A stretch of DNA of 32,000 nucleotides from Edaphobacter aggregans (GTDB lineage: Bacteria > Acidobacteriota > Terriglobia > Terriglobales > Acidobacteriaceae): NCBI RefSeq assembly GCF_003945235.1, contig NZ_RSDW01000001.1, positions 1,710,001 to 1,742,000 of the forward strand, in the 5' to 3' direction. Within the stretch, counting starts at the first letter, position 1. Each line of letters opens with the position of its first letter. Below are positions 1 through 32,000 of the stretch, in pieces. The position numbers and the translations under genes were made by a program. A model generated the notes under the pieces. That model was not told the origin of the DNA. It made no database searches and worked only from the letters and a program-made list of their open reading frames with translations.

Positions 1-2
1 TC

Positions 3-596
3 GGCAGCGACGTTCTCCGCTACGCAGCAGTATGGCTCACAGGCTTTCTCGTCGTCGGTCTGCTCGAGGAGTACCTCACCCGCGGCTATCTTCAGTACAC
101 ACTCACCCGCGGCCTCGCTGCCCTCTACCGCTTCGCCTTCAAGACTCGCCACAGCACAGCACTCGGCTTCTGGAGCGCCGCCCTGATCCTTTCCATCCTC
201 TTCGGCGCCGGCCACGGCAACAACCCCGGCGAATCCCCCATCGGGCTCGTCGCCGCCGGACTCGCCGGCTTAGTCTTCTGCCTCAGCCTCTGGCGCACCG
301 GCTCCCTCTGGTGGGCCATCGGCTTCCACGCAGCATGGGACTGGGCACAATCCTTCCTTTACGGAGTGGCCGACAGCGGCACGATGGTCAAATTCCATCT
401 GCTGGCCACGCACCCCGTCGGCAAGCCAATCCTCAGCGGCGGAGCCACCGGCCCTGAAGGCAGCATCTTCATCCTGCCGATCCTCTTCCTCGTCTCGCTT
501 GTCATCATCTACACCCTGCCCCACACCAACCCACTCGCAAACGATGGCGGCGATTTGATCAACCTCAAAACCTCAAGCCTGGACGCTGAAGCCTAA
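3..596 (+). CDS. CPBP family intramembrane glutamic endopeptidase (CAAX/Abi type), 5' end cut by window edge
   Basis: Frame 3 is open from the window start to TAA at 594-596. The translation contains the CPBP signature motifs: GLLEEYLTRGYL (EExxxR), FGAGH and WWAIGFHAAWDW. The rest is hydrophobic TM segments. Confidence 0.8.
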   Translation, partial: GSDVLRYAAVWLTGFLVVGLLEEYLTRGYLQYTLTRGLAALYRFAFKTRHSTALGFWSAALILSILFGAGHGNNPGESPIGLVAAGLAGLVFCLSLWRTGSLWWAIGFHAAWDWAQSFLYGVADSGTMVKFHLLATHPVGKPILSGGATGPEGSIFILPILFLVSLVIIYTLPHTNPLANDGGDLINLKTSSLDAEA

Positions 597-2203
597 ATCC
601 TCACCGCGCGAAACCGGCTGTCCTCCAGATCCAGCTCGCGCTCAATCGTCCGTACCACATCGTCGCTGATCTTGCCCTCCTCCTGCAGCCGCAGCAAAGC
701 TTCCCGCTCCGCCTGAACCGCACCCTCGCCCACCTCCAGCAGATGCTTGTAGATGTGAACATTCTCCCCATTCTCATCATGCCCTTCCGCAACGTGCTCC
801 AGCTTGTGTCTGTACCGATCCATCAGATCGTTGAAGACGTGCGAATGTTCCTCACCGCACACCAACCGCTCCCGCTCCAGATACTCGATCGCTGCCCGGA
901 AAACAATTCGCCGCGCCTCTGTCTCCTCCGGATCGACCCCCTCCGTCCCTGCCAGGCCCAGCGCGCGAATCACCGACGGCAGCGTCAACCCCTGCAACAC
1001 CAGCGTCACCAGAATCACGCAGAACGACAGAAAAAGAATCAAATTCCGCGGCCCAAACGGCTGCCCATTGACCATCTCTGGAACCGAGATCGCCGCCGCC
1101 AGCGCCAGCACCCCACGCATTCCCGTCCAACCAATCACAAAGATGCTGCGCCGATCCAGCTTCTTCTCCTCGTGCCCCATCCACTTCTTCACCAATTCAG
1201 CGATCCGCACCGCCGGATACACCCACACCATTCGCAGCGCAATCACCACTACGCTAAAGATCACCCCATACTCCGCCAGCACCACCGTCCCATACTTCCC
1301 ATGAATCGCCGCCACCACATACGGCAGTTGCAGGCCAATCAACACAAACACAAGGCCATTCAAAACAAACGTCAGCGCCTCCCACGCTCCGGTCACCTGC
1401 AAACGAACCGCAGGCGAAAAGAACGTCGCACTCTTTCGGCTCATATAAAGTCCACACGCCACCACCGCCAGAACACCTGAAGCCTTGGCCTCCTCACCCG
1501 CCAGGTACGCCGCATACGGAACAATCAGACTCACCACCATCTCCACCGGGCCATCGTCGATGAACCGCTCCATCCACGCCACCGCCACCCCAATCAACAA
1601 TCCGATCCCAAGCCCGCCCACTACCAGATAAATCAGCCGCGCCAATCCCGCCCCCACCGTCGGCATCTCCCCTCGCGCAATAATGGCAAGCCCAATCTCG
1701 AGCGCGAGCAATCCGGTCGCATCATTCAGTAGGCTCTCCCCCTCCAGAATGTCGACGATCCGCCGAGGCAGCCCAATCTGCTTGGCAATCGAAGTAGCCG
1801 CAATCGCATCCGTCGTAGAAACCACCGCACCTAGAAGAAATCCAGCTTTCCAATCCAGCGCCGTAATGAACCGGTCGGAGAACTCCGCCAACCCCCAAAC
1901 CGTAAACCCCACCAACCCGAACGCCAGCAGCCCAATCAGCAGCAGGTTGTGCCGGAAGTCCCTCCACGAAGCATTCCACGCCGACGAGAACAGCAACGGC
2001 GGCAGAAAGATCAAAAACACCAAACTCGGTTCCAGCGGAATATGTGGCATCCGCGGCATAAAGCTGATCGCCAGCCCAGCCAGCACCAGCACAATCGGAT
2101 ACGGCACCTTCAGCTTATGCGCCACCACGGCAAACACCGCCACCATCACCAGCAGAAGCAGAATCACCGTCTCCAGCGAATGCAGGCTCTCAACCGAAGA
2201 CAT
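593..2203 (-). CDS. Na+/H+ antiporter, CPA1 (NhaP-type) family
   Basis: 536-aa ORF with about 12 hydrophobic helices followed by a roughly 120-aa charged cytoplasmic tail, the typical CPA1 architecture. A GGAGGG Shine-Dalgarno lies upstream of the ATG at 2203. Its stop (TAG, 595-593) overlaps the TAA of the convergent CPBP gene. Confidence 0.85.
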   Translation of the reverse strand: MSSVESLHSLETVILLLLVMVAVFAVVAHKLKVPYPIVLVLAGLAISFMPRMPHIPLEPSLVFLIFLPPLLFSSAWNASWRDFRHNLLLIGLLAFGLVGFTVWGLAEFSDRFITALDWKAGFLLGAVVSTTDAIAATSIAKQIGLPRRIVDILEGESLLNDATGLLALEIGLAIIARGEMPTVGAGLARLIYLVVGGLGIGLLIGVAVAWMERFIDDGPVEMVVSLIVPYAAYLAGEEAKASGVLAVVACGLYMSRKSATFFSPAVRLQVTGAWEALTFVLNGLVFVLIGLQLPYVVAAIHGKYGTVVLAEYGVIFSVVVIALRMVWVYPAVRIAELVKKWMGHEEKKLDRRSIFVIGWTGMRGVLALAAAISVPEMVNGQPFGPRNLILFLSFCVILVTLVLQGLTLPSVIRALGLAGTEGVDPEETEARRIVFRAAIEYLERERLVCGEEHSHVFNDLMDRYRHKLEHVAEGHDENGENVHIYKHLLEVGEGAVQAEREALLRLQEEGKISDDVVRTIERELDLEDSRFRAVRI

Positions 2204-2364
2204 CAGTCAACCCTCCGTTCTTGAGGTGGAATCGGCCCTGCGAAATATCAGCCTATGACAAGAGGCTTTAGCTCCGGCCTCCTCGCCATTTCACCACAGA
2301 CGCCTTCATGAGACGTCTAAAAGTCTGCCGTTAACCTCAAACATTTAGACTCGAAATCAGCACT

Positions 2365-5073
2365 ATGAACCGCTACGAAGCCGAACCGCAACAGCCGAAC
2401 CCACTCCTCCACCGCGTCGTCCGCGACGAACCCGCCTACACGACCCCGCGCGTACACATCTTCTTCAAAATTCTTCTTGTCTCTATCCCCCTCGTGCTCG
2501 TCGGCATCGTCATCGCCTTCTTCACTGCCCGCCACTGGGCCCAGCGAGCCCTGCACGACTCCCTCCCGCAGCTCGACGGCAGCATCTCCATCCCCGGCCT
2601 CTCCGCCCCCGTCACCGTCCAACGCGACACCCACGGCGTCCCCCACATCCGCGCCGCCTCGCTCGACGACCTCATCATCGCCCAGGGCTACGTCACCGCG
2701 CAGGATCGCCTCTGGCAGATGGACACCCTTCGCCGCTTCGTCTCCGGCAACATGGCCGAAGTCTTCGGCAAGAGCATGATCCCGCACGACCGCATCCAGC
2801 GAACCCTCCAGATCCAGGCCGCCGCTGACCGTGCCTATGCCGCCTTCCCGCCAGATCAGATGCGCTGGCTCGAGCTCTACGCCCGCGGCGTCAACGCCTC
2901 CATGGAGGCACAGCGCGCCCACCTCCCCCTCGAATTCCGTCTCCTCGGCTATCAACCCGCTCCCTGGACACCGCGCGACACCATCACCGTCGGCCTCGTC
3001 CTCTTCCAGGACCTCACCACCAGCTTCCCGCAAAAGCTCAACCGTGAAGCTCTCGCCGCCAAACTCTCCCCCGAACTCATCGCTGACCTCTACCCCACCG
3101 GATCCTGGCGTGACCACCCACCCACCCAGCCCACCATCGACCTAACCGCCCCCCAGGAAGAGATCCCCGACATCCCCCTCGACGAATCCCAAACCAAGCT
3201 CACAAAGCCCACTGATCCCACAAACCCGAGTGCCCAATTCATGCGGTCCCATCGCATGAGTGGGTCATTCGCGCAAAGCGCGAACCGCACTCCTTCCACC
3301 AGCCAACGACCCACCGCTACCACCCAAGACCTCCTCGCCCTCCAGCAGTCCCTAAAAGACACCCTCTGCGAAGAGTGCATCCCCGGTTCCAACAACTGGG
3401 TCGTGTCCGGAACCCACACCGCCACCGGCAAGCCGCTCCTCTCGAACGACATGCACCTCACCCACAGCGTCCCCGGCATCTGGTACCAGGCTGACCTCGA
3501 AGCACCCACCCCTACCGGTGAATTCCACGTAACCGGCGTCTCTCTTCCCGGGGTCCCCTTCATCATCGTCGGCCACAACGCCCACGTCGCCTGGGGCTTC
3601 ACCAACCTCGGAGCAGACGTACAGGACGTCTTCATCGAACACACCCGCGGCACCGGCGACACCGCCGAATACCAATCTCCCGACGGCGCCTGGCACCCCA
3701 TCCTCCATCAAAAGGAAGTCATCCACGTACGCCGCTCGCAGGACATCGTCCTCGACATCCCCACCACCCAGCACGGCAACATCATCACCCCCATCATCTC
3801 CGGCATCCTGCCCTCGGAACAGCGAGCCCTCGCCCTCCGCTGGACCATCTACGACCCAGCCAACATCTCCGCCTCACTCCTCTACATCGACTCGGCCTCT
3901 GACTGGCCCTCCTTCACCGCCGCCTTCTCCACCTTCGGAGGCCCCGCCCAAAACGTCGTCTACGCCGATGATCAAGGCCACATCGGCTACCATGCCGTAG
4001 GCAAAATCCCTCTCCGCGGCAGCCTCATCCAGCCCAGCCCCATCAGCACAGTCCCCATCGACGGCCTCGACACCACACAGGACTGGACCAGCTACATCCC
4101 CTTCGACCAGCTCCCACAATCCTTCGACCCACCCAGCGGCATCCTCGCCACCGCCAACTCCCGCGTCACCCCCGACAACTACCCCTTTCCCATTACCCCC
4201 GACTGGGGCGCCCCCTACCGCACCGAGCGCATCTGGAAGGTCCTTTCCTCGAAAGACCACCTCACCCCCGCCGACATGCTGGCCCTCCAGACCGACGTCT
4301 ACTCCGACCTCGACCATGTCATCGCCCAGCGCCTCGCCTACGCCATCGACCACTCCAGCACAAAAGACAAGCGCCTCCACCAAGCCGCCGACCTCCTCCG
4401 CAACTGGAACGGCAACGTAGACGCCGACGCCTCCGCCCCCGCTATCGTCGACGCCGCACGCGAAGCCTTCTGGCCCCTCATCCTCACGCCCAAGCTCGGT
4501 ACCGCCACCCACTACGACCCCCGCACCAGCGCTCCATCCGAACCTCTCTGGCAGCTCTACACCTGGAACGAGAAAACCTACGTCGCCGAGCAGCTCATCA
4601 TGCACACCCCCGCCCGCTGGCTCCCCTCCACCTACGCCAGCTGGGACGAGCTCCTCACCGCCGCCGTCGACCACGGCCTCCACGAAGCCCACGCCCCATC
4701 CGACCTCACCCACTGGCACTACGGCAAAGCCCACCCCATCGACATCGAACACCCCATCTACATCCTCTCGCCGATACTCCAGCGCATCGTCAGCCTTCCC
4801 ATCGGCACTGGCATCCAGCCTCAAAGCGGCGACGGAACCACCGTCAAACAAGTAGGCCGAACCTTCGGCCCCTCCGAACGCTTCACCGCCGGCCTCGCCG
4901 ACCTGGACCACTCCACCCTTAACCTGGTCCTCGGCCAATCCAGCAACCCAGCCAGCCCCTGGTTCCTCGATCAATGGCCCGCCTGGTACAAAGCCACCAC
5001 CTACCCCCTACCCTTCACCAACCCAGCCGTTGACGCCACCACCACCCACACCCTAACCCTCACACCAAACTAA
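2365..5073 (+). CDS. Penicillin acylase family protein (S45 Ntn hydrolase; possible acyl-homoserine-lactone/beta-lactam acylase), N-terminal membrane anchor
   Basis: 902-aa ORF. Alpha-subunit motif: GVPHIRAASLDDLIIAQGYVTAQDRLWQMD. Beta-subunit N-terminal nucleophile motif: GSNNWVVSG...LLSNDMHL, with the Ser codon at 3388-3390. One TM helix near the N-terminus (FFKILLVSIPLVLVGIVIAFFTA). Confidence 0.9.
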   Translation: MNRYEAEPQQPNPLLHRVVRDEPAYTTPRVHIFFKILLVSIPLVLVGIVIAFFTARHWAQRALHDSLPQLDGSISIPGLSAPVTVQRDTHGVPHIRAASLDDLIIAQGYVTAQDRLWQMDTLRRFVSGNMAEVFGKSMIPHDRIQRTLQIQAAADRAYAAFPPDQMRWLELYARGVNASMEAQRAHLPLEFRLLGYQPAPWTPRDTITVGLVLFQDLTTSFPQKLNREALAAKLSPELIADLYPTGSWRDHPPTQPTIDLTAPQEEIPDIPLDESQTKLTKPTDPTNPSAQFMRSHRMSGSFAQSANRTPSTSQRPTATTQDLLALQQSLKDTLCEECIPGSNNWVVSGTHTATGKPLLSNDMHLTHSVPGIWYQADLEAPTPTGEFHVTGVSLPGVPFIIVGHNAHVAWGFTNLGADVQDVFIEHTRGTGDTAEYQSPDGAWHPILHQKEVIHVRRSQDIVLDIPTTQHGNIITPIISGILPSEQRALALRWTIYDPANISASLLYIDSASDWPSFTAAFSTFGGPAQNVVYADDQGHIGYHAVGKIPLRGSLIQPSPISTVPIDGLDTTQDWTSYIPFDQLPQSFDPPSGILATANSRVTPDNYPFPITPDWGAPYRTERIWKVLSSKDHLTPADMLALQTDVYSDLDHVIAQRLAYAIDHSSTKDKRLHQAADLLRNWNGNVDADASAPAIVDAAREAFWPLILTPKLGTATHYDPRTSAPSEPLWQLYTWNEKTYVAEQLIMHTPARWLPSTYASWDELLTAAVDHGLHEAHAPSDLTHWHYGKAHPIDIEHPIYILSPILQRIVSLPIGTGIQPQSGDGTTVKQVGRTFGPSERFTAGLADLDHSTLNLVLGQSSNPASPWFLDQWPAWYKATTYPLPFTNPAVDATTTHTLTLTPN
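3243..3290. repeat. Intragenic palindromic repeat, short copy of the CGGGTGCCCCAT...GTGGGCATCG-hairpin-CCGC family
   Basis: Sequence: GCGGTCCCATCGCATGAGTGGGTCATTCGCGCAAAGCGCGAACCGCAC. It has a perfect 7-bp stem with a 3-nt loop, TTCGCGC-AAA-GCGCGAA, at 3268-3284. Its 3' half aligns with 6011-6040 and 16603-16629. It is read in-frame as MRSHRMSGSFAQSANRT inside the acylase. Confidence 0.7.
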
Positions 5074-5084
5074 AAATCCACCTC

Positions 5085-5185
5085 GCCGTTGCCTTGCTGT
5101 TGCAGTTCCCTTTGCTGTTGCGGTTGCCTTTGCAGTTGCCGTTGCCTCTCTTGTTGTCATCCCGTAGGGATCTGCTGTTGTCCTC
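5085..5185 (+). repeat. Degenerate (GCNGTT)n hexamer tract followed by a GTCAT-headed hairpin element
   Basis: Tract: GCCGTTGCCTTGCTGTTGCAGTT...GCGGTTGCCTTTGCAGTTGCCGTTGCC. It is followed by GTCAT (5156-5160) and the hairpin ATCCC-GTA-GGGAT (5159-5171), then CTGCTGTTG. The same architecture recurs at 8137-8216, 8326-8376 and 31176-31247. Confidence 0.75.
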
Positions 5186-5210
5186 CCTCAACCAGCCACA
5201 AAAAGATCGT

Positions 5211-5258
5211 GCGCCCACTCATCGCAGCCTCATCGCGATGAGCGGGAATGTCCGAACT
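5211..5258. repeat. Palindromic element (CCCACTCATCGC...GCGATGAGCGGG)
   Basis: CTCATCGCGATGAG at 5229-5242 is a perfect 14-nt palindrome. CCCACTCATCGC (5214-5225) pairs 11/12 with GCGATGAGCGGG (5236-5247). The ATGAGTGGG / CCCACTCAT core resembles the element at 3243-3290. Confidence 0.55.
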
Positions 5259-5339
5259 TCCCCCAGCCAGCTCCGCATTTCGTCTTCTACTCCCTATTCC
5301 CTACTACCTATTCCATATCTCTGCGATACCCTCACAGTA

Positions 5340-7097
5340 ATGCCGCGCTACCGCCTACCCTTCCTCATCATCCCGATAGCCGCGCTCATCGCCATCCTTC
5401 CCCTCATCCTCCAAGGCTGCTCCTGCGGCCACGACTTCGACTTCCACCTCCTAAACTGGTTCGAAGCCGCCCACCAGTTCACCCACGGAAACCTCCACCC
5501 AACCTGGGCCTACACCCCCGCATGGAACGCCGGCGAACCCCGCTTCATCTTCTACCCACCCATCTCCTGGATCCTCGGAGCCATCCTAGGCCTCATCCTC
5601 CCCTGGACATGGACCCCCATCGCGTACACATGGCTAGCCCTCACCGCCGCAGGCTTCGCCCTCTACTATCTCGCCAAAACCTTCGCCACTCCCAACGCCG
5701 CACTGCTAGCCGCGACCTTCTACGTAGTAAACCCCTACACCCTCTTCACCGCCTACGAGCGCACCGCCTACGCCGAGCTCCTCGCCGCCGCCTGGATCCC
5801 CCTTCTCCTCCACGCCATCCTCCGCAACAAGGTCACCATCCCCCGCATCGCCATCCCCCTCGCCCTCCTCTGGCTAACCAACGCCCCCGCCGCCGTCATG
5901 GCCAGCTACACCCTAGCCCTCCTTACCCTCATCCGCATATTTGTCTTTACAAATTCGGGTGCCCCATCGGCGCCTGCGGCAGAACCTTCGGCGCGCTTTT
6001 TGCGCCTAAGGTGGGCATCGCGCGAAAGCGCGACCGCTCCCGCCAACATCGCGCTGAAAGCCACCATCGGCACCCTACTCGGTCTGGCCCTGGCTGCCTT
6101 CTACATCGTCCCCGCCGCCTATCAACGCCGCTTCGTACAAATCAACATGGCGATCCTCCCCGGCCTCCACCCACAAGACAACTTCCTCTTCCACCACACC
6201 CTCGACGCCGACCACGACCAAGTCCTCCGCACCGCCTCCATCATCGCCGTCATTCTCATCCTCCTGACCGTCACCGCCCTTCTACTCGCGCGAATCCAAA
6301 CCAAGCCCCCATCCCGCAACACCACCTTCCTCACCTCCCTCGCCATCCTCACCCTGACCATCACCCTCCTCCTCACACCCCTGAGCGCCCCCCTCTGGCA
6401 CCATCTCCCAGAACTCCGCTTCCTCCAATTCCCTTGGCGACTCCTCGCGATCCTCGCCCCCACCCTAAGCCTCACCCTGGCCCTGGCCCTCTCGCACATC
6501 AATCTCAAATCCCTCCCGACCACCCTCCTATCCATCGCCATCGCCGCATCCCTCACCTACGCCGCCTATCACTTCTTCCACCAGCCCTGCGACCTCGAAG
6601 ACACCGTAGCCGCCCGCCTCGCCCACTTCCGCTCATCAAACCCCGCCTCCGAGCCCACCGACGAGTACACCCCCATCACCGCCGACAACGACGCCCTCGC
6701 CCCCACCAATCCCCCCTACTGGCTAGCCGACAACCCCGAAGCCCCAAGCCCCACAAACACCCCCCCCGGCCCAGCCCCCACCCACCTGGCCCTCAACCCA
6801 ACCACCCCAAAAATCCTAATCCTCAACCGCCGCGACTACCCCACCTGGAGCATCACCCGAAACGGCACCCCCATCTACACCCGCCTCAGCCGCGAAGACG
6901 GCCTCATCGCCATCCCCCTCCCCGCCAGTCCCTCCGAAATCGCCATCACCCCCATCCGCACCACCGACCAACTCCTCGGCTACCTCATCACCGCCATCGC
7001 CATCCTGGCTCTCATCCTGCTCCGCCGCGCAGACAAAATCCGAGACCGCACGTCCGCTCAAAGCTCACCACGCACCGCTGATTTATCATCACCATAG
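5340..7097 (+). CDS. Large polytopic membrane protein, GT-C-like (resembles the PTPS-related / COG5617 membrane glycosyltransferase-like family)
   Basis: I take the ATG at 5340 (MPRYRLPFLIIPIAAL...) as the start, because the longer ORF from 5094 runs through the repeat elements. The 585-aa product has more than 10 TM helices. The N-terminal motif GHDFDFHLLNWFEAAHQFTHGNLHPTWAYTPAWNAGEPRFIFYPP is recalled as typical of that family. The family assignment comes from memory only. Confidence 0.6.
   Translation: MPRYRLPFLIIPIAALIAILPLILQGCSCGHDFDFHLLNWFEAAHQFTHGNLHPTWAYTPAWNAGEPRFIFYPPISWILGAILGLILPWTWTPIAYTWLALTAAGFALYYLAKTFATPNAALLAATFYVVNPYTLFTAYERTAYAELLAAAWIPLLLHAILRNKVTIPRIAIPLALLWLTNAPAAVMASYTLALLTLIRIFVFTNSGAPSAPAAEPSARFLRLRWASRESATAPANIALKATIGTLLGLALAAFYIVPAAYQRRFVQINMAILPGLHPQDNFLFHHTLDADHDQVLRTASIIAVILILLTVTALLLARIQTKPPSRNTTFLTSLAILTLTITLLLTPLSAPLWHHLPELRFLQFPWRLLAILAPTLSLTLALALSHINLKSLPTTLLSIAIAASLTYAAYHFFHQPCDLEDTVAARLAHFRSSNPASEPTDEYTPITADNDALAPTNPPYWLADNPEAPSPTNTPPGPAPTHLALNPTTPKILILNRRDYPTWSITRNGTPIYTRLSREDGLIAIPLPASPSEIAITPIRTTDQLLGYLITAIAILALILLRRADKIRDRTSAQSSPRTADLSSP
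5956..6040. repeat. Intragenic palindromic repeat, long copy of the CGGGTGCCCCAT...GTGGGCATCG-hairpin-CCGCT family
   Basis: Sequence: CGGGTGCCCCATCGGCGCC...GGCGC-GCTTTTT-GCGCC...GGTGGGCATCGCGCGAAAGCGCGACCGCTCC. It ends in the hairpin TCGCGC-GAAA-GCGCGA at 6018-6033. It shares its 5' end with 16575-16586 and its 3' end with 16603-16629 and 3261-3290. It is translated in-frame as SGAPSAPAAEPSARFLRLRWASRESATAP. Confidence 0.75.
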
Positions 7098-8111
7098 ATG
7101 GACTCCACCGTACAAAACCTGCTCCTCTCCGGCGCGCAGCTCACCGACGCAGCCCTCGAACGCCTCCTTCCATCACCCGACACCCTCCCCCACTCCATCC
7201 ATCGAGCCATGCGCCACAGCACCTTCGCTGGCGGCAAACGCCTCCGTCCGATCCTCTGCATGGAAGCCGCCCGCATGGTCGCCGGGACCGGTGAAATCCC
7301 CGAAGGCGCAGCCAACCTCGGCGCAGCCCTCGAGATGATCCACACCTACTCCCTCATCCACGACGACCTCCCCGCCCTCGACAACGATGACCTCCGCCGC
7401 GGCCAGCCCACCTGCCACGTCGTCTTCGGCGAAGCCATCGCCATCCTCGCCGGCGACGCCCTCCAAACCCTCGCCTTCCAAACCATCGCCAATCTGCCCT
7501 GCTTCGACTACAAGACCGTCCGCATTCTCCGCGAAGTCTCCGCAGCCGTCGGTACCGGCGTAGGCCCAAACAGCCCTTTACCCCCGGGCATGATCGGTGG
7601 CCAGGTCGTCGATATCGAATCAGAAGGCCAGACTCCCACCGCCGAGCTCGTCGAATCCATTCACCGCGCCAAAACCGGAGCCCTCATCACCACCAGCATC
7701 GTCTCCGGCGGCATCTTCGGCCTGCCCCACATCTACTCGTCCATGGGCTCGGGAAGCGGCCCCGAAGCCGCGGCTCAAGCGAAGGCTTTGGTCGAAGCAT
7801 CTCGGGCCAAACATGCAGCCCACGCCGACACGATCACCCGCCTCCGCACATTCGGCGAAAAAGCCGGCCTCGCCTTCCAGATCATCGACGACGTCCTCGA
7901 CATGACCCAAAGCTCCGAAGAACTAGGCAAGACCGCCGGCAAGGACACAGCCAGCATCAAAGCCACCTGGCCCGCCGTCTACGGCATCGACCAATCCCTC
8001 AAGGACGCCGAACAACTCATTGCCGACGCCTTCGAAGCCCTAACCCCCTTCGGCGAAGCCGCCACACCCCTAAAATCCCTGGCCGCCTACCTCGTCGAAC
8101 GCAAACACTAA
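7098..8111 (+). CDS. Polyprenyl diphosphate synthase family (FPP/GGPP synthase, IspA-like)
   Basis: 337-aa ORF. First Asp-rich motif: LIHDDLPALDNDDLRRG. Second Asp-rich motif: FQIIDDVLD. Also KTGAL. The ATG at 7098 directly abuts the TAG (7095-7097) of the upstream membrane protein gene. Confidence 0.9.
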   Translation: MDSTVQNLLLSGAQLTDAALERLLPSPDTLPHSIHRAMRHSTFAGGKRLRPILCMEAARMVAGTGEIPEGAANLGAALEMIHTYSLIHDDLPALDNDDLRRGQPTCHVVFGEAIAILAGDALQTLAFQTIANLPCFDYKTVRILREVSAAVGTGVGPNSPLPPGMIGGQVVDIESEGQTPTAELVESIHRAKTGALITTSIVSGGIFGLPHIYSSMGSGSGPEAAAQAKALVEASRAKHAAHADTITRLRTFGEKAGLAFQIIDDVLDMTQSSEELGKTAGKDTASIKATWPAVYGIDQSLKDAEQLIADAFEALTPFGEAATPLKSLAAYLVERKH

Positions 8112-8136
8112 CTGATTCACCCGCACTATTGCACCT

Positions 8137-8216
8137 GCCGTTGTTTTTGCTATTGCCTTTCTTGCCCGTCATCCCCGAAGAGCCTGCCCTGAGCGAAGCC
8201 GAAGGGGATCTGCTGT
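8137..8216 (+). repeat. T-rich GNNGTT-like tract plus GTCAT hairpin element (expanded-loop variant)
   Basis: Sequence: GCCGTTGTTTTTGCTATTGCCTTTCTTGCCC-GTCAT(8168-8172)CCCCGAAG[AGCCTGCCCTGAGCGAAGCC]GAAGGGGATCTGCTGTG. Apart from the bracketed insert, it matches the 8344-8370 copy. Confidence 0.75.
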
Positions 8217-8237
8217 GCTTCCCATCGCAACTCAACT

Positions 8238-8303
8238 GTCATTTCGACCGGAGCAGTTCGCGCTTTTGTGAGCTGCGAAGCTGAGAAACTCGCTTCTCTA
8301 CCC
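8238..8303 (+). repeat. GTCATTTCGACCGGAGC...GAGAAAC...TCTCTACCC element
   Basis: Sequence: GTCATTTCGACCGGAGCAGTTCGCGCTTTTGTGAGCTGCGAAGCTGAGAAACTCGCTTCTCTACCC. It aligns with 11473-11525 (CTCATTCCGACCGGAGCACGAAGCGGGGAACAGAGAAACCCATCTCTTCACCC) apart from a 20-nt internal insert. Confidence 0.75.
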
Positions 8304-8325
8304 AAGCCGCCCGCCAAGCCAAAAA

Positions 8326-8376
8326 GCCGTTGCTTTTCTTGTTGTCATCCCCGAAGGGGATCTGCTGTTGCCGTTG
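8326..8376 (+). repeat. GTCAT hairpin element, compact copy
   Basis: Sequence: GCCGTTGCTTTTCTTGTT-GTCAT(8344-8348)-CCCCGAAGGGGATCTGCTGTTGCCGTTG. It has a perfect 6-bp stem with a 3-nt loop, ATCCCC-GAA-GGGGAT, at 8347-8361. Confidence 0.8.
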
Positions 8377-8405
8377 TATGTTCTCTCTGGCCCACCCGAA
8401 AACTC

Positions 8406-8473
8406 GTCATCTAGACCGGAGCGACAAATAGTTTCATCGTTCGTCGCGTAGTGGAAAGACCCCCGCATTTTGC
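8406..8473 (+). repeat. GTCAT...ACCCCCGCATTTTGC element
   Basis: GTCATCTAGACCGGAGC (the head resembles 8238 and 11473) ...GTGGAAAGACCCCCGCATTTTGC. The 3' 15-mer ACCCCCGCATTTTGC is identical to 12396-12410. Confidence 0.7.
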
Positions 8474-8887
8474 TTTTTGTCTTTCAATAAAACGCCCAGC
8501 TTCGCCTGAACAAGCGGATAGCAGGTCAGCTTGGAGTGAATGGCTGAAGTTTCCGAAAACCCGACTTTGCGGGAACGACAGTCTGATCGGTAAATACAAG
8601 AGCGTTTTCTCATTACTAATCGGGGGAGCCAGTGCTTAATGAGTGCATTGCCCTGTTGGCGACAGTTCGCGCTTCGGAAAATCCCAGAACACTAGCGACT
8701 TAAAAGTTGGCAATCTTGCATCTCCGCCCGTAAGCCATCGTTGGGATATACTGATGCCCGTTCTTGACCGCAACGTCCAACCAATACTTTGGTATGGATC
8801 GATACGTTCGTCCAATGGGTTCGTCGTCGCGCCTCTACCGGTCTTTCCTTGAACAGTCTCTCGCTCCGACATCGAAAGGAGTACCAG

Positions 8888-9778
8888 ATGGACGGCACAA
8901 ATGGGCTGAAAGAGACTACGCGCGTGACGGCACCTGTCGCGTCGAATACGCTTAGTGTGAACGTTTTTACCGCTCCGGGAAAGGCTATGGTTGGCGAGCG
9001 GCCAAGGCCCTTCGGCGAGCCGCTCGGCTTTGATCCGGCCACGTCGACGTTGATCTTCGGCGAGCACGACGCGGTACTGGTGGACGCCATGACCACGGTG
9101 GCTGAGGCCGAGGCGCTCGCGGACTGGATTGCGCTGCATAACCGGAACCTGGAGACCATCTATATAACGCATGCGCATTTCGACCACTTCTACGGTTTGA
9201 GCGTTCTGCTCGACCGTTTCCCAGGCGCTCGGGCGATCGCAACGCCCAAGGCGGTGGAGGGCATACAGATGTATTTGTCTCCCCCAGTGCAGCAGTTAGC
9301 CCGCCGAATGTTTCCTGGGCAAGTGCCCACGAAGTTGCTTGGACCTCAGCCCTATGAGGGCGACACCTTCACGCTTGAGGGCCACGAATTGCGCATCATC
9401 GAGCAGGGTCGCACCGATTGTCCCGATTCGACGTCTCTATATGTTCCATCAATCGGCCTGATCGTCGCTGGCGACGTGGTGTACAACCAGTGCCGCATGT
9501 ACGTCGGCGACACCACCCCCGAGAGCCGACAGAATTGGATTGCGGCGCTAGACCGGTTAGCGGCGCTGAACCCGGCGGTCGTCGTCGCCGGTCATAAGAA
9601 GACTGGCGCGCCCGACTCTCCGTCGACGATCCAGGACACCAAGCGTTATCTGCAGGATTTTGATCGGCTACAGAAAACCGCGACATCCGATCAGCAGCTG
9701 TTCGATCAGATGACGGAGCTGTATCCGTATTGGGTGGCCAATCAGTCGTGGTTGATGTTCGGATTTCCGCAGTCATAA
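8888..9778 (+). CDS. MBL-fold metallo-hydrolase
   Basis: ATG at 8888 is preceded by AAGGAG (8876-8881). The metal-binding motif ITHAHFDHFYG (HxHxDH) is present, and the 296-aa length is typical. The ORF-track start at 8789 has no RBS. Confidence 0.85.
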   Translation: MDGTNGLKETTRVTAPVASNTLSVNVFTAPGKAMVGERPRPFGEPLGFDPATSTLIFGEHDAVLVDAMTTVAEAEALADWIALHNRNLETIYITHAHFDHFYGLSVLLDRFPGARAIATPKAVEGIQMYLSPPVQQLARRMFPGQVPTKLLGPQPYEGDTFTLEGHELRIIEQGRTDCPDSTSLYVPSIGLIVAGDVVYNQCRMYVGDTTPESRQNWIAALDRLAALNPAVVVAGHKKTGAPDSPSTIQDTKRYLQDFDRLQKTATSDQQLFDQMTELYPYWVANQSWLMFGFPQS

Positions 9779-9913
9779 CCCGTATCAAGCGTGACGGCCG
9801 GCGCTTGCGCGCTTTGGAAGACAGTGGGGACAGACGGAACGCTCCCCAATTTCAAAGAATGGGACGTCCCGCCGGCCCCTGGTCTTAGTTCCAATTTCAG
9901 AGAGGAGAACAAA

Positions 9914-10708
9914 ATGGCAAAAGGAAAAGTCCTGGTACTAGTCTCGAGCGGTCGCGGTTTGCCCTTGAAGGATGGCAAGGTTTATACCGGCGCTGGCTAC
10001 TACCTCAACGAACTGACGGTTCCGGTTCGCGCCCTGATGAAGGAGGGCTACGAAATCACCTTCGCCACCCCCAGAGGCAACACGCCGCAAGTGGATGTTC
10101 ATTCAGAGGTCGCCGATTTCTTCGGCGGGGACGCGGCCAGGCTTGAGGACTATATGTTATTCCGCGACGGCTTGACCGGGCTCAGAGATCCAAGCCGCAT
10201 CGCGGATGTCATCGCATCGGGCCTGGATCAATATGACGCTGTCTTCGTCCCCGGCGGCCATGGTCCGATGATCGATCTTCTCGATGATCCCAATGCCGGC
10301 ATAGTGATGAGACACTTTCACGAAACATCCAAGCCTACGGCTGTGCTCTGCCATGGCCCGATTTCACTACTCTCGGCTCTTCCGAATTCGTGGGAGTTCG
10401 TTGCCGCGCTGACTGCGGGCGATGCCGCGGGAGCGCACGCAAAGGCTCAAGGCTGGATCTATGCCGGATATAAGATGACGATCTTTTCGACGGCGGAAGA
10501 ACAGCAGCGGGAGCCGCTTGAGATTGAGGGCAAGGTTCTCTTCTACCCGGACTTCGCCTTGAAGACGGCAGGCGGTAACGTAAGTGTGCTTGCTCCATGG
10601 TCGAGCTACGTCCTTCAAGATCGCGAGTTGATCTCAGGTCAGAACCCGTTCTCCGATGAAGCGCTTCTGAAACTTCTTCTAGCTGCACTCAACGCGAAGA
10701 AAAAGTGA
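9914..10708 (+). CDS. DJ-1/PfpI family (type 1 glutamine amidotransferase-like) protein
   Basis: ATG at 9914 is preceded by GAGGAG (9902-9907). The N-terminus MAKGKVLVLVSS matches the family, as does the nucleophile elbow TAVLCHGPISLL and FVPGGHGPM. Confidence 0.85.
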   Translation: MAKGKVLVLVSSGRGLPLKDGKVYTGAGYYLNELTVPVRALMKEGYEITFATPRGNTPQVDVHSEVADFFGGDAARLEDYMLFRDGLTGLRDPSRIADVIASGLDQYDAVFVPGGHGPMIDLLDDPNAGIVMRHFHETSKPTAVLCHGPISLLSALPNSWEFVAALTAGDAAGAHAKAQGWIYAGYKMTIFSTAEEQQREPLEIEGKVLFYPDFALKTAGGNVSVLAPWSSYVLQDRELISGQNPFSDEALLKLLLAALNAKKK

Positions 10709-11082
10709 GTCGGTAAGTGGGGGCTGGTTCCGTGGTTTCGCTTGCCGATAAGTCTATCCGGATTGCTCGCCTCCCCAAGTCGTCACGTAGGTTGCCCAAA
10801 TCAATCCTGTGAAGTCGGCTTCTCGTAGCGACAATGGCAGCTCCGTAGTTCCCTCAAGACGGGGGTTATAGGCAACTTTGGTTGCCCCGGAGTTCAAACT
10901 GGCCCTCACCAACAAGCGCCAAAACTTGACAACCATACTCCCAGAACCCGCCCCGAGCAACCCCAGCCCCCGACCTCAAACCCAAGAGGTCCACACCTAA
11001 ACCACCTGAATATAATACTTTGCATACTTAGACCAGAAGGGGGGACCTCACCCCACAGCAGGACGCTATCATCAAACCAGCA

Positions 11083-11454
11083 ATGCTCACCGAACTCGAC
11101 ATCCTCCAGGCCCTCCGAGACTGCTACGACCCCGAACTCCCCTGCAACATCGTCGACCTCGGCCTCATCCGCTCCCTCACCATCCAGCCCGACCCCGAAG
11201 CCCCCGGCGCCAACATTCCCGGAGTCCCCCAAAAGCACCGCATCGACCTCACCCTCACCCTCACCAACCCCACCGAAGCCGCCGAATCCCAACTCCGCGC
11301 CCAGATCGCCAACCGCCTCGCCGGCCTCGAAACCGTCAGCCAAACTACCATCACCATCCTCCCCACTCCCGCCTGGACCCCCCAACAAATCACCCCTACC
11401 GGCCGCCGCATCCTCGGCCTCGACGGCAACCCCAACCTCATCCAGATCCGCTGA
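11083..11454 (+). CDS. DUF59 / MIP18-family metal-sulfur cluster assembly factor (SufT-like)
   Basis: 123-aa ORF. The N-terminal motif ILQALRDCYDPELPCNIVDLGLIRSL is the DUF59 hallmark (V.DPE....IV.LGL). Confidence 0.75.
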   Translation: MLTELDILQALRDCYDPELPCNIVDLGLIRSLTIQPDPEAPGANIPGVPQKHRIDLTLTLTNPTEAAESQLRAQIANRLAGLETVSQTTITILPTPAWTPQQITPTGRRILGLDGNPNLIQIR

Positions 11455-11459
11455 GACGC

Positions 11460-12293
11460 ATGTCCAAACCTACTCATTCCGACCGGAGCACGAAGCGGGG
11501 AACAGAGAAACCCATCTCTTCACCCAAACCGTCAGCCCAGCCCAAACGCCCCCGCGACCTACTCCACCCGACCACCCACCCCATCCACCCCTTCGACCAG
11601 ATCCACAACACCGACACCAGCGGCCTCGTCCCCGCGGGTCATCTCCTCACCGGCCACCCCAACGACGAGCACGTCACCGCCTACTACGCCGTCGCCCCCA
11701 GTATCCTCCGCACCCTCATTGACCGCTGGCGCCCCACCGCCCCCCATCCCATCTCCCACTACACCTTCGTCGACATCGGCGCCGGCAAAGGCCGAGCCAT
11801 GCTGCTAGCCAGCGAACTTCCCTTCCACCAAATCATCGGCGTCGAACTCAACCCCGCCATGGCCGACATCGCCCAGCGCAATCTCGACCTCTGGCTCGTC
11901 GCCCACGCCGCCGACACCACCGCCCACCCCATAGCCCCCATCCGCCTCCACCAGCAAGACGCCCTCGACTTCGACCTCCCCCGAGCCCCCACCCTCGCCT
12001 TCCTCTTCCACCCCTTCGAAGCCCCAGTCTTCAAAGCCTTACTCCGACGCATCGAAGCACATTTCGCCAAGCGCCCCGGCACCTTCGACCTCCTCTACGT
12101 CAACGCCGAGTGCGCCGACATCCTCGACAACCACCCTGCCTTCACCCGCCTCTGGCACGGCAAAATCGAGATGACCCCCGAAGATCACGCTGCCGACCTC
12201 GAAGCCATAGCCCAACAAAAAGAGTACGGCTCCACCGGCGACGAAGAGTGCGCCATCTACCGCTACACCGGCCGCTCCAAACCTAACCGATAA
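11460..12293 (+). CDS. Class I SAM-dependent methyltransferase
   Basis: 277-aa ORF starting 5 nt after the DUF59 stop. Motif I: FVDIGAGKGRAMLLA...IIGVELNP. The conserved N-terminal HPFDQIHNTDTSGLV block lies upstream of any internal Met, so the ATG at 11460 is the only ATG start. Codons 5-22 are encoded by a repeat element. Confidence 0.8.
   Translation: MSKPTHSDRSTKRGTEKPISSPKPSAQPKRPRDLLHPTTHPIHPFDQIHNTDTSGLVPAGHLLTGHPNDEHVTAYYAVAPSILRTLIDRWRPTAPHPISHYTFVDIGAGKGRAMLLASELPFHQIIGVELNPAMADIAQRNLDLWLVAHAADTTAHPIAPIRLHQQDALDFDLPRAPTLAFLFHPFEAPVFKALLRRIEAHFAKRPGTFDLLYVNAECADILDNHPAFTRLWHGKIEMTPEDHAADLEAIAQQKEYGSTGDEECAIYRYTGRSKPNR
11473..11525 (+). repeat. CATTCCGACCGGAGC...GAGAAAC...TCTCTTCACCC element lying inside the 5' end of the methyltransferase CDS
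   Basis: It aligns with the intergenic copy at 8238-8303 and with the head of 8406-8422. It is translated as THSDRSTKRGTEKPISSP. Confidence 0.7.
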
Positions 12294-12314
12294 CAGCCGC
12301 CCACATCTGCCCTT

Positions 12315-12372
12315 GTCGTTGCCGTTGCCCATTGCAGTTGCAGTTGCAGTTGCAGTTGCAGTTGCAGTTGCT
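12315..12372 (+). repeat. Hexanucleotide microsatellite: six perfect GCAGTT units (12334-12369) flanked by degenerate GYCGTT units
   Basis: Read directly: GTCGTTGCCGTTGCCCATT then GCAGTT x6 then GCTT. It lies in the convergent intergenic region between the methyltransferase gene and tsaE. Confidence 0.95.
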
Positions 12373-12373
12373 T

Positions 12374-12410
12374 GTCATTCTGAGCGCAGCGAAGAACCCC
12401 CGCATTTTGC
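12374..12410 (+). repeat. GTCATTCTGAGCGCAGCGAAGAACCCCCGCATTTTGC element
   Basis: It has a GTCAT head directly after the hexamer tract, the same architecture as at 5085-5185. It shares its 3' 15-mer with 8459-8473. Confidence 0.75.
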
Positions 12411-12443
12411 CTGTGCCACCACGGCCCTCGCCACGTCGAAAAC

Positions 12444-12923
12444 CTACCCCCGCCCCACCCGCACCAAAAACAACCGCTTATCCCCACCCACATGTTCAAT
12501 CGAAATCTCCCCATCCGCCCGCGCCACCACGCTCGCGAACTTCTCCCCCCACTCCACCAGCACCAGAGCATCCGGCTCCTCCGCCATCTCCTCCAGCCCC
12601 AGCGTCAACAACTCCCGCTCCGTCTCCAACCGGTAAAGATCCAGGTGATAGAGCTTCACCTTTGGCCCAACATACTCATGCACCAGCGTAAACGTGGGAC
12701 TCGTCACATCCTCTGCCTCCGCCGCCCCCAGCGCCGCTGCAATTCCCTTCACCAGCGTAGTCTTCCCCGCGCCCAGATCCCCGCGCAGCACAATCATCTT
12801 CGGAGCAGGCAGCAACATCTCCGCCACCCGCTCCCCCATCGCCAACGTCCCTGCCTCACTCCGCGTCTTAAACCGTTTCTCCTTCACACTCTCTCCCGTA
12901 AATCGCCGTCGACGAAGACTCAC
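12444..12923 (-). CDS. tsaE: tRNA threonylcarbamoyladenosine (t6A) biosynthesis ATPase TsaE
   Basis: 159-aa ORF. P-loop in the TsaE context: VLRGDLGAGKTTLVKGIAAALG. Followed by SPTFTLVHEY and LYHLDLYRL. Confidence 0.9.
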   Translation of the reverse strand: MSLRRRRFTGESVKEKRFKTRSEAGTLAMGERVAEMLLPAPKMIVLRGDLGAGKTTLVKGIAAALGAAEAEDVTSPTFTLVHEYVGPKVKLYHLDLYRLETERELLTLGLEEMAEEPDALVLVEWGEKFASVVARADGEISIEHVGGDKRLFLVRVGRG

Positions 12924-13024
12924 TTCCTCACAGTAGCAGTTGCGCCCTTGTGAATCGATCCTGCACTTATACTTAAGAATCAGGTTGCCTTAGATCTTGC
13001 ACGCCAACCTGCCTTGAGGAGTTC

Positions 13025-13600
13025 ATGGCCGTACTAATTGAAGCGATCAACATCAAGCGCAAGACCTTATTCGAGTTTGAAAACGCCCCATTCGCCTGTC
13101 TGGATTCGGACATCACCACCCCCACCGCTCGCGGCGGCCAGACCCTTGTTCGCCTCAAGATCCGTAACCTTCTCACTAGTGCGGTATTTGAAAAGACATT
13201 CAAGGCGAATGACAAGTTCAAGGAGCCGGACCTCCAATTGATCCCAGCCTCTTATCTCTACAGCGACGGCGATGGTTCTCACTTCCTCGATCAGGAGACC
13301 TATGAGACCCTCACCCTCGACGATGGAATGATCGGGAACGCGTTAGACTTCCTGATTGAAGGCGCATTGATTCAGCTGCACAAGTACAACGGCAATCCCA
13401 TCGGCTTACAACTGCCCATGTTTGTCGAGCTGACCGTCGCCTACGCTGAACCCGCAGCGCGCGGCGACTCCTCAAGCGGCAGCGGAACCAAACTAGCCCG
13501 GTTGGAGACTGGCCTGGAACTCCGCGTCCCTCCCTTCATCAAAGAAGGAGAAAAGGTCAAAGTAGCGACCGAAAACGGCGAGTTCTCAGGAAGAGCATAA
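13025..13600 (+). CDS. efp: Elongation factor P family protein with a YeiP/EfpL-like loop (PTARGGQ)
   Basis: 191-aa ORF with AGGAG 5 nt upstream of the ATG. EF-P three-domain length, and a C-terminal motif PPFIKEGEKVKVATENGEFSGRA. The domain I loop reads TTPTARGGQTLVRLK (Arg codon at 13130-13132) instead of the PGKG loop of canonical EF-P. Confidence 0.85.
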   Translation: MAVLIEAINIKRKTLFEFENAPFACLDSDITTPTARGGQTLVRLKIRNLLTSAVFEKTFKANDKFKEPDLQLIPASYLYSDGDGSHFLDQETYETLTLDDGMIGNALDFLIEGALIQLHKYNGNPIGLQLPMFVELTVAYAEPAARGDSSSGSGTKLARLETGLELRVPPFIKEGEKVKVATENGEFSGRA

Positions 13601-13680
13601 GCCCGCACGCGCTCGGGAGGCCCTGCACCTTTGCAGTAAATTTGAAGTGTGAGTTCAAGCACATTGAAGGTGTTCTGGTC

Positions 13681-14982
13681 ATGGCACTCACACACACATG
13701 CCGAGCCACTCTCAGCAGGAGAAGTCTATTCCTGTTGATGGCCGTTCCCATCTTGGTGTGGGGACAGACGCGACAGCCTCAACCTCCCGCACCGCATCAT
13801 GCCGTCGCCACCCGATCATCATCGCCCTCTCATACCAGCGATGACAATGTGAAAAACGACCTGGACAGCTGTCGCATTCATCAAGTGACCGGCCTTCCGG
13901 GAAGTCACCAGTTCGCCAGCGATTTTATTGAAACCATAGCCAGTGATCCCAAAGATCCTGACCTGATATGGGGTCTCACGGCGGACCTGAGCAATCAGGT
14001 TCCACCGCAGGATCAAGCCATGTACATCTCGAAATCCACCAATGGTGGCGCAACATGGACTCAGGTCGCGCGCATCGATTCCAAATACTTCGACGCGAAG
14101 ATAGGCGAAGGCCTGCGCAACGGTCTAATCGTGTCGCCCGGTGGAACCTACTTTGTGATCACAACGCAACAAGGAGCCTTCCAGGTCATTCCTCAGCCAA
14201 ATACGTCTGAGACCATGGTGAAAGCCATCGTGGGTCCTCGCGTTCCTGACACGCCTCCAAAGATGTCCATCACGAAAAAAGCAGGAGACCCCGTAAGGGC
14301 GAACGTTGTCGGAATGACATCCGACGAAAAACATCTCATCATCGGCTACGGCTACTTCGACCTCGACCCCAAGATGTTCAGCTACCACAAGGACAACGAT
14401 GGCTCATGGATCGAAGACGGGCCTCTCCCTCCACTTCCAACCGACATGGATCTTCTCTCCATGCAGTTCGATGATCCCCAAAAAACGGATCCAGGCTTCC
14501 TCTACGTTGGAACCGGCGATCAGGTCTACCTCCTTAACCGCCGCACCATGAAATGGAGTCGAATTTACGGCGTAGGCGCGGACTCCGCAATCCATGGAAT
14601 GAGCGTTGTCGGAGGCCTACACCTGGCAGCCTGTTGGGGAATCTACAACCCTTCAGGCCCAGGCACCGTACGCAGACTGATCAACGCGAGATTTCTCCTG
14701 CATCGAACGACAGATGAGACAGGTCCCAACCTTCGCGCCTACAGCATCGATGTCGACCCATCCAAACCAAACCGAGAAGTCGTAACCTCGCTCACAGGCG
14801 TGTACACAAGCGAGGACAATGGCGAAACCTGGAAAAGAATCAACGATCTTCCAGAAGAAGAATTCCGCTCCGCCCATTTCAACTCCAACGGAACCATCCT
14901 CGTCTCTGGAATCGCAGGTACGTTTCTGGTCAATCCATTTTCAAACGCCTGCACACCTCACCTTAAGGTTCGCAATAAATAG
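13681..14982 (+). CDS. Exported BNR/Asp-box repeat (sialidase-like beta-propeller) protein
   Basis: I take the ATG at 13681, giving MALTHTCRATLSRRSLFLLMAVPILVWGQ. This is a Tat-like SRRxLFL motif plus a hydrophobic core. Asp-box motifs SKSTNGGATW and SEDNGETW are present. The function is unknown. Confidence 0.65.
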   Translation: MALTHTCRATLSRRSLFLLMAVPILVWGQTRQPQPPAPHHAVATRSSSPSHTSDDNVKNDLDSCRIHQVTGLPGSHQFASDFIETIASDPKDPDLIWGLTADLSNQVPPQDQAMYISKSTNGGATWTQVARIDSKYFDAKIGEGLRNGLIVSPGGTYFVITTQQGAFQVIPQPNTSETMVKAIVGPRVPDTPPKMSITKKAGDPVRANVVGMTSDEKHLIIGYGYFDLDPKMFSYHKDNDGSWIEDGPLPPLPTDMDLLSMQFDDPQKTDPGFLYVGTGDQVYLLNRRTMKWSRIYGVGADSAIHGMSVVGGLHLAACWGIYNPSGPGTVRRLINARFLLHRTTDETGPNLRAYSIDVDPSKPNREVVTSLTGVYTSEDNGETWKRINDLPEEEFRSAHFNSNGTILVSGIAGTFLVNPFSNACTPHLKVRNK

Positions 14983-15051
14983 CTCCGCATCGCTCGCCTT
15001 TTGAAGGAAGCATGAGCGCTAAGCCCTCACTCTGAATAGCGAGAATGCCCT

Positions 15052-15732
15052 TCAAATCTGGTGGATGGCCTCCAAATAATCCTGGACGCCAGTGCAGACG
15101 ATCTGGACGCCAATGCACAGCAGGATAAACGCCGAAAGCCGCAACACGACCATCGTTCCCGATGCGCCAAGCAAGCGCTCTGCGGCATTAGCGTAGCGAT
15201 AGCAGATGTAAATGCTGATGCAAACCAGCGCGATGCCGACAAACGATGCAATCAAAACTCTGGGCGAAAGAAACGACGATGCGTGCAGCTCCGCAGGCAG
15301 GTGCGCGCCGAGCGTAATCGCAACCGAGATGGAGCCCGGGCCAACCGTGAGCGGCATCGTGTAGGGATAAAAAGCCCGATCAAGAACGCTGGAATCCTGC
15401 GCGCTGTTCGAGCGAGTGCTGGTCGAGTCCCGCGACAGCAGTGACCATCCCGTTACAGCCACGACAAGTCCTCCGCCGATCTGGACGGCGTAGATGGAGA
15501 TGCCGAAGAAGGTAAGAATTTTGACTCCCCAGAGCAGCGAGCCAATCAACAGAAAGAAACAGTAGGTGGCAATTTTTCGTGCAAGCGCGCGATGCACCGC
15601 CGGCTCGAGTCCGCTGAAAACATTGAGGAGAACCGCAGCGGCGGCCAGTGGATTAACGACAGGAAAAAGCGCTGCGACCACGAGAATCGTGGCCTCGATG
15701 ACGGTCGATGCACCATTATGAAGATCAATCAC
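15052..15732 (-). CDS. MarC family (UPF0056/NAAT) integral membrane protein
   Basis: 226-aa ORF with a GTG start and six predicted TM segments. N-terminal motif: LVVAALFPVVNPLAAAAVLL. Confidence 0.75.
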   Translation of the reverse strand: MIDLHNGASTVIEATILVVAALFPVVNPLAAAAVLLNVFSGLEPAVHRALARKIATYCFFLLIGSLLWGVKILTFFGISIYAVQIGGGLVVAVTGWSLLSRDSTSTRSNSAQDSSVLDRAFYPYTMPLTVGPGSISVAITLGAHLPAELHASSFLSPRVLIASFVGIALVCISIYICYRYANAAERLLGASGTMVVLRLSAFILLCIGVQIVCTGVQDYLEAIHQI

Positions 15733-15888
15733 CGGCTGAGACTTCCTCGTTTATCTTGCGAGGCAACAAAGGGAAACAAAGAATGAAGCACTTGGTGAGC
15801 AAATATACATCTTAGCGGTGGGAGCGACGCAAAAGCTTTCTGCAAGGACGCTTGTAAGCCACTGCTCACGCTTCGGTGGAGCGACCTA

Positions 15889-17553
15889 TTAATTACTGGT
15901 CCCCCGCAACCCACAAATCCAATCCGCCCCACTCTCATCTCTTACCCGATATCGAAACGCATCTGACAAATGTGTAACCGTATCGGTTGCAAGTACCGTA
16001 TGCTCATCCATCGCATGAGCCGCAAAGTCCCCCGCCAGCCCATGCAGATAAACCGCAGCCTCCACAGCCCGCTTCACATCGTCAGGAAACTGAGCCAGCA
16101 TCCCCGCCACAATCCCCGTCAAAATATCCCCACTCCCACCCTTAGCCATCGAAGGATTCCCCGTAGTATTCACCGCAATCGACCCATCCGGATGCGCCAC
16201 CAGCGTCCTCCATCCCTTCAACACCAGCGTCAGCTTATGCTCCGTAGCAAACCGCCGAGCCAATCCCACCCGATCCGCCTCAACCTCTTTCACCGTCATC
16301 CCAACCAACCGAGCCATCTCCCCCGGATGCGGCGTCAGCACCATCACCCTACCCGACCCATCCAGCAAATCCGCCTTCCGCTCAAAAGCATTCAACGCAT
16401 CCGCATCAATCACCATCGGAACCGTAGTCTTAGCCACCAGCCGTCGAGCAAACTCCGAAGCATCCCCCACCGTCCCCAACCCCGGCCCCACCGCCACCAC
16501 GTTAATCCCCTTCATCAACCCCTCAAACCGCTCCCCCTCTAAATTCCCAAGCGAAACCCCATCAGCAACGAAACCGGGTGCCCCATATCTCGATTCTGAG
16601 ATGTGGGCATCGTCCGAAGGACGACCGCTTTCCTCCAAAGGAGCCACCATCAACTCCGGAGCCACCCCCGCAACAATCCCCACCACCCGCTCCGGAACCG
16701 CCGCAGTCACCAACCCCGCCCCCGTCCTCAACGCCGCCAGCGAAGCCATCGCCGGAGCCCCAGCCTTTCCCCAACTCCCCCCCACCACCAGAACATGCCC
16801 AAACTTGCCTTTATTGGAATTCACTCCACGCGCCTTCTCCGCCACCACCTTCGAAGCTCCCGTCCACGTCAACGCCGAAGTAGAAACCACCGCCCCATCA
16901 GGAGACCCAATCCCCGCCACCACCACCGGCCCAAACGTCCCACGCGTCAGATGCCCAAACACATGAGCCATCTTCGGAGCGGTAAACGTCACAACCGCAT
17001 CCGCCCGATACGCCCCCTCCACCGTCTGCTCCATCGAGTCCGAGTCCCACCCCGAAGGCACATCGACCGCAACCACCGGCACACTTAACCCCTCGACCAT
17101 CTGCCGCAGCCCAGCCGCCAGCCCGCGTAGCGGAGGCTTGAACCCAGTCCCCACCACAGCATCCACCAATAACTCCGCATCCCCCAGAACATCGCTGCAA
17201 GCCTTAAGCCCAACCTCATCCACCACTTCGCGCATTGCCACCCCCGGAGCCTCATCACGAAGTCGCCTTAAAGCCGCCGCAGCCTCACCCTTCACCTCAC
17301 CCATCCGCCCGAGCAGCACCACCCGCACCGTCCAGCCCGCCCCCGCCAGCACCCGAGCCGCAACAAACCCGTCTCCCCCATTGTTCCCCTTCCCACAAAG
17401 CACCGTCACCCGCTCCGACGCCCAATACTGCCGTAAGCAGAACCCAACCACCGCCCCACCAGCCGCCTCCATCAAATCCCCCAGCGGAACCCCAAACTCT
17501 TCAACCGTCCGCCGATCCGCCGCCCCCATCTCCGCTGCCGTCAGAATCTTCAT
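15889..17553 (-). CDS. nnr: Bifunctional NAD(P)H-hydrate repair enzyme Nnr (epimerase / ADP-dependent dehydratase)
   Basis: 554-aa ORF. YjeF_N motifs: MKILTAAEM...CGKGNNGGDGFVAAR. C-terminal carbohydrate-kinase motifs: KGKFGHVLVVGGS, VGPGLG, GGSGDILTGIVAG. Confidence 0.9.
   Translation of the reverse strand: MKILTAAEMGAADRRTVEEFGVPLGDLMEAAGGAVVGFCLRQYWASERVTVLCGKGNNGGDGFVAARVLAGAGWTVRVVLLGRMGEVKGEAAAALRRLRDEAPGVAMREVVDEVGLKACSDVLGDAELLVDAVVGTGFKPPLRGLAAGLRQMVEGLSVPVVAVDVPSGWDSDSMEQTVEGAYRADAVVTFTAPKMAHVFGHLTRGTFGPVVVAGIGSPDGAVVSTSALTWTGASKVVAEKARGVNSNKGKFGHVLVVGGSWGKAGAPAMASLAALRTGAGLVTAAVPERVVGIVAGVAPELMVAPLEESGRPSDDAHISESRYGAPGFVADGVSLGNLEGERFEGLMKGINVVAVGPGLGTVGDASEFARRLVAKTTVPMVIDADALNAFERKADLLDGSGRVMVLTPHPGEMARLVGMTVKEVEADRVGLARRFATEHKLTLVLKGWRTLVAHPDGSIAVNTTGNPSMAKGGSGDILTGIVAGMLAQFPDDVKRAVEAAVYLHGLAGDFAAHAMDEHTVLATDTVTHLSDAFRYRVRDESGADWICGLRGTSN
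16574..16629. repeat. Intragenic palindromic repeat of the CGGGTGCCCCAT...GTGGGCATCG-hairpin-CCGCT family, inside nnr (minus-strand gene)
   Basis: Plus-strand sequence: CCGGGTGCCCCATATCTCGATTCTGAGATGTGGGCATCGTCCGAAGGACGACCGCT. It has an imperfect hairpin GCCCCATATCTC / GAGATGTGGGC and a perfect hairpin TCGTCC-GAA-GGACGA at 16610-16624. It is translated on the minus strand as GRPSDDAHISESRYGAPGF. Confidence 0.75.
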
Positions 17554-17575
17554 CCCTACCTTCTACCCCATTCCC

Positions 17576-17631
17576 AAAAAAATAAAAAATGCGCTCAAAC
17601 CAGCCGCACCCTCGCGACCCGATTTAAGCGC
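17576..17631 (-). terminator. Candidate intrinsic terminator downstream of the PBP gene
   Basis: Minus-strand reading: GCGCTTAAA-(23 nt)-TTTGAGCGC, a 9-bp stem with one G-U pair, followed by ATTTTTTATTTTTTT. It lies 65 nt after the PBP stop and 22 nt before the nnr ATG. The large loop lowers confidence. Confidence 0.4.
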
Positions 17632-17695
17632 ATCCACAAACCACACTTACCAGTCTTCGCACCGCTAGTTAACCAGCAAGTACCAACCGAAAAAC

Positions 17696-18946
17696 CTACT
17701 CCGACGCCCCCACATCCCCAGCCTCAGCCACCGGCTGAACCTTAGGAATAAAGTAGCTCTTATCCCATAGCGCCTTATAGAAAGTCCCTGTTAATTCAGC
17801 AGCTTTCGGCCCAAACGTAGGTCGTCCACCCTCCAGAAAAAACACCGTAACAATCCGCCCGCTAGGCGTATCCGCATACGACCCAAACCACCCAAATCGA
17901 GTCCCATTATTCGAACAAGTCCCCGTCTTCCCCATCACCGGAAACTGGTTGAAATTAGCCCTTAAAGACCGCGCCGTGCCATACAAAACCGCACCTTGCA
18001 TCCCATCTTCAATCTCAGGAATCAGTGGAGCAATATTTAAAGTCCGCTTCACTTTAGGCTCAAACATCGCAACATCCATCTGCGTCTCCGGATGCTGCAG
18101 ATAATAAAGCGTTCCCCCATTCGCAATCGCCGCGACCAGCGCCCCAAGCTGTAGCGGAGTCATCGAAACGCTCTCGCCAAACGAGCACATCCGACCCACG
18201 CCACCCAGCGATGCCGGCAGTTCCTCATCCGGATAGATCCCCAACTGCTCACCTTGAATGTGGTAGCCGGCCAGTTCCCCCAAGCCAAATTGGTTCGCGT
18301 AATGTTTCACGCGCTCAAAGCCCAACGACCGCCCAAGTGTCTCAAAATAAGCATTATTAGAGTGCGCCAGCGCCTCGGTCATGGTCAGGTGATACTTCCC
18401 TCCCAGATTCACCGGCGTGTCCTTCCGCACAATCCCCTCTTCAAGCGCAGCCAGCGCCACCGTCAGCTTGATCGTCGAACAAGGCTCAGCCCCTCGTGAC
18501 AAAGCCAGCTTCTGGTTCACCATCGCCAGAATCCGCCCATTATCGGGATTGATCGCCACCGCCGTCCCGTTCATGTTGCCCAGCGCCTCAATGGCCGCAG
18601 CGCGAACCACCGGATCTTCTCCCTCAGTCACATCGCCGAGCGTCAGATTATCGGCAAATGAGCTAGCAGAAAAATGTTCGTAGGACTTAGTCCGCCGCAC
18701 TGCAAGCTTCGTCTTCGCACCACGCCCACGTCCATGCGATACAACAGTCTTTGAGGTCGCCACAGCGTGCGTACTCGCGTGGGCAGTCGCTTTACCAGCA
18801 TGCGCGGTCGTCGTCTTCGCCTTAGTCGAAGTATGCGTCGTTTTCGCTGCGTGCTTCTTCGTTGTGGCGGTTGTCGTCGCACGCGCCCCCGCGCACAGTG
18901 CCAGGCTGCACAAAATCACGCCCAACATTCGCGCGTATCGCGGCAT
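17696..18946 (-). CDS. Penicillin-binding transpeptidase-domain protein (transpeptidase only, secreted or anchored)
   Basis: All three motifs are present: SxxK (CSTIKL), SxN (HSNNAY) and KTG (GKTGTC). The preferred start is the ATG at 18946 (MPRYARMLGVILCSLALCAGARA, a signal peptide). Alternatives are 18928 and the ORF-track start at 19057. A T/A/K/H-rich low-complexity linker follows the signal peptide. Confidence 0.8.
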   Translation of the reverse strand: MPRYARMLGVILCSLALCAGARATTTATTKKHAAKTTHTSTKAKTTTAHAGKATAHASTHAVATSKTVVSHGRGRGAKTKLAVRRTKSYEHFSASSFADNLTLGDVTEGEDPVVRAAAIEALGNMNGTAVAINPDNGRILAMVNQKLALSRGAEPCSTIKLTVALAALEEGIVRKDTPVNLGGKYHLTMTEALAHSNNAYFETLGRSLGFERVKHYANQFGLGELAGYHIQGEQLGIYPDEELPASLGGVGRMCSFGESVSMTPLQLGALVAAIANGGTLYYLQHPETQMDVAMFEPKVKRTLNIAPLIPEIEDGMQGAVLYGTARSLRANFNQFPVMGKTGTCSNNGTRFGWFGSYADTPSGRIVTVFFLEGGRPTFGPKAAELTGTFYKALWDKSYFIPKVQPVAEAGDVGASE

Positions 18947-19083
18947 CGACAAACCTCCCGTCCGGGACAAAGCAATTCTTCTGCCATTATCTCCGGTCAT
19001 TCTTGGAACGCTCTCATCCATCTGCACGAAGCGTGATGACACAAAGATATCAGCCATTCTATCGAAACCCCGAAGAAGCTATT

Positions 19084-20595
19084 TTAGTTGCTGCGACGTA
19101 AAAACGCCGGAATGTCGAGTTCATCCGGCTCCCCCTGTTCCACCGGCGCCGCTACCGTCCCACCAAAAGCCGCCGCCCGAATCACTGGATCCGCAACCGG
19201 CAACTCTCCCGTCCCACTCCAGGTGTCCTCCGATTGGACCCGCGCCACACTCGAAACGTGAGCCACTTCCCTATACCGCTCCGGCAACTTCGGCTTCTCT
19301 TCGTTGGCCTCATCCCGCGATCGGCTCGACCGGAAAAAATCGTCATCAAACACCGAAGCCGGCACTGGCACCAATTCCTGCTGAGTCTTTGCTACAACAG
19401 CACTTGCCTCCACGACGGAAGATACCGGTGATTCCTCTCTATCCTGGACCATCGGCGCCGCCCAAACCTCAGGTGCCGGCTCAGCAAAAGCCTCGCTGGC
19501 AAATCGCGGAGTCGTCGGCCGTGCATTTGTCACTCGCGGCTGAATCGGAACCTCATACCGCACCGTAGGCAACGTTGCCTCTGCCAGCATCCGCTCCCGT
19601 CGCTGCGGCATCTCCTGCTGCTTGAACCCCGTGGCAATGACGGTGATCTTCACTTCATCGCCCATCTTCTCGTCCTGCACCGCGCCGAAGATGATGTTCG
19701 CATCCTCATGCGCTGCATTCTGAATAATCGTCGAAGCCTCGTTCACCTCGCTCAATTTCAAACTGCTCGAGCCTGTGATGTTGATCAAAATTCCACGAGC
19801 CCCATCGATCGCACCAGCCTCCAGCAGCGGTGAAGCCATCGCAGCCATTGCCGCCTCTACCGCGCGATTCGCACCCGACCGCATCGCCGTTCCCATCACC
19901 GCATAGCCCATGCCAGCCATCGTCGTCTTCACATCGGCAAAGTCACGGTTGATCACGCCCGGAATCGTGATGATGTCCGAGATACCCTGAACGCCCTGCC
20001 GCAGCACATCATCCGCAATCCGGAAGCTCTCAAAGAACCCCGCATCCTTCGCTACGGCTAGCAACTTCTCATTCGGAATCACGATCACCGTATCGACCGA
20101 CTCCAACAGCTCCTGCATCCCGCGCTCGGCCTGCATCATGCGCCGCTTGCCTTCAAACGCAAATGGCCGCGTCACTACTGCCACCGTCAGCGCGCCCATC
20201 TCGCTGGCCAGCGAAGCAATCACCGGAGCAGCGCCTGTCCCAGTGCCTCCGCCAAGTCCAGCCGTCACAAACACCATGTCCGCGCCCTCGAGCGCCTCAA
20301 TAATCTTGTCCGAATCCTCAAGCGCAGCACGCCGCCCCACATCCGGATTCGCTCCTGCACCCAGACCACTCGTCAGCTTCACACCCAGCTGCAGCTTTAC
20401 CGGAGCATTCGAAACCTGGAGCGCCTGCACATCCGTATTCGCAGCAATAAACTCGACGCCTTCAACATGCGCCGCGATCATGCGATTGACGGCATTATTC
20501 CCGCCGCCTCCAACACCAATCACCTTGATCTTCGCGCCATGCGGAATTTCATCGTGATAGTGAATGCGAATGTCGTCATCAGGCAGATTGGGCAT
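19084..20595 (-). CDS. ftsZ: Cell division protein FtsZ (long C-terminal linker)
   Basis: Motifs: [13 protein letters not shown], the tubulin signature [18 protein letters not shown], and the C-terminal peptide [19 protein letters not shown] lies upstream of the ATG. It is 503 aa against about 380-400 aa typical. Confidence 0.97.
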
Positions 20596-20708
20596 GGTTC
20601 AGAACTCCTTCAAGTCCCTTAATTCTCACACCTTCACGCCCAACGCACGACCCACGTTTTCCACCGGGGTACCACAAATGGTTCAACAGCCTAACTCCAA
20701 AACTGGCT

Positions 20709-20737
20709 TTAATAATCAGCGTCTTGCGCGTAGACAA
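20709..20737 (-). promoter_or_regulatory. Candidate sigma70-type promoter for ftsZ
   Basis: Minus-strand reading: TTGTCT (20737-20732), a 17-nt spacer, then TATTAA (20714-20709). An AT-rich stretch lies upstream. The -10 element is about 113 nt upstream of the ftsZ ATG. This is a motif match only. Confidence 0.35.
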
Positions 20738-20943
20738 ATTTATTACGTGGTTTTCAAGGCGATTGACGGTATCATCAAATCCTTCCCACTCGGCGAACAC
20801 GATCTTCTTCATCGAGTCAGTTGGCTATCAGTCGTTTCATAACAAGACTTTTTGGGCCCTGAAATACTCTGCATTCGATTCCTGCAGGCAGGCACAACTG
20901 TCTGCACCGTCTCTGAAGCGGATCGGAAAGTGAGGCCACGCCA

Positions 20944-23604
20944 ATGACTCCGTTCTACGAAGAACTTGACGCCAGTTACGTCCTGACCCTGGAAGAGATC
21001 ACCAACCTCACCGAAGAGGGTGGCAAGCCCGCCGACACCCTTATGAACGTCGTTGCCCTCATTGCGACACGCTTCAAGACCGACGTCTGCTCGGCCTATC
21101 TGCTCGAACCCGATCGCTCGAACCTCGTCCTGGCTGCGACCCTCGGCCTCCATCCACGCTGCATCGGCACGCTGCGCCTCAGACTCAGTGAAGGTCTCGC
21201 CGGTCTGGTCGCCGAACAGGTAAGACCCGTAGCTGTCGAGGACGCACCCAACCACCCACGCTTCAAGTACTTCAAAGAATCTGGCGAAGAGGCATATCAT
21301 TCCTTCCTGGGTGTTCCGCTTATTGACCGCGGAATCCTCCAAGGCGTTCTCGTCGTGCAAACCAAAGAGCCACGCACCTTTCGCGAAACTGAGATCCGCA
21401 TGCTGGCTGAGGCTGCCAATCAAGTCGCGCCTGTCGTTAGCGAAGCTCGCACTCTCGATCGCTTCATCGCCCCGGCGCAGGAACGTCTCTGGTCCCTCGC
21501 ACGCAATCTATGGTGGAGTTGGGACCACGACTGCGTGAGCCTCTTTCGCGATCTCAGCCCCACGCGCTGGCGCCAGACAAATCAAAACCCCATCTCCCTT
21601 CTCAACGAAATGCCGTTGGACGAGATCGAGCGCCGCGCCGCGGAGCTGATGCTGCATGGCCGCATCAACTACGCCTACCGTCGCCAACAGGAGTATCTGC
21701 AAGCCGACCGCACCTGGGGCGCAACCAACGCAGGCGTCTTGCGTCCTCGCCCGGTAGCCTACTTCTCCGCCGAATTCGGCCTGCACGAATCCCTCCCCAT
21801 CTACTCCGGCGGTCTCGGCGTCCTCGCTGGCGACCACATCAAGAGCGCATCCGACCTCGACATCCCGCTCATCGGCATCGGCCTCTTCTATGGCCAGGGA
21901 TACTTCCTCCAGCGCCTCGACGACACCGGATGGCAGCTCGAAGACTACCTCCAGACCGACGTCAACCAACTCCCCATGCAGCCCGCCATCGGCGAAAACG
22001 GCGAGCCCATCGTCATTGAAATCCAGACCCGTGGCGGCTCCATCCGTGCCAAGGTCTGGCGAATCAAAGTAGGCCGCTGCGACCTCCTCCTCCTCGACTC
22101 CAACGTCCCTGGCAATGCCCCCGAGGACCTCGAACTCACCTCGCGCCTCTATGGCGGAGACGGACGCACCCGCATCCGTCAGGAACTCCTCCTCGGCGTA
22201 GGCGGCTTCCGCGCGCTCAAAGCCATGGGCATCACCCCCGGAGTCCTCCACCTCAACGAAGGCCACAGCGGCTTCGCAGTCTTCGAGGCCATTCGCACCC
22301 GTATGCTCGAAGAAGGTATGGACTTCGACCACGCCGCCCGCCAGGTTCCACGAGAAGTCATCTTCACCACGCACACACCCGTCCCCGCCGGCCATGACCG
22401 CTTCAGCCCACAGCTCATCGAAGAGCACCTCGGCCCTTTGCGTGAACAACTTGGCCTTTCACACGAAACTCTTATGTCCTTCGGCCGCGTCTACCCCACC
22501 GACATGCAGGAATCCTTCTGCATGACCGTCCTCGGCCTCAAACTCTCCCGCCGCGCCAACGCAGTTTCTTCTCTGCACGGCGAAGTCTCACGAGCCATGT
22601 GGACCAATCTCTATCCCGGCAAGCCCGAAGACGCCGTACCCATTGGACATATCACCAACGGCGTCCACGTCCCCTCCTGGCTAGCCCCTCAAATGTGTCG
22701 CCTCTACGACCGCCATCTTGGCGTTGGGTGGCAATCAAACAGCGGTGCCGCAGCAACGTGGGAAGCAATCGAAAACGTCGACGACGGCGAACTCTGGGAG
22801 ACCCATCTCAGCCTCAAATCAAATCTTCTGGAATTCGTCCGACGCCGCGCTGCCGAACAAGCTGAGCGTCGCGACGAACCTCGGGAAACCCTCCTTCACC
22901 TTAGCAAGCTCTTCACTCCAGACGCCCTCACCATCGGCTTCGCACGCCGCTTCGCCACGTACAAACGCGCCAACCTCCTCCTCGCCGACATCCAGCGCCT
23001 CGCATCCATGGTCAACGACCCCAAGCGCCCCGTGCAATTCGTCTTCGCCGGCAAAGCCCACCCCCTCGACGAGCCCGGCAAACAGGTCCTCCAACAGATA
23101 GCTCAGATGATGCGCGACAGCGAGTTCGCCGACAAGTTCGTCTTCATCGAAGACTACGACATCAACGTAGGTCGCCATCTCGTCCAGGGCGTCGACGTCT
23201 GGCTCAACAACCCCCGCCGCCCCCTCGAAGCCTCCGGCACTAGCGGACAAAAAGTCGTACTCAACGGAGGCCTCAACCTTTCGGTCCTCGACGGTTGGTG
23301 GGCCGAAGCCTACGACGGCCTCAACGGCTTCGCCATCGGCACCGGCCGCACTCACTCCGACATGGACGTCCACGACAGCCGCGACGGCGAAGACCTCTAC
23401 CGTGTCCTCCACGAAGAGCTGATCCCGCTCTACTACCAACGCGATCAGGACGGCCTGCCTCGGGGATGGATCAAGCGCATGAAGCGAACCATTCGCACCC
23501 TAGGCTGGCGCTTCAACGCCGATCGCATGGTCATGGACTACACACGGCACTGCTACGTCCCCGCAGCTGGCGGCACGTCCAGCGCGATGAAGACCATCTC
23601 GTAG
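20944..23604 (+). CDS. glgP: Alpha-glucan (glycogen/maltodextrin) phosphorylase, GT35, with an N-terminal GAF domain
   Basis: 886-aa ORF. Residues 1 to about 175 look like a GAF domain (VCSAYLLEPDRSNLVLAATLGL...SFLGVPLIDRGILQGVLVVQT). These are followed by the alpha-glucan phosphorylase motifs LWWSWDHD, YSGGLGVLAGDH, LNEGHSGF and the PLP-lysine motif EASGTSGQKVVLNGG. Confidence 0.9.
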   Translation: MTPFYEELDASYVLTLEEITNLTEEGGKPADTLMNVVALIATRFKTDVCSAYLLEPDRSNLVLAATLGLHPRCIGTLRLRLSEGLAGLVAEQVRPVAVEDAPNHPRFKYFKESGEEAYHSFLGVPLIDRGILQGVLVVQTKEPRTFRETEIRMLAEAANQVAPVVSEARTLDRFIAPAQERLWSLARNLWWSWDHDCVSLFRDLSPTRWRQTNQNPISLLNEMPLDEIERRAAELMLHGRINYAYRRQQEYLQADRTWGATNAGVLRPRPVAYFSAEFGLHESLPIYSGGLGVLAGDHIKSASDLDIPLIGIGLFYGQGYFLQRLDDTGWQLEDYLQTDVNQLPMQPAIGENGEPIVIEIQTRGGSIRAKVWRIKVGRCDLLLLDSNVPGNAPEDLELTSRLYGGDGRTRIRQELLLGVGGFRALKAMGITPGVLHLNEGHSGFAVFEAIRTRMLEEGMDFDHAARQVPREVIFTTHTPVPAGHDRFSPQLIEEHLGPLREQLGLSHETLMSFGRVYPTDMQESFCMTVLGLKLSRRANAVSSLHGEVSRAMWTNLYPGKPEDAVPIGHITNGVHVPSWLAPQMCRLYDRHLGVGWQSNSGAAATWEAIENVDDGELWETHLSLKSNLLEFVRRRAAEQAERRDEPRETLLHLSKLFTPDALTIGFARRFATYKRANLLLADIQRLASMVNDPKRPVQFVFAGKAHPLDEPGKQVLQQIAQMMRDSEFADKFVFIEDYDINVGRHLVQGVDVWLNNPRRPLEASGTSGQKVVLNGGLNLSVLDGWWAEAYDGLNGFAIGTGRTHSDMDVHDSRDGEDLYRVLHEELIPLYYQRDQDGLPRGWIKRMKRTIRTLGWRFNADRMVMDYTRHCYVPAAGGTSSAMKTIS

Positions 23605-23609
23605 CGCGC

Positions 23610-26600
23610 CTAGTGGACCGCAAACTTATACGTACCCGAACCAATCGAGGTCACAAAAGCATCTCCCTCGCGTCGAGCATTGAGCGCCTGTCCGTCCTGC
23701 GTAACCGTGCTCGAAGCCGCACCCGGCACATACACCGTAGCCGTGGTATTCGCGGGAGTATGCACGTTAAGCTGCAACCCACCATCTGCACCACGAGTCC
23801 AGTCCGTAGTCACCAACCCATAAGCCGAGTCATACTCGGCATGCACATTGCCCAGACTCGCATCGATATGCGGACGAATCACCAAATGATGAAAACCCGC
23901 TCCCGCCGCATCCGTATCGATCCCCGCCACGCGCCGATAAACCCAGGCCATCACCGACCCAAACGCATAGTGGTTATACGAGTTCATCGACGGATCACCT
24001 GTATCGCCATTCCACCGCTCCCACCACGTCGTCGCGCCCTTCTTCACCATGTACCCCCACGACGGATACGTATCATTCAGCAGCAGCCGATAAGCCACAT
24101 CCGCACGCCCCTGTTCCTCCAGCACAAACAACAGAAACGGCGTTCCCAAAAATCCTGTTGTCAAATGATTCTCATGTGCCTCGATATCCTTCACCAAACG
24201 CGCAGTAAGATTCGCCTCCAACTCCTTCGGAGCAAGCCCCACATAGAGCGTCAGCAGATAAGCCGTCTGCGTATCGCCCGCCACAGACCCGTCCTCATGC
24301 ACATACTCCTTCCGATAAGCCGCAGCAATCTGCTCATAAAGCTGCCGATACTTCTCGGCATCCTCACTCCGCCCCAGCGCCGTACTCATCTCCCGCATCT
24401 GCCGCGCCAGCAGCGCCCAATAAGCCGTGGCCACAAGGTCCTTCGGACTCTTCTGTTCCGGAGCAAGCCAATCAGCATAGTTATTTCCTAACGCCTTCTG
24501 CCGCAGATAATTCGGATTCGTCCGCAGGATGTAATCCATCCACTTCTCCATCGCTGGCCAGTTGCGCTCAAGCACAGCGCGGTCCCCATACTGCATCCAC
24601 GTCGCATAAGGAACCAGCACCCCCGCATCGCCCCAGCCCGGCGCACCGGGATGCTCATCCGAATCGTTCAGCAGATTCGGCGACACATCCGTAAGCGCAC
24701 CGCCCGGGCTCTGCCCATCCACAACGTCCTGCATGAACTTGTGCGAGAACGAATCGATATCGAAGTTGTACGTCCCCGTCCGCCAGAACACCCCCGCATC
24801 GCCCATCCATCCAAGCCGTTCATCGCGCTGCGGACAGTCCGTAGGAATCGACACAAAATTCCCCCTCTGTCCCCATATCCCTAGCTCATACATCCTGTTC
24901 AGCAACTCACTCGAAGTCTTCAGCCGAAACGAAGGCGTCTCCGGCAAACTATTCAGCACTTGCCCTTCAAGCACCCCCAACACAGGCTTCCCCGGAAGCC
25001 CAGAAACCTGCACATACCGAAACCCATGAAACGTAAACGCCGGTTCCCAAACCTCCTCACCTTCCCCACTCAACGTGTATAGATCAGTAGCATCTGCATT
25101 CCGCAGATTCTCCGTATACACCGTTCCATCCGGATTCAGCCGCTCCGCAAACCGCATCCGCACCGTCGTCCCACGAGGCCCTCGCACACGCAACCGAACC
25201 GTTCCGACCATGTTCTGTCCCATGTCGAACACCGCATCGCCCCCAGTCATCGTGATCGCCACCGGCTTGACCGTCTGCACAAGATGAACCGGCAGATCAG
25301 ACTGTGCCGAGACCTGCACCGCCGACGCAGGCGCACCGGTCACAACCTCATTCCATCCACGCCCACCCGCAAAATGAACCGCATTCCACCCAGCCTGCAC
25401 CAGCCGAGCATCATAAGCCTCACCTGCATAAATCTCCGACGACACTATCGGCGCAGCCGCACTCTTCCAGCTCGTATCCGTCGCAACCACCTGCTTCGAC
25501 CCATCCGCAGACGTTATCTCCAGCTGCGCGCGCAAGAGATCCGGCCCCGGAAAAATATGCACACCCGACCACATCATCGGGCTCCCATGCCACCCAGCGC
25601 CCAGCATCGCGGCCAGTACATTCTGCCCCTTCGCAATCATCGGCGTCACATCATAGGTCTGGTACACCACGCGCTTGCGATAGTCCGTAAAGTCAGGCGT
25701 CAACTCCCCATCCCCCACCTGCTTCCCATTCAAATAAGCGCGATAACTCCCCAGCGCCGTCACATACAACCGAGCCGAAACAACCGGACTCGAAACACCA
25801 AACTCCCTTCGAAACAGCGCACCATCCGTCGAAACCCGTTCCGGCGCCTCCGCGAGCGACATATGATCCGCCGCCGTACCCAGCCGCAGCTCCGTCACCG
25901 AACCCAGATCCTTCGCCGCACTCCACTCCGTCGCATCAGTCTTGCGTACCTGCCACTGCGCATCCGTGACAATATCCCGCGCCTTCGCATTGCCCCCATC
26001 AATCCGCAGCACCGCAGCCAGCGCAGCCGGAAGAGACACCTTCGCGTCCCTGGACTTCGGAGCAGCAACACTCACCACAATCACATTGTCACCCTTAGCC
26101 CCATCGCCATACACCACCCGATCACGAACATCCTCGCGATCAAACGAGTTCCACTCCGACTTGTGCCCCGTCACCGCCCCATTCACACGCGCTGTAAACG
26201 TACCCGGACTGAAGACATGAAGACTAGCCGAAAGCGGCTTCTTATCCAGATGAAGCTTGTACTCAAACTCAGCTGTCGTAGGTTGCGCAGCCTGCCCCGC
26301 CTCAGCCTCCGGCAATGCAATCCAACGAATACTATGCAACTCTCGTTCAGCATCCGGATCATTGCGCCGAATCCACTCTGCCTTCCAATCGCCCGGCTGC
26401 AACAGACCCATCTCCCACCACGCAGGACTCGCAACACGCGCAGCCGTCCCGTGCCCATCCCACACTTCGACCGTCCAAAAGTACCTCTGCCGCGACTTCA
26501 ACTCCGGCCCACCATAAGCAATGCCAACGCTCTCCGAAGAATCGACGCGCCCGCTATCCCACACATCACCCTTTCCCTGCCCAAGCGCCGCCGCCGAACT

Positions 26601-26870
26601 GGCCACCAAAATGCGATAAGCCGACTGCTTCCAATCCCGCTCCGCAGCATCGCTCTGCCACGTAAAAACAGGCCGCGCTACATCAATGCCCAGAGGATTC
26701 GTTCGCTGCTCCACCCTCAGTCGAACCGGAGCTGCATACACAGCGCTCGCTACAAAAAGCAGCGCCAACAACACAACCAGCTTGGCGGCAATGCGAAAGC
26801 ATTCATAAACCCGATCGACAACACCCCACCGCTGCAGCGAGCCCTCACTACGCGTCATGCCGTCCTCCAT
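23610..26870 (-). CDS. Alpha-L-rhamnosidase, glycoside hydrolase family 78, secreted
   Basis: 1086-aa ORF with a signal peptide (LVVLLALLFVASAVYAAP). GH78 N-terminal motif: LRVEQRTNPLGIDVARPVFTWQ. Catalytic-domain hallmark: TDCPQRDERLGWMGDA. The start could instead be Met5, at 26858. Confidence 0.9.
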   Translation of the reverse strand: MEDGMTRSEGSLQRWGVVDRVYECFRIAAKLVVLLALLFVASAVYAAPVRLRVEQRTNPLGIDVARPVFTWQSDAAERDWKQSAYRILVASSAAALGQGKGDVWDSGRVDSSESVGIAYGGPELKSRQRYFWTVEVWDGHGTAARVASPAWWEMGLLQPGDWKAEWIRRNDPDAERELHSIRWIALPEAEAGQAAQPTTAEFEYKLHLDKKPLSASLHVFSPGTFTARVNGAVTGHKSEWNSFDREDVRDRVVYGDGAKGDNVIVVSVAAPKSRDAKVSLPAALAAVLRIDGGNAKARDIVTDAQWQVRKTDATEWSAAKDLGSVTELRLGTAADHMSLAEAPERVSTDGALFRREFGVSSPVVSARLYVTALGSYRAYLNGKQVGDGELTPDFTDYRKRVVYQTYDVTPMIAKGQNVLAAMLGAGWHGSPMMWSGVHIFPGPDLLRAQLEITSADGSKQVVATDTSWKSAAAPIVSSEIYAGEAYDARLVQAGWNAVHFAGGRGWNEVVTGAPASAVQVSAQSDLPVHLVQTVKPVAITMTGGDAVFDMGQNMVGTVRLRVRGPRGTTVRMRFAERLNPDGTVYTENLRNADATDLYTLSGEGEEVWEPAFTFHGFRYVQVSGLPGKPVLGVLEGQVLNSLPETPSFRLKTSSELLNRMYELGIWGQRGNFVSIPTDCPQRDERLGWMGDAGVFWRTGTYNFDIDSFSHKFMQDVVDGQSPGGALTDVSPNLLNDSDEHPGAPGWGDAGVLVPYATWMQYGDRAVLERNWPAMEKWMDYILRTNPNYLRQKALGNNYADWLAPEQKSPKDLVATAYWALLARQMREMSTALGRSEDAEKYRQLYEQIAAAYRKEYVHEDGSVAGDTQTAYLLTLYVGLAPKELEANLTARLVKDIEAHENHLTTGFLGTPFLLFVLEEQGRADVAYRLLLNDTYPSWGYMVKKGATTWWERWNGDTGDPSMNSYNHYAFGSVMAWVYRRVAGIDTDAAGAGFHHLVIRPHIDASLGNVHAEYDSAYGLVTTDWTRGADGGLQLNVHTPANTTATVYVPGAASSTVTQDGQALNARREGDAFVTSIGSGTYKFAVH

Positions 26871-26927
26871 GTTTCAAAACAGAAAACATGTTACCCGACA
26901 AAACTTCGCCACGCAGATACCAACCAA

Positions 26928-26944
26928 TGATTAGCAAATAATCA
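26928..26944. promoter_or_regulatory. Perfect inverted repeat TGATTA-N5-TAATCA upstream of the rhamnosidase gene (candidate operator)
   Basis: Read directly: TGATTAGCAAATAATCA, 58-74 nt upstream of the ATG at 26870, in an unusually AT-rich intergenic stretch. Confidence 0.3.
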
Positions 26945-27031
26945 CAAAATACCGCTTCACCCGAAAAGACTCCCGACCCCGCCTCCCATCAACTTCAAAT
27001 CAGTGTGATCGGTGTCAATCGGTGTTAAGCC

Positions 27032-28261
27032 TTAAAAGCTTCCCGCAAAGATAGCCTTCAACTTCGCCCGCAGCCCCTGCTCCTCGCTTGCCCGCCGAAC
27101 CTGCGTCCGATGCGTATACAGCAGCATTCCAATCGCCGCCGCAAACTCCGGCTTAGCCAATTCAGCCGGCATCCGCGATAGCGGCACCGGATACCCAATC
27201 CGCGCCGGAACCCGCAGCAAGCTCTCCGCATTATCGAGAAGCCCCGACATCATCGATCCCCCACCCGTCAGCACGCACCCCGCGCCCAACGCCTCCAGCA
27301 CGCCACCCTGCCGCAGATTATCCCGCAGCATCGTAAACAACTCCCGAGCCCTGGGCTCCAGAATCTCCGCCAAAAACCGCTGCCGCACCATCCGCGCAGG
27401 CTGCCCACCAGAGATCGCCAGGTCACCGCCCACCTCAATCTCATTCATCTGCGGCACAGCAGTCACCACGCAATGCCCATACGTCTTCTTCAGAAACTCG
27501 GCCTCTTCCACCGTCACATGCAGCCCAACCGCAAGGTCATTCGTAAAGTGGTCCCCGCCAATCGGCAGTACGGCCGTATGCGCAATCGACCCCTCAAAGA
27601 ACACCGCCAACTCCGTCGTGCTCGATCCGATATCGGCAATGCAGACGCCAAGCTCCCGCTCGTCCGCACTCAGCACCGCCTCGGCCGAAGCAATCCCCTC
27701 ATACACCGTATCCAGCACCTCAAGCCCGGCCCGATTCGCGCACGTAATCACGCTCTGCGCCACGCCACCCGAGCAAGTCGAAAGATGCAGATTCACCTCC
27801 AGCTTGTTCCCCACCATCCCCACCGGATCGTGAATCCCCGGCTGGTCATCTAGGATGAACTCCTGCGGCAACAGATGCAGCACCTCGCGATCCGGAGGCA
27901 GCGCCACACTCCGCGCTCGATCCACCGCCGCCCGTACTTCCTCCCTCGTAATCTCACGCATCCGGCTGCCCATGCTGATCCCGCCGCGCGAGTTCACTCC
28001 ACGCACATGCGTCCCGCCGATCCCCACAACCGCTGTCTCGATCCCCGCCTTCGCTGTTCTCTCCGCCGTCAGCGCCGCGCGATTGATCACCTCCGCCGCC
28101 GGCCCCAGTTCCGCGATCAATCCCTTCCGCATCCCCTTCGACGCCTCAACGCCATGCCCGCGATACCGCAGCACGCCATCCTGCACCTCGGCCACCAGCA
28201 CACAGCTCTTCGTGCTTCCGGCGTCGAGCACAGTAATTAAGTTGTCCTGCTTCTGATTCAT
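27032..28261 (-). CDS. ftsA: Cell division protein FtsA
   Basis: The ATG at 28261 (MNQKQDNLITVLDAGSTKSCVLVAEV) overlaps the ftsQ TGA as ATGA. Actin-fold motifs: VGIGGTHV, DIGSSTTELAVF, VLTGGGS. The C-terminal amphipathic helix is LRAKLKAIFAGSF. Confidence 0.95.
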   Translation of the reverse strand: MNQKQDNLITVLDAGSTKSCVLVAEVQDGVLRYRGHGVEASKGMRKGLIAELGPAAEVINRAALTAERTAKAGIETAVVGIGGTHVRGVNSRGGISMGSRMREITREEVRAAVDRARSVALPPDREVLHLLPQEFILDDQPGIHDPVGMVGNKLEVNLHLSTCSGGVAQSVITCANRAGLEVLDTVYEGIASAEAVLSADERELGVCIADIGSSTTELAVFFEGSIAHTAVLPIGGDHFTNDLAVGLHVTVEEAEFLKKTYGHCVVTAVPQMNEIEVGGDLAISGGQPARMVRQRFLAEILEPRARELFTMLRDNLRQGGVLEALGAGCVLTGGGSMMSGLLDNAESLLRVPARIGYPVPLSRMPAELAKPEFAAAIGMLLYTHRTQVRRASEEQGLRAKLKAIFAGSF

Positions 28262-29568
28262 GGCTGAACCACCTGCGGAGGATGGTATTGCTGATGACTC
28301 ACATCGCTCGGTACTGTTGGATGTTTCGTAGCTGCCGTCTTCGGATGGACCCAAGTTGCCACATCACTCCGCGTCGCCGGACTCTTCTTCGCCGCAGATG
28401 GATGCACTGCCGCATGATGAACCGGATGCACCGGCCCCTTAGCCTTAGCCACGTTCTTCGCCCCAGCCGGATGCACCGCCGCAGCCACAGGAGCCTTAGC
28501 CGGAGCAGGAGTCACCGGAGCAGCATCACTCCTCGCAGCACCCGCAGCAGGAACTGGCGAAACCGGAACCGAACTTCCCGGCTGCATTTCCAGCACCGCC
28601 TGCCGGTCATATCTCATATCCACCGACGAAAGCTTCGGATACTGCGCCCGCCACTCCGCCAGATGCGCCTCATACTTCTTGTACCTGTTGAGAAAGTCTT
28701 CCTCGCCAAAGTGCACCAACACCTCCGACGTGTGATCCGGAATCACCGCCTTCACATCCTCCGGGTTCGAAAGGTCCACCTCGCTCAAACTCTGCGATAT
28801 CCTCTCGCCCTCCGCATCCAGGTCGGCAGTGAACTTCGCATAAATCTTCATCCTCGCCGCTCGAACCGACAGCGGATCCGCAGCCGCAATCCCCGTCACC
28901 ACTGGAAACGAATAATGTGTATTCGCCGGAACATCGGTCGGCATATCCAGCAGTACGCCATTCTTATCAACCAGCCCGATATGGTTCCCCTGCCGCACAA
29001 ACGCCACCGGCGTCCGCTCCGTAATCGACACCCGGATCCGGTCCGGCAGCAGCCGCATCACCGTCGCATGCTCTACCCAAGGCAGCCGCTCCAGTTGAGC
29101 CTTACGCTCCGCCAGCGAGATCGTAAAAATATTCCTCTCCACATCGCCGCCAAAGATACTCAGCAGTTGAGCCTTCGTCAGATGGCTATTCCCTTTAATC
29201 TCAATCTCGTCAGACGTCGGAATCACAAACCGATCATCATGCATCAGCATGTCCCGAACCATCAGCACCGTCCCCACGCCCACTCCGACGACCACCAACA
29301 CCGCCGCAACGGCAGCAATCCATCCAGCCTTGGTCCTAGGCAACCCGCCGCGGACACGAACCCGCGTCCCAGCCCGCCGACGCCCCACAGGGGACGTATC
29401 GTCATCGTCAGAAAAATCATCCGCAAAGTCATCCGTAAAGTCGCGGCGCAGCTTTCTCTTCGGCGCAACCGAGGTCCGCCGCGGCGCCGAAAACTCCGGA
29501 GCATACTCCCGCTCAGGCGTCTCTAGCACCGCTGTCCCGCGCTTCGAAGATCCGTTGCTATTTCGCAA
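28258..29568 (-). CDS. ftsQ: Cell division protein FtsQ (POTRA domain) with extended N- and C-terminal tails
   Basis: Single TM helix (WIAAVAAVLVVVGVGVGTVLMV) followed by a POTRA-like region (IEIKGNSHLTKAQLLSIFG...LPWVEHATVMRLLPDRIRVSITERTPVAFV). Its position between murC and ftsA fits. It is 436 aa long. Confidence 0.85.
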   Translation of the reverse strand: MRNSNGSSKRGTAVLETPEREYAPEFSAPRRTSVAPKRKLRRDFTDDFADDFSDDDDTSPVGRRRAGTRVRVRGGLPRTKAGWIAAVAAVLVVVGVGVGTVLMVRDMLMHDDRFVIPTSDEIEIKGNSHLTKAQLLSIFGGDVERNIFTISLAERKAQLERLPWVEHATVMRLLPDRIRVSITERTPVAFVRQGNHIGLVDKNGVLLDMPTDVPANTHYSFPVVTGIAAADPLSVRAARMKIYAKFTADLDAEGERISQSLSEVDLSNPEDVKAVIPDHTSEVLVHFGEEDFLNRYKKYEAHLAEWRAQYPKLSSVDMRYDRQAVLEMQPGSSVPVSPVPAAGAARSDAAPVTPAPAKAPVAAAVHPAGAKNVAKAKGPVHPVHHAAVHPSAAKKSPATRSDVATWVHPKTAATKHPTVPSDVSHQQYHPPQVVQP

Positions 29569-29733
29569 ACCCGAGCAAGGCCGCGAGAATCGCCACCCTG
29601 ACTATATCCTGCCAACACCCCGTAAAATCCCATCATCTTCCAGGCGTACCCATTCAGGAACGCACCAACAACCTAACCTCAATCCGCACCATACCCCATC
29701 CGAACCACCCCACCCATCCCCCATCCGCGCCAG

Positions 29734-31125
29734 TCATCCCCTCGATCCCAACCCCTCCAACAACAACGCCCCCGCCTGCGAAACACTCCCCGCTCCCAAC
29801 GTCAAAATCACATCCCCATCCCGAGCCTCCCCCACCAATCTCTCAACCCCAGCAGCAACCGACGACGCATACCCAACACCATCACGCCCAATCTCGCTTA
29901 CCAGAGCCTCCGCCGTCACCCCGGCAATCGGCTCCTCACTCGCAGCATAGATATCCAGCACCTGCACAAAATCCGCGTCTCGGAACGCCCCCACAAACTC
30001 CGCCATCAAATCCCGAGTCCGCGTAAAACGATGCGGTTGAAACAACACCAGCACCCGTCCATACCCGCACTCCCTCGCCGCCTTCAGCGTAGCCACAATC
30101 TCCGTCGGATGATGCCCATAATCGTCGACCACCGTCACCCCACGCACTACACCCTTCACCTGAAACCGCCGGTCCACCCCGCGAAAGCTCTCCAGCCCCG
30201 CCGCAATCTGCTCCGGCGCAACCCCCAGCTGCACCCCCACCGAAACCGCCGCCGCCGCATTCAGCACATTATGCTTCCCCGGAACATGCAGCCGAAACGG
30301 CCCCAACACCAGCCCCTTATAGTTCACCTCAAACCGCGAGTGACACCCTTCTTCCTTCGCCAGCAGCTGCACCTTGAAGTCCGCGTCCCCACTCTCCCCA
30401 TACGTATAGACCCTGCGCCGAATCCGCCCCAGCACCGCTCGCAACAGCTCATTATCCACGCAAGCCGTCGTTGCTCCATAAAACGGCACCCGATCCATAA
30501 ACTCCACAAACGCACTCTCAACATCCGCCATATCGCGATAGCAATCCATATGCTCGCGATCCAGATTCGTCACCACCCCCAGCACCGGCGACAGCTTCAA
30601 AAACGACCGGTCGCTCTCATCGGCCTCCGCCACCAGATACTGTGAGTTCCCCAGCCGCGCATTCGACCCCAGCGCATTCACCCGCCCACCCACAACCACC
30701 GTAGGATCCAGCCCCCCACCCGCCAGAACCGCCGCAATCATCGAAGTCGTCGTCGTCTTCCCATGCATCCCGGCCACAGCGATCCCATACTTCAGCCGCA
30801 TCAACTCTGCCAGCATCTCCGCCCGCTGAATCACCGGAATCTTCCGCGCCCGCGCCTCCACCACCTCAGGATTGTCCCTGCTCACTGCTGAACTGGTCAC
30901 CACCACATCACTCGCCGCCGCATTCGCCGCAACATGGCCCTCAAACACCCGAGCCCCCATCCCTACCAGCCGATCCGTCACCGCGCTTCGCCGCAAATCC
31001 GACCCCGAGACCGAATACCCCATCGTCAGCAGAATCTCCGCGATCCCACTCATCCCAATCCCGCCAATGCCAATAAAGTGAATGCGCTGCGAAGGCGCAA
31101 ACAGAAAGTGTCCAGGAACAAACAT
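29734..31125 (-). CDS. murC: UDP-N-acetylmuramate--L-alanine ligase MurC
   Basis: Start set at the ATG at 31125 (MFVPGH...RIHFIGIGGIGMSGIAEIL). Motifs: GMHGKTTTTSMIA, EADESDRSFL, DDYGHHPTEI. The 150-codon upstream extension in the ORF track reads through a repeat element and is rejected. Confidence 0.93.
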   Translation of the reverse strand: MFVPGHFLFAPSQRIHFIGIGGIGMSGIAEILLTMGYSVSGSDLRRSAVTDRLVGMGARVFEGHVAANAAASDVVVTSSAVSRDNPEVVEARARKIPVIQRAEMLAELMRLKYGIAVAGMHGKTTTTSMIAAVLAGGGLDPTVVVGGRVNALGSNARLGNSQYLVAEADESDRSFLKLSPVLGVVTNLDREHMDCYRDMADVESAFVEFMDRVPFYGATTACVDNELLRAVLGRIRRRVYTYGESGDADFKVQLLAKEEGCHSRFEVNYKGLVLGPFRLHVPGKHNVLNAAAAVSVGVQLGVAPEQIAAGLESFRGVDRRFQVKGVVRGVTVVDDYGHHPTEIVATLKAARECGYGRVLVLFQPHRFTRTRDLMAEFVGAFRDADFVQVLDIYAASEEPIAGVTAEALVSEIGRDGVGYASSVAAGVERLVGEARDGDVILTLGAGSVSQAGALLLEGLGSRG

Positions 31126-31175
31126 ATCTTTCAAAGATATCAGCGCAAACAGGTGCCATCGCCATCGTCGCTGGG

Positions 31176-31247
31176 GTGTTCTTGTCTTTCCTGTTTTGTC
31201 ATCCCCCGGCAGAGGGTCTACTTTGTTGTTGTCGCCTGTTCTCGTCC
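31176..31247 (+). repeat. T-rich tract plus GTCAT hairpin element (variant)
   Basis: Sequence: GTGTTCTTGTCTTTCCTGTTTT-GTCAT(31198-31202)-CCCCCGGCAGAGGGTCTACTTTGTTGTTGTCGCC. The architecture matches the copies at 5085-5185 and 8326-8376. It lies in the divergent region between murC and the YXWGXW gene. Confidence 0.6.
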
Positions 31248-31453
31248 CCATCCAGCCGAAACCTTGCCGTTCCCCAACAAAACAAAGCCGTTCCCCGCCC
31301 CTGAACCACCATTCACTTTCCTGCAACAAATCCACCACACCCGTGTCTAATATACTGAGTGCCTGATCCGCAGAGTGAAGCGGGCAGGAACCTCCGCCAG
31401 CCGTCCGCGAAGCCTGTTTTGGGCAAACGAAGGGCGACCGGCAAAGGGACCAA

Positions 31454-32000
31454 ATGAACCTCTCCCGTCGTCTTAGTACCATCCTCGGAGCAGCAATCAT
31501 CGCGGGTGCACTCTTCATGGCTCCCGCAGCCCACGCCCGCGTCTTTGTCTCAGTTGGAATAGCGCCCCCGGCCATCCCCGTCTACACCCAGCCCATTGCC
31601 CCCGGCGACGGCTATATCTGGACCCCCGGCTACTGGGCCTGGACCGATGATGGCTACCAGTGGGTCGACGGCGCCTGGGTTCTCCCGCCCTACACCGGAG
31701 CACTTTGGACCCCCGGCTACTGGGGATACGGCCCGTCTGGCTACCTTTGGAACGCAGGCTATTGGGGTCCCACCGTCGGCTACTATGGTGGCATTAACTA
31801 TGGCTTCGGCTACTTCGGAACCGGTTTCTACGGTGGCTATTGGGGCGGCGGACATTACTGGTACAACCGCGCCTACAACAACATCGGCTGGAGAGGCGGC
31901 TACATCTACAATCGCCCCTACAACGGCTATAACGGCCGCCCAGGAGGCAGCAGCTGGACCCGCAACACCTACAACGACAATCGCGGATCCTTCGCGACCG
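31454..32000 (+). CDS. Secreted YXWGXW-repeat (Gly/Tyr/Trp-rich) protein, 3' end cut by window edge
   Basis: This ORF is not in the ORF track because it has no stop in the window. The frame is open from the ATG at 31454 to the window end. Signal peptide: MNLSRRLSTILGAAIIAGALFMAPAAHA. Repeats include GYIWTPGYWAW, YQWVDGAWV, LWTPGYWGY, YLWNAGYWG and GGYWGGGHYWY. Confidence 0.8.
   Translation, partial: MNLSRRLSTILGAAIIAGALFMAPAAHARVFVSVGIAPPAIPVYTQPIAPGDGYIWTPGYWAWTDDGYQWVDGAWVLPPYTGALWTPGYWGYGPSGYLWNAGYWGPTVGYYGGINYGFGYFGTGFYGGYWGGGHYWYNRAYNNIGWRGGYIYNRPYNGYNGRPGGSSWTRNTYNDNRGSFAT

What the first reader, a model, noticed from the sequence alone, without database searches (positions are those of the whole stretch)
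3243..3290. Palindromic repeat inserted in-frame in the acylase spacer region (copy 1 of an intragenic repeat family)
The 48-nt segment GCGGTCCCATCGCATGAGTGGGTCATTCGCGCAAAGCGCGAACCGCAC carries a perfect hairpin, TTCGCGC-AAA-GCGCGAA.

It aligns at the nucleotide level with segments inside two unrelated genes:
- 6011-6040: GTGGGCATCGCGCGAAAGCGCGACCGCTCC
- 16603-16629: GTGGGCATCGTCCGAAGGACGACCGCT

Here it is translated as MRSHRMSGSFAQSANRT. It ends about 33 codons upstream of the predicted beta-subunit nucleophile Ser (3388-3390, GSNNW).

In penicillin-acylase-family enzymes, the linker between the alpha and beta chains is removed by autoproteolysis. An insertion there should be tolerated.

In-frame palindromic elements in ORFs are well documented in Rickettsia (RPEs). 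I do not know of a description for this family.
Basis: partly seen in the sequence, partly recalled or inferred. Interest (0 to 1): 0.8.

Follow-up and report, generated by a model that had tools for sequence, protein, structure and literature searches.

The report
REP-like mobile hairpin repeat inside genes
The hairpin sequence in the acylase gene is one copy of an abundant, apparently undescribed family of small repeats in soil Acidobacteriaceae; copies flank a REP-type tyrosine transposase gene, most lie between genes, and a few survive in-frame in tolerant protein loops.

Summary
It has a GGGTGCCCCAT-like core, a variable hairpin, a GTGGGCATCG-like core, a short GC hairpin and a CCGC tail.

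A covariance model finds exactly three copies in the window, all on the + strand. They lie in the acylase spacer, a PTPS-related membrane protein, and Nnr (antisense). A fourth, decayed copy is intergenic.

Of 133 copies:
- Most have no ORF running through them; about 10% are in-frame in genes, on either coding strand.
- 127 lie with the same strand on the C-rich strand of these strongly skewed genomes.
- The hairpins covary.

A REP-associated tyrosine transposase (RAYT) gene is flanked by direct copies in about a dozen independent contigs. Ortholog comparisons show all three window insertions are presence/absence polymorphisms. Different hairpin-1 variants occupy the same acylase and Nnr sites.

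Verdict: a new REP/RAYT-type family, probably spread as single-stranded DNA. The acylase copy is an old, translated, probably neutral insertion in the excised spacer. It is analogous to Rickettsia RPEs and to known intragenic REPs. Moderately interesting.

The parts
3226..3293 (+). Copy 1 (the finding), in-frame in the acylase spacer. CC + 5' core GAGTGCCCAAT (3228-3238), hairpin 1 TCATGCGGTCCCATCGCATGA (3239-3259), 3' core GTGGGTCAT (3260-3268), hairpin 2 TTCGCGC-AAA-GCGCGAA (3268-3284), tail CCGCACTCC (3285-3293). A diverged member of the subfamily with a 21-nt hairpin 1.
   Evidence: Covariance-model hit 3224-3296, E=7.7e-6. Identical at 66 of 68 nt to the orthologous copy in L123.
5955..6041 (+). 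Copy 2, in-frame and sense in the PTPS-related membrane protein gene. Core 5957-5967, hairpin-1 region 5968-6010 (25-nt type plus 18 extra nt), core 6011-6020, hairpin 2 at 6018-6033, tail 6034-6041. Read as SGAPSAPAAEPSARFLRLRWASRESATAPA.
   Evidence: Covariance-model hit 5956-6036, E=2.4e-8. Absent from the closest ortholog, in L123.
16561..16633 (+). Copy 3, antisense to the Nnr gene but in-frame in it (ESGRPSDDAHISESRYGAPGFVAD). 5' leader 16561-16575, core 16576-16586, hairpin 1 ATCTCGATTCTGAGAT (16587-16602), core 16603-16612, hairpin 2 TCGTCC-GAA-GGACGA (16610-16624), tail 16625-16633.
   Evidence: Covariance-model hit 16572-16636. Filled-versus-empty ortholog comparison gives an insert of about 73 nt, net +66 nt. 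Presence/absence across orthologs.
5197..5262 (+). Probable fourth copy, decayed and intergenic. Core-like CGTGCGCCCAC, intact hairpin 1 TCATCGC..GCGATGA, GCGGGAATG; hairpin 2 is lost.
   Evidence: alignment to the 21-nt subfamily. Below the covariance-model threshold, so moderate confidence only.
2365..5073 (+). Host gene of copy 1: penicillin-acylase-family Ntn hydrolase. The beta-chain nucleophile is Ser342 (3388-3390). The hypervariable spacer is roughly residues 280-341.
   Evidence: Pfam PF01804, E=5.7e-193. PDB chain boundaries. Ortholog alignment A2.
5340..7097 (+). Host gene of copy 2: polytopic membrane protein. The ortholog in L123 carries PF10131 (PTPS_related).
15889..17553 (-). 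Host gene of copy 3: bifunctional NAD(P)H-hydrate repair enzyme Nnr (YjeF_N + Carb_kinase).

Best explanation
The segment is one old, partly diverged copy of a roughly 65-90-nt structured repeat that is abundant in Acidobacteriaceae.

Shown:
- The unit is: weak 5' leader (..CCACAAAnCC), core GGGTGCCCCAT, exchangeable hairpin 1 (14-44 nt; several subfamilies), core GTGGGCATCG, 6-bp GC hairpin 2 with a 3-4-nt loop, then a CCGC tail.
- It folds as a three-way junction, and its stems covary.
- Most copies lie between genes.
- Orientation follows the strand composition of the chromosome, not the direction of genes.
- Direct copies flank a REP-associated tyrosine (HUH/Y1) transposase gene.

Inferred mechanism:
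- The RAYT recognises the folded single strand and cuts and joins it, as shown for E. coli TnpA-REP and for IS608.
- Copies therefore enter DNA that is single-stranded during replication, which would give the fixed orientation.
- Insertions inside genes are normally lost. They persist only where they keep the reading frame, carry no stop codon (5 of 6 frames are open in the 16-nt type) and fall in a tolerant segment.
- The acylase spacer is such a segment: it is translated in the precursor and removed by autoproteolysis, so the mature enzyme should not contain the peptide.

On this reading the copy has no function for the acylase.
For: Family:
- 133 exact-core copies were found.
- The covariance model gives 141 hits in 766 kb of loci.

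Structure:
- Folding z-scores are -4.9, -2.8 and -3.8 for the three window copies.
- 96.8% of cells are paired, with 42 double-sided changes against 8.4 in shuffles; 0 of 500 shuffles reach the observed value.

Orientation:
- 127 of 133 copies have the GGGTGCCCCAT strand on the C-rich strand, with mean flank GC skew -0.23. At least four of the six exceptions (L024, L027, L040; L089 borderline) look like chance hits outside the family.
- By my reading, about 30 further covariance-model hits share the orientation of the first copy in their locus, with 2 exceptions.
- Orientation flips along single contigs together with the skew.
- Convincing intragenic copies are split about evenly between sense and antisense.

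Transposase:
- The 154-aa L099 protein scores 105 bits against NCBIfam NF047646, REP-associated tyrosine transposase (cut-off 80).
- It matches Pfam Y1_Tnp and PDB 4er8, TnpA-REP, at E=2.5e-10.
- It is flanked by two direct copies.
- 11 loci encoding close homologues (63-89% identity; L126/L127 and L133/L134 look like duplicates) carry copies 33-487 nt upstream and/or 12-67 nt downstream, always in the gene's orientation.

Insertion status:
- Copy 1 is present in P0001-3 (seen in DNA in L123, which encodes P0002) and absent in L121, L122, L161 and many others.
- Copy 2 is absent in L123.
- Copy 3 is absent in 10 of the 36 aligned orthologs and in TM0922.
- The spacer position is confirmed.

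Precedent: intragenic REPs and RAYT-like genes in Acidobacteria (PMC3733652); single-strand, lagging-strand-template transposition by Y1 enzymes (PMC3333891, PMC6006769).
Against: - No conserved GTAG or CGTC tetranucleotide sits at a hairpin foot.
- The copies flanking the RAYT gene are direct, not inverted as in classical REPtrons.
- The RAYT association was shown for the 27-nt and 25-nt hairpin-1 subtypes, not for the 21-nt and 16-nt subtypes of copies 1 and 3.
- No RAYT gene lies in the window.
- No transposition activity, excision product or exact cleavage site has been shown.
- If the G-rich strand is the leading strand, the strand that carries the RAYT coding sense lies on the lagging nascent strand. 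That is the opposite of IS608's active strand.
- Copy 1 is 97% identical between two lineages whose spacer flanks are about 64% identical. This is unexpected for a neutral relic.
- All three full copies in this window are intragenic, against about 10% in the wider sample.
- Translation of the element and removal of the spacer are inferred from homology only.
Confidence: 0.78

Rival explanations
1. The elements are the ends of an autonomous IS200/IS605-like insertion sequence (palindrome-associated miniature derivatives). On this view they are not REPs served in trans by a domesticated RAYT.
For: The copies flanking the Y1 gene are in direct orientation, and the same orientation as the gene, like the left and right ends of IS608. 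There is a strong orientation bias with respect to strand composition. No target-site duplication is seen.
Against: Each side of the gene carries a whole element with both hairpins, not distinct left and right ends. The protein passes the NCBIfam RAYT equivalog cut-off and falls below the IS200 model's cut-off (36 bits against 55). Its best PDB match is TnpA-REP. Solo elements far outnumber transposase genes: 2 Y1 ORFs in 946 kb that hold more than 150 copies.
Confidence: 0.1
2. It is a structured RNA motif, such as a terminator, mRNA stabiliser, small RNA or cis-regulator, whose copies spread because of an RNA-level function.
For: The three-way-junction fold is conserved with compensatory changes and an invariant T·G pair. 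Most copies are intergenic. REPs elsewhere act in mRNA stability and termination (PMC3733652).
Against: Orientation follows strand composition rather than gene direction, and intragenic copies are as often antisense as sense. Copy 3 is antisense to Nnr. No Rfam family matches even at E<=10. Copies flank a transposase gene. A secondary RNA role for some intergenic copies is not excluded.
Confidence: 0.07
3. The acylase segment is a functional, selected peptide of the spacer, for example one that aids folding or autoprocessing. Its similarity to the other sites would be incidental.
For: The element-encoded peptide FM(Q/R)SHRMSGSF(A/V)QSANR, and its DNA (66 of 68 nt), are better conserved between close relatives than the surrounding spacer.
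Against: It is absent from orthologs at 85% and 83% identity and from many others. The same DNA occurs in unrelated genes, in intergenic DNA and antisense. Other orthologs carry different element variants, encoding different peptides, at the same spot.
Confidence: 0.03
4. It is a classical MITE derived from a DDE-transposase insertion sequence, with terminal inverted repeats and target-site duplications.
For: Its small size, high copy number, hairpin potential and occasional clusters.
Against: The two ends are unlike each other (GGGTGCCCCAT... against ...CGACCGC) and are not inverted repeats. No duplication is seen at the filled-versus-empty Nnr junctions. Orientation is strongly biased. The family is associated with a Y1 gene, not a DDE gene.
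Confidence: 0.02

Closest known systems
REP / BIME elements and their RAYT (TnpA-REP) transposases (REPtrons), e.g. in E. coli, Pseudomonas and Stenotrophomonas
   Same: Short, hairpin-forming, high-copy and mostly extragenic repeats. Stems are kept by compensatory changes. Several subfamilies occur per genome. Copies flank a gene that passes the RAYT equivalog model and is homologous to PDB 4er8. Occasional in-frame intragenic copies are documented for GTAG and CGTC REPs (PMC3733652).
   Different: There is no GTAG or CGTC tag. The unit is a composite of two different hairpins between two conserved cores, folding as a three-way junction, with an exchangeable hairpin-1 module. Copies flanking the RAYT gene are direct rather than inverted. 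Orientation with respect to strand composition is nearly absolute. The host is Acidobacteriaceae, where PMC3733652 reported RAYT-like genes ('TIRYT') in four Acidobacteria species and a repeated TIR family only for K. versatilis.
Rickettsia palindromic elements (RPE)
   Same: Palindromic repeats found in-frame inside functional ORFs of unrelated proteins and tolerated in surface or linker segments. Presence/absence varies among related lineages.
   Different: The bacteria and the sequences are unrelated. Here most copies are intergenic, a transposase partner is identifiable, and orientation is tied to the replication-type strand skew. In this family intragenic copies are the minority.
IS200/IS605 family (IS608, ISDra2) and their miniature derivatives
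   Same: A Y1 HUH enzyme, subterminal hairpins on one strand, no inverted terminal repeats, no target duplication seen, and a strand-biased orientation expected from insertion into single-stranded DNA at replication forks (PMC6006769, PMC3333891).
   Different: The enzyme belongs to the RAYT clade, not the IS200 clade. Whole elements, rather than distinct left and right ends, flank the gene. The guide and cleavage sites are unknown.

Membership tests
REP / RAYT (REPtron) system | Short repeated sequence able to form a stable stem-loop, with stems kept by compensatory changes | tested here: met
   96.8% of cells paired; 42 double-sided changes against 8.4 in shuffles.
REP / RAYT (REPtron) system | High copy number, mostly extragenic | tested here: met
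   More than 150 copies in under 1 Mb of sampled loci. Only about 10% have a convincing ORF running through them. The gene calls are my own codon-score heuristic, not an annotation.
REP / RAYT (REPtron) system | Copies flank a RAYT (REP-associated Y1 HUH transposase) gene | tested here: met
   L099 plus 11 metagenome loci; NF047646 at 105 bits against a cut-off of 80. The flanking copies are direct, not inverted as in the classical description.
REP / RAYT (REPtron) system | Conserved GTAG (or CGTC) tetranucleotide at the foot of the hairpin | tested here: not met
   The consensus shows GCCCCAT and GGGCA 5' of the two hairpins, and no GTAG or CGTC on either strand. REP families without this tag are known (PMC6006769, class 3).
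REP / RAYT (REPtron) system | The RAYT binds and cleaves the single-stranded repeat | not testable with these tools
   Needs a biochemical assay such as those in PMC3333891 and PMC8266576.
Rickettsia palindromic elements (RPE) | Palindromic repeat inserted in-frame in ORFs of unrelated proteins | tested here: met
   for the three window copies; L011 IscS-like gene.
Rickettsia palindromic elements (RPE) | Sequence membership in an RPE family / Rickettsiales host | tested here: not met
   The host is Acidobacteriaceae. No sequence comparison with RPE consensus sequences was run. The resemblance is one of behaviour only.
MITE (from a DDE-transposase IS) | Terminal inverted repeats and target-site duplication | tested here: not met
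   The element ends are dissimilar. No duplication at the filled-versus-empty junctions.
IS200/IS605 miniature derivative | Distinct left-end and right-end hairpins with guide and cleavage sites, and a conserved target tetra- or pentanucleotide 5' of the left end | tested here: inconclusive
   Two different hairpins exist, and the 5' leader ends in CC in about 80% of copies. But full units lie on both sides of the gene. The weak CCACAAAnCC leader travels with the insert rather than pre-existing at the empty Nnr site.
Penicillin acylase (Ntn hydrolase) spacer | Insert lies between the alpha-chain end and the beta-chain N-terminal nucleophile | tested here: met
   beta chains start at Ser342 and alpha chains end by about residue 259; the insert covers residues 288-311. 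Actual excision of the spacer was not tested.

The most novel reading that the evidence does not exclude
The family may be more than selfish DNA tolerated in loops. It could be an actively maintained, polar chromosomal element of Acidobacteriaceae.

Observations pointing that way:
- About 98% of family copies share one orientation relative to an unusually strong strand skew.
- An intragenic copy is conserved better than nearly all of its host gene (66 of 68 nt, in a spacer whose flanks are about 64% identical).
- The same sites in acylase and Nnr carry different hairpin-1 modules between identical cores and junctions.

Together these would fit ongoing RAYT-mediated or conversion-mediated editing of resident copies. 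They would also fit a replication- or segregation-related role for the oriented cores. If so, the system would be a natural test bed for how REPs disseminate.
Probability: 0.15. Interest if true: 0.75.

Novelty: new member of a known kind. Interest (0 to 1): 0.45.

Why it matters
How REP sequences spread is still debated. RAYTs cut REPs in vitro, but movement in vivo is hard to catch.

This family gives computational traces of the process in a major, poorly studied soil lineage:
- RAYT genes bracketed by direct copies.
- A near-absolute strand orientation, as expected from insertion into single-stranded replication intermediates.
- Filled and empty orthologous sites.
- Apparent swapping of an internal hairpin module.

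Practical consequences:
- The repeats lengthen and diversify proteins (acylase spacer, Nnr loop, IscS-like, membrane-protein loops).
- They will confuse gene calling, ortholog alignment and MAG binning in Acidobacteriaceae.
- The short peptides (GAPYLDSEMWAS, GAPFMQSHRMSG, ..ATAPAHL) are useful flags for annotators.

Tried and rejected
- **Rfam:** no hit, either at gathering score on the whole window or at E<=10 around copies 1 and 3.
- **The repeat finder:** default settings did not report the family, because copies differ by indels in hairpin 1.
- **Single-core searches with mismatches:** not above chance on their own. Only the two-core pattern is specific.
- **GGGGWSAS motif:** this motif is reported for TIRs next to RAYT-like genes (PMC3733652). 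The reverse complement of the core, GGGGCACC, does not fit it.
- **More window copies:** the covariance model found none beyond the three. The decayed copy at 5197-5262 was seen only by eye and alignment.
- **Exact insertion boundaries for copies 1 and 2:** the flanks are too diverged and indel-rich when compared with the empty orthologs. Only the Nnr site gave clean junctions.
- **CAAAyyC as a pre-existing target:** this was suggested by the empty acylase sites in L121 and L122. It was not borne out at the Nnr site, where the leader comes with the insert.
- **Fraction of intragenic copies:** it rests on a spanning-ORF plus codon-score heuristic trained on this window. It is probably a lower bound.
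- **Y1 motif scan of 946 kb of loci:** only two RAYT-like ORFs. One (L011) is flanked by a different repeat family.
- **Not attempted:** structure prediction of the host proteins. It was judged unnecessary.
Full report
**1. The observation**

The reported 48-nt string, its perfect 7-bp hairpin with an AAA loop, and the matching segments at 6011-6040 and 16603-16629 are all in the sequence. The similarity extends further 5'. All three sites share the same layout:
- a core GGGTGCCCCAT (GAGTGCCCAAT in copy 1),
- a variable hairpin,
- a second core GTGGGCATCG,
- a short GC-rich hairpin,
- a CCGC tail.

Each site folds into the same three-way junction, with z-scores of -4.9, -2.8 and -3.8 against shuffles. 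A covariance model built from copies in other genomes finds exactly these three places in the 32 kb, all on the + strand: 16572-16636, 5956-6036 (E=2.4e-8) and 3224-3296 (E=7.7e-6). A fourth copy at 5197-5262 is intergenic. It is decayed and has lost hairpin 2, and was seen only by alignment.

**2. The host genes**

- Copy 1 lies in a penicillin-acylase-family ORF (Pfam PF01804, E=5.7e-193). PDB beta chains start at Ser342 of GSNNW, and alpha chains end by about residue 259. The insert (residues 288-311) is therefore in the spacer.
- Copy 2 lies in a polytopic membrane protein whose ortholog carries PF10131.
- Copy 3 lies in Nnr, which is encoded on the minus strand. The element is therefore antisense to that gene, yet in-frame. 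It forms an insertion of about 20 aa relative to Thermotoga TM0922.

**3. The family**

Almost every hit was in Acidobacteriaceae: Granulicella, Edaphobacter, Tunturiibacter and many MAGs. The fetched loci and the window hold 133 exact-core copies. Allowing up to 3 mismatches gives 158, against 1 in shuffled sequence. The covariance model gives 141 hits in 766 kb.

Hairpin 1 defines subfamilies: 16-nt ATCTCGATTCTGAGAT, 21-nt TCATGCrGTCTCATCGCATGA, 25-nt CTTCGGCGCGCTTTTTGCGCCTAAG, 27-nt CTTCGCGACGGCTTCATCGTCGCTAAG, and a 31-nt type. Hairpin 2 is nearly always a 6-bp stem with a 3-4-nt loop.

On 43 copies of the 16-nt type, 96.8% of cells pair. There are 42 double-sided changes against 8.4 in shuffles, and none of 500 shuffles reaches the observed value. 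The same 3' tails occur with different hairpin-1 types, so copies are mosaics.

**4. Where copies sit**

I used a spanning-ORF test plus codon scores trained on this window. Most copies have no ORF running through them. About 13 of 133 lie in long ORFs that look coding on both sides. The sense copies are always in the frame xxG GGT GCC CCA. Antisense copies are about equally frequent.

An example elsewhere is an IscS-like gene in L011, which reads GPGAPYLDSEMWASRDGATAPAHL. Five of the six frames of the 16-nt type are open, read directly from the sequence. The family is thus mainly extragenic, with a filtered minority inside genes. This is the pattern described for REPs (PMC3733652).

**5. Orientation**

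The window has an extreme strand asymmetry that does not depend on gene direction. Plus-strand genes have C 0.58-0.72 and G about 0.1-0.16 at third codon positions. Minus-strand genes have G 0.47-0.61 and C 0.05-0.18.

In 127 of 133 copies the GGGTGCCCCAT strand is the locally C-rich strand, with mean flank skew -0.23. At least four of the six exceptions (L024, L027, L040; L089 borderline) look like chance matches outside the family. By my reading, about 30 additional hits share the orientation of the first copy in their locus, apart from two.

Within single contigs the orientation flips together with the skew. In CBDICJ010000009 the copies are + at 160 kb and - at 696 kb and 1.36 Mb. In the T. 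empetritectus chromosome they are - at 1.07 Mb and + at 2.87 Mb. Orientation is unrelated to the direction of the host genes.

**6. Transposase link**

A motif scan of the loci found two Y1 HUH ORFs. The one in L099 (154 aa) has a full element about 75 nt upstream and another about 35 nt downstream. Both are in the gene's orientation.

The L099 protein:
- passes the NCBIfam equivalog for REP-associated tyrosine transposase (105 bits; cut-off 80),
- fails the IS200 model (36 against 55),
- matches Pfam Y1_Tnp,
- matches E. coli TnpA-REP (4er8, E=2.5e-10).

A metagenome scan with this protein returned 34 loci. Among loci encoding close homologues (63-89% identity), 11 show element copies 33-487 nt upstream and/or 12-67 nt downstream, always direct: L124-127, L129, L132-136 and L141. 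L126/L127 and L133/L134 look like duplicates. L128 has about 2 kb of downstream flank and showed no copy with this pattern. In L132 the two flanking copies carry different hairpin-1 types.

The second RAYT-like gene (L011) is flanked by a different repeat, made of GTTGCW hexamer arrays plus two hairpins. RAYT-like genes in Acidobacteria, and intragenic REPs in other bacteria, are on record (PMC3733652, PMC6006769). I found no description of this family in the searchable library.

**7. Are the window copies lineage-specific insertions?**

Acylase:
- The 88%-identical orthologs carry the same variant.
- Those at 85% and 83% identity, and many others, lack it.
- At the DNA level L123 has the element and L121, L122 and L161 do not.
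- Other orthologs carry other subfamilies at the same place, in the same orientation and frame: L158 the 16-nt type, L159 the 25-nt type, L160 a 23-nt variant related to the 21-nt type.

Membrane protein: the closest ortholog (L123) lacks copy 2.

Nnr:
- Most close orthologs carry an insert, with several variants.
- Ten of the 36 aligned orthologs lack it.
- Filled-versus-empty comparison gives an insert of about 73 nt (16561-16633), net +66 nt. There are no inverted termini and no target duplication.
- The weak CCACAAAnCC leader arrives with the insert.
- The window and L164 share the junctions, cores and tail but have different hairpin-1 modules. Their hairpin 2 differs by a compensatory change. 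This suggests module replacement at one old insertion, or re-insertion at the same site.

**8. Interpretation**

Shown:
- a structured, high-copy, mostly extragenic repeat;
- a RAYT gene bracketed by copies;
- orientation tied to strand composition;
- presence/absence polymorphism of all three window copies.

Inferred:
- The RAYT mobilises the folded single strand, by analogy with TnpA-REP and IS608 (PMC3333891, PMC6006769).
- Insertion into replication-exposed single strands gives the orientation bias.
- Intragenic copies are survivors of selection for an open frame and a tolerant location.
- The acylase copy is translated in the precursor and removed with the spacer.

Open points:
- Which strand is active. 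If the G-rich strand is the leading strand, the RAYT-sense strand is on the lagging nascent strand.
- The cleavage sites.
- Whether the 16-nt and 21-nt subtypes use the same enzyme.
- Why copy 1 is 66 of 68 nt identical between the window and L123. The genes are 88% identical overall, and the spacer flanks are about 64% identical. Only 7 of 2645 windows of 68 nt are as conserved.

**9. Classification and score**

The family works like a REP/RAYT system and behaves inside genes like RPEs and intragenic REPs. It lacks the GTAG or CGTC tag and the inverted arrangement around the RAYT gene. Its unit is a two-hairpin composite with an exchangeable module.

I file it as a new member of a known kind. 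It is moderately interesting, mainly because of the orientation bias and the filled, empty and swapped sites. These make REP dissemination testable in a new lineage.

Noticed in passing
window 1-32000 (exceptions 8001-11000 and 13001-16000): Extreme strand asymmetry that does not depend on gene direction. Overall GC skew is -0.3 to -0.55. Third codon positions are C 0.58-0.72 in plus-strand genes and G 0.47-0.61 (C 0.05-0.18) in minus-strand genes. Two stretches have almost no skew, which may mean recently acquired or inverted DNA. The skew also creates many long spurious ORFs on the opposite strand.
   Followed up: partly
window 5082-5183, 8129-8216, 12313-12400; L011 450-690 and 1165-1300: A second intergenic repeat type: arrays of TTGCNG hexamers followed by GTCATyCyGAGCG..AGCGAAG-like or GGGATCTGC motifs. 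In L011 the same kind of array, plus two hairpins, flanks another RAYT-like gene on both sides. The arrays also follow element copies in L042 and L073.
   Followed up: partly
window 3226-3293 vs L123: The acylase copy is 66 of 68 nt identical between two lineages whose acylase genes are 88% identical and whose spacer flanks are about 64% identical with indels. It is among the three best-conserved stretches of the gene. Unexplained.
   Followed up: partly
window 16561-16633 vs L164 (Nnr orthologs): The junctions, cores and tail are the same, but hairpin 1 is a different module (16 nt against 25 nt), and hairpin 2 differs by a compensatory change. This suggests module exchange between copies. 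The acylase spacer likewise holds different subfamilies in different lineages.
   Followed up: partly
window 3260-3288: Relative to the subfamily consensus, copy 1 has two inserted T and one inserted A. Together they restore the reading frame, changing HRAKRD to SFAQSAN. One T and the A pair with each other, lengthening hairpin 2.
   Followed up: no
L104 4413-6113; L050 3421-3951; L085 1737-2147; L072 2634-4250: Clusters of several tandem, same-orientation copies a few hundred bases apart. One inverted adjacent pair occurs in L012 (6927-7001 + and 7077-7152 -).
   Followed up: no
L035, L069, L077, L092 (MAGs labelled 'Rhodanobacteraceae'); L042 (chromosome labelled 'Verrucomicrobiae', OY970299): These contigs, labelled as other phyla, carry perfect copies of the Acidobacteriaceae element with the same flank composition. 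This suggests mis-binning or mislabelling.
   Followed up: no
L161 (Tunturibacter empetritectus acylase): This ortholog has G-rich third codon positions, so the gene lies on the other compositional strand there. It carries no element.
   Followed up: no
acylase orthologs P0026 and P0084 (alignment A2): These orthologs have further spacer insertions encoding ..SVILSEA..VEGPAF... These look like translations of yet another Acidobacteriaceae repeat, related to the GTCATTCTGAGCG motif.
   Followed up: no

Follow-up and report, generated by a model that had tools for sequence, protein, structure and literature searches.

Short hairpin repeats in hundreds of copies per genome are characteristic of the REP/REPIN-RAYT systems (REPtrons) of Enterobacteria and Pseudomonas. 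Their stems are under compensatory change, their subfamilies are genome-specific, their copies are mostly extragenic and often lie right after stop codons, and they flank a single-copy, vertically inherited Y1-HUH gene (RAYT equivalog, 4ER8-like). A classical REP is a single palindrome of 20-40 nt with an unpaired GTAG (or CGTC) at the hairpin foot, and inverted REPIN/BIME doublets are formed. RNA roles have been shown for some E. coli REPs. A second group, the IS200/IS605 family (IS608, ISDra2) with its miniatures, combines subterminal one-strand hairpins and a Y1-HUH enzyme with replication-coupled orientation and without target-site duplication; in the available part of one survey, the orientation of IS608 and ISDra2 is tied to the replication strand (PMC6006769). 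Rickettsia palindromic elements (RPE) are in-frame genic palindromes with one preferred frame, surface or loop sites and cross-species retention.

For Acidobacteria, the available parts of the literature describe 'TIRYT/TIRtron' Y1 genes, repeat-flanked in Terriglobus, Granulicella and Acidobacterium (Di Nocera et al. 2013, PMC3733652), class 3 TnpA-Y1 with 'atypical secondary structures' (Quentin et al. 2018, PMC6006769) and hairpin repeats of Solibacter in about 600 copies (PMC3733652, PMC6006769). The repeats described in these parts are flanking inverted repeats with a GGGGWSAS motif, or have a CnGA foot, and the same parts contain no two-hairpin unit, polarity or in-frame copies (PMC3733652, PMC6006769). 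Our literature searches found no description of the two-hairpin repeat studied here or of the extreme skew.

The family analyzed in this study shares with REPtrons the short hairpin repeats, the compensatory change in the stems, the genome-specific subfamilies, the copy number by extrapolation and, in related genomes, the flanked single-copy RAYT gene; by a crude gene caller, its copies are also mostly extragenic and often lie right after stop codons. It differs in its fixed two-hairpin unit of 52-85 nt, in the lack of a GTAG/CGTC tag (its 5' end is CGGGTG), in occurring mostly as singletons or direct arrays instead of inverted doublets, in flanking copies that are direct and on the gene's strand, in an almost absolute polarity relative to skew and in a sizeable minority of copies that are predicted to be translated. 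It resembles the IS200/IS605 group in the features given above, in so far as no target-site duplication was detected; unlike in that group, the two hairpins are dissimilar, the enzyme is RAYT-like, single-copy and syntenic, and the complete unit is present on both flanks. Should the G-rich strand be the leading one, the gene-sense element strand would also be opposite to the strand reported for IS608. The genic behavior resembles that of RPE; however, the taxon is different, no sequence relation is evident, and the acidobacterial family is mostly intergenic with a candidate transposase.

Copy 2 and the other copies in the window

A covariance model built from 124 family members was used to search the window, i.e. 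the whole 32-kb stretch of Edaphobacter aggregans DNA analyzed here. Exactly three copies were found by cmsearch, all on the + strand (Table 1), and the next match scored 6.6 bits, in agreement with the three copies named in an earlier sequence-only reading. That reading had presented copy 2 as an 85-nt in-frame insertion at 5956-6040. The letters of this segment are as it described them; however, 85 is not a multiple of three and conservation goes beyond the segment by about 10 nt on the 5' side and about 7 nt on the 3' side, so 5956-6040 are not the bounds of the insertion. The claimed recurrence of the first 12 nt was exact at 16575-16586 (at least two matches in 2 of 100 shuffles). The claimed identity of the 3' ends did not hold, as a 31-mer from this end has no second match within three mismatches: indels and compensatory changes in the stems separate the homologous 3' halves. 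The two hairpins regarded as extra proved to be ordinary parts of the family, TCGCGC-GAAA-GCGCGA being its universal second hairpin and GGCGC-N7-GCGCC the hairpin 1 tip of a common subtype, e.g. L007 6932-6993.

Table 1. Repeat copies, the modules of copy 2 and their host genes in the window.
Feature	Position	Strand	Evidence
Copy 1, degenerate subtype C, sense and in-frame in penicillin-amidase gene	3217..3294	+	cmsearch 36.3 bits
Host gene of copy 1, penicillin amidase family	2365..5073	+	Pfam PF01804, E=6e-193
Copy 2, full family-model extent	5946..6043	+	cmsearch 64.4 bits, E=2e-17; flank conservation profile
Conserved 5' module CGGGTGCCCCAT: 5' half of closing helix P1 and of hairpin 1 base	5956..5967	+
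18-nt lineage-specific expansion CGGCGCCTGCGGCAGAAC, six extra codons, outside family consensus	5968..5985	+
Variable hairpin 1 tip, subtype B1, CTTCGGCGCGC-TTTTT-GCGCCTAAGG	5986..6011	+	folds as hairpin
3' module: TGGGCATCG (3' half of hairpin 1 base), hairpin 2, then ACCGC closing P1	6012..6037	+
Hairpin 2, TCGCGC GAAA GCGCGA	6018-6033	+
Host gene of copy 2, polytopic membrane protein, PF10131 (PTPS_related) / YfhO-like	5340..7097	+
Copy 3, near-consensus subtype A, antisense inside nnr	16565..16634	+	cmsearch 81.3 bits
Host gene of copy 3, bifunctional NAD(P)H-hydrate repair enzyme Nnr	15889..17553	-	Pfam YjeF_N + Carb_kinase

Analysis of the modules showed that copy 2 is a member of a common subtype with an 18-nt lineage-specific expansion. 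The 5' module is near-invariant in the 124-copy alignment, where GGTGCCCCA was fixed by the search pattern. The B1 tip is also found in L007, L015, L093 and others. The expansion is missing in the orthologous copy of L123 (83% identical) and in all other B1-type copies, and it appears as a 6-aa gap in the ortholog P0002.

The host protein of copy 2 is 100% identical to a hypothetical protein of Edaphobacter aggregans and has homologs with PF10131/PF09586. In the predicted translation copy 2 is in-frame and occupies residues 203-235 (WASRESATAPANIALK is an example peptide from this span). The structure model gave pLDDT <50 at residues 205-232, between helices H182-205 and H234-270, consistent with the earlier placement of the copy 2 peptide, FTNSGAPSAPAAEPSARFLRLRWASRESATAPAN, between two helices; in the model, the segment adds about 30 unstructured amino acids to a loop. 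As the sequence-only reading had noted, the segment is richer in G than its gene (34% against a mean of 14.7%, with a maximum of 23.5% in other 85-nt windows) and is open in more than one frame, copy 2 being without stop codons in three of six.

Comparison of orthologs revealed an insertion polymorphism. Three orthologs 75-79% identical to the host protein (P0003, P0004, P0007) are without the segment, and in others the same loop holds it or a different subtype, as does a second loop in some. The insertion is old rather than recent and is common to orthologs of other Edaphobacter and Granulicella. A target-site duplication was not detected at the flanks of the copies (mean longest shared flank substring 5.15 nt vs 4.83 nt in mismatched flanks). 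The 5' flank has the loose consensus CCACA(A/G)A(A/T)CC, and the filled-versus-empty junctions fall in diverged loop sequence in all three comparisons; the flanking loops are too diverged for the exact ends and the target sequence to be defined. P0279 is likewise an empty-site ortholog. The secondary palindromic insertion proposed earlier, tolerated in-frame and open in several frames, is borne out by the empty orthologs, by the same element in unrelated genes, in the antisense direction and, for the most part, outside genes, and by covarying stems.

Copy 1 lies upstream of the SNNW motif at 3388-3399, and a degenerate orthologous copy occupies its site in L122 (974-1046). The predicted translation of copy 3 in the nnr frame is ESGRPSDDAHISESRYGAPGFV. 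Filled, hairpin-deleted and empty alleles were found among nnr orthologs; in L130 precisely the 27 nt of hairpin 1 have been cleanly lost between short direct repeats, and L131 has compensatory changes in both stems. Folding of the top strand vs its complement gave -26.5 vs -24.1 and -47.5 vs -44.0 kcal/mol in two window copies and nil difference for copy 1. The three window copies are old and cross-species, and no transposition event, excision product or recent strain presence/absence polymorphism was seen.

Structure, census and context of the family

Elements of 52-85 nt belonging to this family are found throughout Acidobacteriaceae. A total of 191 copies were identified by nhmmer in about 0.95 Mb of sampled DNA, and a pattern scan of the collection gave at least 120 loci, nearly all in Acidobacteriaceae. 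Default repeat finding missed the family because its copies differ by indels; it was recovered by direct reading and pattern search. The three pattern matches outside Acidobacteriaceae (L019, L082, L117) have no hairpins and were discounted as due to chance or to contaminated bins. Carriage by phages was likewise rejected, with one match among 2.9 million viral contigs.

The order within the unit is CGGGTGCCCCAT, a hairpin that varies, TGGGCATCG, another, short hairpin and ACCGC. The unit is one strand-asymmetric module in which CGG/CCG form a short closing helix, hairpin 1 is long, with conserved base and variable tip, and hairpin 2 is short. Both stems are kept by compensatory change. Paired cells amount to 91.7% vs 85.1% in shuffles (reached in 0 of 500) and 30-42% in slid controls, and double-change cells number 147 vs 41 in shuffles (0 of 500); one hairpin-2 stem pair (alignment columns 85/95) occurs as CG 41, UA 30, GC 18 and AU 8 times. 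Subfamilies are genome-specific, with 12 of 12 copies of B-type in Granulicella S156 and 13 of 13 of A-type in LAG bin31.

By a crude gene caller that covers 61% of bases, about 70-71% of the copies lie outside called genes vs 36% of random positions, and 14% are confidently genic. The family had been called intragenic from the window, whose three genic copies out of three are atypical. Genic copies occur in sense and antisense, and 16 of the 17 sense copies use one reading frame. Most copies are singletons or stand in direct arrays; multi-copy loci are direct arrays apart from three inverted neighbor pairs among the 191 copies (L007, L096, L035). The tetranucleotides GTAG and CGTC are absent from either hairpin foot, the conserved 5' end being CGGGTGCCCCAT; GGTG as an analogue of the tag is a conjecture. 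A scan of the window against Rfam 15 gave nothing at gathering thresholds and, for 16520-16680, only chance matches (E above 1). With no match at gathering or permissive thresholds, the element is neither Acido-1 (RF01686) nor another curated RNA.

RAYT association and strand polarity

In related genomes the family is associated with a RAYT gene. An ORF of 154 aa in L050 matches Pfam Y1_Tnp and scores 105 bits against NCBIfam REP_Tyr_transpos (cutoff 80); the same protein scores 36 bits against the IS200 transposase (cutoff 55). Among solved structures, E. coli TnpA-REP (4ER8) matches it best. The motifs DHVH, WQ and YIHRNP place the enzyme in class 2 (RAYT), unlike class 3 TnpA-Y1, for which the available part of the survey gives NHVH and Y....Q (PMC6006769). 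Full copies flank the gene upstream and downstream, in direct orientation and on its strand, in five of the five close loci (L050, L124, L125, L126, L127/L128), and L124 and L125 have in addition an inverted hairpin-1 copy upstream. L129, at 60% identity the most distant homolog in the comparison, has no more than weak, partial element matches beside it. The gene adjoins ffh in three genomes, and each cluster has it on 1-7 contigs, which is the behavior of a single-copy gene with vertical inheritance. A tnpB was not seen. Since full copies flank RAYT at all five related loci, we regard the family as a REP/RAYT system with atypical architecture and polarity.

Analysis of orientation revealed that 185 of the 191 copies have their top strand on the C-rich strand, the remaining six having the opposite polarity; where |skew| is >0.1 the counts are 171 vs 1. 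At third codon positions, C makes up 66% in genes of the + strand and G makes up 54% in those of the - strand, from which it follows that skew belongs to the strand and not to gene direction; genes are divided 300 to 262 between the strands. The RAYT gene and its flanking copies share the same polarity. GC skew is generally known to mark the replication strand, the G-rich strand being presumably the leading one.

Wobble pairs fit the top strand only, the ratio of GT/TG to AC/CA being 15:1 in P1, 8:1 in hairpin 2 and 108:0 at columns 23/73. The conserved G.T wobbles belong to the element strand found on the C-rich strand. Should the G-rich strand be leading, the wobble strand is not the expected single-stranded lagging-strand template, so that either the active strand would be the complement or selection would act on RNA. 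Among 47 intergenic copies with called neighbors, a co-oriented gene ends on the 5' side in 38 (baseline 57%), and many intergenic copies start 3-30 nt past the stop codon of this gene. Downstream of genes on the G-rich strand, sense copies are almost absent.

Origin of the element and its significance

Overall, our analysis suggests that copy 2 is, in all probability, a non-autonomous REP-like element of Acidobacteriaceae, the cognate repeat of a single-copy RAYT (HUH-Y1), and an old in-frame insertion in a loop. If the TnpA enzymes of REP and of IS200/IS605 are taken as a model, the RAYT would recognize folded hairpins in single-stranded DNA at the replication fork, on a given active strand, and would move or copy the unit without target-site duplication; the near-uniform polarity relative to replication strands would follow from such mobilization. 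Most copies would survive between genes, and a minority would land in permissive coding sites such as loops, linkers or a spacer peptide. Genic copies would persist if the frame is stop-free and the peptide is harmless and flexible, almost always in the ...PGAP... frame. Copy 2 is probably such a survivor, situated between two transmembrane helices, that later grew by 18 nt in its lineage.

It is unlikely that the element, beyond being a selfish repeat, is a replication-oriented genome feature maintained by its RAYT, either as a strand-marking or conflict-managing structure for head-on transcription units or through in-place, conversion-like rewriting of copies. Pointers to this reading are the polarity, the top-strand wobbles, the sites close behind stop codons, where the gene belongs to the C-rich (presumed lagging) strand, and hairpin variants replaced at orthologous sites. 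In-place rewriting, if true, would keep hairpins intact even inside coding genes.

A host-selected structured RNA (3'-UTR stabilizer, attenuator or translation-coupled regulator), whose conservation and spread would reflect RNA function and not ongoing transposition, is equally improbable. It would account for wobbles that suit the top strand only, despite a mutation bias that should favor A.C, for the 38 of 47 intergenic copies placed after co-oriented gene ends and for orthologous genic copies that retain both hairpins via compensatory changes. However, these context counts come from the crude gene caller, polarity tracks replication-strand skew and not gene direction, antisense copies occur inside genes, Rfam has no matching family, and the tight association with a transposase gene is left unexplained.

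Derivation from IS200/IS605 as miniature, palindrome-associated transposable elements, with the hairpins as left and right ends served by a multicopy IS transposase and not by a domesticated RAYT, is very unlikely. Two hairpins in fixed order on one strand, direct and not inverted copies on both sides of the Y1 gene, near-absolute polarity as in IS608 and ISDra2 (PMC6006769, available part) and the undetected target-site duplication are what such elements would show. Nevertheless, each flank of the gene carries the whole two-hairpin unit and not one hairpin per end, the protein lies above the RAYT equivalog cutoff and below that of IS200, its closest structural relative is TnpA-REP, and the gene is syntenic at ffh, on few contigs per cluster and without a visible tnpB.

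Even less probable is a polarity produced by differential loss, in which both orientations insert and the strand with the stable G.T hairpin, when on the lagging-strand template, is deleted by slippage. The deletion in L130 and the slightly better folding of the top strand in two of the three window copies are in line with such loss, but the stability differences are small, a 171:1 bias demands extreme selectivity, and the RAYT gene and its flanking copies keep the same polarity. Finally, it is hardly credible that the copy 2 peptide is a protein-level motif selected for membrane-protein function with secondary nucleotide likeness, since, despite the single frame in 16 of 17 sense genic copies and the retention of the segment in many orthologs, most copies are intergenic, the same DNA is antisense in nnr, base pairing and not residues is conserved, orthologs without the segment exist and the segment is modelled as a disordered loop; a search of the 33-aa peptide against 1.84 billion protein representatives counts little here, as its sole match, an unrelated fibronectin-like repeat protein, is due to chance.

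With copy 2 taken as a REP-like element cognate to RAYT, the Acidobacteriaceae, a dominant and poorly studied soil group, gain a defined REP-like family and a candidate cognate transposase. Traits that usually occur apart are found together in this family, namely the RAYT link, IS200/IS605-like polarity and Rickettsia-like in-frame translation, and this combination could make it a useful natural system for the question of how Y1 enzymes choose strands at the fork. The family also explains the recurrent segments 'PGAPS...RLRWASRESATAPAH', 'PGAPYLDSE.WAS' and 'ESGR.S.DAH.SES.YGAP' in acidobacterial proteins. Element-encoded segments of this kind inflate loops, disturb alignments and domain models and could pass for motifs; in comparative work, the covariance model could serve to annotate and mask the elements.

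Architecture and distribution of the repeat family

A scan of one genome per bacterial species, using a pattern that spans the whole unit, revealed at least 120 matching loci, nearly all in Acidobacteriaceae; the genera among the matches listed were Edaphobacter, Granulicella, Tunturibacter and Terriglobus, along with many MAGs. Three pattern matches in other phyla lacked the hairpins and look like chance, the viral collection gave a single match, and no matching family was found in Rfam. A census with nhmmer over the 120 loci listed and the window counted 191 copies, and the subfamilies were found to be genome-specific. Four subtypes (A, B1, B2 and C) are defined by the tip of hairpin 1. Direct arrays of three to five units with a spacing of ~140-170 nt were observed (L074 1185-2359, L042 1730-2145 and L072), as were REPIN-like inverted neighbour pairs ~80 nt apart (L007 6920-7159 and L096 4198-4438).

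Analysis of a 124-copy alignment found 91.7% of cells paired in the proposed structure, a level that 0 of 500 shuffles reached (85.1% paired in shuffles), and 147 double-change cells against 41. Pairing fell to 30-42% of cells when partners were slid, and a single hairpin-2 pair occurred as CG (41), UA (30), GC (18) and AU (8). With filters off, a covariance model derived from the alignment identified three window copies and no more, each on the + strand; the next-best score was 6.6 bits. Read side by side, the three loci share the order CGGGTGCCCCAT, variable hairpin, (G)TGGGCATCG, short hairpin and ACCGC. The short-hairpin stem varies among them in a compensatory manner (CGCGC/GCGCG, CGTCC/GGACG), and + strand folding of all three copies beats shuffled controls (z = -5.3, -2.5 and -2.8).

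Coordinates and characteristics of the repeat copies, their subtypes and associated genes
Feature	Location	Strand	Details
Copy 1	window 3217-3294	+	covariance model, 36 bits
Copy 2	window 5946-6043	+	covariance model, 64 bits
Copy 3	window 16565-16634	+	covariance model, 81 bits
Host ORF of copy 2	window 5340-7097	+	585 aa, 100% identical to E. aggregans hypothetical protein
RAYT gene beside ffh	L124 2001-2462
RAYT gene beside ffh	L125 2001-2462
RAYT gene beside ffh	L127 2001-2465
Subtype A			52-54 nt; ATCTC-GATTCT-GAGAT
Subtype B1			GGCGCGC-TTTTT-GCGCC
Subtype B2			GCGACGG-CTTCAT-CGTCGC

Insertion history of the window copies

The sequence-only reading gave the sequence at 5956-6040 correctly, and the 5' 12-mer that it assigned to both copy 2 and the nnr copy, CGGGTGCCCCAT, recurs exactly at 16575. 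A 3' 30 nt common to all copies holds only loosely, since the 3' 31-mer of copy 2 has zero further matches at up to 3 mismatches. The two hairpins that had been considered extra belong to the family's standard make-up; copy 2 is a normal B1 unit with 18 additional nt at 5968-5985, missing from the orthologous copy at L123 (83% identical) and from all other B1 copies. Its G content is 34%, whereas the rest of the gene averages 14.7% and peaks at 23.5%, which bears out the local G-richness described, and copy 2 is open in three of six frames, in agreement with the claim that more than one is stop-free.

Homologs of the membrane protein hosting copy 2 carry PF10131/PF09586. In its AlphaFold model (mean pLDDT 64), residues 205-232 are predicted to be unstructured (pLDDT <50) and flanked by helices 182-205 and 234-270, consistent with the proposed position between two helices. 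Protein alignment of 22 orthologs revealed that the segment is missing from P0003, P0004 and P0007 (75-79% identical), and that the same loop holds a unit of other subtypes in many Edaphobacter and Granulicella orthologs (...SARTLRLRWASRES..., ...YLDSEIWASRES... and ...SFASSAKGGVSRES...); a second loop also contains a unit in several orthologs. Copy 2 is thus an insertion, as had been suggested, and an old one. The suggested ortholog alignment supplied both empty and filled alleles; the insertion junctions cannot be placed, because the empty-allele DNA is too diverged in the loops. The suggested search for a target-site duplication detected none in the census copies.

Copy 3 lies antisense within nnr (translation ESGRPSDDAHISESRYGAPGFV). 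Its insertion is common to the clade of nnr orthologs at 81% identity or more, and remoter orthologs are shorter by ~60 nt at this site. Among nnr orthologs of window 16505-16680, the one at L130 (1174-1320) shows a clean deletion of precisely the 27 nt of hairpin 1, and the one at L131 (1174-1340) differs from the window copy by paired changes in the hairpin 1 stem (ATCTC/GAGAT to ACATC/GATGT) and in the other stem (GTCC/GGAC to TGC/GCA). The deletion and the paired changes hint that copies are homogenised in place or that re-insertion has recurred at a single site. The L131 stem variants are common elsewhere in the family.

For copy 1, a degenerate orthologous counterpart occurs at the same site in the amidase gene of L122. 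Copy 1 is situated ~30 codons upstream of an SNNW motif (3388-3399), which in penicillin acylases marks the beta subunit's catalytic N-terminal serine. Presumably, copy 1 may fall within the spacer peptide lost at maturation, a naturally permissive site.

Genomic location and strand polarity

The repeat had been described as intragenic. Genes were called with a crude, self-trained caller whose approximate calls take up 61% of bases. On this basis, 71% of copies fall outside called genes (36% for random positions) and 14% can be placed confidently within genes (41% for random positions). The family is therefore predominantly intergenic, and the three genic copies of the window are atypical. A co-oriented gene ends 5' of 38 of the 47 intergenic copies with called neighbours, often 3-30 nt away, and convergent gaps are the most enriched setting, these counts being small and caller-dependent. 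Consensus sequences are open in five of six frames for subtype A, four for B1 and B2, and three for C. The ...PGAP... phase is used by 16 of 17 sense genic copies, and ...ESGR.S.DAH.SES.YGAP... by four of six antisense copies. We read this preference as a filter on tolerable peptides; a main rival explanation is that the encoded peptide is itself a protein motif.

Of the 191 copies from the 120 loci listed and the window, 185 have the strand reading CGGGTGCCCCAT on the C-rich strand (171 versus 1 where |skew| exceeds 0.1). The skew is a property of the strand, not of gene direction: codon third positions are 66% C and 13% G in + strand genes and 54% G, 27% T and 12% C in - strand genes, with 300 versus 262 genes called by strand. 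Such strand skew is far above the usual bacterial level, and no description of this extreme composition asymmetry was found in the literature.

Across the window (1-32000), 1-kb GC skew on the + strand is -0.2 to -0.55 in any gene direction; the median |skew| of the related loci L001-L120 is ~0.26. Two patches at 8001-11000 (-0.09 to +0.02) and 13001-16000 (-0.01 to -0.16) have low skew and lower G+C (53-59%) amid strongly skewed surroundings, and may be recent acquisitions or inversions. Short, degenerate TGC(A/C)GT-type hexamer tracts (TGCAGTTGCAGTTGCAGTTGCA and relatives) occur at 12308-12366 and at 5095-5146, the latter in the gap that separates the stop codon of the amidase gene from the start codon of the membrane-protein gene.

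A RAYT gene flanked by the repeat

In L050, motif scanning of the loci turned up an ORF of 154 aa that matches Pfam Y1_Tnp and scores 105 bits against NCBIfam REP_Tyr_transpos (cutoff 80); among solved structures, its best relative is E. coli TnpA-REP (4ER8). Full units flank this ORF at ~80 nt on the upstream side and 29 nt on the downstream side, both on the gene's strand. When the flanks of five further RAYT homologs from related genomes (60-78% identity) were searched with the covariance model, full units on both sides and on the gene's strand were found at L124, L125, L126 and L127/L128, and weak partial matches only at L129, the most distant homolog. The gene adjoins ffh (SRP54) in three different genomes and, like its repeats, lies on the C-rich strand. 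L124 and L125 have an additional inverted hairpin-1 copy between the upstream unit and the RAYT start codon.

In copy number, covariation and RAYT flanking (the last at RAYT loci of related genomes), the element resembles REP/RAYT systems. It differs in having no GTAG or CGTC tag, a two-hairpin unit, copies that are mostly singletons or direct arrays, direct rather than inverted copies around the RAYT gene, nearly absolute polarity and a sizeable minority of translated copies. Two earlier surveys reported acidobacterial Y1 genes flanked by repeats (PMC3733652, PMC6006769); their available text contains no description of the two-hairpin unit, its polarity or in-frame copies. Most likely, an acidobacterial RAYT has this family as its cognate REP-like repeat; a main rival is that the unit is an IS200-type miniature element.

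Judging from the analogous TnpA-REP and IS200/IS605 enzymes (PMC6006769), we infer that the RAYT may act at the replication fork, on single-stranded DNA in folded form. Such action would produce a single polarity and no duplication; differential deletion is a main rival explanation for the polarity. G.T wobbles are kept by the element strand that coincides with the C-rich strand, at ratios of 15:1 for P1, 8:1 for hairpin 2 and 108:0 for alignment columns 23/73. The G-rich strand is assumed to be the leading strand, and if so, the wobble-keeping strand differs from the lagging-strand template. One possibility is that the complement serves as the active DNA strand and that the wobbles arise from selection on sense transcripts at the RNA level; the other is a mechanism unlike that of IS608. 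A further main rival holds that the element functions mainly as RNA. If the family is the cognate repeat of this RAYT, copies would then persist where harm is small.

Follow-up and report, generated by a model that had tools for sequence, protein, structure and literature searches.

The insertion in the nnr gene of Edaphobacter aggregans is probably one copy of a REP-type repeat family linked to RAYT, a HUH/Y1 tyrosine transposase, and is carried as a passenger in a coding loop. The repeats constitute a new REP family with coding insertions like those of the Rickettsia palindromic elements (RPEs), and are a new example of a known phenomenon. This reading draws on the observed anatomy of the repeat, its covariation, family distribution, insertion polarity and in-frame hosts, and its adjacency to RAYT genes in related genomes. 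All coordinates refer to the window, the 32,000-nucleotide stretch of E. aggregans DNA that was analysed.

The copy in nnr consists of 73 bases and forms two hairpins, its parts following one another in the order 5' foot, GGGTGCCCCAT (box 1), apical hairpin, GTGGGCATCG (box 2), GC mini-hairpin and CGACCGC (box 3) (Table 1). The original prediction had placed a repeat on the plus strand at 16574-16629; the letters it quoted were exact, but the true extent is about 16564-16636, which adds the 5' foot and a 3' tail. Both hairpins that it named are present in the minimum-free-energy fold, which has an energy of -29.6 kcal/mol (z = -4.35; 0 of 200 shuffles were as stable). The covariance model used to score the window was built from copies of other genomes and gave this site 93.2 bits, showing that its repeat-like character is not due to chance. 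An ARAGORN run on the window found nothing.

Table 1 Features of the repeat and its host genes in the window
Feature	Position	Strand	Basis or remark
nnr, bifunctional NAD(P)H-hydrate epimerase/dehydratase	15889..17553	-	Pfam PF03853 (YjeF_N) and PF01256 (Carb_kinase)
Full repeat copy in nnr	16564..16636	+	Covariance model R1, 93.2 bits, E 1.4e-28, model positions 1-73
5' foot CAACGAAACC	16566..16575	+	Fits the weak family consensus CcacaAAxCC (profile, 130 copies)
Box 1 GGGTGCCCCAT	16576..16586	+	5' arm of the long stem; pairs with box 2; near-invariant family-wide
Apical variable hairpin ATCTC-GATTCT-GAGAT, 16-nt type	16587..16602	+	Fold and compensatory variants
Box 2 GTGGGCATCG	16603..16612	+	3' arm of the long stem; its final three bases open the second hairpin
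Second hairpin TCGTCC-GAA-GGACGA	16610..16624	+	Perfect hairpin in most family copies
Box 3 CGACCGC	16622..16628	+	CCG forms a 3-bp closing stem with the CGG that starts box 1
Second copy, in frame in a PTPS-related/YfhO-like membrane protein gene (5343..7097)	5956..6041	+ (sense)	Covariance model, 33.8 bits
Third, diverged copy, in frame in a penicillin-amidase gene (2365..5073)	3216..3296	+ (sense)	Covariance model, 29.5 bits, E 7.8e-8
Possible decayed intergenic copy CCACAAAAAGATC GTGCGCCCAC TCATCGCAGCCTCATCGCGATGA GCGGGAATG	5196..5262	+	By eye only; covariance model silent

A simple repeat search of the window found only two close copies, and the covariance model was needed to recover the third. 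The copy at 5956-6040 had been described as having the same strand and the same ends as that in nnr, and this holds: CGGGTGCCCCAT, GTGGGCATCG and CGACCGCT are common to both and keep their order. Its apical region is nested and longer. Among orthologues of its host gene, L005 is without the repeat, L001 has a variant, and L054, L058 and L106 have copies at the identical site. The third copy occupies a variable stretch about 50 residues ahead of the conserved GSNNW motif. We take this stretch to be the alpha/beta spacer, which precedes the N-terminal nucleophile of the penicillin amidase; an orthologous insert is present in the L061 gene. Because the three window copies sit at sites common to other genera, they indicate persistence and not recent mobility. 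The intergenic stretch at 5196..5262 resembles the 23-nt hairpin type of L069. The region 7716-7800 also looks like a decayed copy, a resemblance to which the covariance model gives no support.

The additional genomic copies that had been anticipated were found in number. A genome scan yielded at least 139 pattern matches in at least 120 stretches, nearly all of them from Acidobacteriaceae. The copy set was collected by an exact match to box 1 and box 2, and after filtering at least 141 copies could be placed in at least 62 assemblies, with gene context taken from our own simple gene caller. Four long-spacer matches, three from outside the Acidobacteriota (L030, L033 and L046) and one from a Thermoanaerobaculia MAG (L095), are without the hairpins and were read as chance; around eight random pattern matches are expected, which these four non-family matches roughly fit. 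The repeat family appears to be specific to Acidobacteriaceae. Complete chromosomes with the element include those of Tunturiibacter empetritectus (CP132929) and Edaphobacter (OZ255826 and OZ255715). Within the 8-kb blocks sampled, a genome had as many as 13 copies, and copies also form tandem arrays. The hairpin subfamilies are genome-specific: the hairpin class is shared by 61% of same-genome pairs versus 17% of between-genome pairs.

Most family members lie between genes: among the matches listed, 100 of 144 copies (69%) are intergenic. The description "intragenic palindromic repeat" therefore fits a minority of the family. Intergenic placement is polar. Among the matches listed, copies between tandem genes are co-oriented in 35 cases and anti-oriented in 13, and those between co-oriented tandem genes lie a median of 31 nt past the upstream stop codon. 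Convergent intergenic copies number 28 and divergent ones five among the matches listed, against a background of 88 versus 108.

The family unit is a long imperfect stem, in which GGGTGCCCCAT pairs with GTGGGCAT, with an exchangeable apical hairpin on top, followed on the 3' side by the GC mini-hairpin and then CGACCGC. Compensatory stem differences between copies had been pointed out previously, and both hairpins do covary strongly. Over 137 copies, 96.9% of the cells are paired, and in 16 of the 22 pairs both partners change; the observed level was not reached by any of 500 shuffles, and slid controls were far lower. Compensatory variants of the apical hairpin include ACATC/GATGT, GTCTC/GAGAC, GTCCC/GGGAC and TCGTC/GACGA. 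The second hairpin is perfect in 104 of 139 distinct copies among the matches listed, and its inner pairs covary (TCC/GGA, TGC/GCA, CGC/GCG, AGC/GCU, GGC/GCC and CCC/GGG). The 3-bp closing stem is paired in 92% of cases, with weak covariation. An outer GAAA/UUUC helix of four pairs in the single-sequence fold was set aside, being mostly unpaired elsewhere and without covariation support.

Another reading is that the family is primarily a functional RNA, namely a stem-loop in 3'-UTRs that terminates or stabilises transcripts under RNA-level selection, in which case the coding copies would be accidental and the RAYT link secondary. Among the matches listed, 78% of the intergenic copies that could be classified point the same way as the upstream gene, in tandem settings just past its stop codon, and divergent promoter regions are avoided. 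On the defined strand, G.U wobbles exceed A.C mismatches (103 vs 54), the plus strand of the nnr copy has the better fold (z -4.35 vs -3.09 for the minus strand), and framework conservation exceeds the synonymous-site expectation. We nevertheless consider a primarily RNA-based family unlikely. No Rfam 15 covariance model matched anywhere in the window at E values up to 1, and a U-tract is missing after the hairpins. Intragenic copies occur in both orientations (8 vs 6), that in nnr being antisense to the structural strand, and the tandem arrays and genome-specific subfamilies are as in mobile or amplifying DNA. Moreover, copies flank RAYT genes. An RNA role is compatible with the REP-type explanation as a secondary role, and framework conservation and sense-strand bias could reflect such a role instead. 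A secondary RNA-level role has also been proposed for E. coli REPs.

The RAYT gene is absent from the 32-kb window, and the candidate mobilising transposase of the Y1 or REP-associated class that the original prediction had named was found in related genomes. Among eight Y1 loci examined, six RAYT lineages carry the element on both flanks (L105, L042, L127-129, L130-131, L132 and L135), with copies within about 100 nt on each side. The Y1_Tnp genes of L105 and L042 have matching copies on both flanks, and the homologues P0129, P0142, P0159 and P0223, fetched independently of the element, are also flanked on both sides. The flanking copies are direct, not inverted, in L105, L042, L127 and L130, and are reversed relative to the RAYT gene in L135. 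The five RAYT proteins tested scored 94-110 bits on the NCBIfam equivalog NF047646 "REP-associated tyrosine transposase" (cutoff 80) and 28-36 bits on the IS200/IS605 model NF033573, below its cutoff of 55. The L105 RAYT shares 55% identity with tsa392, the TIRYT of T. saanensis (PMC3733652). The gene is single-copy, and its synteny is conserved. By analogy, RAYT presumably mobilises the element.

Alternatively, the repeat could be a conventional MITE, derived by deletion from a DDE-transposase insertion sequence and moved by cut-and-paste through terminal inverted repeats with target-site duplications. This is extremely improbable: box 1 and box 2 do form an imperfect inverted repeat and the copies are small, dispersed and sometimes intragenic, but no target-site duplication of 3-8 bp rose above shuffled pairings at any of 16 x 16 boundary offsets, no full-length insertion sequence with the ends GGGTGCCCCAT...ATGGGGCACCC occurs in about 1 Mb of flanking DNA, Y1/RAYT genes are the only transposase genes bracketed by the element, and the inverted repeat includes neither the second hairpin nor box 3.

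Tolerance of the element in coding sequence in both orientations, as had been proposed, is borne out by at least 14 in-frame copies within Pfam-verified genes (8 sense and 6 antisense), which make up about 10-15% of copies and come in addition to the three in the window. Their hosts include a class-V aminotransferase, AnmK (in two genomes), an ATP-dependent DNA ligase (at two sites), a penicillin amidase, GH20, GH28, a PTPS-related membrane protein and RAYT itself. By hand translation, five of the six frames of the 16-nt-hairpin consensus are open.

The nnr ORF encodes 554 amino acids, and the insert spans approximately residues 308-332. As predicted, the minus-strand gene translates the element from its reverse complement, as ...EESGRPSDDAHISESRYGAPGFVADG..., and the repeat adds about 21 residues to a loop of the dehydratase domain; the strand opposite the 5' foot codes for the FVA residues of this loop. 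The insertion is lineage-specific, as had been supposed: the loop is present in one Edaphobacter-like clade, with some 37 homologues bearing it, and absent from about 85 of 120 close Nnr homologues and from T. maritima Nnr (PDB 2AX3). The AlphaFold2 model gives pLDDT values below 50 for residues 311-330 and of 83-91 for the flanks, and the insert is predicted to form a disordered surface loop. The orthologous nnr site holds different hairpin types in different orthologues, and the peptide between the boxes varies accordingly with hairpin type (ISESRY, TSESMY, LSAMKPRED and PPFAKDAKD). The window copy shares 29-30 of 30 framework bases with L001 or L003, whereas fourfold-type synonymous sites in nnr are 64% (L001) and 72% (L003) identical to the window. 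At orthologous coding sites, the framework is kept beyond the synonymous-site expectation while the apical hairpin has been replaced or excised. Being common to species with 64-72% synonymous-site identity, the nnr insertion is old and not recent.

Could the Nnr loop itself be the functional, selected part, its likeness to other loci reflecting convergent peptide motifs and not inserted DNA? The insert is kept in frame across the clade, and the residues GAPG and SxDAH recur among loop-bearing Nnr proteins. We find this scarcely credible: the residues that recur are precisely those that boxes 1 and 2 encode, the intervening peptide is swapped wholesale with hairpin type, the apical part is missing in the homologues P0005, P0006 and P0008 and the whole loop in most orthologues, the same DNA is also present between genes and, in other frames, within unrelated genes, and the loop is predicted to be disordered.

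In the REP-type explanation, the single-copy RAYT of the lineage probably makes and moves copies as single-stranded DNA hairpins. Most copies would persist directly downstream of genes in the transcribed orientation, and a minority would have landed within genes. Copies in genes would survive only if their length preserves the reading frame, the frame in use is stop-free and the added Gly/Pro/Ser-rich residues come to lie in a loop or linker that tolerates them. The nnr copy probably entered an ancestor of the Edaphobacter-like clade as a passenger that is translated antisense; its nucleotide framework would have been kept since then, with the apical hairpin repeatedly replaced or deleted. We infer both the single-stranded DNA intermediate and what maintains the framework. 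A more speculative extension, which we consider decidedly doubtful, is that RAYT recognises or cleaves the element at the boxes and that the apical hairpin is an exchangeable cassette, so that the hairpin would time and again be cut out and substituted where it stands, either by RAYT or through box-guided template switching, housekeeping genes included. If this were true, a fixed protein loop would be rewritten with the currently dominant hairpin type of the genome; coding loops would then be edited site-specifically by a transposase-linked process, which is more than the decay of an old insertion.

Coding palindromic insertions are best known from Rickettsia, and the same outcome is seen here in free-living soil bacteria. 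Since the repeat here also brackets a RAYT gene, the origin of coding insertions becomes experimentally approachable. The orthologous sites in nnr, AnmK, DNA ligase, penicillin amidase and the membrane protein allow hairpin replacement, excision and framework conservation to be dated and counted. In Acidobacteriaceae annotations, the repeat gives rise to numerous spurious small ORFs and to unusual loop peptides (GAPG..., MGHP...), and alignments can be misled.

The family resembles the Proteobacterial REPs, REPINs and REPtrons in its short imperfect palindromes, in its apparently many, dispersed and sometimes clustered copies, which among the matches listed lie mostly just 3' of genes, in its genome-specific subfamilies, in the flanking of a single-copy, syntenic RAYT gene, and in that target duplication was not seen. 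It differs in that the GTAG / CGTC tag of the classical REP superfamilies is absent, the 5' side reading CC-GGGTGCCCCAT with this 11-nt box in place of a tag; that it has two hairpins, a closing 3-bp stem and a modular apical hairpin; that the RAYT-flanking copies are direct in most loci; and that about 10-15% of its copies are in-frame coding. With IS200/IS605 elements, which are known to target the lagging strand, and their palindrome-associated derivatives it shares a Y1 HUH enzyme, one-strand hairpins at both gene ends, a direct arrangement and no target duplication. However, the enzyme here scores as a RAYT, below the IS200 cutoff, and is encoded by a single-copy syntenic gene and not a multicopy insertion sequence; a conserved target tetranucleotide, as in IS200/IS605, was not identified here.

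RPEs, reportedly described by Ogata et al. in 2000 and cited in PMC3733652, are likewise in-frame palindromic repeats in many unrelated genes, translated as extra surface peptides that spare function. A sequence relationship to them is improbable. The bacteria that carry the present family live free in soil and have large genomes, and RPE-1 is longer (about 100-150 nt); given these differences in taxon and length, RPEs serve as an analogy only. We know of no transposase linked to RPEs, whereas here RAYT adjoins the element.

We found no description of this repeat family in the open-access literature. The present RAYTs belong to the TIRYT group of the Acidobacteria TIRtrons (Di Nocera, De Gregorio and Rocco 2013, PMC3733652). 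That paper already noted repeats flanking Acidobacteria TIRYT genes, and its text ascribes a repeat family, among Acidobacteria, only to the TIRs of K. versatilis ORF1552. Both GGGTGCCCC and GGGGCACCC are absent from its supplementary text, the TIR sequences of its Figure 9 lying outside this comparison. The TIRtron motif GGGGWSAS, as given there, does not fit box 1, and the paper reports no intragenic copies in Acidobacteria, whereas such copies are present here. The same source describes intragenic GTAG / CGTC REPs (in Opitutus terrae, R. conorii, Pseudomonas and others) that code for about 7-30 residues inside known genes. Those REP units or dimers resemble the present copies in coding within known genes; they belong to another repeat superfamily, whereas the insertions here lie at orthologous sites across genera, where the hairpin turns over.

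The stretch at 16574-16629 quoted in the original prediction as a copy of a palindromic repeat matches the window exactly and lies within a minus-strand ORF of 554 amino acids encoding bifunctional Nnr, in which the reverse complement of the element is read as ...PLEESGRPSDDAHISESRYGAPGFVADGVSL.... Both hairpins quoted there are present in the plus-strand fold, with a short CGG/CCG stem around them. This fold reached -29.6 kcal/mol (z = -4.35; 0 of 200 shuffles equal), and the minus-strand fold was weaker (z = -3.09). Rfam and tRNA scans yielded no matches. A covariance model trained solely on copies from other genomes gave the nnr site a score of 93.2 bits (E = 1e-28).

Positions of element copies, host genes and related features
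Feature	Locus	Position	Strand	Description
nnr element copy	window	16564-16636	+	
Bifunctional nnr	window	15889..17553	minus	Pfam YjeF_N residues 26-195, Carb_kinase 254-524
Membrane-protein copy	window	5956-6041		33.8 bits (covariance model)
Third, diverged copy	window	3216-3296		29.5 bits, E 8e-8 (covariance model)
Intergenic look-alike	window	5196-5262		CCACAAAAAGATC GTGCGCCCAC TCATCGCAGCCTCATCGCGATGA GCGGGAATG
Polyprenyl synthetase gene	window	7098..8111		
Lineage-specific loop insert in that gene	window	7716-7800		~35 aa; box-1-like CTGCCCCACATC + GCGGCCCCGAAGCCGC hairpin
Truncated true copy, same loop	L001	~18230-18300		called gene is two ORFs
(GTTGCN)n arrays, intergenic	window	5082-5185, 8129-8225, 12320-12400		
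(GTTGCN)n arrays, intergenic	L017	420-690, 1150-1300		
Inverted in-frame copy in RAYT gene	L042	629-670		read as ...APMPTSRKNSETWGTP...
Inverted copy in called ORF	L130	~1640-1680		222 aa
Short fragment	L132	1209-1285		ATGCCGCACGGGTCAAGCGGTATCAGG...
nnr apical hairpin	window, L006			ATCTC...GAGAT
nnr apical hairpin	L001			ACATC...GATGT, double compensatory change versus window
nnr apical hairpin	L003			25-nt hairpin, unrelated
nnr apical hairpin	L002			nested, long
nnr apical hairpin	L004	gene 10001-11629		cleanly excised, CCGGGTGC joined to ATCG
nnr site	L005 (Edaphobacter sp. DSM 109919)			empty

Covariation analysis upheld the suggestion that stem differences between copies are compensatory, as pairing was kept with both-side changes in alignments of 21 and 137 copies. 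Across the ungapped 21-copy alignment, the variable part of the long stem and the second hairpin were 100% paired, with 31 both-side-change cells compared to 11.2 in shuffles (0 of 500 reached 31). These copies gave no support to the outer GAAA/UUUC helix predicted from the single sequence. The 137-copy alignment, which was fitted to the covariance model and is thus biased toward structure, had 96.9% of cells paired, both-side change in 16 of 22 pairs and a covariation score of 0.271 versus at most 0.066 for slid controls. G.T wobbles were more frequent than A.C mismatches on the defined strand (103 versus 54). Among the matches listed, the second hairpin paired perfectly over 4 bp or more in 104 of 139 distinct copies; its arm sequences were highly varied, and its most frequent loop was GAA (24 cases). 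GCGAAGC-type GAA hairpins are exceptionally stable in single-stranded DNA, a likeness that is suggestive only.

Comparison of the 120 closest Nnr homologues bore out a lineage-specific indel. About 85 carried a short loop of the type PLAEGxKG-AVSF, and the clade containing the window had 5-39 additional residues at the same point, which are also missing from T. maritima Nnr (PDB 2AX3). The nnr copy is an insertion, and of old date. In the AlphaFold2 model, residues 311-330 had pLDDT <50 between confident flanks (83-91), so that the insert is predicted to be a disordered surface loop. Orthologue DNA had in common the framework CCGGGTGC CCCAT-[hairpin]-GTGGGC ATCG-[mini-hairpin]-CGACCGC. The L004 orthologue had lost the apical hairpin and the inner portions of both boxes, with the second hairpin and the frame kept; the loss could have arisen when replication slipped across the stem, or by excision. 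Fourfold-type synonymous identity outside the element was only 64% (window vs L001) and 72% (window vs L003), yet the 30 framework bases differed at one and no position, respectively. This indicates that the framework is upheld by selection or homogenisation while the apical hairpin turns over. Retention of the framework and replacement of the hairpin at orthologous coding sites could be due to selection on the structure of DNA or RNA, to conversion from the subfamily that dominates the genome, or to exchange mediated by an enzyme.

The copy originally placed at 5956-6040 shares CGGGTGCCCCAT, GTGGGCATCG and CGACCGCT with the nnr copy in the same order and orientation, as claimed. It is an in-frame sense insertion in the gene for a PTPS-related/YfhO-like membrane protein, absent from L005 and present as a variant in L001; three further loci (L054, L058 and L106) have copies with different hairpins at this site. 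The label "copy 3" for the nnr element reflects the existence of the diverged third copy, located in a variable stretch of penicillin amidase ~50 residues N-terminal of the conserved GSNNW motif, with an orthologous insert in L061. We take this stretch to be the alpha/beta spacer that precedes the N-terminal nucleophile. In related acylases the spacer is cut away on maturation, and the insertion site would therefore be permissive. The intergenic look-alike resembles a decayed copy with a 23-nt hairpin type known from Tunturiibacter (L069), and was not detected by the covariance model. The L005 polyprenyl synthetase had neither the window-type insert nor an element copy.

A search of representative genomes for an exact pattern (GGGTGCCCCAT, 14-44 nt of spacer, GTGGGCATCG) matched at least 120 stretches, and nearly all of the matches listed were from Acidobacteriaceae (Granulicella, Edaphobacter, Tunturiibacter, Acidobacterium). 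Four matches with long spacers had no hairpins and appear to be chance hits; three came from non-Acidobacteriota records and the fourth from a Thermoanaerobaculia MAG. Typical copies on contigs of MAGs labelled Rhodanobacteraceae (L041, L075, L083, L098) and of a bin labelled Verrucomicrobiae (L048) may be explained by mis-binning or mislabelling and not by true presence. At least 139 pattern matches had in common both boxes, partly through ascertainment, together with a weak 5' foot CcacaAAxCC, a second hairpin TCG-NNN-loop-NNN-CGA and CGACCGC. Apical hairpins fell into discrete types, including ATCTCGATTCTGAGAT, CTTCGCGACGGCTTCATCGTCGCTAAG, TCATGCAGTCTCATCGCATGA, TCTGATCGC...GCGATCAGG and CTTCGGCGCGCTTTTTGCGCCTAAG. 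These were largely genome-specific, being shared by 61% of same-genome versus 17% of between-genome pairs among the matches listed. Tandem clusters occurred in L069, L110, L091, L056, L021 and L003.

With gene context from a simple in-house codon-usage gene caller, 144 copies among the matches listed comprised 100 intergenic copies, 16 overlapping a gene end and 28 within ORFs. Between tandem genes, 35 were co-oriented (median 31 nt downstream of the preceding stop codon) and 13 anti-oriented; convergent and divergent intergenic copies numbered 28 and 5 (background 88 and 108). This intergenic placement is REP-like. At least 14 copies deep in genes were confirmed via Pfam or orthology, in hosts including class-V aminotransferase, AnmK (two genomes), ATP-dependent DNA ligase (two sites), penicillin amidase, GH20, GH28 and the membrane protein. 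Eight were sense and six antisense, in agreement with the predicted tolerance of both orientations in coding sequence. Translated by hand, the 16-nt-hairpin consensus was open in five of its six frames, and at least four frames are in actual use (PGAPYLDSEMWAS..., RVPHISILRCGH..., DAHISESRYGAPG..., MPTSQSRDMGHP...). Coding sequence makes up ~85% of a bacterial genome, so that copies within it are strongly depleted yet real.

A Y1/REP-associated transposase had been proposed as the mobilising enzyme, and RAYT (REP-associated tyrosine transposase) genes with the element on both sides were indeed found in related genomes, with none within the 32-kb window. Screening every ORF of the loci for motifs revealed three Y1_Tnp genes: that of L105 was bracketed by two direct element copies sharing one hairpin type, that of L042 by two direct element copies, and that of L017 by another repeat. 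Among homologues of the L105 protein, taken from independent contigs blind to element presence, P0129, P0142, P0159 and P0223 had copies within ~100 nt on both sides. Flanking copies in L135 were in arrays and reversed relative to the RAYT gene, and a Terracidiphilus homologue had a variant hairpin (GGGTGGCCCAG...) on the upstream side only. The inverted L130 copy lies upstream of the conserved MPLGL... start and so is probably part of the 5' leader and not of RAYT itself. The L132 fragment, between element doublets upstream of an intact RAYT gene, resembles the 5' end of a RAYT gene in truncated form. RAYT genes had conserved synteny, following ffh or adjoining an AIPR gene, a habit shared with single-copy RAYTs. 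Five proteins tested scored 94-110 bits against NCBIfam NF047646 "REP-associated tyrosine transposase" (cutoff 80) and under the IS200 cutoff. The L105 protein was 55% identical to T. saanensis tsa392, a member of the acidobacterial "TIRYT" group of Di Nocera et al. 2013 (PMC3733652). A search around element copies detected no target-site duplication, which fits an HUH/Y1 mechanism and disfavours a DDE-type MITE. We infer that the element may be mobilised by RAYT.

The intergenic (GTTGCN)n hexamer arrays each precede a module resembling GTCATYC...GAGCG.AGCGAAG...ATCTGC. In L017, arrays and a ~85-nt unit (TTCTAGGTACGCCAAGCC..GGCTTGGCC..GGGGCTTTAGCCCCTGGGGTATGC) lie on both sides of the Y1_Tnp gene, which differs from the element's RAYTs. 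Arrays of this kind probably represent a second repeat system of REPtron type within this bacterial family.

REPs, REPINs and RAYTs are established, as are in-frame Rickettsia palindromic elements (RPEs). Intragenic REPs are already described in PMC3733652, which noted the acidobacterial RAYT group with flanking repeats in 2013; its text assigns a repeat family among Acidobacteria to K. versatilis only, and its supplementary text, Figure 9 aside, does not contain the box sequence. We found no description of this acidobacterial element family in the open-access literature. Classical REP superfamilies carry a GTAG/CGTC tag, whereas the acidobacterial element lacks it and instead has two hairpins built around boxes of 11 and 10 nt that hardly vary. 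We therefore file the element not as a new type of system but as a new repeat family of the REP/RAYT kind with RPE-like coding insertions.
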